Source: Epithemia pelagica (taxonomy: Eukaryota > Protista > Bacillariophyta). Taken from it: a DNA stretch of 64,000 nt. The stretch covers positions 1,798,001 to 1,862,000 of the forward strand of contig OX337237.1 of the NCBI GenBank assembly GCA_946965045.2, read 5' to 3'. Below the pieces are notes generated by a model that did no database searches, was not told where the DNA came from, and was given only the letters and a program-made list of their open reading frames with translations. This document shows positions 1-64,000 of this stretch, in pieces. Within the stretch, counting starts at the first letter, position 1. Each line of letters begins with the position of its first letter. A program made the translations under genes and the position numbers.

Positions 1-625
1 ATAGTCTTCCACCATGCCGTTGATGTATGGATCCAACGACACATCCGACATCTCATCATCATTCGTCTGCTTAACAGCAGGAATGAACATACACTACATA
101 GCTAGGCTAGAATCGTCTAGAAATACCCTTAAAAAATGGGCAACCAGGAATCTACATCTCTCAGTTACTGTCAAATCAGTTTTGCTGACGTTGCATTCGC
201 GACTCACTTAGATTCACGATTTTCTCACTCCCACGTAACTTCGCGATGACGAACGATGACACTAAGATGGATCGTCGTCGTGGACGAATTGGCAAGTGGG
301 CGACAGGAGATCGTGTGTGTATCAATATTCGTTGGATCCAGCGCTATGACATGTGTATACCTTACCTGTTCCACCATGGAAAGGGTTGTATTTCGTTTAC
401 GGCCATACCAAGCCCCTCCTTGATACAGTTTCATCCACCATACCGAATCGACCAAAAGTCCCTTAAGCGGTCGGTTGGTTCTTGGAACGCCTTTCTGGAT
501 ACAAGGAAGATGGAATCTTTCGTGTCTGGGTGTTTCATCCATACTACGTCCCATTCCTAGCTCGAATGATGTGCTGGATGATTTTGTTTGGCAGCTCTTG
601 ACCAAGAAGGCAAACCAGCAAAAGA

Positions 626-1128
626 TTGACAAGGAGAAGAGAATCTACGAAGAGTTTGGTCGGGTCCAGTTTCTTGGCTTTATTTGATGGACCGAAATGG
701 AAGCACCAACGCAAAATGGTTGCTCCTGCATTCAATTCCAGTTTTCTTCAGCATGTTCATGATTGCGTCTTCGGTCGTCTCGAGAAACACTTTTCCTGCA
801 CTACGACAAAGGTCAACAGAATGCAAGCAATGAATGGAGTAAATTTTCTCATCATTTGGATGCGATGGAATGGAGTGCTCGATTGGCTCTGGATGTCATG
901 GGGCTCGCTTCTTTCTCGTATAGTTTTGGTGGAATGGAGTCTTTTACGGGCCATGATAAGAGTAGGCCGCAGAACAACAAGACCATTGCATCGTTGCCAT
1001 ACTTAGATGCAGTGGTTCGCAATCGCTGCGATTGCATTGCCCTGGGTGGGAGGAACGTGTTTCAACCGGATAGGTTTCTTCATGACAGAGAAAGCAGGAA
1101 CCAACAGAGAATGGTTCTTTTCCCATGA
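626..1128 (+). pseudogene. Cytochrome P450 fragment (frameshifted, partial)
   Basis: Overlapping ORFs give DGPKWKHQRKMVAPAF (C-helix WxxxR), LDVMGLASFSYSFG (E-helix-like), LPYLDAVV (K-helix lead-in) and FQPDRFL (PERF-like). No heme FxxGxRxCxG motif seen. Confidence 0.6.
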
Positions 1129-1656
1129 GAATCAAGCCTCAAATTGCTCGATAAGGTGGGATGGTGAACGAACAAACAAGTCATTCTCTTATTCCTATTA
1201 ATTTGACGCAATAGTACTGCTATGGGAATTCACACGTTGCAACGGGCAACTCGAATGTTTGGCCTATGTCTGGACAAGATGCGCCTTAAAAAATTCTGTC
1301 TTCGGTTCAAAGAAAAGGGGACCATTGCTCCACCCGACCACTTTCTTGAGTTTTTCCACCAGAGCTCCCCGAAATTTTTCAATGGGCTGTAAGTCACTGC
1401 GCATGATTTTACCATCAATGGCTGGAGACCGATCGACCCCCACTTGTTTCATTCGCTTGTTCAATTTTTTGCTCACATCTGCCTTTTCAACAAGGTTCAA
1501 TCTTTTTTCCTATCAATTTCGTTTGACTCGTTAGTCTTTTCGTCGAATGTTTTTTCAAGCTTTGAACGAAGTGTCTCTGAGGCTTTCCGGTGAGTTGCTC
1601 CTCATTAGCTTTTCGTTGTCTCCCACTTGCAAGCTCCTCATCCTTTGCCTTTTCAA

Positions 1657-4239
1657 TCACATCCATAGCAGTGAGTATGTGTGACTTGCTCGCAGGGCAC
1701 CTGTTGGACTGGTTTTCAGTACTGAAGACGCTTCTGACTCATTGACTTTTCGCGATGCTCTCTTGTTAATGGTAGATCGTGCTAAAACTACTAGGACACT
1801 TTGGATGCCTTGTCCACGTCCTTGGGTTGCCACTATGGATGATTCACAAATGCAAGCTTCAATGTAATGTGTCGAACTCATCAATGGAAGAACATGGGTC
1901 AGTATCCAGTCTCGGAGCTGCTTCATGTCTGAGTCATGATTTGTCACTGTGTCATCCCAGAGTCCCTGGCAGTTCTCAACATCTGCAAGCTTTGTCAATG
2001 CATTCTTGTGGGTCTTGAGCCACTCGAGTGCAAGTACCGACTCTTGCTTGCACAGAGTCGATACGTAGTTGATGTAGAAGCTCATGGGAATGACCTTCCC
2101 ATCAAGAAACTCCTCAGGGTGTACACTTGATGGGTCCCAAGAGTCCGTGCTGGATGGGACTGTTCCCTTCACAAGCCATCCTGCCAATGCTTGGACTGGC
2201 TTTTTTGATCCCCCAATGGCACACAAGACAAGCGGAGCTGTGACCCATCGACTGAAATGCTTTTCAGCATTGTCCACAAAGGCCTTGAAAAAATAATCAA
2301 CCTTCTTGTATTGAATTGTGGTTGTAAAATTGTTGAACGATCGATTGGTGTAGGTAGTAGATCTCATAGAGCAAATTTCTGGTTCTTTTGTTGCTACCAT
2401 TTGTTCCGCCGCATCTGCAACTTTTGTTCGGAAATTGGCGTATTCCTCCATAGTCCGCCACTCAGCTTGGTGCTTCTTGAGTTTCTGTCGGAACAGAAAC
2501 CAATGCTCCAGCATAGGCCAACTCCTGTGTGCCCAGCAACGTGCCAACTCATCCGGCTCTTGTAGCCAGTGCCATGCTGGGAAAAACAATGTTGTCGCAA
2601 ACACTCTGATGAATTCTCCATCGAGAAGAATTTCATTCTCTTGGAGCATGGCGTAAACATCCGAACCACAGAGCAAAGCAAGCTTGAGCTTTTTGACCCA
2701 TGTGCCAAGATGCTTGGCTAAGTTACACCAACCTTGACTATTCTGAAGGACGTGAACAGTTGCGACAGGGAAATTCCACCATCTATTCGTAGTCGGTCGC
2801 CCAATCTTCTTTATAACAATCTTCTCTTCGATAGGTGAACCATTAGCAAGCTTCCACATATCATAAAATTCTTCTTTACAGCATTGTTGCATACTCCAGC
2901 AATCATACAATAGCTGGGAAAGATTGCGCTTACTGATACCAACAGATCCTTCTCCACCAAAGGCTGCCTTGATCCCATTCTCAAATGGTCGTTGAAGCGC
3001 GTGAAGCAAACAACCAACAACCATATAGACAGACTTGTCATTCATAAGCCCCAGAGATTCTAGAGACTTAGCCAAGTCAACCAAGACACCACCACCTGCA
3101 GAGTCAGTGGATTGTCCGTCAAAACCTGTTACAACATTATTGAGTTTCTGTTTCAAAGACACTTGAATGGCACACGCAACGTCATTTGTCGAACTTCCCA
3201 AACAGTCGTAATCAACACAAACCCACTTGACGAGCATTTCTTGTGTGCACCACCAAGAAACAACTTTTGAAAGATGATCCACGCCCTTTTTGTTGCCCTT
3301 GTCGCACCCAAGGAAAACGGCAGCTGCCATCCGTAACTCTTTTTGAAGGGCAAGTAGACACGAAGCCCCACAGCTTCGAATACAGTCATGGACAGTGTTG
3401 GGGGATGGTGCAGATGCAACCACTTCCTCCAAGCTGAACATGTGTTGTACCCCTGCTTGGGAAACAAGAGCAGCACGAAGCATCCCACCCATGCGTGGAA
3501 AGGCATAGGTGCTAATAGCAGGGGCACATGCGATGGCTGCTCCTGTCAGAAACTTGGTTTCTTCTGTTAGCTTTTGGGCAGGCTTGGAAAGGGCTTTATG
3601 CAGTTTACGAAAGGAAGCTGCCTCTTGTTGAAGTTTCTTCAAATAGATCAGATTTATGACCCTTGCCCCATTTGGGATTTCATATTGAGCACCACCATAT
3701 ATTTCCTCATGCATGTACCTTCTGTTATTTTTCTTGTCGGCTGGATCGACTGGCACACCAACATGAACTCTCTCATCTTCTTCTAGTGGTAGGAGCTCCC
3801 CCTCTTCACTCTCTTCAGTCTCAGTAGTACATTGCTGCAGTAGCCTGGGAGATGGCACACAAACATCTGGTGGTGGTTTGTCAGTGAACTCTGTCGGGAT
3901 ATCTTCAGTGTCTTGCCAAAATTGTTCGTCCACACCCACTGGAGAAACGGACTGACAGACTGCCACCTCACCCAGGTGCTCCATTATGAGACTATGAGTT
4001 TCTCTTATATGAAGCTCTCGATGTGACGCAAACTCTGGCTGCCACAGTTCCCGGTACATGTGCTTCTTGCTCGAATGCAGCATGGGTGCTGATCCTGAAA
4101 GACCATGCTTCCCGTAGTATTGCCGAGTTGTGTAAAGCTTACATCCATCACACCAGAGAGAGAGGGACAACAAGAACAACAACAAGAACAACAAGAACAA
4201 GAACAACAAGAACAACAAGAACAAGAACAAGTGAACCAT
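1657..4239 (-). mobile_element. DDE transposase-like ORF of the hAT/P/MULE/Kolobok (CxxH) clan, closest to hAT by motif order
   Basis: GCDKG (~3300), STDSAGG (~3100), GCLLH (~3005, CxxH), TNRWW (~2780, cf. hAT TRWNS), SSTHYIE (~1860, putative catalytic E). The first ~25 codons are a microsatellite. The C-terminus probably continues out of frame to ~1264. No TIRs found. Confidence 0.6.
4167..4230. repeat. (ACAAGAACA)-type microsatellite
   Basis: Directly visible ACA/AGA low-complexity run. Confidence 0.9.
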
Positions 4240-4299
4240 GAGAAGGCATCTCTTATTGTCGTCGTCACTGTCGTTTCTTTTTTGTGGTGGTCTTCTTTC

Positions 4300-4690
4300 T
4301 CATTACTCGTCGTCACCCATGGTAACCTTATACATTTACAATCTTCGTGGGGCACCTTAACTAGGTATTATCCCTAGCTTCTTGTGTATCGTTGTCTAGC
4401 TCTTGAATCTTGCTAACAACGGTAGCTTGAGATCTGCGACCATCTTCAGTGGGGTCGGTAAGAAAGGTGCAACCGAGGAGTTCTGTTCTGGTCAATGGTA
4501 AAAAAACTGGTGGTGGGGGACATCCATCCGACTCAAAATCTCGGAAATGGACTATTTCTTGAATGGTCTTCTAAGAATTCTCCCCTTCGAATGGATCAAG
4601 CTGACAGTTACGCTCTGATTTGTTGAGAGCAGAACACACCGCGGAGCGATGTACGATGCGTTGGGTATCATCGCTAAGGATTTGGAATGT
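4300..4690 (-). mobile_element. Degraded CoDi-type Copia pol relic (integrase C-terminal region)
   Basis: WTFQILSDDTQRIVHRSAVCSALN...LDPFEGE resembles FTWKILSADNHILYRSAVRCVAS...DRPSGE of the element at 6965-10522. FLTDPTEDG is present near 4460. Confidence 0.5.
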
Positions 4691-4849
4691 CCACTTTCCA
4701 CCTGGATCCGACTTGTCCTTGGAGGATCTCGACAATAAGGTCAAAGTCGGATTCACAAACTGTCTTCGAAAGTCACTTTGATCGAAAAAGAAGGTGTCCA
4801 ACTCTGCCTTCACCTCAGACTGCACCGCCGTCTTCCTCAATTCGACGTT

Positions 4850-5678
4850 TCACTCAACGACCTCCAGCCTCGTCACCATCTCAGGAGCAATTGACTGAGA
4901 GCCAAAGTGTTTCTCCACAAAATCCTGCATGGAGTGCATGGTTGCAGTGCAGTGCTGCAGAACCGAGAACGCCAAATCTGTCCCAAACTCTTCTGGACGA
5001 CGACCCAACAACGAATGAAGGACTGACAGTTGACAACCATCCCGCAAGTGGTTGACATTCCTGACCAAATTACTCAACACCCCGGCTTGTAGAACTTTGA
5101 CAGACGGAGTGGGCTGCTGAGAACCAATATCCAACGGAACTTCCTTCCATGAAATGGAGGAGCGCCCAACTGGAGTCTTTAGGCCCGCTTCCCACCATTT
5201 CATCAATATCCATAACGTCTTCATCACTGTCGCTGGTTGAAACCATTTCAACCTTCACACGCTTGCTAGACTTGGGAGTCATAGCCGCAAACTTAACCTC
5301 CGCTATAGTATTCGCTATGACCTTAGCTGCGATTGTAGGACTAACCACATCCCCCGCCTCGGACGCGACTTGTCGCAAGGATGCGAATGTTGCCTGCCAA
5401 CTCTCGAGAGATCGCGGACTCAACTCCAGTTTGCTCAACTCGACATCCCGAACACACGAAGCCGGAAGAACAGGTTGACAGAAGACGGTATCGGCAGCAT
5501 CAGCGTTGGAAGAAACGCTACCGCCTCGGATGAAGACACACGCGGAATCATCCCCCACCAAAGAAGCCCAGTCTTGCTTGCGGGCCGAATGCGACGCCAC
5601 AGAACAGTCGGGAAACGAACAATACCGTAGATGACAACCCCACAGAACGAGAAGAATCCGGAGTACTCCCCCACTCAA
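4850..5678 (-). pseudogene. Frameshifted ORF with Cys/His-rich N-terminus, possibly ORF1 of a tyrosine-recombinase retroelement
   Basis: CGVVIYG / RYCSFPDCSVASH split over two frames, then AAMTPK and LGRRPEEFGT. The family assignment is from recall only. Confidence 0.25.
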
Positions 5679-6201
5679 ACATCACAAAAACGATGACAAG
5701 GATGAAGTGGATGGCACAGTCGAACAGGGAGAAACGAAAAAACCAAAGCAAAAGAAGCAGAATCCACAGAACCGTTGGGTGAATGGGTGATCAAATCCTT
5801 GATCACTGTGTGAACCTCCTTCTTTCCAACAATTTATAATTGCTGAACTTTTGTTGGGACGGTCATTTCCATGACTGTCCCAACGAACTCTCTCAACCTG
5901 AGTACTCGTTGGGATCAATGTCTTCTCGTCTACGTTCGTTCGTTGGCCCCTTCTTGACCGGAGCGCTACGATGTGAAGGCAAAGTGCAGCCACTTTGGCT
6001 CGGGTATTCACATTCATCAGGTCATGCAAAGGCCAGACCAAATGCATCTCTATGCCCAACAGAAATTGGGTGGCCGACCGATCATAAATTTCAGCAAGAC
6101 GACGCTGTGCTTCGGGACTTGTGTCGGCGATCCACCTCGAAGTGTAGGGCTTTCGCGAGTTGATTGTCGGGGATCGGGCCGGACTGCCCGGTGCTAATCG
6201 T

Positions 6202-6967
6202 TAGTAGAATTCCGTCAGTACACGCTCTAGAAGAGCCACAATCGATTACCAACTGATACCAAGGTTCTCCACGGGTCAGAGAACAAAGGAAACCCAAGGG
6301 CTCTATCGTAGGGATAGTCAGGACACTGAAGACGTGATGATATGGTGATGTTAATGATTGTGAGCTTACTACTAGGTTTGGTGTGTGAGGTTTCCATTCT
6401 TGTTGTCGATCGTGTGAAATAGGTTCTTGGCGGTGATAGGACTGGAATGGTTGGAGTTGATGTATGTGAGGTATATAACATGTATATGTGCTTGTATATC
6501 ATATACAGCCTCAACGATTCTTGGCTAAAGTTGGTATATGTAGTTTTGTTGGCGCGTCCTTGTTTGCAATCTTGAAATAGTGGGAACGATGATATGGTCT
6601 CGCGTGATCGTGATTCGTGCCTTGTGTACTTAGACCGTTGGGTCGGATACATGATCGCCATGCTCGGATAGTTCTTGCGCGCGTCTTGACGATTTTGGGC
6701 GCGCACGCTTAGGGCATAGGTCAGGCTCGGATGTTCAACGGATGATCGTCCGTTGATGGGATATCAAGACCAAAGTTGATTCTTGATAGCACGCTCGTCA
6801 ATCTGTTCTCACTTTTTGGTATATGCGACCGAAATATAGGTTGAGCTAGCGCAAAGCTAGGTATTTAGTGTGGATGTAGGTGATGTAGGTGATGTTTGAA
6901 GCCACGGGACTCGACTAACCGATGAGGTGCCGAACCTAACCGATGATTTTCGGTGAGAGTTCTACTA
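6202..6967 (-). repeat. 3' LTR of element 1 (766 bp)
   Basis: Near-identical to 13631-14146 apart from 250 extra bp. Ends are TAGTAGAA...TTCTACTA. Preceded on the minus strand by PPT-like GAGCTGTGGGGAG (6968-6980). Confidence 0.95.
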
Positions 6968-9900
6968 CTCCCCACAGCTCGTTGGTTCAGCCTTGTCATC
7001 GCTGGATTCGTAGAGATCTTGAACTTCTCCTCTCCAAAACAATAGGGGCTTGAGTAGAGGCCAAATAGTTGCAAACTCCCAATGCTTGCTGAGGATGTCG
7101 GCAGGGTTGGTCTTCCCATCCTTCCAATAGAATGCAACGTATTGCGCTGCTATCGCTTCTCGTACCCGGTGATATGAAAGGAGATGATGTCTCTTGGACA
7201 AGATAGAATGAGGCATTGTTGCGTTAACAACCACAGATCGATTGTCTCCAAACAGATAACTGCGATCCCTGATTGGTACTCCAAGGTAACAAAGTGAATG
7301 CCGTAATTCAGTGATTTGATCGACTGCTGTCCTTGCTGCCACAAATTCTGATCCATATGTTGCCGTTTCCACAGTGCTCTGTCGTTTGCTGTACCAATCA
7401 ATTGGTGTCCCATTCAAGAGATGCAGGATGGCTGTTACAGACTTTCCTGTGATCATGTCGTGCATAAGGTTAGCATCAACATAGTGCGTTGTCGTCACAT
7501 ATCGTCCAAGTGGTTCTGGGCAATCATGAGGGATGTATTCCTTGGCATCTGAATAGACCGTGCGACTCCAATCAAAGTCTTGACTAGGAATGCTTGAGAA
7601 ATCGGGCTCTCCAATTCGGAATCTGATTGCACCATCAGAAAGATTGAAAAGGTATCCATAGATGCGTTTAGCTCTGTTGAGATGTCCCTGTCTTGGAGCT
7701 GCGCGGAACCTGAAAAGGGTCATCGTAGCAGTAAAAACATCAAAGCGACCAATTGTAATCACCCACTGAAGCTGTCCAATCAAGGTCTGGAAGTGCTGTG
7801 TACCTTCTTCATCAAGGAGTTTGGTGTCGTCCAATTCCGGGTGATCACCAGCAATGAGAGGGGTTTTAGCCTTCTTGGGTTTCTCTTTGAAGATACGTTC
7901 GAAGGTGTCCATCATTTTGCTAATGTATCGGCGTGGATCAGAGACTAGGGTTCCGTCAGGGTCCTTGGTGTACCGGCATCCCAGGTGATAGTCAATAGGT
8001 CCATCTCCCTTAAGCTTGAAGTTGTACTTTTCCTTGAAGACTTTGCAAATGTTTCCAGGGTCAGTAGCTATGATGGCTAAGTCATCCACATATACGGCGA
8101 TGTATTCGTAGCAATCCTCCCCAGGTGCTTTCCTCATCCAAATGTCAGGATCTGCCTTGCTTGGTGAGAAACCCATATCGGTGAGGACGTCAAAAAGGAC
8201 ATCATGCCATCGTGCGCCTGAAGATTTGAGACCATAGAGGGCCTTGTAGATGATGAGGATGTGACCTTCTAGCTCCTTGAACTCGGGTCCTGCCACAATA
8301 TATAACTTCTCCCCAGTCAATGCTTCAAGATACGCATTCCCAATGTCTGCTCCCCATACTTCTAGATCGTTCAGAGATCCAAGGAATAAAGCAATTTGTA
8401 GGTTGCAAATAGAAACAACTCCAGAGTAGATTGTTTCCACAGGTTCCTTCGTCAAGTGTCCATCTGCAACAAGTCGTGCCTTGTGCCTACCATCATGTTT
8501 CACATCAAAAACAAGATGCACTCGAATCTTTTGATATCCCTCAGGTGCATTTGATACCTTGCCATTTGTGAAGATGGCCTTCCCATGGTCCTTGAATGTC
8601 TCATATGATTGTATCTGAGACAGTTCCAATTCAGTTGCGTCTTGCCACCTTGTGGTACCATTTTGTTTGTCAAGATTGACAGCCTTGGCGTAATCTCGAG
8701 GGACTTGGAATCCAAACTTATACTTGACTGAGCGACGTACTTGTTTGATCCTTGATTGTTTTGCAGCACGTATCAGGCGTTTACTCGTCTTGACGTAGCG
8801 TTTTAGGTGTTTCCATCCTGGTTCGTTGAGGAGCCCATGCTTCTTTCCATATATGGCAACGGTGATTGGGTCGTCGTTGGCAATAAGGGAGAGTGGTTCA
8901 TAGGTTGTCTCCCCAGTTTCCCAATCCACAAGCAAGTTATACTTACTCCCCTTATAATCCGGGTCGGTTGAAGACAATGGGCCTTGATGTGCAATAACAT
9001 CCCTGAAACGGAACAAATTATCTCCCGAGGTCTGCGCTTGATTGTCCCTCTCAATATACTCCATCAACTGGTTATAAGAGATCATTTCATCAACGTCAGA
9101 ATTTGTCTTGCGGTAGATGTACTTGATGCGTTCTTCTTGCTTGAGTGATTCTTCATTAAGATCTACAACTCGTTTGACAACGCGTGCTCGATGACGCTCC
9201 CCATTTTCTTCAGTGTCGCATAGGAAAGTGCGTCCTATCATGTCTTCGTAATCGATTGTAGGCATTGGTTTGGATGGATCTTCACTTTTACTGCAAATGA
9301 AGACAGTGTCAGCCTGCTTATCAGTGTCATCTTTCGGAGACGTCTCCCCTGAAGGTCGATCCACACGAAGGTTGGGTGTAGTGGAAGCGACACAGCGAAC
9401 AGCGGAACGGTAGAGGATATGGTTGTCAGCAGACAAAATCTTCCATGTAAAAGCATCACCAACGTTGTGAGCAAAACCAACCCAATAGCCAAGTTTCTCA
9501 TCGGTCGAAGAAGGGTAGGGACCAGACGACGGTTCGGAGGGGTCAACACGATAGTAGACTTCATCCCAGAAGGGAAAGAACAGGAGGTGCGAAATGTCGG
9601 GAGGGTGACCGGTGAGAGCCTCAATAGGAGTACGTCCAGAGTGTGCATGTGAAGAAGAATGATTCAATAAGTCACAGACATATTCAAGGCAAAGTAACCA
9701 AACATTGGCCGGGCATCCAGTTGCATTCATGATAGCGTTCGTCATTCGTTTAACGGTCTGATAACGATTCTCGGCTTTGTTCTGATGCTGGTGGTATGGT
9801 TCAGAGCAATACTCCCCGATGAGCAAGGTGCGAAGGATATCCTTAACCTTATGGGAAATGAGAGATGAACCCCCGTCACTAATGAGTGTCTCCATAACAC

Positions 9901-10522
9901 CTCGCATGCGTATATTGTCTTGAAGAGTGTTCACAAATTGCTTGGTAGACTTGATACCGTAAATATCAGTGACAAGAGTATCGCGGCCAACAAAAATTTG
10001 AGCCACCTTTCCACCATGATCAACAGCAGGTGTATCAGAAAAGATCGAATCGGTAGCAACGGGTTCATGACGACGTGGTAGATTCAGGATAGGGTTGCGT
10101 GCCTTGAAATGTTTCTTGAGAGTGTCACAGTCAAAAATCACATTAGCATGTCGTGTAGTATGCTTGAAAGAAGGGACGAAATTGTTTCCAATCATGTTCT
10201 TCCACAAAACGACGATGGACAGATGCATGTTGAAGGGTTGGGTCTTCACCATTAGCATCAGCATAGATAGAGAAATATGTGGTGTTGTCGGGTCCGTGGT
10301 CATAAGGAAGGTCAAGGAGGAGATTGAGATTGCAGACAACACGATCAGTGTACTCCCCATACGTGTCATATGGATAACGTGCCATACTGCCATCGGTCGC
10401 AACCTGATGCCATGTAGTAGAAGCATCATGCTGTGGATCTGAATGAGTATGGTCAAGAACAGAGGGGTCCCAAGTAGATGGCAAAGTAAAGATGATTTGC
10501 GGCAATCGGTCCATGTCATCAT
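6965..10522 (-). CDS. pol: Pol of element 1: integrase, chromo-like domain, reverse transcriptase, RNase H (homology starts ~10170)
   Basis: VATDSIF, ISDGG, NKAENRY (DDE); ARLVADG, ADIGNAY, KALYGLK, YVDD (RT); HYVDANL, SEFVA, FGDN, NPADILSK (RNase H). Confidence 0.95.
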   Translation of the reverse strand: MMTWTDCRKSSLLCHLLGTPLFLTILIQIHSMMLLLHGIRLRPMAVWHVIHMTRMGSTLIVLSAISISSLTFLMTTDPTTPHISLSMLMLMVKTQPFNMHLSIVVLWKNMIGNNFVPSFKHTTRHANVIFDCDTLKKHFKARNPILNLPRRHEPVATDSIFSDTPAVDHGGKVAQIFVGRDTLVTDIYGIKSTKQFVNTLQDNIRMRGVMETLISDGGSSLISHKVKDILRTLLIGEYCSEPYHQHQNKAENRYQTVKRMTNAIMNATGCPANVWLLCLEYVCDLLNHSSSHAHSGRTPIEALTGHPPDISHLLFFPFWDEVYYRVDPSEPSSGPYPSSTDEKLGYWVGFAHNVGDAFTWKILSADNHILYRSAVRCVASTTPNLRVDRPSGETSPKDDTDKQADTVFICSKSEDPSKPMPTIDYEDMIGRTFLCDTEENGERHRARVVKRVVDLNEESLKQEERIKYIYRKTNSDVDEMISYNQLMEYIERDNQAQTSGDNLFRFRDVIAHQGPLSSTDPDYKGSKYNLLVDWETGETTYEPLSLIANDDPITVAIYGKKHGLLNEPGWKHLKRYVKTSKRLIRAAKQSRIKQVRRSVKYKFGFQVPRDYAKAVNLDKQNGTTRWQDATELELSQIQSYETFKDHGKAIFTNGKVSNAPEGYQKIRVHLVFDVKHDGRHKARLVADGHLTKEPVETIYSGVVSICNLQIALFLGSLNDLEVWGADIGNAYLEALTGEKLYIVAGPEFKELEGHILIIYKALYGLKSSGARWHDVLFDVLTDMGFSPSKADPDIWMRKAPGEDCYEYIAVYVDDLAIIATDPGNICKVFKEKYNFKLKGDGPIDYHLGCRYTKDPDGTLVSDPRRYISKMMDTFERIFKEKPKKAKTPLIAGDHPELDDTKLLDEEGTQHFQTLIGQLQWVITIGRFDVFTATMTLFRFRAAPRQGHLNRAKRIYGYLFNLSDGAIRFRIGEPDFSSIPSQDFDWSRTVYSDAKEYIPHDCPEPLGRYVTTTHYVDANLMHDMITGKSVTAILHLLNGTPIDWYSKRQSTVETATYGSEFVAARTAVDQITELRHSLCYLGVPIRDRSYLFGDNRSVVVNATMPHSILSKRHHLLSYHRVREAIAAQYVAFYWKDGKTNPADILSKHWEFATIWPLLKPLLFWRGEVQDLYESSDDKAEPTSCGE

Positions 10523-12596
10523 CAGAAGGGATACCTAATGAGTGGATAAAGGCAAGTCCATCCTTGATACATAGAGGTAAAGCACGTCCATCAAGGGTAG
10601 TGATACGTTGCTTTCCATCCACCTTGACAGAACGTTCATCCACAGATAGCCCATAATGTTCCAATTGACAAGGCGCATGTATAGACTGTCCTTTTCCATA
10701 GTATGCATATTCGTTGAAGATGCCAACGATTGGTCCATCATTAGTTTCAAACTTGGCAGCACAAGTGACAATGGGGAGACCAGTAAGTTCATGGTTGTCG
10801 ATTCCCACAATCGTGATGTTACGACCTGTCTTGGAAAGGATACGCATATCAGCTCCGGCTAAACCACCATTGGCACCACGATCAATGAGTTGATTCCCAG
10901 TATAAGTCAACTTTCGAGAGAACATATATTGAGTCATGTGGACCTTCTGCTTGTGCTCATTCTGTTTGAAACTAACTTTCTTACTCGTCTTGGATGCGGC
11001 ATTGGATAAAACATTAGACAAATCAGAAGCTGGGTGATTGAGGTCGGTTGACGTCATTGCTTGATGGATGAGATGGGTGGCTGGATCGGAATCATCCTGC
11101 GGATATGTGGGGTTGTCCAGGTCATCGAAAACATCTTGACCAGGGTCAGGATCAGGTTCAGGATCAATGTCAAGGGAGTGTTGCTGTACCTTTCTTGGAC
11201 TCGGAGTAGAAGCTTGCACGTTCTTGTTATACTCAACAATCATCTTGCGAGCATCCTCAGGAAGTTTAAACCATAGGTCACGAGGAAGACTGGCTTTTGG
11301 AGATGCCGTGTTATCATCTTGGACATTGGTATTGTTTATCTGATATGCATCGTCTTCCTGAAGGGATCCCTCAATATCATGTTGTGTTTCGTGTTGCTCG
11401 TGTTGCTTGACACTACGACGACGACCAGTTGCAGAAGCTTGCGTGACTTGATCATGGTCATATGCTGCGTCCATCAAAATGGAGAAGTACGACTGATAAC
11501 ATAAAGACTTTGCTCCAGACTTCGTGTTGACGACGTTGTCCAAGATTTTAACTCTGCGAAGGTCAGGTACCTTCTCGACAGCTTGCATAAGAAACGTCAT
11601 CCTGGTGTGATCAGGTATGCGATCAGAGAGATCAACAAGGTTATCGAGTAAACGTAGTTTGTCTTGGAAATGAAGCAAGAATTGGCGTGATGATCCACGC
11701 CATGTATCATCGAGGCGAAGGTTGGAGATGTAATTGGTTAATCGTAAGACCTCTCGTTTTGCTAAGTCTGACTTCGTATGCAATGTGTGAAGCTTCTGTA
11801 ACACTGCTCGTGCGTCTTCATCATGCTCATGTTCGCGAACATAAGCTCTTCCTTGATCAGTCTGGATGATGCGCACAAGGACGGAGTATAGGAAGATTTG
11901 TTGCTCTTGGAAAAGTTCTGTTGCATACGTATCATTCGTTGGCGGCTTGCATCGGAAGTCAAGAACATTAGATAAACCTTGGGCTTTTGCTGTGGTCTTG
12001 AAAGTCCTCCAGAACGTGTCGTAGTATCGTTCATCCTTGAATGTTTCATATGCCATAGCGTCACGCTTGGTTCCCTTCTTGAATGCGGTTAGGTCCAGTT
12101 GGGACTGTGATGCAGCAGAAGTAGTACTAAACGATTTGGGTGACGTCGAATGGGATGGAGATTTCATAGGTGCTACTGGGTCAGTGATAGGGCTTCCAGA
12201 GCGAAAGTCAGTGTTTATCCTCCATAGATCAAATTCTGCCTTGGTCAGATTCATCCAGGTTGCCTTGGAAGGTATACCCTGAATGTCGATACTCGTTTGT
12301 CGGAACCAATGGGCAAGCAACTTGATCTGCTGGCTTGTATTGACATGTAGGTCGTGCATTTGTTTTCCTGACTTGTATTTTGTCGTACTATCCATGTTCT
12401 TCTCAGGGTCAATCGCCATATGTTCAATGATACTAAGGATATCATCAAAAGCATGATGGTGCATCCATTTCACGAGTACATCGACCCTTTCCTTGGAAAA
12501 GTTGAACAACACCTGAGTAATATGATCAAAGACTTCTTGATCAGATATACTTTGATTGGGGTTGAACTCTGGTGTGGTCGGTGTAGTTGGTTCCAT
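10143..12596 (-). CDS. gag: Gag-protease of element 1
   Basis: DERYYDTFWRTFKTTAKAQGLSNVLD and YSVLVRIIQTDQGRAYVREHE (CoDi gag); LIDRGANGGLAG (aspartic protease). Confidence 0.9.
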   Translation of the reverse strand: MEPTTPTTPEFNPNQSISDQEVFDHITQVLFNFSKERVDVLVKWMHHHAFDDILSIIEHMAIDPEKNMDSTTKYKSGKQMHDLHVNTSQQIKLLAHWFRQTSIDIQGIPSKATWMNLTKAEFDLWRINTDFRSGSPITDPVAPMKSPSHSTSPKSFSTTSAASQSQLDLTAFKKGTKRDAMAYETFKDERYYDTFWRTFKTTAKAQGLSNVLDFRCKPPTNDTYATELFQEQQIFLYSVLVRIIQTDQGRAYVREHEHDEDARAVLQKLHTLHTKSDLAKREVLRLTNYISNLRLDDTWRGSSRQFLLHFQDKLRLLDNLVDLSDRIPDHTRMTFLMQAVEKVPDLRRVKILDNVVNTKSGAKSLCYQSYFSILMDAAYDHDQVTQASATGRRRSVKQHEQHETQHDIEGSLQEDDAYQINNTNVQDDNTASPKASLPRDLWFKLPEDARKMIVEYNKNVQASTPSPRKVQQHSLDIDPEPDPDPGQDVFDDLDNPTYPQDDSDPATHLIHQAMTSTDLNHPASDLSNVLSNAASKTSKKVSFKQNEHKQKVHMTQYMFSRKLTYTGNQLIDRGANGGLAGADMRILSKTGRNITIVGIDNHELTGLPIVTCAAKFETNDGPIVGIFNEYAYYGKGQSIHAPCQLEHYGLSVDERSVKVDGKQRITTLDGRALPLCIKDGLAFIHSLGIPSDDDMDRLPQIIFTLPSTWDPSVLDHTHSDPQHDASTTWHQVATDGSMARYPYDTYGEYTDRVVCNLNLLLDLPYDHGPDNTTYFSIYADANGEDPTLQHASVHRRFVEEHDWKQFRPFFQAYYTTC

Positions 12597-12809
12597 GATT
12601 GCTTGACTTGGCGATAAGATATGTTGATATGTGTCCTGTGATGTCTTAGTCGAAAACTTTAGTTATGTTTTCTAACCCGTATGTGTGGTGTGCCCTGTGA
12701 ACCCGGATGTGCCACGTATGTCCACGTGTGATGTGATGTCCGAAAGGGAACCCGGATGTGAGAAACTCGGTCTTGTCTCTGGTTTGGTGTGAAAACTACT
12801 TAAATTTAC

Positions 12810-13589
12810 TTAAACGTGGTCACTTCTGGGCTCGTTGTTGTAATCAAGTTGAATCGGAGACTCAGTAACAGAGGTAGCTTCTTCGTTGCCGTTGTGGTCC
12901 TCAACTAGGTGGTTCACTGGTTGGGTGAGTAGAGGGAAGATAGTGGCACGGAAGTCCTGGTGCAACTTGATAACGTGGATGAAACCAACGTAGTCGTCGA
13001 GACGGGTAGTCAAGGTAGGAAGAGGTTGGTTAGTCTTGTTCACGACCCAAATGGTATGGAAGTAGTTGACCGGACGCTGGAAAGTAAGGAAGCGTACCCG
13101 AAGGCAGCCTGATGGGGTGGTCGATAGGGTCGTCGCTATGTGCCGGTAGCTTGGAGATTGGTATAGCAAATCTAGGAGTCGTTGGATATCCTCTAGGTCG
13201 ACGACGGGTTGGACGGACTCGAACGAGACCTCGTGTTCGAGCGTCGAACGGATGTGGTCCGGGTCGCTCTGATACTCGGATGGCTCGCGGAAGTAACGGA
13301 GGTGCGCGTTGATGAGACGGCTCGTACGTCGGGTGCGAGTTGGGTTCGGGCGAGGAGGTGTACTCGGTCGGCGTGCAAGGGTGTTCGGCGGGCGATTCGG
13401 GTCGGACGGCGGAGGGACGACTTGATCGGGAGTCTGGAACGGATTAGGCGTGCTAGCCTTCTCCGGGGAGTTAGAGGGCGTCTCGATGAGGAATTCGCCA
13501 GGGTGGACGGCAATCTGCTGTGTTGGGTCACCACTCTGCTGGAAAGCGTTGTAGATCCGACGGACAGGAGTATTGGGGTCACTGGACAT
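12810..13589 (-). CDS. Extra 259-aa ORF between the PBS and gag of element 1, unknown product
   Basis: Uninterrupted ATG-initiated ORF about 25 nt after the PBS. Pro-rich N-half, globular-looking C-half. Confidence 0.5.
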   Translation of the reverse strand: MSSDPNTPVRRIYNAFQQSGDPTQQIAVHPGEFLIETPSNSPEKASTPNPFQTPDQVVPPPSDPNRPPNTLARRPSTPPRPNPTRTRRTSRLINAHLRYFREPSEYQSDPDHIRSTLEHEVSFESVQPVVDLEDIQRLLDLLYQSPSYRHIATTLSTTPSGCLRVRFLTFQRPVNYFHTIWVVNKTNQPLPTLTTRLDDYVGFIHVIKLHQDFRATIFPLLTQPVNHLVEDHNGNEEATSVTESPIQLDYNNEPRSDHV

Positions 13590-13613
13590 GAAAACTTCGG
13601 GGAAATGAGACAG

Positions 13614-13629
13614 GTGAGACTGTTAATCG
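13614..13629 (-). other. Candidate primer-binding site complementary to the anticodon arm of tRNA-Asn(GUU)
   Basis: Plus strand GTGAGACTGTTAATCG directly inside the 5' LTR. CTGTTAA is a canonical Asn anticodon loop. Confidence 0.6.
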
Positions 13630-13630
13630 T

Positions 13631-14146
13631 TAGTAGAATTCCGTCAGTACACGCTCTAGAAGAGCCACAATCGATTACCAACTGATACCAAGGTTCTCCA
13701 CGGGTCAGAGAACAAAGGAAACCCAAGGGCTCTATCGTAGGGATAGTCAGGACACTGAAGACGTGATGATATGGTGATGTTAATGATTGTGATTCGTGCC
13801 TTGTGTACTTAGACCGTTGGGTCGGATACATGATCGCCATACTCGGATAGTTCTTGCGCGCGTCTTGACGATTTTGGGCGCGCACGCTTAGGGCATAGGT
13901 CAGGCTCGGATGTTCAACGGATGATCGTCCGTTGATGGGATATCAAGACCAAAGTTGATTCTTGATAGCACGCTCGTCAATCTGTTCTCACTTTTTGGTA
14001 TATGCGACCGAAATATAGGTTGAGCTAGCGCGAAGCTAGGTATGTAGTGTGGATGTAGGTGATGTAGGTGATGTTTGAAGCCACGGGACTCGACTAACCG
14101 ATGAGGTGCCGAACCTAACCGATGATTTTCGGTGAGAGTTCTACTA
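13631..14146 (-). repeat. 5' LTR of element 1 (516 bp)
   Basis: Matches 6202-6967 minus 250 bp. Confidence 0.95.
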
Positions 14147-14930
14147 ATCGTACACCAAGGGATGCCTGCTCCGAATCCAAGGCTAGCCGACAAATACATG
14201 CAGAGAGTGGTAGCGTGCATGGTGTGCGTGGAGTACAGCCCCCACCCCACAATGGAGGTGGTCTCGCATTGAAGCTGGTGGATCCATAGTCCATGTCGGT
14301 CAGCCTGGAACCAACCGGTAACTTGTTTTTTTTCAGACCAAGGATGGATGACAAGGGAGACATCGATCTCCTGAAGCTTGGTAAAGAACCGGATCAGTGT
14401 GGACCTAAAAAGTTCATCGTCGGGATTGGACGAGGCAGGGACACATGGGCGGAGTTCTTACCGGGCTTGCTGGTGGGGCCGGGTAGGCATGAACCGGATG
14501 GGGCGGAGATAAGGGTGAGGAAGAACGACTGTTGCGGCCGCGAGCCAATGTTGGTGCCGTTTGGGAGGGCGGCTGGGTGGTCGATGCTGGTGTGGTCACT
14601 GGTTGGTTGACAAAAATGTGCTCCAGCGGCCCTGTAGCGTTGTCGCGGGCCACTGTGGCAACCTTGGCATTGACAATAGGATCTGTCTGCATGGGCTGTG
14701 GGCCAGAGCCGCGAGAGGGAGCATATTGCACCGGGGCCCGGACCTGCCAGTGCCATCGTCGGCTGCTGGAGGTTGATTTCAGACTTCAGAGTGGACGGAA
14801 AGCCACTTTGTGGCGAATCGACCGAGGTCTGGGCCGGCTAGATAGGCGGAGCGGACGCAGTGGTGGCAGAAGCTGGGACTGAATTACCCTCTAAAAATGT
14901 AGCAGAAGCCATAGGGATCGTAGAGGTATA

Positions 14931-14949
14931 GGGGGGGGGGGGGGGGGGG
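14931..14949. repeat. G19 homopolymer
   Basis: Directly visible. Confidence 0.95.
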
Positions 14950-15572
14950 TAGAAAACTAATATGATTGGGTTAGACATGTCACACAACAATTAAACACTT
15001 AACGAAAAACGAGTTAACGCCATTCGTAATCGGGCAGTAAATACACTACTCGCATAATTTTGAGTAGTAAATACACTACTCGCTTAATTTCCTTTCCACC
15101 CTACGTGGTCAATATCCACGTCATCTCTTTTTTGACCCGTCATTCTGATAGATCTCGTCATTTGGAGCGTTTTGGTATATGACACCCTACACTAATTCTC
15201 AAGTTGTGATGGTCGTTTCCTCGTTCGAAAAATCGCTATTTTCCCTCATTTTTCTTCCTTGACGATAAAGGTCCGACTTTGACCTTACCTCCTACATTCG
15301 AAAAGTCGTTTCGAGTGTCGGCAATCTCCATTCAAGTCCATAATAACATCAAGAAGTGGTGTACGGAAGGATATGTCGTCAACCTCGACCAATTCGGCCG
15401 GAGAGACCCAAACGTCACAGAGTGCGTACTCTCAGTCGTTACTCGAATCATCTCAAGAAGCCAATGAATCAAGTCAAGCATCCTCCAGACCAGTTTCTGT
15501 TCCTACGCAACGACAGCCACAACAACGCAATCGGTTCTCAACCGGTTCACCGCCACATTTCCTGGTCGAACA

Positions 15573-15932
15573 GTGAGCGCGCCGTTGTTGCTTCAGGGAC
15601 AGATCCAGGCCTGTCCAACGAACAAGAATGGAAACGTTTATGTTGTATTTTGGAACCAAGCTGACCACCCAAATCTTGATCCAGCTTGGGTATGCCGCCA
15701 TTACCCGTCGACCCAGTATTTCAAGGATCTCCTCAAAGACTACATCTCTGCCTACGACGATTGGAAACGTCGTCAGGAATCGGCGGGAAATAACTCTACC
15801 ACCAACAACAACAACGCCGCTCCGGATTCTCGTCGTAACCAATTGGCTCCAACCGCCAATAATACACAACAAACTTCCACCACCTTGACCCAGACCGACA
15901 ATACACAGCCAACTTTGAACAAGGTCACGTAG
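15573..15932 (+). CDS. Short ORF inside the piggyBac, upstream of the transposase (possible exon or passenger)
   Basis: VYVVFWNQADHPNLDPAWVCRHYPSTQYFKDLLKDYISAYDDWKRRQE looks coding; no family recognised. Confidence 0.3.
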   Translation: MSAPLLLQGQIQACPTNKNGNVYVVFWNQADHPNLDPAWVCRHYPSTQYFKDLLKDYISAYDDWKRRQESAGNNSTTNNNNAAPDSRRNQLAPTANNTQQTSTTLTQTDNTQPTLNKVT

Positions 15933-16028
15933 ACAAACAATACACAGGAGCAGCTTTCGACATCTTCGACCCGTGGCAATATTCAGGAAAGTCAAACCCA
16001 ACTTTGGCACGATTCCAATGAACCTGAT

Positions 16029-18271
16029 TTGCCTTTTCCCCAAGATGACGACAATGCTGAAAACCAAGGCATCCCATCGACCATTGAAAGGGCCCAACGT
16101 CGGGCTCAACTCCGAACTGCAGCTGGAGAAGATGGGTCACCTGCTCTGTCCAATCTCACAGACAACCAGCCAAGTCAAGGCATTACAGGCAACACACCTC
16201 CAACCAATCCTGACTCTCGTCCCATACGCCTTTTCGGGAGTGGCAGTACTGTCACTGATGGAGAATCTGGTACCGCGACAGAGAACGCGTCAATGCCTAG
16301 TCGGCGACTTCGACGACGACCCAATGACACAGAGGACTAAAGCAACTTTGAATCCGACGAAGATGGAGCGGACCCAGATGACGATTTGGAACAAGACGAA
16401 CAAGTTCCACGCCCAGATAATCCATTGGAGGACCAGAACGATTCGGACAATGAGGATGAAGAGGAAACCAACGAAGCACCCCCTCCCGTGCCCCCTCCAC
16501 AACAAAACACAAATGCTGCACAACAAAACACGAATGAGAACAACCAACCAGAACAAACTATTTGTCAACTCATGGATGCGTTGGTATTTTCATATCAAGA
16601 GACAGAACTTTCGGCTGAACCTACCAAATGGATTGGAAAAGACGCGAATCACTGTTCCATATACAGCGGACCAGATGGTCTCAGGGATGGTGTTAGTGAC
16701 AACTTTACCAATCAATACCAATGTTTCCAGTTTGTTAATGGCCTGTCGAACTCGCTGATAGCAGATATGGCAACCGCTACGAACGTTTATTTCCACGAGA
16801 AGATAAAACTAAACCTGGTGTCTCGTCGTGGATACTACCACTCACAAAAATGGCAGAATGTCACTCTCGAAGAGATGACGAGATTTCTTGGGACCATCCT
16901 GATGATGTCCCTTCGTCCCGTCGACGGAGGAGGATACGGTGCATATTTTCAAACTACAAATCGCATGTATAATGTCGGGGCCGGCCAACGGGCTATTGAA
17001 ATCAAAGATAGCACAGGATGGACCAGTCAATATATGAAGTTAGCGCGTTTCTGGCAGATTCGGGGGGCTTTCCACTTCGAGGAGAGTCCAAGCAGGCGTG
17101 GTGGCGACAAATGCCATCAGTTACGGAAGTTGATAACAGCCCTCAACGCAGCTTCAAAACGTAGCTTCCGGATTCCCAAAGACACGGCGTTCAACGAAGG
17201 TGGCATTGGATGCAGGTCACGGTACTGTCCAGTGAGACAGCATAACAAAGATAACCCCACAACCCGGTGAATGGGCTCATCTTCGGGCAGTGGGTGGATT
17301 CGAAAACGGTGAACTTCGTAAGTTCCTACGAAGATTGCGGAAGTGGGACCGTCCTCCGGCAAGTGGGCAGTCAGAAGGTGGAGTTCGTTTGCCCTGTACC
17401 ACTTATACGGTACCAAATGAATATGGGTGGCGTCGATAATGGTGACAAGATGAGGTTTCAGTTTGGAGGATTTGCAACCCATTCCCACTTCAAGAAATGG
17501 TATATGAAATCTGGCTTCGCTGTGATTGATTATATGCTGCTCAACAGTTATATTGTGGAACCTTGCAGCAGGCAATCGTCCTCGTTCCCGTAAAACGAAG
17601 TTGTTGCGGCATGCATTTTACACAATCATTGCCCAAACAATGTGCAGCTACGTCGTTCCTCAGGAAGTAGACGCTTTGGCTCGTCGGACAAGAAACAACA
17701 ACGAATCAACATGTAACGATGGGCACTTCCCAGTGGCGGTAGAAAGCAACAAACAAGTTGGATGTGCTGTGTGCATGCTGGAATATAGATGGAAGAAGCA
17801 AGAACTTAAGATGGGGGGGGGGGGGGGGGTGGTGTGTGATTCAAGAACGTTGGGAGATGCGTCAAGTGTGGGATTGCGGCCCACACGGTGGCTTGCCAAC
17901 ACAAACGAGAACAAGGCTGGAAAATCCACAACCGGCCTGAGTTTCAGAACAAGACGTGCTTCGAAATCTTACACTCATCAACAGGAAAAGAGATTTTTGT
18001 GGAGGCAGACGAGGGGTCTCGGTACACATACACGGTGAGAAAGAACCATCCCGTTGTGGCGGAACTACGGGAAGCACAAGGCTTGACATCAACGTTGACT
18101 CAGAAAAGAACACGCCAAGGAGCCGGAGAAACACAACCACGTAGACGAAGACGACAAAATGAGAATGAAGAGTCGTATCAAATACTGACAACGAGAACAA
18201 CGAAGATGACGACGAAGATGTTGAAGAGTTGGAGGAAGTGTAGTAAAAAACAGATCAACATATCAAATTGA
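16029..18271 (+). pseudogene. piggyBac/PGBD transposase, disrupted
   Basis: VTLEEMTRFLG, MKLARFWQIRGAFHF, AFNEG (first catalytic D reads N), QWVDSK, MGGVDNGD, LLNSY, C-terminal Cys motifs. In-frame stop at 16338, an apparent internal deletion at ~17268, and later frameshifts. Confidence 0.85.
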
Positions 18272-18326
18272 CGTTCTAAGCAATATTCAGTTACTACTAC
18301 GAGGATGTATTGACTCCCTGTGATGC

Positions 18327-18968
18327 CTAATGGTCAGTAGGAGCAGGAATGAAACCAGTATAAGGGTCGTCTGTGTTTTCGTTAGGGAAATTTTCACGGA
18401 CAAAGTCAACTAGGCAAGGAGGCAGTTCACCACGGTTGCCCTCCCCCAGTGTGCCATGGAGCTTGTTGGAAAGGCGGCGGTACAAATGGTAGCATATGGA
18501 ACGGTTAGGCTTACCAAGCCCCTTGAGGTGCGTCGCAATATCGTGCATGTAAGGGAGGTGCTCAACAACTTGGCACGGGTTGAGTTTGCAAACGGGGCAA
18601 ACATTCTCCCAAAACATGTATCCATGTTTATTGCTAGAAGACTGTTGAGTATTGTTCAATTCATGAAGGATGCGGTCAATGCTTTCCATCGTCGCGTATT
18701 CTTCAGGAATAAAGCGGGTTTCAGTACGTTCTTCGGCTTGGTGAACTACGTTGCCGTCCTGATTTGTTGTCATGACAAGATACTTCTGCAGGGTAAAGGG
18801 CACAAACACTCCACTTGATGAACAGTTGTTGTCGGGGAGGTGGGCTTCTGCAATGTCGACAGATTCACTGAACGCTAAAAGACAAAACAAAAATGAGGTG
18901 AGGAGCATTTGCGCATCGAGAATGGGTTCGATAACAACTTTTGGTAGAATCGTTCCGTACAAACTCAC
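18327..18968 (-). CDS. Passenger ORF with P2X7-ballast/KolX-like C-terminal motif
   Basis: CPVCKLNPC...YHLYRR...HGTLGEGNRGELPPCLVDFVRENFP...YTGF matches the YR...G...LPxC...R..FP....YxGF pattern. Lies inside the TIRs, convergent with the transposase. Confidence 0.6.
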   Translation of the reverse strand: MSLYGTILPKVVIEPILDAQMLLTSFLFCLLAFSESVDIAEAHLPDNNCSSSGVFVPFTLQKYLVMTTNQDGNVVHQAEERTETRFIPEEYATMESIDRILHELNNTQQSSSNKHGYMFWENVCPVCKLNPCQVVEHLPYMHDIATHLKGLGKPNRSICYHLYRRLSNKLHGTLGEGNRGELPPCLVDFVRENFPNENTDDPYTGFIPAPTDH

Positions 18969-19253
18969 CTTCCATCATACCCGGGTCATCCATGTTTGCG
19001 TTGTGGTTTGGTTCGACAATTCAATGATCCCAATGACAAAGTGCAATGAGATCAGTCAATGCATTGGATACCACAGCGCGATAAAAGCAACAAAAATGAT
19101 GCTGGCGGAGAGTTAAAACGATCTGTTTTCAAACACGGTTAAGGCGCGAGCAGTATAAGCGAGCATAACCACTAATCCCATAAATTTTATGCGAGTAGTA
19201 GATTAGTTGCTCGCTAGTGCTTAAGACGCGTTCCTTACGAATGGCGTTAAAAA

Positions 19254-22123
19254 ATGTCTTACCTCGGTTTAAAACCAATGCCTCGAAGGCACCGAATCAC
19301 GGATTGGCAGCAAGACAAAAGCCAAAAAAACCTCCAAGTTGGATTCCATCAGCCGATCGAGGTGGTCGCTCGCGCCGTTGTCGACAAAACACAAGACGAC
19401 AACAAGACATTGACCACTTTCTGGCCATCTCAGACCTGTAGACAACGTAATTAAATAAAGATGGTTAGTAGGTCATCCTCTGGTGCTGTGCAATCGTTTG
19501 CAGCAGCACAAAGTGCTGCAAGAGCAGCAATGGGCCCTCAGTCGCAACGACTGGGCAACTTGTACAGTCGACTCCCCGTTCGACGCGGACAACGACGCTC
19601 TGGTTACCAAACACTTACCAGGGTTGTGGAGTTTCAACAAGAGATTGATTGTTGTGTGTGTTGAGCCAAACACAACAACCTCCCCATACCACACAGAGCC
19701 CACCACATGCTCTGCCCACTCAACAAGAAAACAAAAGGAAAGCCACACAAGACAAACGAACTGGGAGAGATCAAGAGACTGGTGGACAAAGCAGCCAAGG
19801 AGAGGGAAAGAAACAACAAACAACCATTGTCTGAAGCTGAAAAGCACAGACCAGGAATCACCATGGAGGACTGGGAGGACTTCATGAAGCCGCGTCCGAA
19901 TACGGCCAAAAAGTATTGAACCCAGTAAAGTCGTTGACAGGTGAGGAGTTGGCAGAAGAGAGAATGGGCGAAATCACCAACGGTCATAGTGTGACAGAGA
20001 CGAGGATGTCGGCCGAACATTTCAAAAATGAAATATTACATAGGGTTTCACACGGTACATTCAACGGTATCACGTGTCCCAAGACGATGCATGCGCTTGC
20101 TGCATTTATACAAGACACGTGCCTCGGGGCCAAGCGTGATACGGGTATCTTATCGAATTTTTTCGATGGTATGGAATTTTGTGTACCGACATGCGCGAAC
20201 AACACTTGTGCCTTGTACGACTCGTTTTCTCGGCAGAAACTCTTGGTTGTGGATTGGGAACTCTTCTTTCCTGGAGAAGAACTCTCTTGTCCTAGTTGTA
20301 ACGGCAAACTTCAGCGTACATGGACAAACTTTTCTGAAAAAAAGTGTGTTTTCCCCCTTTTCGGAATAAATGGTCCCCCACGCTATGCCATCGTCATGCA
20401 CCACCGACGCTCGGCATGCAAAACATGCTTCCAAGGGAATGAGGGGCGAATTGGCAAAACTTCCACCCTGGATCGCCATGGCGTACCCTGTCGAGCCCAA
20501 ATATGCAAAGGGAATGGCACACGTGATAAAAGAAGCAACACATCTATTTGATGAGCTAATGGTTACCCATGGCAATGGCGATCTGTGCTCAAAGCAAATA
20601 TACAGTGGTATAAACAAAGATTACGAGGACAGACAAATGAGGTACTATTCCTTTTGCGTCTCAACTGGGCAAAAAAGTGAGGACTATCCTAAAAAGGATG
20701 GTGAATGGCTGGTCACCTTTCCTCCACAAGGTGACACCATCCGACAACTCTATGATGCTGCTTGCAACTGTGACTGGAACTGGTGGGGTTTGTCAGACCA
20801 CGACAGACAAACAAGGGAAATACAAATGGTAAAGTGTGAGGGTACCTTTGCATACGACCATACTTTCCAGGCGGTCAGGAACTACCCCTCAGCCTGCAAG
20901 GCCAAGGCAGTCTGGGATGTTACCACAGAGAAAGGACAGATTGCATGTGCCATCCTTGTCAAAACAACAAGAATCAAGGAGGCTAGCCATGCAGCTGAAC
21001 AGCTAGCACGTCGCGAATCCTTCAAGCCCAAGGCCCTCTACTCCGACACATGGCCATGCTTGGAAGGATACTGGGCATTGATACTTGGGGAAGAAACTGC
21101 AAGTAAAGGTCGGCTTGGTCTATTCCACTTTATGCAACGAATCACCAAGACCATGCGACCACGACACATCGACTTTCCGAGGGCCCTGCGTGAATTGAAA
21201 ATGAAATTATATGAGTACAATGATGAAGACATGAACAATGTCATTGAGGCATTGAAGGCGGGGACATTGTCCAACAGCAAAAAGCAATACACAGAGAGTG
21301 AGATTAGTGACTTGCTCAATTCACCAGAGTTTGGACGGGATACGAAAAATACGTACGGAAAACAATTCGGTCAAAGGAATGCATCATTGTCAAACTTGAA
21401 GAATTCAAGATAAACTTCAAGGTGACAGCGTCCCCTGACAAACCGGCCGCAAGAGGAAGATGCGACCCACGGACAAACCAGCCTCTCTTTACAGAGGACA
21501 CTCATCAGGCTATAGGAAATTGCAAGGACAAAGCGCAGTATTTGTCAGATCCATTTCCTGTAGAAGAAATGTACGTGACAATCCCACCGAACAAAAATGC
21601 AAGACATGACTTACCTGAGTACTTGGGAGTGCGAGGCGAGTCAAAGCTAGAAAGTTTTCATGACAATCTGGCGCATTTTGGAAATTGTGGGATGCGTGAG
21701 AGTTTGGCCGACAACCTGAATCTATGCGGTACCACACGTTACAATCTTACCATTCGTTACAAGTTTCATTTACTCGGAATGAGCGCTGATGAGCGTACAG
21801 CCATGCCATCTGGATGGGAAGCTGTGGTTCCAGTGTGGAACCACACTAAACTGAAGTTCATCAACACGATGGCTTTTAGGTCTGGGTCAAAAGAACAGTT
21901 CGAATGGGTGGAGGACTTACCAGAAGATAACGGTGAGCGCTTCTTCTCTGAATACTTGGTGCAACAAGAGAAGCGTGAGAAAGAAATACCAGAGGACAAG
22001 CCAGAGGACAAAGTGCTGCGAAGTTCCAAAGTCGTGAAGGAGGACTCAGAAATAGCTCCTGGGGAGGTAGCGCCATGGTGGATGTGCCGGGCCGTTGGGA
22101 AGTCTCAGCGGCCGGAGCGGTAG
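19254..22123 (+). pseudogene. Dada/DUF6729-like DDE transposase, frameshifted
   Basis: CPSC zinc motif, YDHTF (~20855), YSDTWP (~21040), RLGLFHFMQRI (~21115), RGESKLESFH (~21632). Stop at 19917, frameshifts at ~20446 and ~21331. Confidence 0.55.
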
Positions 22124-22272
22124 TGGTGGTAGCCGCTGGGGAAGCGTCCGAAGGCCTCGAAAGATTACGTTACAAGGTCTGGGAGGCTCCAGGGTCGGTA
22201 GTAGCCGTCGCAGGCTGGAAAAACTGGATTGCAATGAAGCAGCACCAGCAGGAGGGTCCAAATGACTGGGGT

Positions 22273-22470
22273 GGAGGCAGTAATAGTGCGGGAGGAGCGA
22301 CGATTGGCCACGGTGAAGGTAGCCGCAGAAGGTAGGGGGTGGAGGCAGTAGCAGTGCGGGAGGAGCAAAGATTGGCCACGGTGAAGGTAGCCGCAGAAGG
22401 TAGGGGGTGGAGGCAGTAGCAGTGCGGGAGGAGCGACGATTGGCCACGGTGAAGGTAGCCGCAGAAGGTA
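22273..22470. repeat. 68-bp tandem repeat x3
   Basis: Units start at 22273, 22341 and 22409. One unit is 69 bp in the duplicate near 63205. Confidence 0.95.
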
Positions 22471-22618
22471 CATAGAAAAAGGTACTAAAGGACTATAGAG
22501 CTATAGAGTAGGCTGCAAAGATGCGCAGTCGTTGAGAAGCCCGATCACATGATCAACACCGCAATAAAATAAACGCTCACTCCGTGACTTTTTGCAAATT
22601 GTTACACTCGAAAGCTGA

Positions 22619-23703
22619 TCACTGGAAAGGCCTCACAAAGAACTCTTGCGACCCGAGTCCACAAGCTCCCGTTTCAATGTATTTCTTCTTCTTGACATGC
22701 TTCAAATTCTTGCGGATGAACTGCGAAATGTCTAGCATCTGGTGATTAGTTGTTTGTTGATTGCCATTGCGAAGGTATTGCAGATAGTGCTGTAGTATAT
22801 CTACATCCGCTCCGCGGAGTGGGGAGGCACGAGAAGGGGCTATTGACTCCGAGAAGGGCAATAGCTCCGAGAAGTGGACCGCCTTCTAAATCCGCGTCAG
22901 CGGATTTGGCGGTCCACGACGAGGAGCTATTGCCCGCCGAGGAGTCAAAAGCCCCGACAAGTGCCCCCACGACCAGGAGGGGATGTCGCTTGCTTCTATA
23001 ACCTCCGAGTCCCCCCCAATTAACTGTCACACTTTTTTCCCAGGACTGTTTTTTTTGCTCTGCACTAGCTTTTTTGCACCGCACTTGCTCGCGTATGAGA
23101 GCGCGGCCGTCGTGGGCAATATAAGGCTATATTAGCCGAAAATCCTACTTCCATTCCGAGGAGCTATAGTAGCAGAACACTGGCATGCAGACAACAGATT
23201 CCAGATTTCTGTTTACGAATAACAAGATAGTTGTTGATTGCTTCTTCTTCAAAGAAAAGCCACGAGAACTCAATCAATGGAATGTTTACAGCTCCTTTGT
23301 CCTCCTCACTTTTCATATCTCTAATTTTTTCGACGAAGCCGTCAAATTTGTTTTGAAATGTGGTGGTGTAACGACCAGTGTTGTGATTGCGCGATGGCCT
23401 CCAACTGAAGTCCTCGGACATGAGGCGTTTGGCACAAAGCCGTTGTGCATCATTTAGGTCCTCCCAATTCAAACCAAGCCCTGTTACGAATTGTTCTGCC
23501 AGTCTTGTGCACTCTTCAAAGGACATGGTTGGTTGATTTGAAGGTACCATAGGTGTCTCACTTTGAGGCGTATCAGTGGAGCTTGTGGTGGAAGAGAGGG
23601 TGAGCTGGGGCGTGGGGCGAATGCGCACAGTGGCCGGAGATTCAAATGTCGTAATCATAGAGGCGGGTTTGTGGTCTTCTTGTGTTGACATGCTGTCCAA
23701 CAC
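22619..23703 (-). pseudogene. Papain-like cysteine-peptidase-type ORF split by a 374-bp insertion
   Basis: Removing 22796-23169 plus one TAG joins RKQKSGICCLHASVLL to QHYLQYLRNG in frame. Q...C is the papain-like oxyanion/nucleophile spacing. The His/Asn half is not seen. Confidence 0.45.
22796..23169 (+). mobile_element. Small non-coding structured insertion element (hairpin element A)
   Basis: TAG on both sides (22793-95, 23170-72). 184-nt foldback at 22803-22986 with four 5x5 internal loops. Interrupts an ORF cleanly. Confidence 0.8.
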
Positions 23704-23859
23704 TGAAATAAAATGAATGAATGAATGAATGAATGTGATGGCTCTTCAGCTTGTTCAGGCGTGGCTGATCTGCAATGACACAATTGTCTTGTCAGATCCA
23801 TAGAATGCTTTGCCCTTTTCACCACACACCTGGTAGTTCATAACCTGGGACCTGGGACA

Positions 23860-24800
23860 TCTCGAGGTTTATGATCAGTCCATTGATGTTCCCATTTTTC
23901 TTGTCCGGGGGCTGTACAGCAGCTTCATCATAGTAGCCTGATATCCAAACGTATAGACCACAGAATGTTGGGCTTGATGCAACTTCAAGTGCTTGATGGC
24001 TCTTGAAAGAATTTTCTGATTCTTTGCCAAGTGTTTGAATCTCTTCCATCCAGGTTCCTTCAGCAGATCATTCCTTTTTGCATATACTGCACATGTCACT
24101 GGATCATCAGATGCAATGAGGTTGAGTGGTTCATCTGTGATCTCCTCAGTCTCCTATAGGACATGAACACTGTAGGTAAAACCTTGATACATAGGATCTC
24201 CAGGTTTGAAGGGGCCTTGATGTCCAATGATATGTTGTAAGTGGAGTAGACCATCATAAGCTGGTTGTAGGAGATGTTGGAAGTGGAGTAGACCATCATA
24301 AGCTGGTTGTAGGAGACATATGTTCTACTCGACCTTGTCCAATATCAAGTTGGAAGTTGATTTTCTCTGGAATCTGTAACCCTTGCTTGCAGTTCAGATG
24401 GATTATCCTCATGATGAGATGAATGTCTTTGGCTTGGAATGAGGAGATGACTCCCCACCATCTGATGACAAAGAAGCAGTCTGTGCAAAGATCTTGTTGA
24501 GAGTATCTTCATCGCACCCATCAAAGAAAGATGAAGATTCAAAACATCGCGAGGCTCCTTCTTGAAGTCATGCTTGTGTGTTCAGGTAGGCAATGACAGG
24601 TTCATGATAACGGCCGAGGTGATCCAGATGATGACCAGGAATCATGCTGTGGAGGATCAGGGGCCGATGAAGGAAAACCATGTGAGTCACAATTTGGATC
24701 TCCATAATCCAATACAGAAGGGGCCAACACTTCCCAGTCCTCATGTGTTGGCCCACCACATGAGGACTGGGAAGGACCAGTTCAGGCTCAGGGTTGTGAA
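23860..24800 (-). mobile_element. Degraded CoDi-type Copia pol relic
   Basis: EPLNLIASDDPVTCAVYAKRNDLLKEPGWKRFKHL...YTFGYQ is homologous to element 1 pol. Includes a 43-bp local duplication at 24241-24317. Confidence 0.75.
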
Positions 24801-26183
24801 GTAACGATATACATGATAGTGAATGGACTTAGCTACTTTCAAGTACTATTAAATTTTATTGATGACTTTACTTACTGATTAGCAAGTCATTGTGACAGTT
24901 ACAGTGAATTTACTTACTGACTTTTATGTCTACTATCCATAGTTCTAGACTTCAACTAGAATTAAATCATCAAGTCAACCATAATGGAATTTGACTTTGA
25001 CTTTAATGCCAAATTCCCTATAATTCCCTATTAATTCTTTGACTTACATTGTTCAAGTCATACCAACTTAAGTCACTCAGTGCCATTCCCTATCAGTGCC
25101 ATTCCCTATTAATTCTTTGACTTAAGTTGTTCAAGTCATACCAACTTAAGTCACTCAATGCACTGCGCCACCAACTGTGCACTGTGCACTACTGGTTAAG
25201 AAAGCAACCGCAGTGCTTCTATACTCTTCACTCTGCATCACTCTGCACTCTTCTGCACTCTGCACCATGCACATCTGCACCTCTCTCTAAAAACACTTTG
25301 TGCAATCCAGATTCCAAATGGACCAACAATGGGTTGCGTATGCATGCCCAAAAACAACATTCTATTTGAATTACAATGTCGACACATACTTCACCACTAT
25401 ACTTCACTGTCCCTATTCCCATGTCAGATTCATAGAAGATGAACTTGAAGGACATCTCTGAGACAAGAGGAATAAGCAGATGACAAAGACAAAAGGTTAT
25501 TGGAGACCATTACCAATATTCTTATCAGTTGGCTTATCTGTTCAAAGAAGACAGTAACCATCAAGCAAGTCAATACCTTCAAGTCGAGGACACATATCTG
25601 CAAAGTGAGTAGCATTCCTTCCAACGAGTCCATCGAGCAAATTGCACAAGCTTTCATCCAAGCAATGACTTGAGATGGATTGGCCTACTCAATCAACACT
25701 GAATGTCCAGACAATACCAATCCATGTCTAGAGATTTTTTGTTGGCCAACCTTCCAATGCCAAGAATGCTCCACAAACAATATTCTACATTGTGCTGATT
25801 TTGCACTGGGACAACGAGACATTTGTCAACTCCCTCTGTTTGCTTCGCCAATAATGTTTTGGATGATTCGATCAAACTGTCGGTTTGTTGTCCAAACCCC
25901 AATCCCACATTACCAGGAAGTTCCTCTTTTCATGTTTCTCCCCGACACTCTTTCCCCCTTCATTGATCTTCTGACAGAAGAAGTGTCCTCCCTAATCCAT
26001 GAACACGACAACAAACCAATTTCCATTCAGGCATCTACCGCCACTCAACCAAACTCATTTCCATCTCGCATTTGCAAGATAAAAGCACCACTGAACATTT
26101 CCTTGTTCCACCCGTATTCTACACAGACACATACGTAACAAATGGCTTAATTAATTCGTTTTGATTCTCGAGACAATTGCCAT

Positions 26184-26830
26184 ATGCCTGGCGAGCCACC
26201 GATACTATTACCAATTCACAATGAAAATCTCCCACCCCTTCTACCAATGGATACTGAAACGAAGAAGAAACAACTCAATCTTCTACCCAGTCTTCTCAGT
26301 TTCCGTGACCACCTTCACACTACAAGAATTGGAAACGATGGATGGACGATTGCCTCGAAAATCCATCTACTGCAATTGATTCTCAATCACAACAACCAGG
26401 CAGAGCTTTTATGTGCTTGCTCATCATCCAGTACATCAGATACTCAACTCGGCAAAATCATGCCACGCCTATTCTCCATTGGCTTACGCCTATTCTCCAT
26501 TGGCTTAACTTCTGCGACGGCCTGTCTTGATATCGCCATACAATACGACGTGAATACGTTCTGTGCTTTAATTTCCTATGTTGGTCGATACTACCATAAT
26601 GCCGAAAGAATCGTGAACTGTGCTGATTATTTCAGTCAAGAACACGATGGCAAGATTTCTCTTAAAATTTGTGCCAAACAATTCCAACGATTGATTGGAA
26701 TTGGCCACAAGACTGCTATGATTGTTCTCTAGTCTGCTTTTGATCGTGATGAAGGAATTCCGTGCAACATATTTCGGTGGTGTTTTCAATTGGAATGGAC
26801 GCACGGTTATGAGATGGAGAGCGATGCTTT
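26184..26830 (+). pseudogene. Endonuclease III-like (HhH-GPD) glycosylase fragment, copy 1
   Basis: SSSTSD, GRYYHNAERI, LIGIGHKTA (HhH with the lyase Lys). Stop at 26730, then AFDRDEGIP. A 21-bp duplication gives RLFSIGL twice. Confidence 0.65.
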
Positions 26831-27553
26831 GCGGTGTTCAAAACTTCTGATATCATGGATTCCGCAGTCTATGTGAAAGTTGATCAATCCATTATTTGGT
26901 TCGTTGGGCCAGAATCCAACAAAACTCGCCCCTTTGTCGTATCTTCAGTCCACTCGTACTCTGAAACACATGCTGACAACCATGTGAAGGACTTGATACC
27001 CATGATGGCCAACATATATCAACGAGCAGTTACATAGCAGTAAAATGGCAACATCTGGATTTCAAATGGGATATGAATAGAGAAAGACACTCCAAGGCAG
27101 CATGAGGACTCGTGGAAAGGGACAAAAGAAGGCAACGTTCAGAGAACATGTCCCCTATGCTGTTTTTGTGCCCCTGAGGGAGGAAGGAATGGTTTTAGAG
27201 TTGTGGCAGCAGTTGGGTGACGTGGGGTTGGGCGTGGTCAAATTGGTGAGCGGCCCACAAGAGTTGCCCTCCAAGTGGGCCTCGAAGGAGGAACGGGCTG
27301 AAGCCGGGGGGAAATTACGGGGACGAGTCCTCATTGGAAAGGACGGTGTTAAGAAAGAACACAACGTGATGGAAAAAACATCTTAAATTGAGTGCAGGAG
27401 AGGCCGTAGGGAGGGAGACGACCCTCCGGAGTTAGTGTAAAGATTTTGGATCATCGAGATGGAGGGTTTGTCTGGCATTGATGCAGAAAGTTAGGAGAGC
27501 TTTGCACGTGGCCTCGGCGTGTAAGAACATTTGGGCAAAGTCGAATAGAAAGG

Positions 27554-27796
27554 GTGCTACAGGATAGCATGAAGCTTCAAGAGCAGAGGCGAGGAGGTCG
27601 TCGGCACTCTGTGAAGTTTGTTGGGTACATAATCGATACCCCAGCTCTTACGGTCACTTGGCCGCTCCACAAAAGGCGCCCGCTCTCCCTTTACATTCAG
27701 AACATTCTGGATCTTCCCGCCACTCCTCAGGGCGGTCGGAGTCTCTTGCATTGGTATTTACTTCACGCTTTGGAGTTGGCTAGGGTTTTGAGATGA
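27554..27796 (+). mobile_element. Possible RT fragment of a DIRS/Ngaro-like retroelement
   Basis: VKFVGYIIDTPALTVTWPLHKR resembles the RT motif-7 region; nothing else is recognisable. Confidence 0.35.
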
Positions 27797-28381
27797 TGAT
27801 GGTAGACCGGCTAATGGTGTATTCATACGGCATATACATCGGTATTGGTCCTTTGATTGGCAAAAGAAGAACTTTCCGGCCCTGGATGTATTCATTGCTT
27901 CCCCATCTGAGCCAGTACCTTCCTCATCTGATCCTCCTCTTCCATATGGCATCTGATGCAGACAGGATAGTACAAAATTATTGTCAATGTAGTCCATTGT
28001 GAAAGCCTTCTTTTTCTTTTTCTTGTGCTTGCTGACATGAATGTCAGCAGGAATACCGTCAACACGGTCAAAGGCAGCTTCAAGAATAATGCAAGCCGTT
28101 TTATATCCATTCCCAATTAAGGTTGTCAACTCAAAGATTGTTAAGTCCGGGGGAATAGTACCGTTGTATTTCTGTTGAAAATATTTGGCAGCATTGACAA
28201 TGCGCTCGGTGTTTTTGTAGTAGCGGCCAGACTCGGACAGAAGAGAGCACATCGCATCCATGCTGTAGTTATCATCAATTTCTGAAACAGGAGCTGCTGA
28301 AGTCATTCCGCAATCAAACAGCCGTGGTATAATCATGCTAAGTTGAACGTCAGAAGTGCTGGAGCTCATGCAAATTGTCAT
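27758..28381 (-). pseudogene. Endonuclease III-like (HhH-GPD) glycosylase fragment, copy 2
   Basis: SSSTSD, GRYYKNTERI, LTTLIGNGYKTA, GIPADIHV (Lys and Asp retained). Homology is lost after DIHV. Confidence 0.7.
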
Positions 28382-28586
28382 GAAGCATGTAGAGACACTT
28401 TTGACTCATCGTTGTGGTGTCCGCTCTATCATGTGTAAACGGACAGGAACAAGCATGCTTCGCATGCATGACACAAATCAGCATTCTACATGCACGCATC
28501 CATCATTCGACACATATCGAGACGCATTTGACTCGCTGTGGTTGTGGTGTCACGCATGTTGTCGCCTGTATAGAAATGAATGATAG

Positions 28587-29303
28587 AGTTAAGACATAGC
28601 GAAATATCACCATGCTAGGAACTCTAGCCCACATAGTCAAGGTAGATACCCTGGCATATCTAGTCGTCCTGTTTGAGTCATAAGATGAAGATTCGAGTGA
28701 CGAAAGATACGAAGAAGATGCCACCGCGCTCTCTGGGTTCTCTTCGTCACACTTCCGAATCCATCGATCTAAGTCTTCAACATCAGGGCACTAATAATAT
28801 TATTTCCGTTCGGAAGCGACGTGTGTGCTAGGGGTTAAGTGTCGCCTGTCGACCGAACCCACGCCCTTCGTCCACATTTAGAAGAAATCACTCTAACACA
28901 TATGTAAGCTGCACGATAGACTTAGAGACAGAACATCCGATCCATAGATAAGCCAATACGGAAATTGAATCCTAGATAGTGGACTTACATGGTCGAATGT
29001 AGCTGATGAAGTGGCCTTTGGCGCCACATCATTCAGGATCATTGAAGAACGATCCTAGGGATGAAGTTCCAAGAAATCATTCCTGGAACGATCATCAAGT
29101 AAACAATACAATCTAGAAATAAACTCACTCTTTTATAAAACAAGAAAGTTGCAAGCAACCTTCCTGTAAGAGCATCTAGATTTAGATACGAAGGTGAGGG
29201 CCCCATCGTCGTACTACATCTAGAGCTACAAGAGAGAAAAACTAACACATCGATCTGCACCTAGTTTTATCTCCCAGTTAGACAAGAGCTGATACTCTTA
29301 AGT
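28587..29303 (+). repeat. 5' LTR of element 2 (717 bp)
   Basis: AGTTAAGA...TCTTAAGT. Confidence 0.95.
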
Positions 29304-29759
29304 GGTTATCTTCGCCCAAGAGAGATTGACTATCTACGCAACCTCTGAAGACAAGTCTAATTGTTGTATCACGAACGACAAAGACGGACCTTCCTGCACC
29401 CGAGTGCAACCAAGCTAGCTTTGAAAAGGGGACACCAAGTTTGTCACCCGACTCGAACTCACCACGGCCGACGAAGTATCCCCAACCTCGTCTGGACCGG
29501 GTAGTTTCGATTGGATCTCCAAGTTTGACAAAACCGAGGCCTCTCTTGACGAAACAACAGAGCCCCAGGCCGTTGACCCTGCTCCATACCAAGCAGAGGA
29601 CCAACCTTCTCCGCGACGAAGTGAATTGTTGGATCGTGCGCAAGACCAGCAACGACCACCTCGTCCACGACCACCACCGTTGATTGTTGAAACTCCACCC
29701 AAGGAAGAAGCAAAGGATAACAAATCATCCAACAACAGCGGAAAAGACAACAAAACAAA

Positions 29760-31230
29760 AATGGGAGACCAAGGAGAGCCAACCACAGTCGTCTTCATGC
29801 CCGACAAACCCACAATGGGCGGGCAGATCCAAAGCAAATACAATGAGTTTGTTCCCTGGACAGGCGGAAAGCCAAAAGCAGATTGGAGCGGGTTAGATGA
29901 CAGTGCTTCAACATCTCCTCTTTGAGCCGGACTCCAAGTAAGAACACTTACCGACAAGAAACTTTCGGAGAGAATCACCGGCCCAACGGAGAAGTTTGAC
30001 AAGAACACCGGAGACTTCTCCCGTCTCCAAGACGACATCGTCAAGCACCTCGAGCAACATGGCATGGACACCATTGCCTATCTCCCAAATCCATCTGAAC
30101 CAACCGAAATGCTCCATATCGTCGTCGACCATCCCAAATTTACAAACACCAAAGTTCGTGAGACAATGGCAATCCAAATGAAGAAATACGATAAGTATGA
30201 TCTCAGTAACGACGCATCGGCACGAGATTACTTACTTGATTCATTGGAGAAGACCTTCTGCCGCGACGTCGAAGATAAGAGTCGCGATGCAAAATCCTTC
30301 CCGGAACTTTTTATGATAATCGTAAGGATTATCACGGACGACTCCATCGAACACTGGGAAATTATCAAGCGCGAAATGCGCGCGCTAGTGCCCCACAAGT
30401 ATCCAGGACATGACATCACACTCATGACCAAGGAATTTGCGACCAAAGCGCGAACTTTGCGCGCAGCCGGACTCTATGATCACAGCCTCATGGCTAGCCT
30501 CTCCAAGAATTTCTACATGGCCGGAGACACCCAAGTTTGCCATCTTGCTCTTGAACCAGCGAGTCCAAGATGCCGTCGACAGTATCCGTTTCCTAGATCA
30601 GTCGGCAGCGGACTCCTATATGGCTACACATAAGCTCCTGTACACCCATGTCATCGAAGAGCTAAACTCAAAATATTTGATTAGCCTAAAGCAAGGAGAG
30701 TGGCCCGCCAAATCCTCCCATCACGACTCCAAAGCCGTTCCCACCTCTTTTGGAGCCCACAAGCATCCGTCACTATGACACCCAACAACAAATCCAACAA
30801 CAAGGACAGCTGGACCACCGCATCCATCAATGCTCTCATCCAGACTCTCCAATCCGCCTCGGGAACCCATGGCTCCAAGTCGACTCCCATCAGCGGACCA
30901 CGCGGGAATACGAAGAACAACCGTCGCGAAAAGGGGACGAACAACACCAACCCAAAGAAAAACAACAAAAACAATAAAAACAAGTTCGCATCCACTCGTT
31001 CTTCCACCAAACCCCAAGATTGGCGTTCCATTCCACCCAAAGCTGGGGAACCTGAAACCAAAATTGTCCCAAAATTGTCGATGGCATCAAACACTACTGG
31101 TGTGCCAAGTGCACCCGTTGGAATCTCACTCACACCACGAGTAAGCATATTGTTGGGTATAAAAAGGGAAACAAGTCCCATACTCCCACAGCCCATCACC
31201 TCGAAGTCGACGCCGGAGCATGGACTGTTG
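29760..31230 (+). pseudogene. gag: gag of element 2 (stop at 29923, frameshifts)
   Basis: WTGGKPKADWSGL, HGMDTIAYLPNP, YDKYDLSNDASARDYLLDSL; collinear with gag of element 3. Confidence 0.85.
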
Positions 31231-31232
31231 AA

Positions 31233-34200
31233 TTGTTGCATGAGGATGAGGAAGAGGACGACGACAGCGCCTTTGACGAATCTCTTGACCCACAGAAGAG
31301 TCCGTACCACGTCGTCACCTGGCCCAAATCTGTCGAACACTCAACGCAGATCTGCCTCCAGGAACGACCCATGTGTCTCCCCGGGTTCGCATACACATAC
31401 GATGTCGAAAAGGGAAAATGGGAAGTTACAAAAGGGCTGTATGAGTACAAGAACAATGAATGGCAACCCAAGGTCACTCACTTACCGGTCATCCACGAAT
31501 TTAAAACCCGTGAAACCTTCGCCTTCAGCGTCATCCACACCCTGGAAGAAGAAGACGAAGATGATATCGATACGGAAAGTGAGAACGAAGCATGGCCAAC
31601 AGATGACTCCAGCGCACTCTTTGGTACTTACAACAGCAACGATGACACCATCACCGATGACGAAATGAATGCATCCGACGATGACACCGCGTCATCAATG
31701 CCTCCTCTCGTCCTGCGAGCACCCGTCGGAACTCAATCCGAAACAATGAAGGCACTCCTCGCAGACAAAATCAAACTCTTCGACCCCATGACGAACAACC
31801 ATCTCGTCGACCAATACAACGAATATGTGGCCGCGACCGTCATCACAAACAATGCACAAAGAGCAAACAAAATTTCGGATTTGAGGATGTACAGCAATGA
31901 GGGAGAGACCGTGAGAAACGACGACGAAGTCGAACAACACAACAAAGAAGAGGAAGACTCAAAACCAGCTGCAAAAGAAGACACACCGAAACAAATGGTG
32001 CGCTTCAACGCCACCCTCAACATCAACGAGTCACCACCTCCTATCCCTGAGGGACGGCCCGTTGACCCAAGACTCTTCCGCTTGCCAGCCATCTCTCCAA
32101 TGGATATCTCCGTCTCACCGCCCAAACCACCTGGACCATTCTGGCGGACCGACCCACAGCCAACTCCCATTCCGCGAGAACTCTTGCAAGATCTCGCTCA
32201 ACTCAAACGAGACCGAACAAGAGGAAAGGCCAAAAATGCAAGACGAGACGGAATGAGACTTCAACGAGCACAACACATGATGCACGCACGTCACTGGAAA
32301 GAACCTGCACTCACCTTAGAGCAAGCATACGAGCGAGTCCTCGACGAGGAATGGCGTCTTGGATGGTACATCGATGGAACACCCATTCCAGACCACCCAA
32401 TGCCTCGCTCTTCTTTCCCAGGCTTCTCAACTACCGCTCCGTCTCCTCGACCTGCCTCGCTCCTCGACGAATCCTTCTCGTCGATCGGCAACGACGATCC
32501 TCTCTCTCTCTACCTCTCGTTTGAACAAAACACGAGTGAGAATGAGAACGACAGTCTTGCATCCTTTACCAATACAAATAACTTGCATCACCGATATGTG
32601 CCGACGGACCACGAAGACATGGACGACAGCCAAGACGACACCATGTCCCCATCACACACTATCACTTTGGCCGCCTTTGACTATGGAAAATGGCTTCACC
32701 AGCCCGATGAATTTCTCTCCAACGAAAATTATGGAGAGACTTCAGCCCCAGCAGCAAATTTGACCACTGTGGACCAAAGTGTAGAGGATACTCCGGTAGA
32801 GGAATACGTTGAAATCGACCTTGCTAAGTATCAGTGGGAACACCAAGACCAAACGCCCCGTACCAAGCGAGCCAGTCGTGAATCCCCCAAGCCTAACCAT
32901 CCGGATTCCGCCTTGCTCCACATTTTTCTTGGTATGGTCTTGTCCCTTCTCTTCCTCCTACCCGGTATCCCTTGGCTTTGTCCTATCCCTACTCCCGTCC
33001 ATGTGGGTACCCCATCTACTCTTGGCCTATCCTACCTCCTCAACAGCACAGTCTACTTTGAAAAGGGCTACAACAACTTATCAAAAGGGATCTACGAGCT
33101 CATGACAGCTATTTTACTACACCCCTTCTACAAGTATGCCTTCATCGTCTGGACCACGTGCTGGTTGATTGTTGGGTCTTACCTTCTTTTAGCATCCAAC
33201 AAGACCAAGAACCCCGGCCGTTTCACCACTGCTCGACCGACACATCACCGCAAGTCCGAGCCACCGGCCAACCGGAATCGTGGCACCCCACGGGCATCCC
33301 TTTGGAGTTTGATGGTTTTTTCGGTTTGTGTGTTGTTGCATATCATTGGCTCTCTTGTTGGGTTCTCTTGGCAGACTGTCAAAAGCGAAGAGGGAGAAAG
33401 CGTACAGGCAAAAAGGAATAAGCGTCGCATTCGTCGTCGCCAGCGCAAACAACAACAAAAACAACAATTCCGCCTCGCTTGCCCGAACACACCAACACCT
33501 TGTTCAACAACAACAACACATTTCCAACCTTCGGCTCCAGCTATGCCAGCGCCACGACCATTACGTACCCATCCATATCGGGAACAGAACATCAGAAACA
33601 AGCAATTCTCGCCAAACAAGCCGCGTGCTTCTCACTTTTACCCTGTAAACACTCAAGAGGCACAAGCGTCAGTATACATGGCAGTTGCAAACGAAGACAT
33701 TTCAGCACCTCTTCAAGCCCCTACCAAACTTCGCAACGCCATGCCACCCAATGCATCCTATCCTATTATTTGGGATTCCGGAGCATCCATCTCAATCTCG
33801 TGTCGACCCGAAGATTTCGTCGAACCGGTCACACCTGTACCACGGCTCAAAATCAAAGGTATTTCAAAGGATAAAATCGCCGTCGTCGGCAAAGGTACAG
33901 TCTTGTGGAACGTACTTGACACAAATGGAAACCTCCGCTCACTCAAACTACCAGCTCTCTTGGTTCCTAAAGCAAAAACACGTCTTTTGTCAGTTCAAAG
34001 CCTCCTCCAAAAATACAATGGAGAAAAGATCGAACAAGACGGCACAAAACTTACCCTTTCTGGACTCAAAGACGACAAGACCCGTGGACCAGTTTGTGTT
34101 CGAGTCAACACCTTGAATAACCTTCCCATGTCGTACGGATACGACATGGGACACATCCACACAAGCACCCAAGCCCTGACATCCATTGTCCAGACCACCT

Positions 34201-34658
34201 CCATCCACAACCATAACCTCGCAGAGCCAGCCAAAGAACTCCTCCGTTGGCATGAAAGACTCGGCCATCTTGGTTTTAAAAAGGTACAGTTCCTCCTCAG
34301 AACCGGCATCCTTGCCACCTCTGAGTCCACGCGTCGACTACACACAGCCGCAGCAAATCTAACGATTCTGCCTCTTTGTGCAGCCTGTCAATACGGAAAA
34401 CAAAAGCGACGACCCTCTCCAGGAATCACACACAAGTTAGTCAAAGACAGAAACACAATCACAAATAAAATAATCTCTACCCAGGACAATGCATCTCAGT
34501 GGATCATTTCAACTGCTCCACAAAAGGCCGCCTTTTCACATCACACGGCAAAACCAAAAATGAAGACATGTATGTTGGAGGCGCAATTTTTGTCAACCAC
34601 GCGTCTGGATACACTTGGATCGGATTCCAATCACACCTCAACACTCACGAAACCTTAA
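31233..34658 (+). CDS. Element 2: acidic region, GWYIDGT domain, three hydrophobic segments, protease, GAG-pre-integrase
   Basis: IIWDSGASISIS (protease); ELLRWHERLGH...CAACQYGK (integrase zinc finger). Confidence 0.85.
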   Translation: MLHEDEEEDDDSAFDESLDPQKSPYHVVTWPKSVEHSTQICLQERPMCLPGFAYTYDVEKGKWEVTKGLYEYKNNEWQPKVTHLPVIHEFKTRETFAFSVIHTLEEEDEDDIDTESENEAWPTDDSSALFGTYNSNDDTITDDEMNASDDDTASSMPPLVLRAPVGTQSETMKALLADKIKLFDPMTNNHLVDQYNEYVAATVITNNAQRANKISDLRMYSNEGETVRNDDEVEQHNKEEEDSKPAAKEDTPKQMVRFNATLNINESPPPIPEGRPVDPRLFRLPAISPMDISVSPPKPPGPFWRTDPQPTPIPRELLQDLAQLKRDRTRGKAKNARRDGMRLQRAQHMMHARHWKEPALTLEQAYERVLDEEWRLGWYIDGTPIPDHPMPRSSFPGFSTTAPSPRPASLLDESFSSIGNDDPLSLYLSFEQNTSENENDSLASFTNTNNLHHRYVPTDHEDMDDSQDDTMSPSHTITLAAFDYGKWLHQPDEFLSNENYGETSAPAANLTTVDQSVEDTPVEEYVEIDLAKYQWEHQDQTPRTKRASRESPKPNHPDSALLHIFLGMVLSLLFLLPGIPWLCPIPTPVHVGTPSTLGLSYLLNSTVYFEKGYNNLSKGIYELMTAILLHPFYKYAFIVWTTCWLIVGSYLLLASNKTKNPGRFTTARPTHHRKSEPPANRNRGTPRASLWSLMVFSVCVLLHIIGSLVGFSWQTVKSEEGESVQAKRNKRRIRRRQRKQQQKQQFRLACPNTPTPCSTTTTHFQPSAPAMPAPRPLRTHPYREQNIRNKQFSPNKPRASHFYPVNTQEAQASVYMAVANEDISAPLQAPTKLRNAMPPNASYPIIWDSGASISISCRPEDFVEPVTPVPRLKIKGISKDKIAVVGKGTVLWNVLDTNGNLRSLKLPALLVPKAKTRLLSVQSLLQKYNGEKIEQDGTKLTLSGLKDDKTRGPVCVRVNTLNNLPMSYGYDMGHIHTSTQALTSIVQTTSIHNHNLAEPAKELLRWHERLGHLGFKKVQFLLRTGILATSESTRRLHTAAANLTILPLCAACQYGKQKRRPSPGITHKLVKDRNTITNKIISTQDNASQWIISTAPQKAAFSHHTAKPKMKTCMLEAQFLSTTRLDTLGSDSNHTSTLTKP

Positions 34659-35413
34659 CTGTCAAAAATTCCTATGAACTCTTCTGTCGTGATGTAGGAG
34701 TAGTTCCCACACAATATCTAACCGACAATGATGGGGCGTTAACATCAGGCGGTTACACCCGGAACCTCCAACAGTTTGCTCAAGTCTACCGTTTTGCAGG
34801 AGTAGGAGCACACCATCACGCTGGAGTGGCTGAAAGGGCCATTCAAACAATAATGTCCATAGCACGCACTATGATGCTGCACTCTGCCATACACTGGCCT
34901 CAATTGTACGACCCCTCTCTATGGCCTATGGCAGTAACGCATGCCACCTTTCTCTACAATCACATACCAAGTACCGAGACAGGCATTAGCCCCCATGATT
35001 TATTTACAAAAATTCGATGGGAACAAAGAAAGTTCCACGATCTCCACGTATGGGGATGTCCTGTATATGTCTTAGACAAGGAAATAGCAGATGGGAAGAA
35101 ACTTCCACGATGGAAACCACGATCTACCAGGTGTATGCTAATGGGACTTAGCCAGAGACATGCTAGCACAGCCGCTCTAGTACTAAATCCTCAAACCGGC
35201 TCTATCACCCCACAATTTCACGTAGTTTATGATGATTGGTTAAGCACAATAGCAACTGATCCTGAAGATCTTCCCGACTTTAATTCTGACGAATGGCACA
35301 AGCTATTTGGAGAATCTAACTACCAGTACATCGAAGATGACAGTGACACTCATCAAGATGACACTCCACCTAATCCACAAGATTCCAACGCACTATTAGA
35401 TTTCAATACTTGA
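34499..35413 (+). CDS. pol: Integrase core of element 2
   Basis: SVDHF, LTDND, GVAERAI, WGCPVYVL, PQFHVVYDD. Confidence 0.9.
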   Translation: MDHFNCSTKGRLFTSHGKTKNEDMYVGGAIFVNHASGYTWIGFQSHLNTHETLTVKNSYELFCRDVGVVPTQYLTDNDGALTSGGYTRNLQQFAQVYRFAGVGAHHHAGVAERAIQTIMSIARTMMLHSAIHWPQLYDPSLWPMAVTHATFLYNHIPSTETGISPHDLFTKIRWEQRKFHDLHVWGCPVYVLDKEIADGKKLPRWKPRSTRCMLMGLSQRHASTAALVLNPQTGSITPQFHVVYDDWLSTIATDPEDLPDFNSDEWHKLFGESNYQYIEDDSDTHQDDTPPNPQDSNALLDFNT

Positions 35414-35743
35414 AAGTCTACCACAGCTAGCGCCATGGACCTAGCTACACCACCTACTCCTTTGCCAACACCCTCCGATCCTCCAACCCAGAACCCGTTT
35501 CCGAGGTCAGCTCCCAGCTCGTCACCAATCGAGTCTCTAACCACGACTCCTGATAGTCCCGTGTCCCCTCAATTCCTTCCTCAGAGGGAGAACACACCGG
35601 TAACTAATACTACCTCTAAAACCGCTGACCCCTCAATCACTCCATGACGCCTCACTATCTCAACCCCTTCTCAGAGGGAGCAATACCCCTCTCAGAGGGA
35701 ACAATCCATTCCTACAAAACCTCCCTCTCCAAGACCAGCTAAG

Positions 35744-37509
35744 GTGCCCACTCCTAGATCTTCACCAATCAAAGATCCACATAGCAAGCCACTTCTAGGT
35801 ACTAGGCGATCCTCTAGAGTCTCCAAACGACCTACTAGACTCATTGAAGAAAACAACTTGGCGCAAATTCCTGCTCTACCTACCTCTCATACACCAAGCG
35901 ATCTTTTAGGTGCCTTCAAAGCATCCTTATCCGACGCCGACACCTTGTCTTACGACGAGGCCATGCGAGATTCAGCAGTAGAAAAATGGAAAACAGCAGC
36001 CGAAAATGAAATTCAAGAATTAGAATCCAAAAACACATGTGTAGAAGTACCTCAAAACGAAGCCACGTCTAGGATCCTACCAGGAACCTGGGTGTTCAAG
36101 CGAAAACGTTCTCCAGATGGAGAAATCACCAAACACAAAGCCAGATACTGCGTGCGCGGTGACCTACAAGAAACAGAAGAAGAAAACTACTCACCAGTGG
36201 TACATTGGAGTTCCATTCGAACTATACTTACTCTTAGTCTAGTACTTCAGTGGGAATTAGCCTGCATTGACTTCAACAATACTTTCGTTCAAGCCACTTT
36301 AGAAGAACTAATCTGGATCCATCTACCTAGAGGATTCAGGTCCAAGTTAGGAAAACACTCATGTCTAAGACTGAAGAAAAGTCTATACGGATTATCGTCA
36401 GCACCTAGACTTTGGTACGACCACCAAGTTAAAGCCCTCCTTGAAGATGGTTTCCAAATAGGTTCCCATGATAATTGCCTGCTCTTCAAGCACAACATAA
36501 TTATCTTTCTATGGGTAGATGACTGCGGAGTATGTTCACCAAAACTGGACTTAATTGATGCACTCATACTACGACTTCAAAAGAAAGGTCTTTCCTTGAA
36601 GAAAGAAGGAAATTTCACAGACTATTTGGGAATAAATTTTGTTCGTACCAACAATAAATCAATTACAATGACACAAAAAGGGCTCATCTCCAAAGTCATA
36701 GAAACAACTGGTATGAAGGACTGCAACCCAAATTGGACACCGGCAACTCAACTTGCCTTAGGAAGCGATCCCGAAGGGGAACCTATGAAAGAGAACTGGC
36801 ACTATAGTTCTGTTGTAGGAATGCTACTCTACCTAGCAACAAACACTAGGCCAGACATAGCCTTTGCAGTTAGCCAAGTAGCCCGTTTCAACTCAGCACC
36901 TAAGAAATCCCATGCTGCTGCTGTTAAAACCATCGTGCGCTACTTAGCACGAACGCATGACAAAGGAACAATCTTCACTCCAACCACCGATTTTAAGCTT
37001 GATTGTTATGTAGATGCTGATTTTGCGGCACTACATGGACGAGAAGAACAGGACAATCCAAACAGTACAAAATCACGTACAGGATATATCCTTTCATTCT
37101 GTGGATGTCCTTTGATCTGGCGATCTCAACTTCAATCATCGGTAGCCCTTAGCACTCTCCAAGCTGAAATCACGCTCTTTCTCAAGCTATGCGACGTGTG
37201 ATAGCAGCTAGACGAGTTATCGAAGAAGTGTTAGAAAATCTAGAAATTCCCTTTGATTCTCCCACGAAACATTCAGAAGTGTTCGAAGACAATAGTGGAG
37301 CTTACTATTTAGCCACAAAACAACGTCTTACACCTCGAACCAAGCACTTCAACACCTACCTGCATTTCTTCTGGGAACACGTTGGAGATCATCCAGGAGG
37401 TGTAAAGGTTAGTATGGTAAACACTGAAGAACAACGTGCTGATTATCTAACTAAATGCCAAGGACGAGAACTATTCGAGAAATGTCGCCAGTTGAACCAA
37501 GGATGGTGA
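35744..37509 (+). CDS. pol: Reverse transcriptase and RNase H of element 2 (one frameshift ~37170)
   Basis: KARYCVRGD, KKSLYGL, WVDD, TRPDIAFAV, YVDADF, FEDN, QRADYLTK. Confidence 0.9.
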
Positions 37510-37565
37510 ATTCGCTCACAAACATGTCACTCATTCCAAAATGTTATGTCCTCCATGAGAGGGAG

Positions 37566-38270
37566 AGTTAAGACATAGCGAAATATCACCATGCTAGGAA
37601 CTCTAGCCCACATAGTCAAGGTAGATACCCTGGCATATCTAGTCGTCCTGTTTGAGTCATAAGATGAAGATTCGAGTGACGAAAGATACGAAGAAGATGC
37701 CACCGCGCTCTCTGGGTTCTCTTCGTCACACTTCCGAATCCATCGATCTAAGTCTTCAACATCAGGGCACTAATAATATTATTTCCGTTCGGAAGCGACG
37801 TGTGTGCTAGGGGTTAAGTGTCGCCTGTCGACCGAACCCACGCCCTTCGTCCACATTTAGAAGAAATCACTCTAACACATATGTAAGCTGCACGATAGAC
37901 TTAGAGACAGAACATCCGATCCATAGATAAGCCAATACGGAAATTGAATCCTAGATAGTGGACTTACATGGTCGAATGTAGCTGATGAAGTGGCCTTTGG
38001 CGCCACATCATTCAGGATCATTGAAGAACGATCCTAGGGATGAAGTTCCAAGAAATCATTCCTGGAACGATCATCAAGTAAACAATACAATCTAGAAATA
38101 AACTCACTCTTTTATAAAACAAGAAAGTTGCAAGCAACCTTCCTGTAAGAGCATACGAAGGTGAGGGCCCCATCGTCGTACTACATCTAGAGCTACAAGA
38201 GAGAAAAACTAACACATCGATCTGCACCTAGTTTTATCTCCCAGTTAGACAAGAGCTGATACTCTTAAAT
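37566..38270 (+). repeat. 3' LTR of element 2 (705 bp)
   Basis: AGTTAAGA...TCTTAAAT. Confidence 0.95.
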
Positions 38271-38499
38271 GATAGCCTGCATGACAAAGGCTCGGCCACG
38301 ATGTTCCTAAGAAAGTATTTAAATAGAAAGAAGACTTAGACAATCATTGCTCTATGTTATCAATATCCGCGAATCTCACCCATCACCCCATACATTCTTG
38401 GGGGGAAGGGAATTGTCTGGTTTCGGAGTAATAGACCGGTTCGTAAAACAAGAAAAACGTTACGGCGTATTATTCTCAAAAGCGTCTGGACAACGGCTT

Positions 38500-38760
38500 T
38501 CCAACGAGTCATTGAATGTTGCAATCCGACTTACAGGTATAAAGTTAGGTAGGAAAGTCGTAGAGGGTGCTGGAAAAACAACCAAAAGCAGCCCAAATTT
38601 CAAAATCACGTCTCTTCTGAATGACAAGAGCAATCAACCCGAACAAAGGTGCCGATAGCATCGTCTCGACAACAAGGGCCTTCCAACGAGCCATTGAACG
38701 TTGCAATCCAACTTACAGCTATAAAGTTAGGTAGGAAAGTCGTTGAGGGTGCTGGAAAAG
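38500..38760. repeat. Two imperfect ~80-bp direct repeats about 180 bp apart
   Basis: TTCCAACGAG...GAGGGTGCTGGAAAA near 38500 and 38681. Confidence 0.85.
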
Positions 38761-38873
38761 GAAGAAAAGGCTGTTGGGAGAGTTTTTTGTTGTTCTGAGA
38801 GTGGGTTTTTTGGCTGGTCTCATGCTAGTAAGAAGGTAGCAGGTGATTTGCTTCGGGAGGCTGATGGAAGAGG

Positions 38874-39278
38874 GGCAGTTGATACACGTGCCTTGACACG
38901 TGCCTGGAGCAGCAGTATGGGAGGGTGACAGGCGTGTGTGGCCACATGGGGACTGGCAGTTGATACACGTGCCTTGACACGTGCCTGGAGCAGCAGTATG
39001 GGAGGGTGACATGCGTGTGTGGCCACATGGGGACTGGCAGTTGATACACGTGCCTTGACACGTGCCTGGAGCAGCAGTATGGGAGGGTGACAGGCGTGTG
39101 AGGCCACATGGGGACTGGCAGTTGATACACGTGCCTTGACACGTGCCTGGAGCAGCAGTATGGGAGGGTGACAGGCGTGTGAGGCCACATGGGGACTGGC
39201 AGTTGATACACATGCCTTGACACGTGCCTGGAGCAGCAGCATGGGAGGGTGACAGGCGTGTGAGGCCACATGGGGACT
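38874..39278. repeat. 81-bp minisatellite x5
   Basis: Units at 38874, 38955, 39036, 39117, 39198. Two CACGTG per unit (one reads CACATG in the last unit). Confidence 0.95.
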
Positions 39279-40492
39279 GTTCTTATGCGACTGACAGCGA
39301 CTAAAAACTGGGTGTGGTTAATTGGGATTGGTACTTCAAAGTTTTGTATATAATTCTTCCGCACTTCAATAATCGCCCGGAAACAACATATAGTACTTGT
39401 TAATACGTGCCTTCTGCCCATGGTCATGTTTATTCCAGAAGACACGTTGTTCCATACCACGAACATCAGGGAACAGAGTTGGTAAAGGAGCATTGGCAGA
39501 CTCGCGCACCGTACTGTCTGTATACATCATACGACCCAAATCACCAGGGTTGTCTTGTGTCGTGAAAGTCTATTGCAGCCTTCAAATTCTTAGTTTATGA
39601 GATGCATGAAGTATATTATACCAAAAACTGAATATCAATCTTTCTAAGTTATCTTGTTGTACTATGCCGAAAACATTGACATATGTTTGGAATATGACAG
39701 ATCGTATAACACCAATATTGACAGTCGAGAAATATTCACTCTGGTGAGTGATTCCCTTCAAGACTCGCCATGGATATGGGCGGAGCACTTCATTCTCCGC
39801 TATGCACGCACAACTGCGACTGGAAGAAAACCACAAGGGAGATGACCAGTTTTATTCTTGGGAAACAGAGAATGAGGACTTTCGTACATTGGAAGTGAAT
39901 TCCGAAGTTGGAAGTTTGTGGCCTGCAATTGGTTTGCAGCCTGCGATTGGTGAGGCAAACCAATTGACTTCGAGAAACTGTACTTCTCCGATTATATGAG
40001 CGTGCGGCAAAGTTATGAAGAAACGAAGACAATCCGAATGGCATGCAATACGAAAGCAGACGAAGCGTTTTGCCCCATCGGAGTGACGAAGAGAACAGAG
40101 CCGTTGACGGATAGGTCCGACATGAAAGACTTCATGACCTCATTCTTCGTCGAGTCTGGCATTGCAATCAATCTTCAGGGTCAGGAAGCAAACGAGCACA
40201 CAGTGTTTCAGAGCATGGAATCAATTTGTGACCCGCCATTATTGCAGCAACATGAGCGAATACAACACATTTGTGCAGCAAACAGAGTGGCACGTGATTG
40301 GGATAGAAAAGTACCCTGAAGATGTCCATAGTAGGAAGTCCCATTGATGGTGGTGACATCAATGGTGACATCAAATGGCATGGAATGACAAATGGCATGG
40401 AATGTAATGCGAGATGAAGTCAGTGTTGGTATTGAGGACGACTTACTAACAAGTGAGGTGGCGAAACAATCTGATCCATTGTCAGAGGTAGC

Positions 40493-40913
40493 TTGCTGAT
40501 GTATTTCTTGTTGAAGAATGATCCGGAGTTCACATTTATGCTCAGGAAGATCCCTCTGTTTACTGCCAAGAAGTCAGGGCGGCAAGAAATTGACGGCAAC
40601 GAAGACAGAGGGTATGGTCTGTTTACAGCTCGGGACTATGAAGGGAACCAGGTCATTGATGTCTACGCCGGCTTCGATATTACTTCGCAAATGGTCCATC
40701 GGACCGAATATGCTCACCAGTTCGGAAGTGATTGCACCATTCAGCTGGACAACGAGGATTTCTGTTTCATGGGGATACAGTTTTTCAACGACCCCTACTA
40801 CCCCCTCTACGAAAAGGGTGAAACACCGGACGAGTCAGACAAGCTCTACAACATTGTTAGTATGCTCTTGGTGTATTGCAACTATTGCAAGAAATGGCCG
40901 ATTAGAAGAGTAA
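40493..40913 (+). pseudogene. SET-domain fragment
   Basis: RGYGLFTARDYEGNQVIDVYAG (SET-N) and MGIQFFNDP (cf. RFINHS). The C-terminal EL..Y motif is not intact. Confidence 0.55.
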
Positions 40914-41069
40914 GGTCAGTTGTGCCTGCTTTTTCTTGGCCTCTTCATCAGTTTACTGTCTCAGTATCCGGAATGGACACTCCCATCTCCTTGGCCCGAG
41001 TGTTGGAGTCGCGGCGAAAGGAGCGGAATGAAGAGTACTTAAGGGCCACATCACTGGGAAAAGATGCAA

Positions 41070-41441
41070 TTATGTAGAGTAAAGGGAGGTGAGAAGAAGG
41101 TGGAGTAGATTGTCAATTTTATTGGATGTGGTGACTTTTCCATTTTGATGAAGCATGAGAGGGCCTATGTGTCTGTTCTTATCCGGGAAGAGGATGGCAG
41201 CTCTTCTTACCCACTGCCTGACTTGGAGTTCGCTTGATGTAATGTTGACCGAAGGAAGGAGGTGGGTACATTCTATGTGTTCTCCCTTGACCTGACCCCA
41301 GAGTACAATGATGATGGCGTTGTTGTGAGATATAGCATCACCATGTGTGATGATTCTTTCAAGATCAAGGAGCAGGCCCTCAAGCCTTCTGGCACTCCAT
41401 GGTATATTTTGTAAGGTGGGTTTCAACATCACAGGAACCAT
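41070..41441 (-). mobile_element. Tyrosine-recombinase fragment of a DIRS/Ngaro-like element
   Basis: RRLEGLLLDL (box I-like), GQVKGE..THLLPSVNITSSELQVRQWV, GP. Confidence 0.55.
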
Positions 41442-42822
41442 TCTTAAAAGGGGTGAGTGGCAAGAATGTTATGACGGGTATGAAATTTCCTGTATAGTCA
41501 GGTGGGACACATATACAGGTAAAACTGTGGGTGGAATGAACTAACATGTTAGGAGTTGGGTGACTGTGCAGTTTCTGAATCACACAAACACATACCCTTC
41601 TTATGAAGGGGCATGAATGGCAATGCCATGATAGGGAATGGTACTGGAGAGTAAGTTGGAGTGACAATAACATACTCTGCCCTCCAGAAAGGTGTTTATG
41701 TTTAGAGAGGTGAAATATGAACAAGTAACATTGAAATGGACATTCTTCCCGATGCGAGCAACAAGGAAGACTCAAACTCTTGGTCCGTTGTTGACCGCGA
41801 GCCATCCAATGGCACCCATGTTGCCAACTTCATGTCCATCACCAACAACGACATTTCCATTGGATCCTTCCATGATGACGATTTGTACTTGTCCTTGCCC
41901 ACTATCACCTCCTGCCACAACTTGATTGGCAACGCTGACGAAATGAGATCTGAGCACGCTGCGTGAATGTCGATCACACATAGCCACAAATGCAAATCAG
42001 TTGAGCTTGAAATGGATGGTTGGCTCTGAATGACACCATTGAAAACAATTCAGCACAAGGTGCTTTTAAAGACATCAGGTATTATGGGAAAATTTGCCAT
42101 TCACCAAATGTTTGTTCTACAATGTTGTAAATGTTCCTCCACCAGAAGGGTGGAACTGACTACGATACCCAGCCTGGGACAGGTACTGATGGACCTTGAC
42201 CATGACAGCACTCATGTCGACGTGTTTATGATAGTTCAAACCTATGTGTCCAACAAAAACACACCATGCCAGACTAAAGGCACTCACCAAATGTTTGTTT
42301 TACAATGTCCTAAATGTTCCTCCACCAGAAGGGTGGGACTGACTACGATACCAGGCCACACCATGCCAGACAAAGGCACAGGTGTGATTCTGCAAGGATA
42401 TACAAAGCCTTCGAGGAAGACTCCTCTCTTTTTCTTCAATGCTCATTGAATTGCTGTAGGAGATGGTTCACTTTTGTTGCATTAGATGGCCAAATCACTT
42501 CACCTCCAGTGACTCTTTGCTGTCCACCACTGAGATTTCACAGTTGGTGGAGTTATGGGGAGTGACTCCAGAAGCGAAGACAATCACCACCACCACATGT
42601 TTTTGTTTCTTTTGATCAATCCACTGGTTGGCCATGTGGAGGGGGACCCAATTCCTCATCATGGTAGCCTCATCCCCTGAATTCAGCTTCATTTTTGCCT
42701 CTACCTCCATTTTTGTCATCACTTTGGCGTATCCCTTTGCCAGGGGGGTCCATTGTGCGTTTCTCACTGGAGTCATGGTCATCACTGCGATGACTCTCAA
42801 GTTTGGTTGTCTCTCAAGTTTG

Positions 42823-43453
42823 GTTTTCTTTGTCTCTAAAAAACCAAAAACCAAAAACCAAAAATTACTTAGTAACAATTAGGAGTCTTTAATTGGATAG
42901 TTTTCTTTGTCTCTAAATAACCAAAAACCAAAATTAGTTAGTAACAATTAGGAGTCTTTAATTGGACGGGAAACTATACCATCCCGTCCTGCAGAAGCAG
43001 TTCCATCATTTCTTTCATTTATCTTCTGTGTCAAAGCAAAGTAGCTCATAGTATCATGCTTTTTTTGCATCCTGTCCTGTAGCAGCAGTTCCATCATTAC
43101 TTTCATTCATCTTCTGTGTCAAAGCAAAGTAGCTCATAGTATCATGCTTTTTTATGTACAGGAGTCTTCAGCATTGTATCCTTCACACTTACTCTCACCT
43201 CCCTTTCACAGAACCTCATAGTATCATGCTTTTTTGATGTGCAGGAGTCTTCAGCATTGTATCCTTCACACTTACTCCCACCTCCCTTTCACAGAACCTC
43301 ATAGTATCATGCTTTTTTGATGTGCAGGAGTCTTCAGCATTGTATCCTTCACACTTACTCCCACCTCCCTTTCACAGAACCTCATAGTATCATGCTTTTT
43401 TGATGTGCAGGAGTCTTCAGCATTGTATCCTTCACACTTACTCCCACCTCCCT
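42823..43453. repeat. Cluster of short tandem duplications ending in an 82/83-bp repeat x~4
   Basis: CTCATAGTATCATGC units at 43133, 43215, 43298, 43381. Further pairs at ~42823/42900 and ~42996/43083. Confidence 0.9.
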
Positions 43454-44009
43454 CACTTTCATGGGCTCTGTGGAAGCTGATGGTTGCCTTAAATTCTTAA
43501 ATGTAGTTTTGATTGCGAATCCTTTGAAATAGAATACTATGGTGTTCTTTAGTGTTGTCTGGATTGTTAATCACAAAAAATCCAGTGCTCGGAACACACT
43601 TTTGAGACAGCCCAAACTGACTTTCTGACTATTATTCCACTCCTAGTGGTGTCCTTTTTTTGGAAGCGATATGAAGGAGTGGGAAAATGAAACCAACAGC
43701 GACACCAATCTCACCAAAACAACAATCAAACAGACTTTTGAGACAGCCGAGACCAACTTCCTGATTGTTATTCCACTTCTAGTGGTGTCCTCTTTTATCG
43801 AACCAACACACGGACACACCACCCACACCACGACCAAACAAGCCACACCATCTTCCGACCAAGGCAAACCCACCATGAACACATCTAAGGAGGGTTTTGG
43901 AAGACAGATTTCTTTTTTGCTGCTGATCACATGAAATCCTCACTTTCAGTCACCAACCATCAATATTGTCTCCTTGTTTTGACTAGTACCGGTGTTTATC
44001 CTCCCCGAC

Positions 44010-44765
44010 CTCAGGGATTACTACAAATAGGCACCAGCAAGTGTGGCAAACAGCTCAGGACCGGTCCCCTTGGACAGTGCCATTGACCAAGTTTTCAGTC
44101 TGATTGTTGATTCACTTCCAAACAAGATTTGGTCAATCTCTTCTTGGCATCTCTCCTCACCGACCTCCTCAAGGATTCCTACTACAAAAAGACACCATCA
44201 AGTGTGGCCAACAGCTTGGGATCCGGTCATTTGGACAGTGCCATTGACCCAGATTTCAGTCTGATTGTTGCTTCAGTTCCAAACAAGATTCGGTTGACAT
44301 CTTCGACCACGGATTCCTACTAGAATAAGACACCACCAAGTGTGGCAACCAGCTCAGGCTTGTCTTTCCAGAATCACTTCCCAATCCAGATTCCTACAAA
44401 AAGACACCACGAACCGTGGCAAACAGTTGAGGATCTGTTCGATTGGTACTGGAACCACCTTCTCCCACGTTTGTGTTTTGGTTTGATTCACACAAAAGGA
44501 CACCACCACGTGTCGCAAACAGTCACGAATCGAGTACTTTGCTACTGCCTACGTTTTGAACAAGAGAATACGTCTGGGACTATACCACGCCAGCTTGAGA
44601 AACGGAAGTATTAAGTTGCACGGTTGGTTACCCTTCTATTCTATCCAAGACGACATAACCTGTCGTCCTTTGCCGGTTTCAGTCGGATTGTAACATGTTT
44701 TGTTTGTTGTGTTAACCGGTTCATACAAAAGGACACCACCAAGCACGGCAAACAGTCAAGAACCT
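44010..44765 (+). repeat. Degenerate repeat array around an (A/G)GACACCACCAAGTGTGGCAAACAG core
   Basis: Six decaying copies near 44030, 44190, 44330, 44400, 44500, 44730. The first two share long flanks. Confidence 0.75.
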
Positions 44766-45273
44766 GGTTTGAACATTCATCCTCGTAGTGGTCTGATTAT
44801 ATTGGTCATTTGATGGTTTGGTCGTACTTTTGTCCATCATGTCGTACGACAATGAAGATTACATGCTGAGAGATCTCGTGACATACGAGCTAGTTCTCGA
44901 CTGGTATCGTTCTCAATATGAAGACCGAAGGCAATGGTACGAATTCCGAGCTACACACCGAAGAGCTTATTACGGTCCTCCTCCCTATATGTTCTGGTGA
45001 TTCCTTTGTCGAGACCCTTTAACATATTGATGTCTGTCTACCTATCATTGAAGACCGCGTCGCTGGAATTGAGTGTGATGGCACATATGATGACACGCGG
45101 CCCTCCATGTTGATGTGAGATTTTTAACACTCAGACCCTTCATGGAATGTTGTTACCACCCTTTGTTACCTCGTATTTCAAACGTCATGCATCTTCGTTC
45201 CGAAACCGATGTACAGGGAATCGTTGCAGCTGAAGCGTTTTGGTCGGTTAGCCTTGCTTTGGGCTCACTAACC

Positions 45274-46015
45274 ACTTAGAATACTCGTTAACTTAGATGT
45301 AAATACGGTGTGCACGTTGTTAGTTCTCTGTAGGTCAATCTGTCTTGTTGCACGAACAATGCGGAGTTCTCTGTAGGTCAATCTGTCTTGTTGCACGAAC
45401 GATGCGGGCCCTCACCTTTTGTACTAGACTAGATTGACTCCTTAGGACATTGCTTTATGCTTTTCCTATTATCAAAGAAGTGAGATTAATCTAGAGATGA
45501 AATGTCGAGTTGCCTTACTGGGACATTGCCTCCTGATCGTGGACATCCTATCTCGGTGTCCCTGGCAATGTCCCTGGTTATGACTGTCTAAATGCAGTCT
45601 TTAGGTCATGCTTGATTGTTATATAAAGGTCTATGCGGTCTTAGGTTGTAGTCTTGAGGTGACCTAGATGAACTCTTTCAATAATGGACTTAGGCTCTAG
45701 GTGCCATGACCTTTGCCTAAGCAAAGTGAGATGCCTTGTGGATCGTCAGGCGATACTTACACATGAAACTTCCGCGAGTCATTCACGAGCTGGCATAGTG
45801 TCCCCCAGCACACTATTATTATGGTTTATTGTATGCAGATGGTAGCAGAGCAGCGCCAGCTGCATGCTTCCTCGCGTAGGTTCGGAACAGATGCTTGCTT
45901 CTGCGCATAGAGAAAGATCTACACGTGTAGGTTACACGTGTAGGCTAGGCCTAGCTAAATGACAACTAGACTCCTAGCTTGACATAAAGAAAGGTAGACT
46001 TGCTATGTCTTAACT
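45274..46015 (-). repeat. 3'-position LTR of element 3 (with 43-bp internal duplication)
   Basis: AGTTAAG...TTCTAAGT, followed by PBS-like GGTTAGTGAGCCC (45261-45273). Duplication at 45322/45365. Confidence 0.9.
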
Positions 46016-47650
46016 CTTCCCTTTCATAGATTGATTGGGTAGAATCATGACGTGTCTTGAGGGAGTCGTTTGCCAGCCTTGATTTAGCTTCCGGCATTTT
46101 TCAAATAGCTCTCTATTCTGACATTTAGTCAGATAGTCAGCCTTTTGTTCTTCAGTGTTAACCATGCTAACTTTTACTCCCCCAGGGTGATCACCCACGT
46201 GTTCCCAAAAGAAATGGAGATACGTGTTGAAGTGCTTTGTCCTGGGAGTAAGCCTTTGCTTAGTGGCTAAATAGTATGCGCCACTATTGTCTTCAAAGAC
46301 TTCAGCAAAGATGGTCAGTTGCTGAAAGGGAAGCTCTAAATTGTCTAAGAGTTCTTCCACGACTTGCCTAGTAGCAATCACACTTCGCATAGCTTGGGAT
46401 AGAGCATGGTACTCAGTTTGGAGAGTACTTAGGGCTACCGAGGATTGCAGCTGAGATTTTCATATTAATGGACATCCACAAAGAGTCAAGATGTAGCCAG
46501 TCCTTGACTTTGCACTGTTTGGGTTATCTTGATGTTCTCTACCACGTAGCCCAGCAAAGTCGGCATCTACATAACAATCTAACTTGAAATCTCTAGAAGG
46601 CGTGAAGATCGTTCCCTTGTCGTGAGTTCGGGCCAAATATCGCACAATTGTCTTTACTGCTGATGCATGAGACTTCTTGGGTGCTGCATTGAACCGAGCT
46701 ACTTGGGATACAGCGAAAGCTATATCTGGCCTAGTGTTGGTAGCCAGGTAGAGCAACATTCCCACGACTGAACTATAATGCCATGTTTCATTCATGGGTT
46801 CTCCGTCAGGATCAGTCCCAAGAGCTACTTGCGTGGATGGCGTGCAGTTTGGATTGCAGTCTTCCATACCAGTAGTCTTAATTATCTTCGCGATAAGTCC
46901 CTTTTGTGTCATAGTTATGGATTTGTTTTGGTTTCGTACAAAGTGGATCCCTAGATAGTCCGTGAAATTTCCTTCTTTCTGTAAGGACAGGCCTTTCTTT
47001 TGTAGTCTCTCAATCAGTTTGTCTACTAATTTCATATCAGGGGCACAAACACCACAGTTGACTACCCACAGGAATATAATCATATTATCCTTGTATAGTA
47101 GACATTCATCATGTTTGCTAGCGACGAATCCGTCTTCCTTTAGAGCTTGGAAGAGATGATTGTACCACAATCTAGGTGCTGATGACAATCCGTATAAACT
47201 TTTCAGCAGTCTTAAGCAGGATCCTTCACCTAGTTCTGATTTGAATCCTCTAGGTAGATGAATCCAGACTGGATTTTCAAGCTTCGCTTGTACAAAAGCG
47301 TTGTTGAAGTCTATACAGGCTAGTTCCCAGCCTAAAACGAGACTCAGAGTGAGAACGACTCGTATAGTGCTCCAATGGACTACTGGAGAGTAGTTCTCTT
47401 CTTCAGTGTCTAGCAGATCCCCTCGGACACAATATCTAGCCTTATACTTGGTGATTTCTCCATCAGGAGAGCGCTTCCTCTTAAATACCCAAGTACCAAG
47501 GAGGATCTTCGATGTGGCTTCTTCTTTTGTGACTTCTGTCCATGTCCCTTTGGATTCTAGCTCTCAAATTTCCTTCTGTGCAGCGGCCTTCCATTTGTCC
47601 ACATCTTTGTCTTTCATGGCTTCATCATATGACAAGGTGTCATTGTGGTT
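46010..47650 (-). pseudogene. pol: RT and RNase H of element 3 (stops, frameshifts)
   Basis: APRLWY, WVVN (degenerate xxDD), TRPDIAFAV, YVDADF, FEDN, KADYLTK. Confidence 0.9.
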
Positions 47651-48291
47651 AATAGATCTTCAGGTACTGCAGAGGGTTGATAGCTAAGTTCGTCATTTAC
47701 ATTGACTAAATTTCCTTCTTCCTCTATTAGACGCTTAGGTCGGTTGATTGCTCGGCCCGAACGCCTAGTCCTTACTACTTCTTGTTTCACGGGTTGAAGT
47801 GTTGCCGTTGGCTCCCTCTGAGGAGGTGGTTTCTTCCTCTGAGGTGTAGAAGCGCGGGAAGGACGAGGAGGCACAGGTGTCAGAGGCGACCGAAGTCGGC
47901 GGACTGACACGGGTGCTGACGGTGAAGGTACGACTTGGGGAGTCCCGATGTGAAGTGGTGCAGGAGATGGAGAGAGAGAAGGTGTGATAGTAGTTCCTGG
48001 CTCAGCGATTGGTGGCGTAGATGGTACGGTCACAGTGTGCTCCCTCTGAGAAAGGGGCGTCAATTCAGGAATTGGGGGTAGAGTTGGTGAAATTGATGTT
48101 GGTTTCTCACGTGGAGCTGAGCGAGGAGTGGTCAGAGGGTAAGATGGAGTTGGTTGGGCCACGGGCATTTGTGTATTAGGATGAAGATTTTCCATTGCCC
48201 TTGATACAGTTGATTGTCGGTTAATAAAATCGCAAGCATCCATATCGTCAGAGGGTGAATAGTCATTATCCTCTTCATCTTCGATATATTG

Positions 48292-49400
48292 CTAGAACGA
48301 ATCACCGAACAATTTGTGCCAGTCATCAGACATGAAATTGGGCAATTCATCTTCGGAAGTGGCTATAGTGGAAAACCAGTCGTCAAAGACCACGTGGAAT
48401 TGGGGCGTGATGTATCCCGTGTTTGGATTTAGGACTAGAGGGGCTGTGCTAGCATGCTTGCTACTCAATCCCATTAAGATACTTCGGGTAGATCGAGGGC
48501 GCCAGCGCGGTAACTTCTTGCCATCGGCTATAGTCTTATGCAGTACGTACACGGGACACCCCCACACGTGTAAGTCGTGGAACTTGCGTTGTTCCCAACG
48601 TGTTTTTGTAAAGATATCGAGAGGGCTTATTCCAGTATCGGTACTAGGCACATGATTGTGTAGAAACGTCGCATGTGATACTGCCATGGGCCATAGTGTA
48701 GTATCAGCCATTTCAGGCCAATGTATAGCCGCATGGAGCATCATAGTACGGGCTATAGACATGATAGTCTGTATAGCACGTTCTGCGACTCCCGCATGAT
48801 GATGTGCCCCTATACCGGCAAACATGTAGAGTTGCGCAAATTCCTGTAGGGATTTAGTGTACGCTTTGGAGGTGAAGGCGGATCCATTATCAGTTAGATA
48901 TTGGATGGGCACAACTCCTGTGTCCCTAAAAAATAGTTCAAATGAGTCTTTTACGCGGAGTGTCTCATGTGTATTTAGATGCGTTTGGAACCCTATCCAG
49001 GTGTAACTGGATGCATGGTCGACGAATATAGCCCCTCCTGTATACATGTCTTCTGATTTACTTTTGCCTTTTGAGTCGAATCCGCGTCCGCGCGTGGAAC
49101 ATACAAAGTGATCAACTGAGATACATTTACCCGGAAAAATGTTGTCAGTTATCGTGATTCCATGTCGATCCACAACTAGAGAGGATCTTGTTCCTGGTGT
49201 GGTTCGTCTCCGTTGCTTGCCATATTGGCATGCTGCACAAAGTGGGAGATCGGTAAGTGTTGAAGCGGCAGAGTGCAAACGACGTGAGGATTGTGTTGTT
49301 GCCAGAATTCCGCTTCTCATCAAAAACTGTACCTTTCTCATTCCGATGTGGCCAAGGCGTTGATGCCATCGGAGCAGCTCTTTCTGTGCGGCGGAGATAT
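48292..49400 (-). CDS. pol: Integrase of element 3
   Basis: ELLRWHQRLGH, CAACQYGK, SVDHF, LTDNG, GVAERAI. Confidence 0.9.
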
Positions 49401-49405
49401 TGTGG

Positions 49406-51372
49406 TTATTTTCGTTGACGGTCGGAGTTCTTCGTCATGGTTGTTGTGGTTTGCTCAAGGCCGGCAACGCAAGCGGTCATTCCAATCAACTTGTCGTTGT
49501 CTGTTTTGTTGCTGCGTCGCAATTTGTAGAATTTGGGGATGGAGTTTGCGGTGTTGGCCAAATGAGCATTCTCACGACGGTCACTTGTTTTCGTGTTTTG
49601 AGTGGTCTGTTCCCGATGAGAGTGTTTCATCGGGATCGATGTCTTCTGCGCAGGAGCAGATGACTGGGATGAGCGACGGCAAGGGGAGAAAGCCAAACGC
49701 GGATTGGAGTTGGATGTGGTTGGTGATGGAGTGACGGATGGCTGTGGCGGCGGATTGCTTCGGTCAGGTGTTGCTGGATTCACTGGTCGAAAGCGATCAC
49801 GGAAGTGTTTTCGGTGGCATCGACAGTGGCGTTGAAAGGAGAGCCGACTAGATGGTCGTGGTCCAACGCTGTGGTGTCGATGCATGGCCGATGCTTCTCC
49901 ATCTCGAAGGTGGCTCCAGCGATAAGCAAGACCCAAAGTCAAAATATCCAATAATTTGCGCACTGACACAACAATCAAACGACCGAGGAGCCAAGCATAC
50001 GGTTCTTCTGGCCGAGTGGAGTGGGTCCATACCCAACTGTGACGGCGGAGTGGTCGGGGGCGTGGTGCGGCATCACGGACCGGGGCATGGTGCGTTGGTA
50101 GTGGATTGTGATGAGGGGAAACAACAATGCACATAGTCCAACACACAATCCACGACAGGATGGTTGGTTGACATGAGGGATGAGTGAGAAGGGCGGTCGC
50201 AAAACATCCCAGTCCATTAGTGAAATGAAGGAATCCTTGAACGAAGTGTTGGTAGCTTGTTGTAAAATAGTTTAACCCATCATAGTAAACGGCCAAACTT
50301 GTTTCAGCTGCAGTAGCGGTTGGTAAAAGCCAAAGGATCACTGGTAGGATGAGGGGTAGGCCCATCAAAGCCGCAAACAAAAGGTGGAGATGATTGGTCG
50401 TCCAAAAGGTGGATGCGTGGCCGTGCGTGTGGATAGTGCCGGCTGGCGTTGAACGGTTCCCCCATTGGTCCCCAAGTGACTGTGATGGAATGAAGTATAG
50501 TTCACTTCCACGTGAGTTCCTACCAGGGACTCCTCTACTGATTGGGTCACAGAGGCCTCAGAAGAGGAGGTTTTACCTTCTTCGTCGGAAGTCGATTCAT
50601 TTCCGTCGTTTCCTGAAGTTTGTGAAGCCGACGACATGCTGCTTGCGCCGTCAAAAGCAGCATGGTGACAGGAAGGACTGTCTTGCCATCCATGTCCTCT
50701 TGTTTCGGTGTCGGAAGCATCTCGTTCAGCATCGGTTGGTACATACCAACGATGGAGATTGCCAGACGGTGAGTACAAAGAGGTGGACATTGTGTCATCT
50801 GTGGATGACGTCGTTGCAATTTCTTTTCTATTCTCACTCGTTGATGCATGTGTTGAAACAGAGGGGCGAAGCCAATCGGGTTGTGGTTGACTCGCAAGAG
50901 ACGGTGGTGGAGCAATGGTGGGCATCCCCAAGAAGAATGGTGATGGGTTGGGATGACCTGGGATCTTGGTACCGTCGATGTACCACCCCATGGTCCATTC
51001 TTCTTGGCAAACACAGCGGTAGGCGTCTTCAATGGTAAGTTGTGGTTCCTGCCAAGTGCTCGCATGTTGGATCATGGCAGCTCGATGATATCTCATTCCT
51101 TCTCGTTTTGCCTTGGCTACCTGCTCGGTTATGGTTGGAACAGGTGGATGGAAAGGCATCAGGGTCGGAACGTCATAGTCGGAGGACGCAGACGAAAGAT
51201 GGGTGATGTCAGGGCTGGCGACAGAACGAATGGGTGAGATGTCGGGCCACTCATGAGCCAAGGTGCCGCTGTTCAATTGTTGCAGCACGGTAGTTGGGTC
51301 GACGGCCGACGACACAGAGTCAAGCGACGACACAGAGTCAAGAGAGAGGTGGTTCCTGCCAAGTGCTCGCAT
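49406..51372 (-). pseudogene. Insert region of element 3: GWYIDGT domain and hydrophobic segments
   Basis: Homologous to 32229-33371 of element 2; frameshifted at ~50375. Confidence 0.75.
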
Positions 51373-51639
51373 GTTGGATCATGGCAGCTCGATGATATCT
51401 CATTCCTTCACGTTTTGCCTTGGCTACCTGTTCGGTTATGGTTGGAACAGGTGGATGGAAAGGCATCAGGGTCGGAGCGTCAGAGTCGGAGGACGCAGAC
51501 GAAAGATGGGTGATGCCAGGGCTGGCGACAGAACGAATGGGTGAGATGTCGGGCCACTCATGAGCCAAGGTGCCGCTGTTCAATTGTTGCAGCACGGTAA
51601 TTGGGTCGACGGTCGACGACACAGAGTCAAGAGAGAGGT
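51042..51639. repeat. ~300-bp tandem duplication inside element 3
   Basis: GTGGTTCCTGCC at 51042 and 51349. The first unit carries an extra 16-bp sub-duplication. Confidence 0.95.
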
Positions 51640-54505
51640 TGATCAAGCCAGGTGAGCGTCGAATGGGCTCGGAAATGCTGCCGAAAGTCTCGATGCTCGT
51701 ATCTAACTCATTGTTGTTTTCTTCCTCTTGAACCCTTGCCGCAATTCCGGCCTCATTCTCGAATGCTTGATGGAGCAACTGATCGGCCTCAAGATGGCCA
51801 AGGTGAGCCTCCTCGAGGTCTCGCCACGTGTTGTTGTACACAGTCTCGGCTCCATGGTTGAATCCATCAGATGACGTAAGTTCTTCGTCGTTCATGGAGT
51901 CTTTGTTTGGGTTTTCCGATGTGTCGTCGGCTCCAGTCTTGAGGAAGGCTTGGTAATCGTCGTTGGTGTCCGTCACAGTTGTCTCATCATTGTTCTCATC
52001 TTTTGCTTCGGTATCGTTGGAAGGGAAGATGGAACTGGAATCGTCAGAGCCAGTGACAGAGATCAGTTCCATGCCATCATCATCATTGTTGTTGTGATGG
52101 ATGATGGTCTGGAAAGCTGAGGGCTCATCGACGGTTGATTCGTTGTCGTCGTCGTTACCGCTACCATGGTCAATTGACTCTTTCTCCTGGTTAGTTGACT
52201 CGTTGTCATCTTTGTCTTGGTTGTCTGTGGCTTGGTTCTCACTGTTTGTGTCTTTCTTGCTCATGCCTTTATCGTAAAAGACAAAGCAAAAGTCGCGGAA
52301 GGAATTGTCTTCTAGGCGAAGGCAGAGTGCCTCGTCAATTGGCAATTTGCCAAGCGCTTCTTCGACTCCTTCGCCATCGGCCACGACAACAAAGATGGGA
52401 TTGTCCGTCTTGGGGCTTTGGAAAGTGTAAAAGCCGCCTTCACAATCATTTGGATCCTTGGTGCAATATGTATCAATCAACGCAGTCATATCGTCATAAA
52501 CGCTGTCCAAGTCGTCGTCGTCACTGTCACTTACAACCTCAGTCAATTTGCAGGATGGAGGGCAATGGATCGATTCTTGACGTGTCCTTGGAATGAGCGC
52601 AGGTAAATTGGCGAAACTGTCATCGTCGTCACTATCCAACAATCCACCGTCATGCCAGTCAAAATCGAGTTCGGCCTGCCATGCCGAGGGGTCTTGACGT
52701 GTCCTTGGAATGAGCGCAGGTAAATTGGCGAAATTGTCATCGTCGTCACTATCCAACAATCCACCGTCATGCCAGTCAAAATCGAGTTCGGCCTGCCATG
52801 CCGAGGGGTCGATCTCGAGGCAATTGGCTTTATTGGCGCCTCGGGATTCCCTGTTGGTTGGACGCTTATTGTCCTTTCCTTTCTTCTTGTTGTTATACCC
52901 AACAACATGCTCGCTGGTCTTGTGGGTGGTGTTCCATCGCTTGCACTTCCCACACCAGTAGAACTTGGTTCCGTCCATCATTCGTTCATCGGATGCCCCT
53001 GGAGCAGGAGGTTGGTTCTTCCAATGGGAGGCACGATCGGGCTGGTAACGTTCTTTCTTTTTGTTGCTTTTGTTGGTTTTGTTGTGTTCTCCCCTTTTGC
53101 CAGCGCGATTGTGCTCTTTTCCTTTGTTGTGCCGAGGAAATCCCGTTGGTCCCCCACTTGGACCATTGGTCTGACCTCGCCTTGCTTGGAGTTGTTGGAC
53201 CAAAGCATTGATGGATGCTTGGTCCAGACGAGTGGGTGTGCCATTCCATCCATCGGTAATGGCTTGGTGACCGCCGAAGGAGGCAGGAGGTGCATTGGAG
53301 TCACTCAAATTTGATTTTGCCGACCACTCACCCTGCTTGAGAGCCACTAGATACCGATTGTTGGCCTCTTCAGTCACATGAGTGTAGAGGAGGCGATTGG
53401 TACCCATGTAAGTGTCGGCCACGGACTTATCCATGAACCTAATGTGCTCAACCGCTTCTTGTACATTCTTGTTCAGGGTTAGGAGAGCGAACTTGGGAGT
53501 CTCCGGCCATTTAGCCTTGAGTATATTCTTCAAAAGGCTAGCTGTGAGCGTGTGTTCATAGAGTCCTGCGGCGGACAGACAACGCGCTTTGGTCGCAAAA
53601 TCCTTGGTGAGTAACGTGATGTCGTGACCCGGATATTTGTGCGGAATCAACGCGCGCATCTCACTTTTCACGGACTCCCAGTGTTCTATAGAGTCGTCGG
53701 TGATGATCCTCACGATGACCATGAAGAGTTTGGGGAATGTCTTCGCATCCCTGCTCTGGTCTTCAAACTCCCGTCGGAAATCTTTCTCGAGTGAATCCAG
53801 TAAGTAGTCCCTTGCGCTCGCGTCGTTATTTCGATCATATTTGTCATACTTATCAACTTGCTCTTCCATACTTTCTTTGACTTTGACATGGGTAAACTTC
53901 GGATGATCGATGACAATGTCGAGCATTACTTTCGAGTCCTTCGGGTCCTGGAGATAGGCAATGGTATCCATACCATGCTTCTCCATGTGGCGAACCAATT
54001 CGTCTTGGAGACGGGAGAAATCTCCAGTTCGCTTATCAAACTTGTCGTCCGAGCCGGAGATTCTCTCGGAGTACTTTTTATCGGTGAGTGTCCTCAGCTG
54101 GAGGCTTCGTAGTGGCTCCTTTGCTGCCGAATTGTCTAACTCACTCCAATCTTCCTTTGGCTTGCCACCCGTCCACACAACAAACTTGTTGCTACGACTC
54201 TGGATGACTCCGCCCATTTTGGGTTTGGTGGGCATAAAAATGTCCGAGTACGTCTTGTCCTTGTCTCCTTCGTCGCTCATCTTGTCGTTGGAGTTGGTGT
54301 CGGACGCGTTTTCTTCTTCCTCGTCACTGGAACTCAACAATTCGTCGTCGCTCCAATGGTTTGAGTCTTTGTCTCCATTGTTTTCCGAACCAACAATCTC
54401 CTCGGGTGGATTTGTTTCGGTTGGATTGTTGTTGGCGCCTTGTTGTTGGCGCCTTGTTGTTCGGTTTGGTCTTGTTCCTCTTCGATGTTGGGATCTGCAA
54501 CCCAA
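51338..54505 (-). CDS. gag: Gag of element 3 fused in frame to a long acidic extension
   Basis: WTGGKPKEDWSEL, HGMDTIAYLQDP, zinc knuckle YWCGKCKRWNTTHKTSEH. Contains a 117-bp (39-aa) duplication at 52576-52810. Confidence 0.9.
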   Translation of the reverse strand: MGCRSQHRRGTRPNRTTRRQQQGANNNPTETNPPEEIVGSENNGDKDSNHWSDDELLSSSDEEEENASDTNSNDKMSDEGDKDKTYSDIFMPTKPKMGGVIQSRSNKFVVWTGGKPKEDWSELDNSAAKEPLRSLQLRTLTDKKYSERISGSDDKFDKRTGDFSRLQDELVRHMEKHGMDTIAYLQDPKDSKVMLDIVIDHPKFTHVKVKESMEEQVDKYDKYDRNNDASARDYLLDSLEKDFRREFEDQSRDAKTFPKLFMVIVRIITDDSIEHWESVKSEMRALIPHKYPGHDITLLTKDFATKARCLSAAGLYEHTLTASLLKNILKAKWPETPKFALLTLNKNVQEAVEHIRFMDKSVADTYMGTNRLLYTHVTEEANNRYLVALKQGEWSAKSNLSDSNAPPASFGGHQAITDGWNGTPTRLDQASINALVQQLQARRGQTNGPSGGPTGFPRHNKGKEHNRAGKRGEHNKTNKSNKKKERYQPDRASHWKNQPPAPGASDERMMDGTKFYWCGKCKRWNTTHKTSEHVVGYNNKKKGKDNKRPTNRESRGANKANCLEIDPSAWQAELDFDWHDGGLLDSDDDDNFANLPALIPRTRQDPSAWQAELDFDWHDGGLLDSDDDDSFANLPALIPRTRQESIHCPPSCKLTEVVSDSDDDDLDSVYDDMTALIDTYCTKDPNDCEGGFYTFQSPKTDNPIFVVVADGEGVEEALGKLPIDEALCLRLEDNSFRDFCFVFYDKGMSKKDTNSENQATDNQDKDDNESTNQEKESIDHGSGNDDDNESTVDEPSAFQTIIHHNNNDDDGMELISVTGSDDSSSIFPSNDTEAKDENNDETTVTDTNDDYQAFLKTGADDTSENPNKDSMNDEELTSSDGFNHGAETVYNNTWRDLEEAHLGHLEADQLLHQAFENEAGIAARVQEEENNNELDTSIETFGSISEPIRRSPGLINLSLDSVSSTVDPITVLQQLNSGTLAHEWPDISPIRSVASPGITHLSSASSDSDAPTLMPFHPPVPTITEQVAKAKREGMRYHRAAMIQHASTWQEPPLS

Positions 54506-54695
54506 TCGAAGCTTCCGTAGCCACTTGCGGTGGGTGACACTTCGTCCGCCGTCTTGGGCTATTGCTGGGGTGACTGCTCAGGTCACCGCTTGCTTGATGT
54601 CGACTTGGTAGGACTTGGTCGTCCTTGAGCTCTCTTTCTTGATATCTTGTTGCAGCTGAAGCGTTTTGGTCGGTTAGCCTTGCTTTTGGCTCACT

Positions 54696-55351
54696 GTGTT
54701 AGTTCTTTGTAGGTCAATCTGTTTTGTTGCACGAACAATGCGGGCCCTCACCTTTTGTACTAGACTAGATTGACTCCTTAGGACGTTGCTTTATGCTTTT
54801 CCTATTATCAAAGAAGTGAGATTAATCTAGAGATGAAATGTCGAGTTGCCTTACTGGGACATTGCCTCCTGATCGTGGACATCCTATCTCGGTGTCCCTG
54901 GCAATGTCCCTGGTTATGACTGTCTAAATGCAGTCTTTAGGTCATGCTTGATTGTTATATAAAGGTCTATGCGGTCTTAGGTTGTAGTCTTGAGGTGACC
55001 TAGATGACCTCTTTCAATAATGGACTTAGGCTCTAGGTGCCATGAACTTCGCCTAAGTAAAGTGAGATGCCTTGTGGATCGTCAGGCGATACTTACACAT
55101 GAAACTTCTGCGAGTCATTCACGAGCTGGCATAGTGTCCCCCAGCACACTATTATTATGGTTTATTGTATGCAGATGGTAGCAGAGCAGCGCCAGCTGCA
55201 TGCTTCCTCGCGTAGGTTCGGAACAGATGCTTGTTTCTGCGCATAGAGGAAGATCTACACGTGTAGGTTACACGTGTAGGCTAGGCCTAGCTAAAAGACG
55301 ACTAGACTCCTAGCTTGATATATAGACAGGTAGACTTGCTATGTCTTAACT
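54696..55351 (-). repeat. 5' LTR of element 3, lacking its 3' end
   Basis: Matches 45320-46015. About 50 bp spanning the LTR end and the start of the PBS is missing. Confidence 0.9.
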
Positions 55352-55437
55352 GTACATTCATTAGTACAAGCCTTAAAAGAAGACGGTTTCACACAGAGCA
55401 ACCACGACAAATGCCTCTTATGCAAGTCTGGTAGACT
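55352..55437 (+). mobile_element. Short Copia RT fragment flanking element 3
   Basis: LVQALKEDGFTQSNHDKCLLCK matches FQALKEDGFVASKHDECLLYK. Confidence 0.6.
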
Positions 55438-56019
55438 TGGTAAGCCTTGAGAATATACAAGTCCACAAAATGCCACACAGTCACATAAAGATGATTTTCC
55501 TTCCGTCGGCATGCGTTGGATGCGTTGGTGGATCGCATCTGGTCCACCCTGTCTACACCATTCATAAACAGGTTGTATGTCACGACGGGGGCAGGGACCG
55601 TAAAGGATTGTTTGTTACATTTCTCTGATGTACCGAATGACTCTGGAGGTACACAAATTTGGAAAGGTTCTGGTCTAATGGAGGCCTATAATTGCACAAT
55701 GAATCATCTTCCTTCAATTATTGAAACAAGCAATTCCTTTTTCATGTAATCTTGCCAGCAACTGTGCTGACATGTGTGTAATGATTCTGTATTTGATTAT
55801 CCTCTGTCTCAAAATACAATGATCACTTGTTCACGTTGTTGCCAATAAATGCTCATGGAGTACTTCATCATCAGACACTTCCTGGCTGTCATCTCTCCCA
55901 AAACCTTGGGGATGTATTAATTTATGAGGTATTGTAGGCAGCCTGTTCCATTGTAGTACTAAGTTTGTGTTATTTGTAATCAATTGTATTATAACATTTA
56001 AGACATTCATAATAATCAA
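55420..56019 (-). mobile_element. Second, divergent piggyBac transposase relic
   Basis: YNLFMNGVDRVDQMRSTN...LKAYQVY (third-Asp region). Confidence 0.65.
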
Positions 56020-56372
56020 GTTCCTTCATTTGAATATGCTCTTAATCAGTACAAAGTCTTGTGAACATGTAACAGGATAGTTTGTGACAAAGGGAACAGA
56101 GGCATTACTTTCTCTAGATTTTTAGGATTTGCCCTTGGTTAGTATTCGTAGTCGCACTATGGGGCCAAAGGTCAAGATCGGCCCACTGAAGTAATGGCCA
56201 GGCTCGAAATTTATTGTCCTGCGCTTTTTCCACCAGCCACCCACGCCTGCCCTTCCAATCACCGTACAATCAAATTCAAACCATTTCTCCGTCTTTGTGA
56301 TGTCCTATCTAATCTATCCGTACCTAAGATTTGCCTAAAACTTGAGTACACTTTGGTACTATTTTGACGTAA

Positions 56373-56825
56373 CTATGTCGTGTCCTTCCGAGTTGCGTTG
56401 ATCTTGTGGAATTTGTTGAAAAACATCTCCATCTTCGTCTGGATTGTTGTTTTGTTTTCATCCACCTTCCTTGGAGGGTATCGAGCTGCGTGATACAGTC
56501 CATAGTAAAGCATGATGGTTCCATCCTTGATCTCATCCACTGCTGTCACGCGATCGTTGTGAGAGTCTTCTTTGTCATCGTCCTGCTCTGTTGCATCCAC
56601 TCGGCCCGTCTTCAAAATACGTTCGCATTTCGCAATCATCTCCATCCTCTTAGCCTCGTCCTTCTCTGCATACACATCCAAAGGCTCTTCTTCGTCACTG
56701 TCATCACTATCCGACATGTTCATCCGTAGGATCTTGTCGAATGTCTTCACAGAGGAGTCGTCATCCATTTGGTTGTTGCTTTTTTTGACTGTCTCCACTA
56801 TTTCTTCTATCATTTCCTCCATCAT
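56373..56825 (-). CDS. Acidic ORF of unknown function
   Basis: 150-aa ORF, no recognised motif. Confidence 0.2.
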   Translation of the reverse strand: MMEEMIEEIVETVKKSNNQMDDDSSVKTFDKILRMNMSDSDDSDEEEPLDVYAEKDEAKRMEMIAKCERILKTGRVDATEQDDDKEDSHNDRVTAVDEIKDGTIMLYYGLYHAARYPPRKVDENKTTIQTKMEMFFNKFHKINATRKDTT

Positions 56826-58012
56826 CTCCTCTTGTAGGGCTTAATAGAACCCATGGAGATAATCTGTCGGTGCTCCTTCCTCATCGTCCCGGAGGATGGT
56901 TGCATTAACGCCGTCAAGTAGCTGCCGGGGGTCCGCCATGGTCGACTCCGCTTTTTTCTTAGTCTTTCGGCTCCAACCATATGTCCACCCTCCAACCCTG
57001 ATTCTTACATGCTGGCTGACTCTTGTCGACTCGGTGAGTCTGCCGGGCGAGCTCCTGTATCCCTATGTATTCCATTCGTTTGACTTAAAATCCTAACTGG
57101 AATGGTTACTAAAGACCTAATACGTATTAGGTTACTTATCGAAAATATCCGTCCGTACGTTCTCACTCTATCTTTCCTACGTCGTGACTGTATCCCTATG
57201 TATTCCATTTGTTTGACTTAAAATTCTAACTGGAATGGTTATTAATGACCTAAATGATGAACCCATCATCTTCGACATTTTTAATATGGTCTTCCATGTC
57301 ACATACACAAAGATTTAAGAATTTCAATTCTTTCACAATTTCGAGAAGCATGCCTTGTGTCTCATCCCTGACGGTATTATCCCGTGTACGTGTACGATAA
57401 TGGTGTGAAGAGTGGGAGGGAATCTCGGAGGGAATTTCATTTGGAGTAGGCGACTCGTGTGACAGTGAATCATTATTTTGGTGATCTTCCTCGGTGTCTT
57501 CTGTAGATTCGTTTTCTTCAATTTTGTTGACATTCCTTTTAGCTTGGTTGATAATGTACTCGTTACAGAACACCTGGTAGAATGGATTTGTCTGTACACT
57601 GGTTCGCGCTGCTCTGATTTCTGTCCATCTGCAAATTGGAGTGTCACACGCTTCCTGGATCCAATGGACTCTGGAACACGAGTGACCCACCCCAGGTAGT
57701 TCTTGCGACTGGAGGACCTAGAGTTCACCACCGCGATATCACCAATATTCCACATATACACGATCCCCGCCACAGGATTCACTGACCGATTCATAACAGA
57801 TCGAGGAACAACGCTAAATTTTGTTATCGATTTGGTCCTATATGGCGATAATGCAACCTGTATGGCGATCATATCTGGCGATATCGCTAGTTATAATTAA
57901 CATGTTGTCGTCTATTTATGCGAGGGACTACTATTGTCCAGACCAAACTACTACTACAACTACTACTAACTCCATACCAGACTGTGTAGGTAGTTCGTCT
58001 CACATTTCTATA

Positions 58013-58363
58013 CTACAGTAGGAATTTTTTGTACAACCGGGAAGTAGTTTCGTGCGAGTCGCGCGGTTTCCCCCTCGTGTGTGACACTTGTGCGACACTT
58101 GTGTGACACTTTGTGACATGGCTTGCAGGAATTTCTCACTACCTACACAGCTTGATAGGGAGTAAGTTTACTACTTCCCTGTGTCTGGCCGTCCTCTCGC
58201 GTCGGGCGCGCCCGGCTTGTCGGGAGAATGACTCGACGGGCAATTGTCTTGTCGGGCGTGCGCCCTCCTCGACCATTGCCCTCCTCGTCATTCTACCCTC
58301 CGCGCCGGGCGGTCCCTCCTTGAAAGGACTCGACACCGGGAAGTATTAATACTACTACTACTA
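58013..58363 (-). mobile_element. Small non-coding structured element (hairpin element B) including flanking TAG units
   Basis: 174-nt foldback at 58172-58345 with three clear 5x5 internal loops. TAG at both ends; (TAG)4 on the 5' side. Confidence 0.7.
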
Positions 58364-58367
58364 CCGC

Positions 58368-61300
58368 CGATAATGGTGACAAGATGAGGTTTCAGTTTGG
58401 AGGATTTGCAACCCATTCCCACTTCAAGAAATGGTATATGAAATCTGGCTTCGCTGTGATTGATTGTATGCTGCTCAACAGTTATATTGTGGAACCTTGC
58501 AGCAGGCAATCGTCCTCGTTCCCGTAAAACGAAGTTGTCGCGGCATGCATTTTACACAATCATTGCCCAAACAATGTGCAGCTACGTCGTTCCTCAGGAA
58601 GTAGACGCTTTGGCTCGTCGGACAAGAAACAACAACGAATCAACATGTAACGATGGGCACTTCCCAGTGGCGGTAGAAAGCAACAAACAAGTTGGATGTG
58701 CTGTGTGCATGCTGGAATATAGATGGAAGAAGCAAGAACTTAAGATGGGGGGGGGGGGGGGTGGTGTGTGATTCAAGAACGTTGGGAGATGCGTCAAGTG
58801 TGGGATTGCGGCCCACACGGTGGCTTGCCAACACAAACGAGAACAAGGCTGGAAAATCCACAACCGGCCTGAGTTTCAGAACAAGACGTGCTTCGAAATC
58901 TTACACTCATCAACAGGAAAAGAGATTTTTGTGGAGGCAGACGAGGGGTCTCGGTACACATACACGGTGAGAAAGAACCATCCCGTTGTGGCGGAACTAC
59001 GGGAAGCACAAGGCTTGACATCAACGTTGACTCAGAAAAGAACACGCCAAGGAGCCGGAGAAACACAACCACGTAGACGAAGACGACAAAATGAGAATGA
59101 AGAGTCGTATCAAATACTGACAACGAGAACAACGAAGATGACGACGAAGATGTTGAAGAGTTGGAGGAAGTGTAGTAAAAAACAGATCAACATATCAAAT
59201 TGACGTTCTAAGCAATATTCAGTTACTACTACGAGGATGTATTGACTCCCTGTGATGCCTAATGGTCAGTAGGAGCAGGAATGAAACCAGTATAAGGGTC
59301 GTCTGTGTTTTCGTTAGGGAAATTTTCACGGACAAAGTCCACTAGGCAAGGAGGCAGTTCACCACGGTTGCCCTCCCCCAGTGTGCCATGGAGCTTGTTG
59401 GAAAGGCGGCGGTACAAATGGTAGCATATGGAACGGTTAGGCTTACCAAGCCCCTTGAGGTGCGTCGCAATATCGTGCATGTAAGGGAGGTGCTCAACAA
59501 CTTGGCACGGGTTGAGTTTGCAAACGGGGCAAACATTCTCCCAAAACATGTATCCATGTTTATTGCTAGAAGACTGTTGAGTATTGTTCAATTCATGAAG
59601 GATGCGGTCAATGCTTTCCATCGTCGCGTATTCTTCAGGAATAAAGCGGGTTTCAGTACGTTCTTCGGCTTGGTGAACTACGTTGCCGTCCTGATTTGTT
59701 GTCATGACAAGATACTTCTGCAGGGTAAAGGGCACAAACACTCCCCTTGATGAACAGTTGTTGTCGGGGAGGTGGGCTTCTGCAATGTCGACAGATTCAC
59801 TGAACGCTAAAAGACAAAACAAAAATGAGGTGAGGAGCATTTGCGCATCGAGAATGGGTTCGATAACAACTTTTGGTAGAATCGTTCCGTACAAACTCAC
59901 CTTCCATCATACCCGGGTCATCCATGTTTGCGTTGTGGTTTGGTTCGACAATTCAATGATCCCAATGACAAAGTGCAATGAGATCAGTCAATGCATTGGA
60001 TACCACAGCGCGATGAAAGCAACAAAAATGATGCTGGCGGAGAGTTAAAACGATCTGTTTTCAAACACGGTTAAGGCGCGAGCAGTATAAGCGAGCATAA
60101 CCACTAATCCCATAAATTTTATGCGAGTAGTAGATTAGTTGCTCGCTAGTGCTTAAGACGCGTTCCTTACGAATGGCGTTAAAAAATGTCTTACCTCGGT
60201 TTAAAACCAATGCCTCGAAGGCACCGAATCACGGATTGGCAGCAAGACAAAAGCCAAAAAAACCTCCAAGTTGGATTCCATCAGCCGATCGAGGTGGTCG
60301 CTCGCGCCGTTGTCGACAAAACACAAGACAACAACAAGACATTGACCACTTTCTGGCCATCTCAGACCTGTAGACAACGTAATTAAATAAAGATGGTTAG
60401 TAGGTCATCCTCTGGTGCTGTGCAATCGTTTGCAGCAGCACAAAGTGCTGCAAGAGCAGCAATGGGCCCTCAGTCGCAACGACTGGGCAACTTGTACAGT
60501 CGACTCCCCGTTCGACGCGGACAACGACGCTCTGGTTACCAAACACTTACCAGGGTTGTGGAGTTTCAACAAGAGATTGATTGTTGTGTGTGTTGAGCCA
60601 AACACAACAACCTCCCCATACCACACAGAGCCCACCACATGCTCTGCCCACTCAACAAGAAAACAAAAGGAAAGCCACACAAGACAAACAAACTGGGAGA
60701 GATCAAGAGACTGGTGGACAAAGCAGCCAAGGAGAGGGAAAGAAACAACAAACAACCATTGTCTGAAGCTAAAAAGCACAGACCAGGAATCACCATGGAG
60801 GACTGGGAGGACTTCATGAAGCCGCGTCCGAATACAGCCAAAAAGTATTGAACCCAGTAAAGTCGTTGACAGGTGAGGAGTTGGCAGAAGAGAGAATGGG
60901 CGAAATCACCAACGGTCATAGTGTGACAGAGACGAGGATGTCGGCCGAACATTTCAAAAATGAAATATTACATAGGGTTTCACACGGTACATTCAACGGT
61001 ATCACGTGTCCCAAGACGATGCATGCGCTTGCTGCATTTATACAAGACACGTGCCTCGGGGCCAAGCGTGATACGGGTATCTTATCGAATTTTTTCGATG
61101 GTATGGAATTTTGTGTACCGACATGCGCGAACAACACTTGTGCCTTGTACGACTCGTTTTCTCGGCAGAAACTCTTGGTTGTGGATTGGGAACTCTTCTT
61201 TCCTGGAGAAGAACTCTCTTGTCCTAGTTGTAACGGCAAACTTCAGCGTACATGGACAAACTTTTCTGAAAAAAAGTGTGTTTTCCCCCTTTTCGGAATA

Positions 61301-64000
61301 AATGGTCCCCCACGCTATGCCATTGTCATGCACCACCGATGCTCGGCATGCAAAACATGCTTCCAAGGGAATGAGGGGCGAATTGGCAAAACTTCCACCC
61401 TGGATCGCCATGGCGTACCCTGTCGAGCCCAAATATGCAAAGGGAATGGCACACGTGATAAAAGAAGCAACACATCTATTTGATGAGCTAATGGTTACCC
61501 ATGGCAATGGCGATCTGTGCTCAAAGCAAATATACAGTGGTATAAACAAAGATTACGAGGACAGACAAATGAGGTACTATTCCTTTTGCGTCTCAACTGG
61601 GCAAAAAAGTGAGGACTATCCTAAAAAGGATGGTGAATGGCTGGTCACCTTTCCTCCACAAGGTGACACCATCCGACAACTCTATGATGCTGCTTGCAAC
61701 TGTGACTGGAACTGGTGGGGTTTGTCAGACCACGACAGACAAACAAGGGAAATACAAATGGTAAAGTGTGAGGGTACCTTTGCATACGACCATACTTTCC
61801 AGGCGGTCAGGAACTACCCCTCAGCCTGCAAGGCCAAGGCAGTCTGGGATATTACCACAGAGAAAGGACAGATTGCATGTGCCATCCTTGTCAAAACAAC
61901 AAGAATCAAGGAGGCTAGCCATGCAGCTGAACAGCTAGCACGTCGCGAATCCTTCAAGCCCAAGGCCCTCTACTCCGACACATGGCCATGCTTGGAAGGA
62001 TACTGGGCATTGATACTTGGGGAAGAAACTGCAAGTAAAGGTCGGCTTGGTCTATTCCACTTTATGCAACGAATCACCAAGACCATGCGACCACGACACA
62101 TCGACTTTCCGAGGGCCCTGCGTGAATTGAAAATGAAATTATATGAGTACAATGATGAAGACATGAACAATGTCATTGAGGCATTGAAGGCGGGGACATT
62201 GTCCAACAGCAAAAAGCAATACACAGAGAGTGAGATTAGTGACTTGCTCAATTCACCAGAGTTTGGACGGGATACGAAAAATACGTACGGAAAACAATTC
62301 GGTCAAAGGGATGCATCATTGTCAAACTTGAAGAATTCAAGATAAACTTCAAGGTGACAGCGTCCCCTGACAAACCGGCCGCAAGAGGAAGACGCGACCC
62401 ACGGACAAACCAGCCTCTCTTTACAAAGGACACTCATCAGGCTATAGGAAATTGCAAGGACAAAGCGCAGTATTTGTCAGATCCATTTCCTGTAGAAGAA
62501 ATGTACGTGACAATCCCACCGAACAAATATGCAAGACATGGCTTACCTGAGTACTTGGGAGTGCGAGGCGAGTCAAAGCTAGAAAGTTTTCATGACAATC
62601 TGGCGCATTTTGGAAATTGTGGGATGCGTGAGAGTTTGGCCGACAACCTGAATCTTTGCGGTACCACACGTTACAATCTTACCATTCGTTACAAGTTTCA
62701 TTTACTCGGAATGAGCGCTGATGAGCGTACAGCCATGCCATCTGGATGGGAAGCTGTGGTTCCAGTGTGGAACCACACTAAACTGAAGTTCATCAACACG
62801 ATGGCTTTTAGGTCTGGGTCAAAAGAACAGTTCGAATGGGTGGATGACTTACCAGAAGATAACGGTGAGCGCTTCTTCTCTGAATACTTGGTGCAACAAG
62901 AGAAGCGTGAGAAAGAAATACCAGAGGACAAGCCAGAGGACAAAGTGCTGCGAAGTTCCAAAGTCGTGAAGGAGGACTCAGAAATAGCTCCTGGGGAGGT
63001 AGCGCCATGGTGGATGTGCCGGGCCGTTGGGAAGTCTCAGCGGCCGGAGCGGTCGTGGTGGTAGCCGCTGGGGAAGCGTCCGACGGCCTCGAAAGATTAC
63101 GTTACAAGGTGTGGGAGGCTCCAGGGTCGGTAGTAGCCGTCGCAGGCTGGAAAAACTGGATTGCAATGAAGCAGCACCAGCAGGAGGGTCCAAATGACTG
63201 GGGTGGAGGCAGTAACAGTGCGGGAGGAGCAACGATTGGCCACGGTGAAGGTAGCCGCAGAAGGTAGGGGGGTGGAGGCAGTAGCAGTGTGGGAGGAGCG
63301 AAGATTGGCCACGGTGAAGGTAGCCGCAGAAGGTAGGGGGTGGAGGCAGTAGCAGTGCGGGAGGAGCGACGATTGGCCACGGTGAAGGTAGCCGCAGAAG
63401 GTACATAGAAAAAGGTACTAAAGGACTATAGAGCTATAGAGTAGGCTGCAAAGATGCGCAGTCGTTGAGAAGCCCGATCACATGATCAACACCGCAATAA
63501 AATAAACGCTCACTCCGTGACTTTTTGCAAATTGTTACACTCGAAAGCTGATCACTGGAAAGGCCTCACAAAGAACTCTTGCGACCCGAGTCCACAAGCT
63601 CCCGTTTCAATGTATTTCTTCTTCTTGACATGCTTCAAATTCTTGCGGATGAACTGCGAAATGTCTAGCATCTGGTGATTAGTTGTTTGTTGATTGCCAT
63701 TGCGAAGGTATTGCAGATAGTGCTGTAGTATATCTACATCCGCTCCGCGGAGTGGGGAGGCACGAGAAGGGGCTATTGACTCCGAGAAGGGCAATAGCTC
63801 CGAGAAGTGGACCGCCTTCTAAATCCGCGTCAGCGGATTTGGCGGTCCACGACGAGGAGCTATTGCCCGCCGAGGAGTCAAAAGCCCCGACAAGTGCCCC
63901 CACGACCAGGAGGGGATGTCGCTTGCTTCTATAACCTCCGAGTCCCCCCCCCCCCCCAATTAACTGTCACACTTTTTTCCCAGGACTGTTTTTTTTGCTC
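58368..64000 (+). repeat. Segmental duplication of 17434-~23060 (about 99% identical by eye)
   Basis: Same ORF set repeated at an offset of ~40.93 kb: piggyBac 3' part, passenger ORF 59259-59900, right TIR 60167-60178+TTAA, Dada-like ORFs 60186-63064, 68/69-bp repeat, hairpin A copy from 63729. Confidence 0.97.

Follow-up and report, generated by a model that had tools for sequence, protein, structure and literature searches.

The interrupted reading frame and the inserted element

Within the window, a stretch of 64,000 nucleotides of the diatom Epithemia pelagica, a minus-strand open reading frame is split in two by an insertion that is called element A in the following (Table 1). A word search with the 179-aa piece of this frame revealed no homologue, and the exact-product look-up of the 347-aa host ORF yielded no record. 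The Pfam results for 15 ORFs of the window comprise a reverse transcriptase and an integrase, both of the Copia type, and a piggyBac DDE domain, and no recombinase is among them. Long ORFs are absent from element A, the ORF list containing only frames of 29-50 aa that lie wholly inside it, and the exact-product look-up of two of the internal ORFs was equally negative. The possibility of an intron-generating insertion was considered and rejected, since no register of the 377-nt insert has a GT start together with an AG end on the ORF strand.

Table 1. Features of the element A locus and related copies in the window
Feature	Position	Strand	Remarks and basis
DDE_Tnp_1_7 domain	16386-17267		Upstream of the host ORF; Pfam
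Interrupted host ORF, 179 aa + 58 aa	22619-23703	-	In a duplicated 5.6-kb segment that continues the piggyBac-type transposase ORF
Left flank GTAG	22792-22795	+	Target or terminal direct repeat; sequence; occurs once at the empty site
Element A	22796-23172		377 nt, non-coding; boundaries corrected from 22793-23172
AT-only spacer TATAT	22796-22800	+	5 nt between GTAG and CTAC; motif search
5' terminal segment CTACATCCGCTCCGCGGAGTGGGG	22801-22824	+	Partner 22965-22986 (rod base) or 23149-23172 (3' end); folds
Rod hairpin	22803-22986	+	184 nt; RNA and DNA folding
5'-arm loops GAGAA	22831, 22851, 22869 (within 22831-22873)	+	Plus GCGGA at 22814
3'-arm loops GACGA, GCCGA, GACAA, GACCA	22918, 22936, 22956, 22971 (within 22918-22975)	+	Sequence, folds
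Linker	22987-23144	+	Non-coding; sequence, folds, ORF list
Subterminal direct repeat of the 5' end, CTACTTCCATTCCGAGGAG	23145-23163	+	Element B has CTACTTCC at the matching place
3' end CTATA-GTAG	23164-23172	+	Last four bases complementary to the CTAC of the 5' end
Element B	57963-58351	-	389 nt, comparator; ends and loop type of A, other helices
Second copy of A	63729-64000	+	Clipped by the window end; same insertion event in the duplicated 5.6-kb segment

An empty site was found in public contigs from two runs of the same organism. The contig skips positions 22792-23168, i.e., 377 nt, and 4 nt fit on either side; it represents a paralogue with about 13% divergence and not an allele. The initial annotation had proposed that the insertion is mobile and that its excision restores the reading frame, and both proposals hold: the empty site exists, element A is far more repeated than its flanks, and once 377 nt are removed, the two parts of the minus-strand ORF lie in one frame. 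The summed contig word depth, which is not a copy number, is 4,000-14,000 inside element A, compared with about 600 for its flanks and about 100 for single-copy contigs; 98 contigs were aligned. Element A is best explained as a non-autonomous, young and recently mobile element with tens of copies. Its second copy in the window lies in a long duplicate (17431-23060 versus 58365-64000, 99.3% identity), and the only difference between the two copies within the element is a 7-nt C-run, the run having a length of 7 in element A and 14 in the duplicate.

A 19-base motif is conserved between the source organism and a relative from a biofilm metagenome. A metagenome scan with this motif yielded two unrelated matches, which lie in a bacterial coding region, and scans of viral contigs yielded nothing or AT-rich chance matches without any rod.

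The left joint of element A has the form GTAG-N5-CTAC, and a second GTAG forms its right end. The initial annotation had given TAG as the target, which was not borne out, because the flanking repeat is GTAG at 22792-95 and 23169-72; TAGTA is also common to both joints of the element A copy. The alignment of a copy from a sediment metagenome runs from 22791 through GTAG, and that of another genomic copy with a different flank runs through 23173. At the left joint, the oriented GTAG is present in A, in B and in the metagenome copy; at the right joint, it is present in A, in B and at a further locus. That the empty site has only one GTAG is just as compatible with the duplication of a 4-bp target, or with insertion 3' of a fixed tetranucleotide, as with the recombinase reading given below.

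A direct repeat of the base of the 5' arm near the 3' end, which had been noted initially, is indeed present (CTACATCCGCTCCGCGGAG at 22801-22819 versus CTACTTCCATTCCGAGGAG at 23145-23163, 15 of 19 positions identical), but as a description of the end structure it is incomplete: because the core CTCCGCGGAG of the direct repeat is itself palindromic, the ends of element A are at the same time imperfect inverted repeats of each other over 22 nt (16/22). A duplex between the outermost 28 nt of either end has a predicted energy of -15.1 versus -6.9 +/- 1.7 kcal/mol, with 1 of 1000 shuffles as good, and the pairing of the 5' and 3' terminal 24 nt recurs in whole-element folds of A. The linker between rod and subterminal repeat contains, in addition to the C-run, TGTCACAC at 23026-23033, which is common to element B, and furthermore three T-runs and two hairpins, one GC-rich (near 23087-23107) and one small (GGCTA-TAT-TAGCC, 23125-23137). 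A Pol III SINE was rejected as an identity of the element, since the T-runs are not conserved in B.

The rod hairpin and its purine loops

The eight stems and four pairs of 5x5 internal loops of the initial annotation were recovered at exactly the same positions (loop pairs 22814/22971, 22831/22956, 22851/22936 and 22869/22918). From base to tip, the helices comprise 6, 4, 5, 5, 15, 13, 10 and 8 bp; the rod has the apex GTCA and a TTCT bulge. The 15-bp helix consists of 6 + 8 pairs around a single A.A mismatch (22841/22949), so that its description as a 14/15 stem is correct for element A; it does not extend to the other copies that were read, all of which are 15/15 with a T at 22949, as is the copy consensus. 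Together with their closing pairs, the GAGAA loops read CGAGAAG. The 3'-arm loops have the same polarity, and the main difference is the central base, which forms a G-C pair. Each 5x5 loop is predicted to consist of two 2x2 purine-purine loops flanking one central G-C pair. When the arms are aligned without gaps over 61 nt, 14 mismatches remain, 12 of which are purine-purine, and the pattern of two mismatches, one match and two mismatches occurs three times; when the mismatches were placed at random 200,000 times, a result as good was reached in only 15 cases.

Folding of both strands, which the initial annotation had suggested, gave the plus strand as the more stable one, both as RNA and as DNA. 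The predicted energies of the region 22798-22992 are -131.3 kcal/mol (z -13.8) for the plus and -124.5 kcal/mol for the minus strand as RNA, and -71.8 kcal/mol (z -12.1) and -65.4 kcal/mol as DNA, so that the nearest-neighbour gap between the strands is only 6-7 kcal/mol. The asymmetry is nevertheless real in composition, because 35 of the 42 unpaired rod positions are purines on the plus strand (p 7.5e-6), and it is tied to polarity, as the purine loops of both A and B are on the strand that reads GTAG-N5-(C/A)TAC. A single-strand stage of element A, either ssRNA or ssDNA, as derived in the initial annotation from a geometry that works on one strand only, is putative.

The stability of the fold also raises the question of a structured RNA gene within the repeat, for example, a hairpin or small-RNA precursor, a retrozyme or a viroid-like RNA. 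An Rfam search of 22600-23400 on both strands with E up to 10 returned only sub-threshold look-alikes of miRNA precursors, and readings as a ribozyme or another known RNA were rejected on this basis. The match to the plant miRNA precursor model MIR1858 is weak (42.6 bits), lies far below the gathering score of 137 and reflects only a long hairpin, and no ribozyme family matches. The rod, with helices of 13-15 bp interrupted by 5x5 loops, is a poor substrate for Dicer, and it makes up only half of the element. None of the RNA runs contains the element A stretch, which is a weak negative. Taken together, we regard an RNA gene as very improbable.

Sister element B and variant copies

Element B has both ends, loops of the GAGRA/GACAA type and the purine strand in common with A, but not the helix sequence. 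On its strand that reads GTAG-N5-ATAC, 42 of its 50 unpaired positions are purines. The motif GTAGNNNNNMTACWTCC (at most one mismatch) is exact in A, in the duplicate of A and in B, and a fourth match with one mismatch lies inside B, i.e., four matches versus 0.58 expected. The loose ends of subfamilies carry new helices with CGAGGAG, CAAGAAG and CGACGAG as spacers, and a variant apex reads GATCCGC..GCGGATC versus AAATCCGC..GCGGATTT, both sides having changed. Across the rods, which occupy the first ~190 nt, the helices thus vary, and the interruptions remain purine-purine loops of the type CGAGRAG facing CGACNAG, always on the same strand. The initial view that the regularity of the loops does not stem from the decay of a palindrome gains weight from these copies, because B and the variants differ in helices and retain purine-rich spacers, and because the family consensus pairs the imperfect stem perfectly. 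The comparison of copies supports the view that the rod is probably under structural selection, with helices that swap among subfamilies and purine spacers that stay.

At its left joint, element B has the spacer TATTA followed by ATAC, where A has CTAC, and its 3' end is TTA-GTAG. These joints bear on an origin as an HUH-type single-strand "peel and paste" element, either IS200/IS605-like or an undescribed eukaryotic Rep transposon, in which the top strand would fold, the CTAC beside the rod base would pair with GTAG cleavage sites at the left flank and at the right end, and insertion would occur 3' of GTAG without duplication. Such an origin would account for insertion 3' of a fixed, oriented tetranucleotide in which the element also ends, for the strand specificity of the hairpin and for the CTAC adjoining its foot, which is the exact complement of GTAG; in addition, hairpins are the kind of structure that HUH enzymes recognise, and the termini of Replitrons carry short direct repeats (PMC10288648). 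However, the ATAC of element B breaks this complementarity, the 3' end of A has no hairpin comparable to the rod, with only hairpins of 5 bp to 7 bp near it, and the Replitron survey detected none in any diatom (PMC10288648). Helitrons and Helitron2 elements insert between A and T or T and T, begin with 5' TC or T, end with 3' CTRR and carry a 3' subterminal hairpin (PMC3627910), whereas none of the five joint registers that are possible for the host site GCTGTAGCAG offers an AT or TT step, and the element ends are TATAT/CTAC and GTAG, without a 5' TC or a 3' CTRR. An HUH-type origin is in our judgement fairly improbable.

Pairing of the ends differs between the two elements. End-to-end pairing of B is no better than chance (799 of 1000 shuffles as good), and B has no terminal inverted repeat beyond TAC. 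An alternative origin would be that of a DDE-transposase MITE or foldback element, with imperfect 22-nt TIRs, a 4-bp target duplication and the rod as an internal palindrome. Element A taken alone resembles such a MITE, as its ends are inverted and pair significantly, four bases are duplicated, and size and abundance are typical. A cut by a DDE transposase leads to variable duplications that are free of orientation, but the same non-palindromic GTAG is found in the same orientation in A, in B and in the other copies read. Furthermore, B shares the ends of A and yet lacks the inverted repeat, the sole DDE element of the window is piggyBac, a TTAA user, and the conservation of the loops across unrelated helices would be left unexplained. 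A DDE origin is thus regarded as improbable.

An internal segment of B is strongly complementary to the 3' end, so that it could act as a splint holding the 3' end beside the partner of the 5' end (-19.6 kcal/mol, 0 of 1000 shuffles as good). This would be in line with a non-autonomous retroelement of the DIRS/Ngaro kind, for which an RNA copy, a cDNA circle formed with the aid of an internal complementary region and insertion by a tyrosine recombinase would be assumed; both elements have subterminal direct repeats of the 5' end (23145-23163 in A, CTACTTCCCGG in B), and a structure specific to one strand would be in keeping with an RNA or cDNA stage. However, the same splint is not significant in A (-6.7 kcal/mol, 181 of 1000 shuffles as good), and the RNA runs mentioned above count weakly against an RNA copy, so that we consider this kind of retroelement distinctly improbable. 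Because the ends of B do not pair with each other and its splint is not significant in A, the two elements do not share one simple joint geometry, which also counts against the recombinase reading given below.

A proposed recombinase reading and known systems

The reading that accounts best for the locus, to which we assign a probability slightly beyond an even balance, is that element A would be a non-autonomous miniature of a site-specific-recombinase transposon, most likely of the tyrosine-recombinase (Crypton) type, and would be mobilised in trans. A 4-nt repeat that is oriented, non-palindromic and found in one copy at the empty site is at odds with both a DDE MITE and a Helitron, and it fits a site-specific recombinase. 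Under the recombinase reading, element A would leave as a circle, in which the ends rebuild a site with imperfect 22-nt inverted arms around GTAG-TATAT-CTAC, and strand exchange with a GTAG in the genome would bring it back in; the GTAG on either side would then be the crossover core rather than the product of a staggered cut. The rod, starting 5 nt from the joint, may keep the point of recombination at the base of the folded top strand, either as a hairpin or as an extruded cruciform, and the pseudo-symmetric purine loops could offer the recombinase, or a partner, a series of places to dock. Integron integrases would provide a parallel to this use of the loops, as they recognise folded attC strands from their shape and their unpaired bases. 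Several points speak against the Crypton reading. The N5 of the joint is TATAT versus CAGAA after the target GTAG, and the identical crossover stretch would comprise only 4-5 nt; element A has inverted repeats and structured ends, which Cryptons are described as lacking; the 15 ORFs of the window include no recombinase gene; and the empty site stems from a diverged paralogue.

A further-reaching possibility, which we consider tentative and rather unlikely, is that a eukaryotic family of recombinase transposons in this diatom, together with its miniatures, would use one folded DNA strand as the recombination substrate. The top-strand rod would bring both ends to its foot, and the regularly spaced, pseudo-symmetric CGAGRAG/CGACNAG loops would constitute a recognition code, leaving the helices free to drift.

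Among the classes of eukaryotic DNA transposons, Cryptons are, to our knowledge, the one that is least understood; their ends have been called featureless, and their mechanism has been assumed by analogy only. A rod that is conserved, specific to one strand and interrupted by purine loops, which lies 5 nt from an oriented GTAG joint and is accompanied by abundant derivatives of 377-389 nt, offers a concrete cis-acting structure for testing. If the recombinase reading is true, structure-read recombination sites would not be confined to bacteria, and the folded-strand version, if true, would be a eukaryotic counterpart of the logic of integron attC or IS608. There is also a practical side: these elements break ORFs, here a gene in a duplicated segment that continues a piggyBac-type element, they cluster with other repeats, and they are easily mis-annotated as MITEs or miRNA hairpins.

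Cryptons are bounded by direct repeats of 4-6 bp that are taken as recombination substrates, and non-autonomous Cryptons are known (PMC3212892). Element A resembles them in having a short fixed direct repeat (4-7 bp) at both ends, one copy in the empty site (GCTGTAGCAG) and no variable target duplication. It also resembles the CryptonS elements of oomycetes and diatoms (Goodwin 2003; Kojima and Jurka 2011, PMC3212892), which occur in the same host group and whose miniature non-coding derivatives outnumber the coding elements. The repeat of the sole described diatom Crypton is CTGTAAG, compared with GTAG or TAGTA in A, and Cryptons have been described without inverted repeats or structured ends (PMC3212892), whereas the ends of A are inverted at 16 of 22 positions and its 5' end opens with the 184-nt rod. 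Structured, pairing ends are what would set element A apart as a new variant among Cryptons.

With Helitron2/Helentron elements, A has in common that a 5' segment forms a hairpin with downstream bases and has an alternative subterminal partner near the 3' end; it differs in the T^T target and the end nucleotides (Bao and Jurka 2013, PMC3627910), in that its 3' partner lies downstream and not upstream of the small 3' hairpins, and in that its rod is ten times longer. The splint of element B recalls DIRS1-type elements, but it is not significant in A, and A has no coding capacity. Like IS200/IS605 elements (IS608, ISDra2), A is found 3' of a fixed tetranucleotide, has one putatively active strand and combines a subterminal hairpin with a 4-nt complement of the putative cleavage site; those elements, however, occur in prokaryotes, depend on an HUH enzyme and carry a short hairpin at either end. 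Integron attC sites, with IntI, and the attP site of the CTX phage, with XerCD, are cases in which tyrosine recombinases act on folded single strands. They are bacterial sites of 60-150 nt with single extrahelical bases, and A is eukaryotic, has four to five symmetric 5x5 purine loops and is a merely putative single-strand substrate. Nevertheless, element A shares with them an imperfect, strand-specific hairpin in which the helix sequence is free, the unpaired bases and the geometry are conserved, and recombination would take place where the fold has its base.

Insertion site and mobilization of element A

Contigs with the stretch of element A, a non-coding mobile element, were present in three runs of one organism, and contigs of two of these runs and of two metagenome runs were compared over 22300-23700. 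In both organism runs compared, an empty-site contig, which derives from a diverged paralogue of the flanks of element A, lacks 22792-23168 (377 nt); four bases can be assigned to either side. The empty site is GCT-GTAG-CAG, and the filled site is GCT-GTAG-[TATAT CTAC ... CTATA-GTAG]-CAG. Removal of the 377 nt rejoins the pieces of a minus-strand open reading frame (23703-23173 and 22795-22619) in frame, as the initial annotation had proposed. The insertion itself is borne out by the paralogous empty site, but the flanking repeat is GTAG instead of the TAG assumed earlier. Both joints of the copy at 22796-23172 have TAGTA in common as well, and the crossover core may comprise five nucleotides instead of four, which is possible because the empty-site paralogue is about 13% diverged.

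Coordinates of the features discussed (ORF, open reading frame; the slash in the 5' ends marks the element boundary)
Feature	Position	Strand	Length (nt)	Remarks
Element A	22796-23172	+	377	5' end GTAG/TATAT-CTAC-ATCC; 3' end ...GGAGCTATA-GTAG
Rod of element A	22803-22986	+	184	Four 5x5 purine-rich loops
Linker of element A	22987-23144			Between rod and 3' end
Element B (sister family)	57963-58351	-	389	Wider than 58013-58363 of the initial annotation; 5' end GTAG/TATTA-ATAC-TTCC; 3' end ...GGAGTTA-GTAG at 57973-57963
Internal splint of element B	57965-57994 / 58138-58167		30	Inverted repeat
Second copy of element A	63729 to window end			Part of duplicated segment
DDE_Tnp_1_7 domain	16386-17267			In piggyBac-type ORF, just upstream of the 5.6-kb segment

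GTAG is non-palindromic, has the same fixed orientation at either side of the element and is present once in the empty site, and this anatomy is decisive for the mechanism. We moderately favour mobilization by a Crypton-like site-specific recombinase: the joined ends would form inverted arms around GTAG-TATAT-CTAC, and this circle joint would recombine with a GTAG in the genome. The anatomy of element A fits such recombination, which is the presumed mode of movement of Cryptons. Their terminal direct repeats of 4-6 bp are regarded as the substrates of recombination; the repeat is CTGTAAG in the one Crypton described from a diatom, and non-autonomous members are known, too (PMC3212892, Additional file 1). 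No recombinase gene was found within the 64-kb window, pattern scans of metagenomes and viral contigs gave chance matches only, and exact-product look-ups gave no match.

On anatomy alone, a HUH-type single-strand mechanism would fit nearly as well as a recombinase, with insertion 3' of a fixed tetranucleotide and with CTAC at the hairpin foot complementing GTAG; it is nevertheless unlikely, as Replitrons were detected in no diatom (PMC10288648) and element B has ATAC, not CTAC. Movement by a DDE transposase, as in MITEs, is rather unlikely, because the duplications would then follow the target without fixed orientation, whereas GTAG is fixed and oriented. A DIRS-like retro route is quite improbable. 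Helitron and Helitron2 were rejected as candidates: in none of its registers does the joint fall between A and T or between two Ts, and the ends differ from TC...CTRR.

The purine-looped rod in two families

The sequence of 22793-23172 reads as the initial annotation had described it, with loops and outer stem where it had placed them, each verified by script. With RNA and DNA parameters alike, 22798-22992 is predicted to fold into a single unbranched rod, with an energy equalled by no shuffle (RNA: -131.3 kcal/mol, z -13.8, on the plus strand and -124.5 kcal/mol on the minus strand; DNA: -71.8 kcal/mol, z -12.1, and -65.4 kcal/mol, respectively). Each 5x5 loop is predicted to consist of two 2x2 purine-purine loops flanking one central G-C pair. 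The ungapped 61-nt arms contain 14 mismatches, 12 of which set purine opposite purine, and the pattern two mismatches/one match/two mismatches occurs three times, matched by 15 of 200,000 random placements; unpaired positions are purines in 35/42 cases on the plus strand versus 7/42 on the complement. The rod is thus no decayed palindrome, as had been argued from its regularity. From the purine strand bias and the strand energy difference of 6-7 kcal/mol alone, we infer that a single-strand stage may exist. None of the RNA runs searched contained the stretch of element A. That the element is an RNA gene is most improbable, since an Rfam search found no ribozyme and its sole match, of a long-hairpin type, was far below threshold.

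The rod of element B has loops of the same type, among them GAGGA over GACAA around a central pair, and purines at 42 of 50 unpaired positions. TGTCACAC of the linker and CTACTTCC close to the 3' end are shared by the two elements, and their helices have no sequence in common. In both, the purine-rich loops are on the strand reading GTAG-N5-MTAC; thus, the purine strand follows element polarity in each of the two families, which is the best support that these data offer for a one-strand function. Element B lies inside a (GTA)n-like run, so that GTAG targets are present on both its sides.

The stem recorded as 14/15 is so in the window copy; in the family it is 15/15, with T, not A, at 22949 in all other covering contigs. 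The family helices are perfect, and the loops alone are open. The apex of one variant is GATCCGC-GTAA-GCGGATC versus AAATCCGC-GTCA-GCGGATTT in the copy at 22796, with both sides of the pair changed, and contigs departing from the alignment at 22846/22850 and 22945 carry other helices (e.g., GGCG/CGCC replacing the 15-bp helix), still spaced by CGAGGAG, CAAGAAG and CGACGAG. Other copies were examined for perfect arms or random loops, which the initial annotation had named as counter-evidence, and they do not contradict its description. Relatives at 90-95% identity were found in a biofilm and a marine-sediment metagenome; a sediment read aligns from 22791 and therefore has GTAG-TATAT-CTAC, too, and another locus of the same organism aligns through 23173 and therefore has the GTAG end. 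One variant in the reads lacks 59 nt of the 5' arm and apex (22839-22899), with GA instead; it cannot form the full rod, yet has single-copy-like depth.

Pairing of the ends

When element A is folded whole, be it linear or circular and under either RNA or DNA parameters, the 5' segment 22801-22824 abandons its partner at the rod base and pairs with the 3' end (23149-23172), setting CTAC on GTAG. The end-to-end duplex has -15.1 kcal/mol versus -6.9 +/- 1.7 for shuffles and is equalled by 1/1000. The direct repeat at the ends reported in the initial annotation exists but is not the whole picture: because its core (CTCCGCGGAG) is a palindrome, the two ends at the same time form an imperfect 22-nt inverted repeat (16/22) and can pair. 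The competition between a 5' hairpin and a 3' partner recalls the one envisaged for Helitron2. Element B has no end-to-end pairing beyond chance (799/1000 shuffles as good); there, the segment immediately following the rod is the partner of the 3' end (-19.6 kcal/mol, 0/1000 shuffles as good) and splints it next to the 5' end. A post-rod splint tested in element A was not significant (181/1000). According to these folds, both elements would bring the 3' end to the rod foot, via different pairings.

Copies, host segment and comparison with known Cryptons

Word depth summed over contigs is 4,000-14,000 inside element A, about 600 in its flanks, themselves a repeat, and about 100 in single-copy contigs; word depth is not a copy number, and therefore only "tens of copies" is claimed. 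As 17431-23060 recurs at 58365-64000 with 99.3% identity, the copy at 63729 is no independent insertion; within the element, it differs from that at 22796 by C-run length only. This C-run after the rod has 7 bases at 23011-23017 and 14 at 63944-63957 in the otherwise identical duplicate, and length variants occur in the reads, too.

The host of element A is this duplicated 5.6-kb segment, continuing a piggyBac-type transposase ORF; a word search found no homologue of the ORF broken by element A. The duplicate starts inside the transposase ORF, at a conserved MGGVD stretch (17431 / 58365). In copy 1 the ORF extends further upstream; in copy 2 the breakpoint adjoins element B and a TAC repeat, and the piggyBac is therefore truncated with its breakpoint at a putative recombinase-type element, possibly because a GTAG site mediated a deletion or rearrangement. 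On the minus strand at 22046-22473, a proline-rich unit (…PSPWPI.APPALLLPPPP.FCGYLHRGQS…) recurs in ORFs that overlap one another, suggestive of a tandem coding repeat right beside the host gene. A biofilm metagenome contig has 4/169 differences from the host flank 22622-22790 and stops exactly at 22790, right before GTAG; an environmental sample therefore contains a repeat closely related to the host repeat.

The literature searched describes no Crypton-type element with miniature derivatives that has a purine-looped rod at its end, and it offered nothing closer; the word "hairpin" has zero occurrences in PMC3212892. Short terminal repeats are known already, as are Cryptons that are non-autonomous. 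Element A contributes an empty site that is clean, a second family with which to compare and the finding that two families close their ends differently.

Follow-up and report, generated by a model that had tools for sequence, protein, structure and literature searches.

The 64,000-nt window analysed here, from the diatom Epithemia pelagica (contig OX337237.1, positions 1,798,001 to 1,862,000), contains two long hairpin elements, A and B. A first-pass annotation, made from the letters alone, placed B at 58013-58363 and took the two for a structure-defined family of small mobile elements. The locus raises the question of whether B is indeed a mobile element, where it begins and ends, and what might move it.

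Boundaries, copies and insertion sites

The boundaries of A and B were set from aligned copies at separate loci. Contigs of two runs of the same organism (X1 and X2; run type not on record) were mapped on 56500-60000, and loose contig ends, whose flanks are diverse and non-consensus, start at 57964. These loose ends and three further copies show that the earlier far boundary at 58013 was wrong: B is 389 bp long and spans 57966-58354. In the aligned copies the edges read CTA-ACTCC...ATA-CTA for B and CTAC-TATAGC...ATA-CTAC for A. The parts of B, its flanks and the copies of A in the window are as follows.

57946-57965, plus strand: left flank, an (ACT/TAC)n microsatellite that is the target DNA here (tandem repeat finder)
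57966-57968, plus strand: left copy of the constant direct repeat CTA (aligned copies)
57969-57994, plus strand: left terminus, pairs with 58138-58167 (inverted repeat I2, 30 nt, 83%)
57995-58137, plus strand: non-coding tail, 143 bp (second rod-base 11-mer and 11-bp unit repeats)
58138-58185, plus strand: internal complementary region (joined-end alignment; compensatory change 58174/58343)
58186-58331, minus strand: rod core with apex at 58258-58261 (stems interrupted by four GAGRA-GGG / CCC-GNCRA repeats)
58332-58354, plus strand: right terminus including the right CTA at 58352-58354 (inverted repeat I3)
58355-58364, plus strand: right flank (TAC)3, followed by the breakpoint 58364/58365 of a 5.6-kb duplication
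22792-23172, minus strand: element A, 381 bp, of B-like architecture (bounded by CTAC...CTAC)
63725-64000: second copy of A, cut by the window end

No coding capacity was found within B (the ORF listing gives short ORFs only, the longest of 78 aa). It has no poly(A), ARAGORN found no tRNA-like part in it, and no terminal inverted repeats emerged from a self-complement search, its outermost 30 nt at either end being unrelated to each other. Rfam has nothing like A or B: there was no match at the gathering score in the whole 64-kb window and none at E up to 1 in 57850-58450. The reported repeat of the 11-mer TACTTCCCGGT was recovered, with exactly two occurrences in B (58036-58046 and 58335-58345). 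The tail also holds 3.8 copies of an 11-bp unit, TGTGTGACACT, at 58078-58118; the number of these repeats varies among B copies, and the tail sequence is more variable than the rod.

The repeat status of B is observed directly. Summed word depth across 57904-58371 was ~75,000-123,000 in X1 and 17,000-56,000 in X2 compared to a few hundred in the flanks, so that depth over B is about 100-500 times that of the flanks; because summed depth is not a copy number, we read it only as indicating many, young copies. The contigs mapped from the two runs number 911 and 232, mostly at 99% identity or more, and two marine metagenomes carry near-identical rod pieces. Further copies were fetched from an assembly of the same species (ENA ERZ21939226) using spurious ORFs as handles. 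A search with the 78-aa ORF of B returned only P0001, which led to L001, and the 112-aa ORF of A returned five handles leading to six new A copies. The B-like copies lie in L001 (97%), L137 (94.7%) and L142 (98.4%), and the A-like copies (93-98%) in L139, L140, L141, L142 and twice in L143. All copies, four of B and seven of A, have unrelated flanks at different loci. Their ends are exact on both sides in every case except the B copy of L142, which is cut short at its 3' end after ...GTATTAA; the other three B copies end in ...ATACTA. Depth and aligned copies support the earlier view of A and B as small mobile elements: both are non-coding, occur in multiple copies and have sharp ends in common between copies, set in unrelated flanking sequence.

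Some scans for additional members were negative. Gapless palindrome scans found no further rods in L001-L005. A three-motif scan of metagenomes gave at least 120 loci, all of them tandem or low-complexity repeats, with no rod among the matches listed, and a scan of viral contigs with GGGCAAT...ATTGCCCTYCTCG returned unrelated phage sequences only. In both runs, some contigs carry a B variant with a single T in place of the 36 apical rod nucleotides (58258-58293). Others change over to different segments of rod at 58208, 58277 and 58311, a pattern suggestive of mosaic subfamilies.

The sequence bordering the insertions follows the element. At the 5' edge, CTA is present in three of the four B copies and GTA in L001; CTAC is present in six of the seven A copies and TTAC in the seventh. 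CTA(C) lies at both ends of 9 of the 11 insertions and TA(C) at those of the remaining two. The repeat is non-palindromic and always tied to the orientation of the element. The reported bounding by TAG therefore stands, as CTA(C) read in element orientation. However, the reported variation in TAG number does not belong to the element: it arises because the target of B at this one locus is a (TAC)n microsatellite, and what every copy shares is a single CTA(C) per end. Other copies lack the microsatellite, and removing B together with one CTA from the window restores an in-phase (TAC)n tract.

Element A interrupts an ORF. On the minus strand (22600-23703), a 179-aa ORF at 23164-23703 ends at a stop supplied by A, and removal of A with one repeat lets the ORF continue in frame for ~57 more codons. 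A protein search found no homologue of the interrupted ORF, and for this reason no empty site for A was obtained.

A piggyBac-containing segment of 5.6 kb is present twice in the window (17431-23060 and 58365-64000, 99.3% identical). The second copy is cut inside the transposase gene at 58364/58365, 10 bp outside B and beyond (TAC)3, and the far end of the duplication runs through A and out of the window. We found no shared sequence at the 58364/58365 junction, and we treat the duplication as a rearrangement separate from B. Within the piggyBac passenger gene, depth at 59191-59775 is 10-20 times that of its neighbours in X1 and flat in X2. This peak could represent expression, if X1 is RNA, or a repeated gene.

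Rod elements also adjoin transposons elsewhere. In L142:10824-13010 and L143:6504-7562 they lie next to piggyBac (DDE_Tnp_1_7), Harbinger-type (DDE_Tnp_4) and copia (RVT_2) sequences, and the rod family seems concentrated in transposon-rich stretches, as in the window. Three further rod-element copies were located within ~100 kb of loci fetched for other copies. The family is thus a frequent insertion in this genome. Because it inserts at (TAC)n-type sites and within other transposons, repeat annotation should include it.

The rod, the joined ends and the kinship of A and B

The rod of B occupies 58161-58356 on the minus strand and comprises about 95 pairs. Refolding reproduced the minus-strand stems first proposed (GCCCGGC/GCCGGGC, AGAATGAC/GTCATTCT, GGGCAAT/ATTGCCC and GGGC/GCCC), and the three loops were likewise as described (GCGGA/GACAA, GAGGA/GTCGA and GAGGA/GACAA). 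The rule given for the loops of A and B, G[AC]G[AG]A opposite G[ACT]C[ACG]A, fits six of the seven; the remaining one, AAGGA/GACGC, is degenerate. Each of these "5x5 loops" consists of two purine-purine 2x2 mismatches (GA/GA, GA/AA or AA/GA) around a G:C pair, with GGG always after the loop on one arm and CCC always before it on the other. Across the 64-kb window, CCCGNCRAG occurs seven times, always in rod A or rod B, against a chance expectation of 2.3, and six of the nine GAGRAGGG sites are in these rods too. Against shuffled sequences, the rod fold has a z of -4 to -5 as DNA and -7.6 as RNA. The predicted folding energy is -50.7 kcal/mol for the minus strand and -46.2 for the plus strand as DNA, and -114.8 and -99.3 as RNA; overall, the predicted advantage of the purine strand amounts to 4-7 kcal/mol as DNA and 7-15 as RNA. 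An alignment of the A and B rods with MAFFT and RNAalifold was out of register and was discarded.

Variation among the copies bears on which strand folds. In B, 4 of 91 pairs vary. Pair 58174/58343 is C:G, A:T or T.G in three copies, giving one compensatory pair; two further changes produce G.T on the plus strand, and one more produces G.T on the minus strand. In A, 9 of 69 rod pairs vary, always through a change on one side only; the purine strand tolerates six to seven of these changes and the other strand three. Of the paired rod positions of A, 10 of 138 are variable, a lower proportion than the 34 of 191 outside the rod. The natural covariation proposed earlier is thus weakly documented, by the single compensatory pair at 58174/58343 among near-identical copies. 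The strand signals conflict: the purine mismatches favour the minus strand and three of the four variable B pairs favour the plus strand, while A shows the opposite, by six or seven to three. Both strands could function, at different stages.

The ends of B are related to its interior rather than to each other. Positions 58138-58167 pair with the left terminus and the adjacent 58168-58185 with the right terminus. When the two ends are joined (right terminus, CTA, left terminus), they are colinear with the reverse complement of 58138-58185 in 40 of 49 columns. The joint-interior score is 63, compared to 15±2.6 (maximum 27) in 1000 shuffles, a z of about 18. Colinearity is weaker in A, at 33 compared to 14.8±2.5 (maximum 27) in shuffles, a z of about 7. 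Because the ends are colinear with the interior, a circularised copy would fold into one rod with the joint inside it. This continuous fold is computed: for circular B with one CTA, both strands are predicted to form a single ~240-nt rod that includes the joint. For A, too, the joint falls within the fold. Neither a circle nor a tandem joint appeared among the contigs of the two runs.

A and B are 49% identical over their full length (z about 3.7). They have in common the termini A(G)CTCC... and ...GTAnnnATAC, the tail motif GTGTGACA and the module CATTGCCCTYCTCG. Their stems, reported as largely unrelated, are not wholly so, as GGG/CCC follows each loop and GGGCAAT/ATTGCCC is present in both elements. 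Judged by their sequence, A and B are distant relatives, and the family is not defined by structure alone. The original proposal therefore holds in that these are small mobile elements with one architecture and one loop motif, but not in that they form a purely structure-defined family. A third, diverged rod hairpin was found at L141:~1490-1690. It has the same loop motif (GAGRA/GACGA), stems mostly unlike those of A and B, GGGCAATAGC in common with A, and flanks TTTAATAGC...GCTATTAAAG.

Candidate routes of mobility

These data are best explained by taking B as a full copy of a mobile element that is young, abundant and non-autonomous, with a 384-bp core and CTA at each end. The lack of genes, inverted termini, poly(A) and tRNA parts, together with the exact ends, the oriented repeat and the complementary interior, leads away from DDE miniature elements, SINEs, retrozymes and Helitrons, and points to recombination of a joined-end intermediate. 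Three mobilisers had been suggested for the family: an HUH enzyme, a tyrosine recombinase and a transposase with a 3-bp target-site duplication. The tyrosine recombinase fits best, and we consider it reasonably probable that B is a non-autonomous element moved by such an enzyme.

On this model, the two ends of the element would at some stage be joined or kept together, and segment 58138-58185 would serve as splint or template for the joint, the role that the internal complementary region has in DIRS1-like elements. The CTA(C) of the joint would then be swapped with a target CTA(C) by a tyrosine recombinase whose gene lies elsewhere in the genome. Such an exchange would leave an equal short repeat on both sides, oriented with the element, and no true target-site duplication. 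The G-A-zipped rod, which would continue across the joint, may be the shape-defined part of the recombination or replication substrate. We infer the circle itself, the enzyme, an RNA-cDNA or a DNA-only route, and the strand that folds. Counting against a recombinase, B lacks the mutually inverted termini of DIRS1. The loci read contain no recombinase gene linked to a rod, and the ~300 kb read contain no autonomous copy with B's ends. How eukaryotic tyrosine-recombinase elements recognise and join their own ends is poorly understood. A family that keeps only the cis-acting parts (two ends, splint and mismatch-zipped rod) would offer a compact natural substrate from which to learn what the enzyme requires.

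A 9.6-kb retroelement is present at three of the loci fetched (L001:10207-19819, L137:6844-16121 and L138:6916-16527) in copies that are ~98-99% identical. Its identity as a tyrosine-recombinase retroelement is taken only from look-alikes in the Atlas and from motifs: it has reverse-transcriptase motifs and look-alikes of RVT_1, RT_RNaseH and Dam, and one of its proteins has Phage_integrase look-alikes and an R...K...R...W...Y pattern. Sequence searches of its proteins against Pfam and PDB gave no hit, and the AlphaFold model was too poor for use (pLDDT 39). The element has split direct repeats (A1...B1A2...B2), ends CTC/AGTGTAC...CAAGTG/CCC and an internal junction with CCCTC. Its family is large in diatoms (Epithemia, Fragilaria) and metagenomes, with 362 clusters.

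The position of this retroelement raises the alternative that the rods are landing pads, that is, independent repeats that receive tyrosine-recombinase elements and are not themselves moved by a recombinase. In L001, the B copy (9848-10206 and 19820-19860) is split by the retroelement exactly at the loop-motif CCCTC, with CCCTC on both sides, and in L137 an intact B copy lies ~830 bp upstream of the retroelement. However, the near-identical copies of L137 and L138 and the relatives in L003-L005 are neither inserted in a rod nor flanked by a split one, so the rod is neither the retroelement's own end nor its regular target. With only one of six copies in a rod, ownership or regular targeting of the rod by the retroelement was rejected as a general rule, and we conclude that the L001 retroelement is an unrelated insertion into a B copy, with its own split direct repeats and CCCTC core. 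As a landing pad would also leave the amplification and the interior-joint complementarity of A and B unexplained, we regard this alternative as distinctly improbable.

The other alternatives keep B mobile and change the enzyme. B could descend, as a miniature form, from a cut-and-paste DDE transposon (Tc1/mariner- or PIF/Harbinger-like) that duplicates TA or 3 bp of its target site. It is small, high-copy and strongly folded, TA is present on both sides of all copies, and TA-specific DDE transposons also leave a constant TA-containing flank; moreover, piggyBac and Harbinger-type (DDE_Tnp_4) transposases are present in the genome. A miniature element of this kind would nevertheless have terminal inverted repeats and a duplicated TA, and B has the TA without the repeats. 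The repeat on its flanks is not a palindrome and keeps to the element's orientation, and cut-and-paste transposition has no use for an interior complementary to the joined ends, making a DDE origin quite unlikely. A retro-copied structured RNA (SINE-like, retrozyme-like or a hairpin small-RNA precursor), copied in trans by a reverse transcriptase of the genome with no recombinase step of its own, would agree with the strong RNA fold (z -7.6), with the G.U-type changes tolerated on the plus strand of the basal helix, and with the presence in the genome of near-identical recombinase retroelements carrying reverse transcriptase. Yet B has no poly(A) or tRNA-like part and matches no ribozyme or other Rfam family, the search for RNA runs that contain it found none, and the exact ends (other than the shortened 3' end in L142) with a constant short repeat do not suit this origin, which we judge unlikely. 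Movement as single-stranded DNA by a hairpin-recognising HUH-type enzyme, Helitron-like or IS200/IS605-like, would account for strand-specific mismatches, a large hairpin and the lack of terminal inverted repeats. Helitrons, however, have 5' TC, 3' CTRR, a short 3' hairpin and insertion between A and T, while the ends of B are ACTCC...ATAC or, on the other strand, GTAT...GGAGT. Since no locus read contains an HUH gene and a constant repeat on both sides would be unexpected, an HUH route seems very unlikely.

Comparison with known systems

The first-pass statement that no described element has this layout was too strong, as an internal complementary region combined with a short constant flanking repeat is the layout of DIRS1-like elements (PMC3266345, PMC7192593). 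These have an internal complementary region and a 3-bp joint and integrate without duplication (PMC3266345), and the region was shown in 2020 to be essential for DIRS-1 retrotransposition (PMC7192593). As in DIRS1-like elements, an internal segment near one end of B consists of neighbouring parts, one complementary to the element's start and the other to its end (scores of 63 for B and 33 for A), a very short sequence flanks the insertion on either side and would also occupy the joint, and a ~10-nt motif (GGGAAGTA-like) recurs in the termini and the complementary region. In contrast, DIRS1-like elements encode reverse transcriptase/RNase H and a tyrosine recombinase, and B, which has no gene, could at most be a non-autonomous derivative. 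DIRS1-like elements also have inverted terminal repeats, while a self-complement search shows that the termini of B are not mutually complementary. Finally, a self-complementary rod, with G-A mismatch loops recurring along it at intervals, makes up about half of B, and no such rod is described for DIRS.

Crypton DNA transposons likewise have short, constant terminal direct repeats that are recombination substrates, and no terminal inverted repeats (PMC3212892). Non-autonomous derivatives are known, and CryptonS occurs in diatoms and oomycetes, its hosts including a diatom (PMC3212892). The Cryptons described there carry a tyrosine recombinase gene only and have repeats of 4-6 bp (TATGG in CryptonS; PMC3212892). 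The repeat of B is 3-4 bp (CTA/CTAC) and B has no gene; a hairpin and an internal complementary region are undescribed for Cryptons, and the word "hairpin" is absent from PMC3212892. Stowaway- and Tourist-type MITEs resemble B in size, copy number, strong fold-back potential and TA-containing flanks. However, MITEs fold through their inverted-repeat termini, while the termini of B are unrelated and its folding is internal and from terminus to interior.

The layout of B, a DIRS-like splint combined with short constant repeats, is therefore not without precedent. What is new, relative to the literature that we searched, is the mismatch-zipped rod together with the gene-less, high-copy form. For the rod, the nearest mechanistic likeness is the integron attC site, as an analogy of mechanism only. 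Integron attC and CTX phage attP sites are folded single-strand hairpins recombined by tyrosine recombinases (PMC2727003, PMC7439510). They are imperfect palindromes of variable sequence and conserved shape, with strand-specific unpaired or mismatched bases and a crossover in the folded stem (PMC2727003, PMC7439510). Similarly, the joint of B lies inside the predicted fold, and its mismatches are conserved while most stems vary. The bacterial sites differ in being 60-140 nt long with extrahelical bases, where B has tandem G-A pairs. We tentatively raise the further possibility, which we hold to be less probable than not, of a diatom class of tyrosine-recombinase elements whose recombination site would be a folded single strand in place of a duplex sequence, namely a long rod of conserved tandem G-A pairs with the CTA crossover inside it, and of which A and B would be abundant gene-less derivatives. 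Such a system would be a eukaryotic counterpart of attC with DIRS-style templating of the joint, and the family may reveal whether folded single-strand recombination, known so far from bacterial integrons and CTX phage, also exists in eukaryotes.
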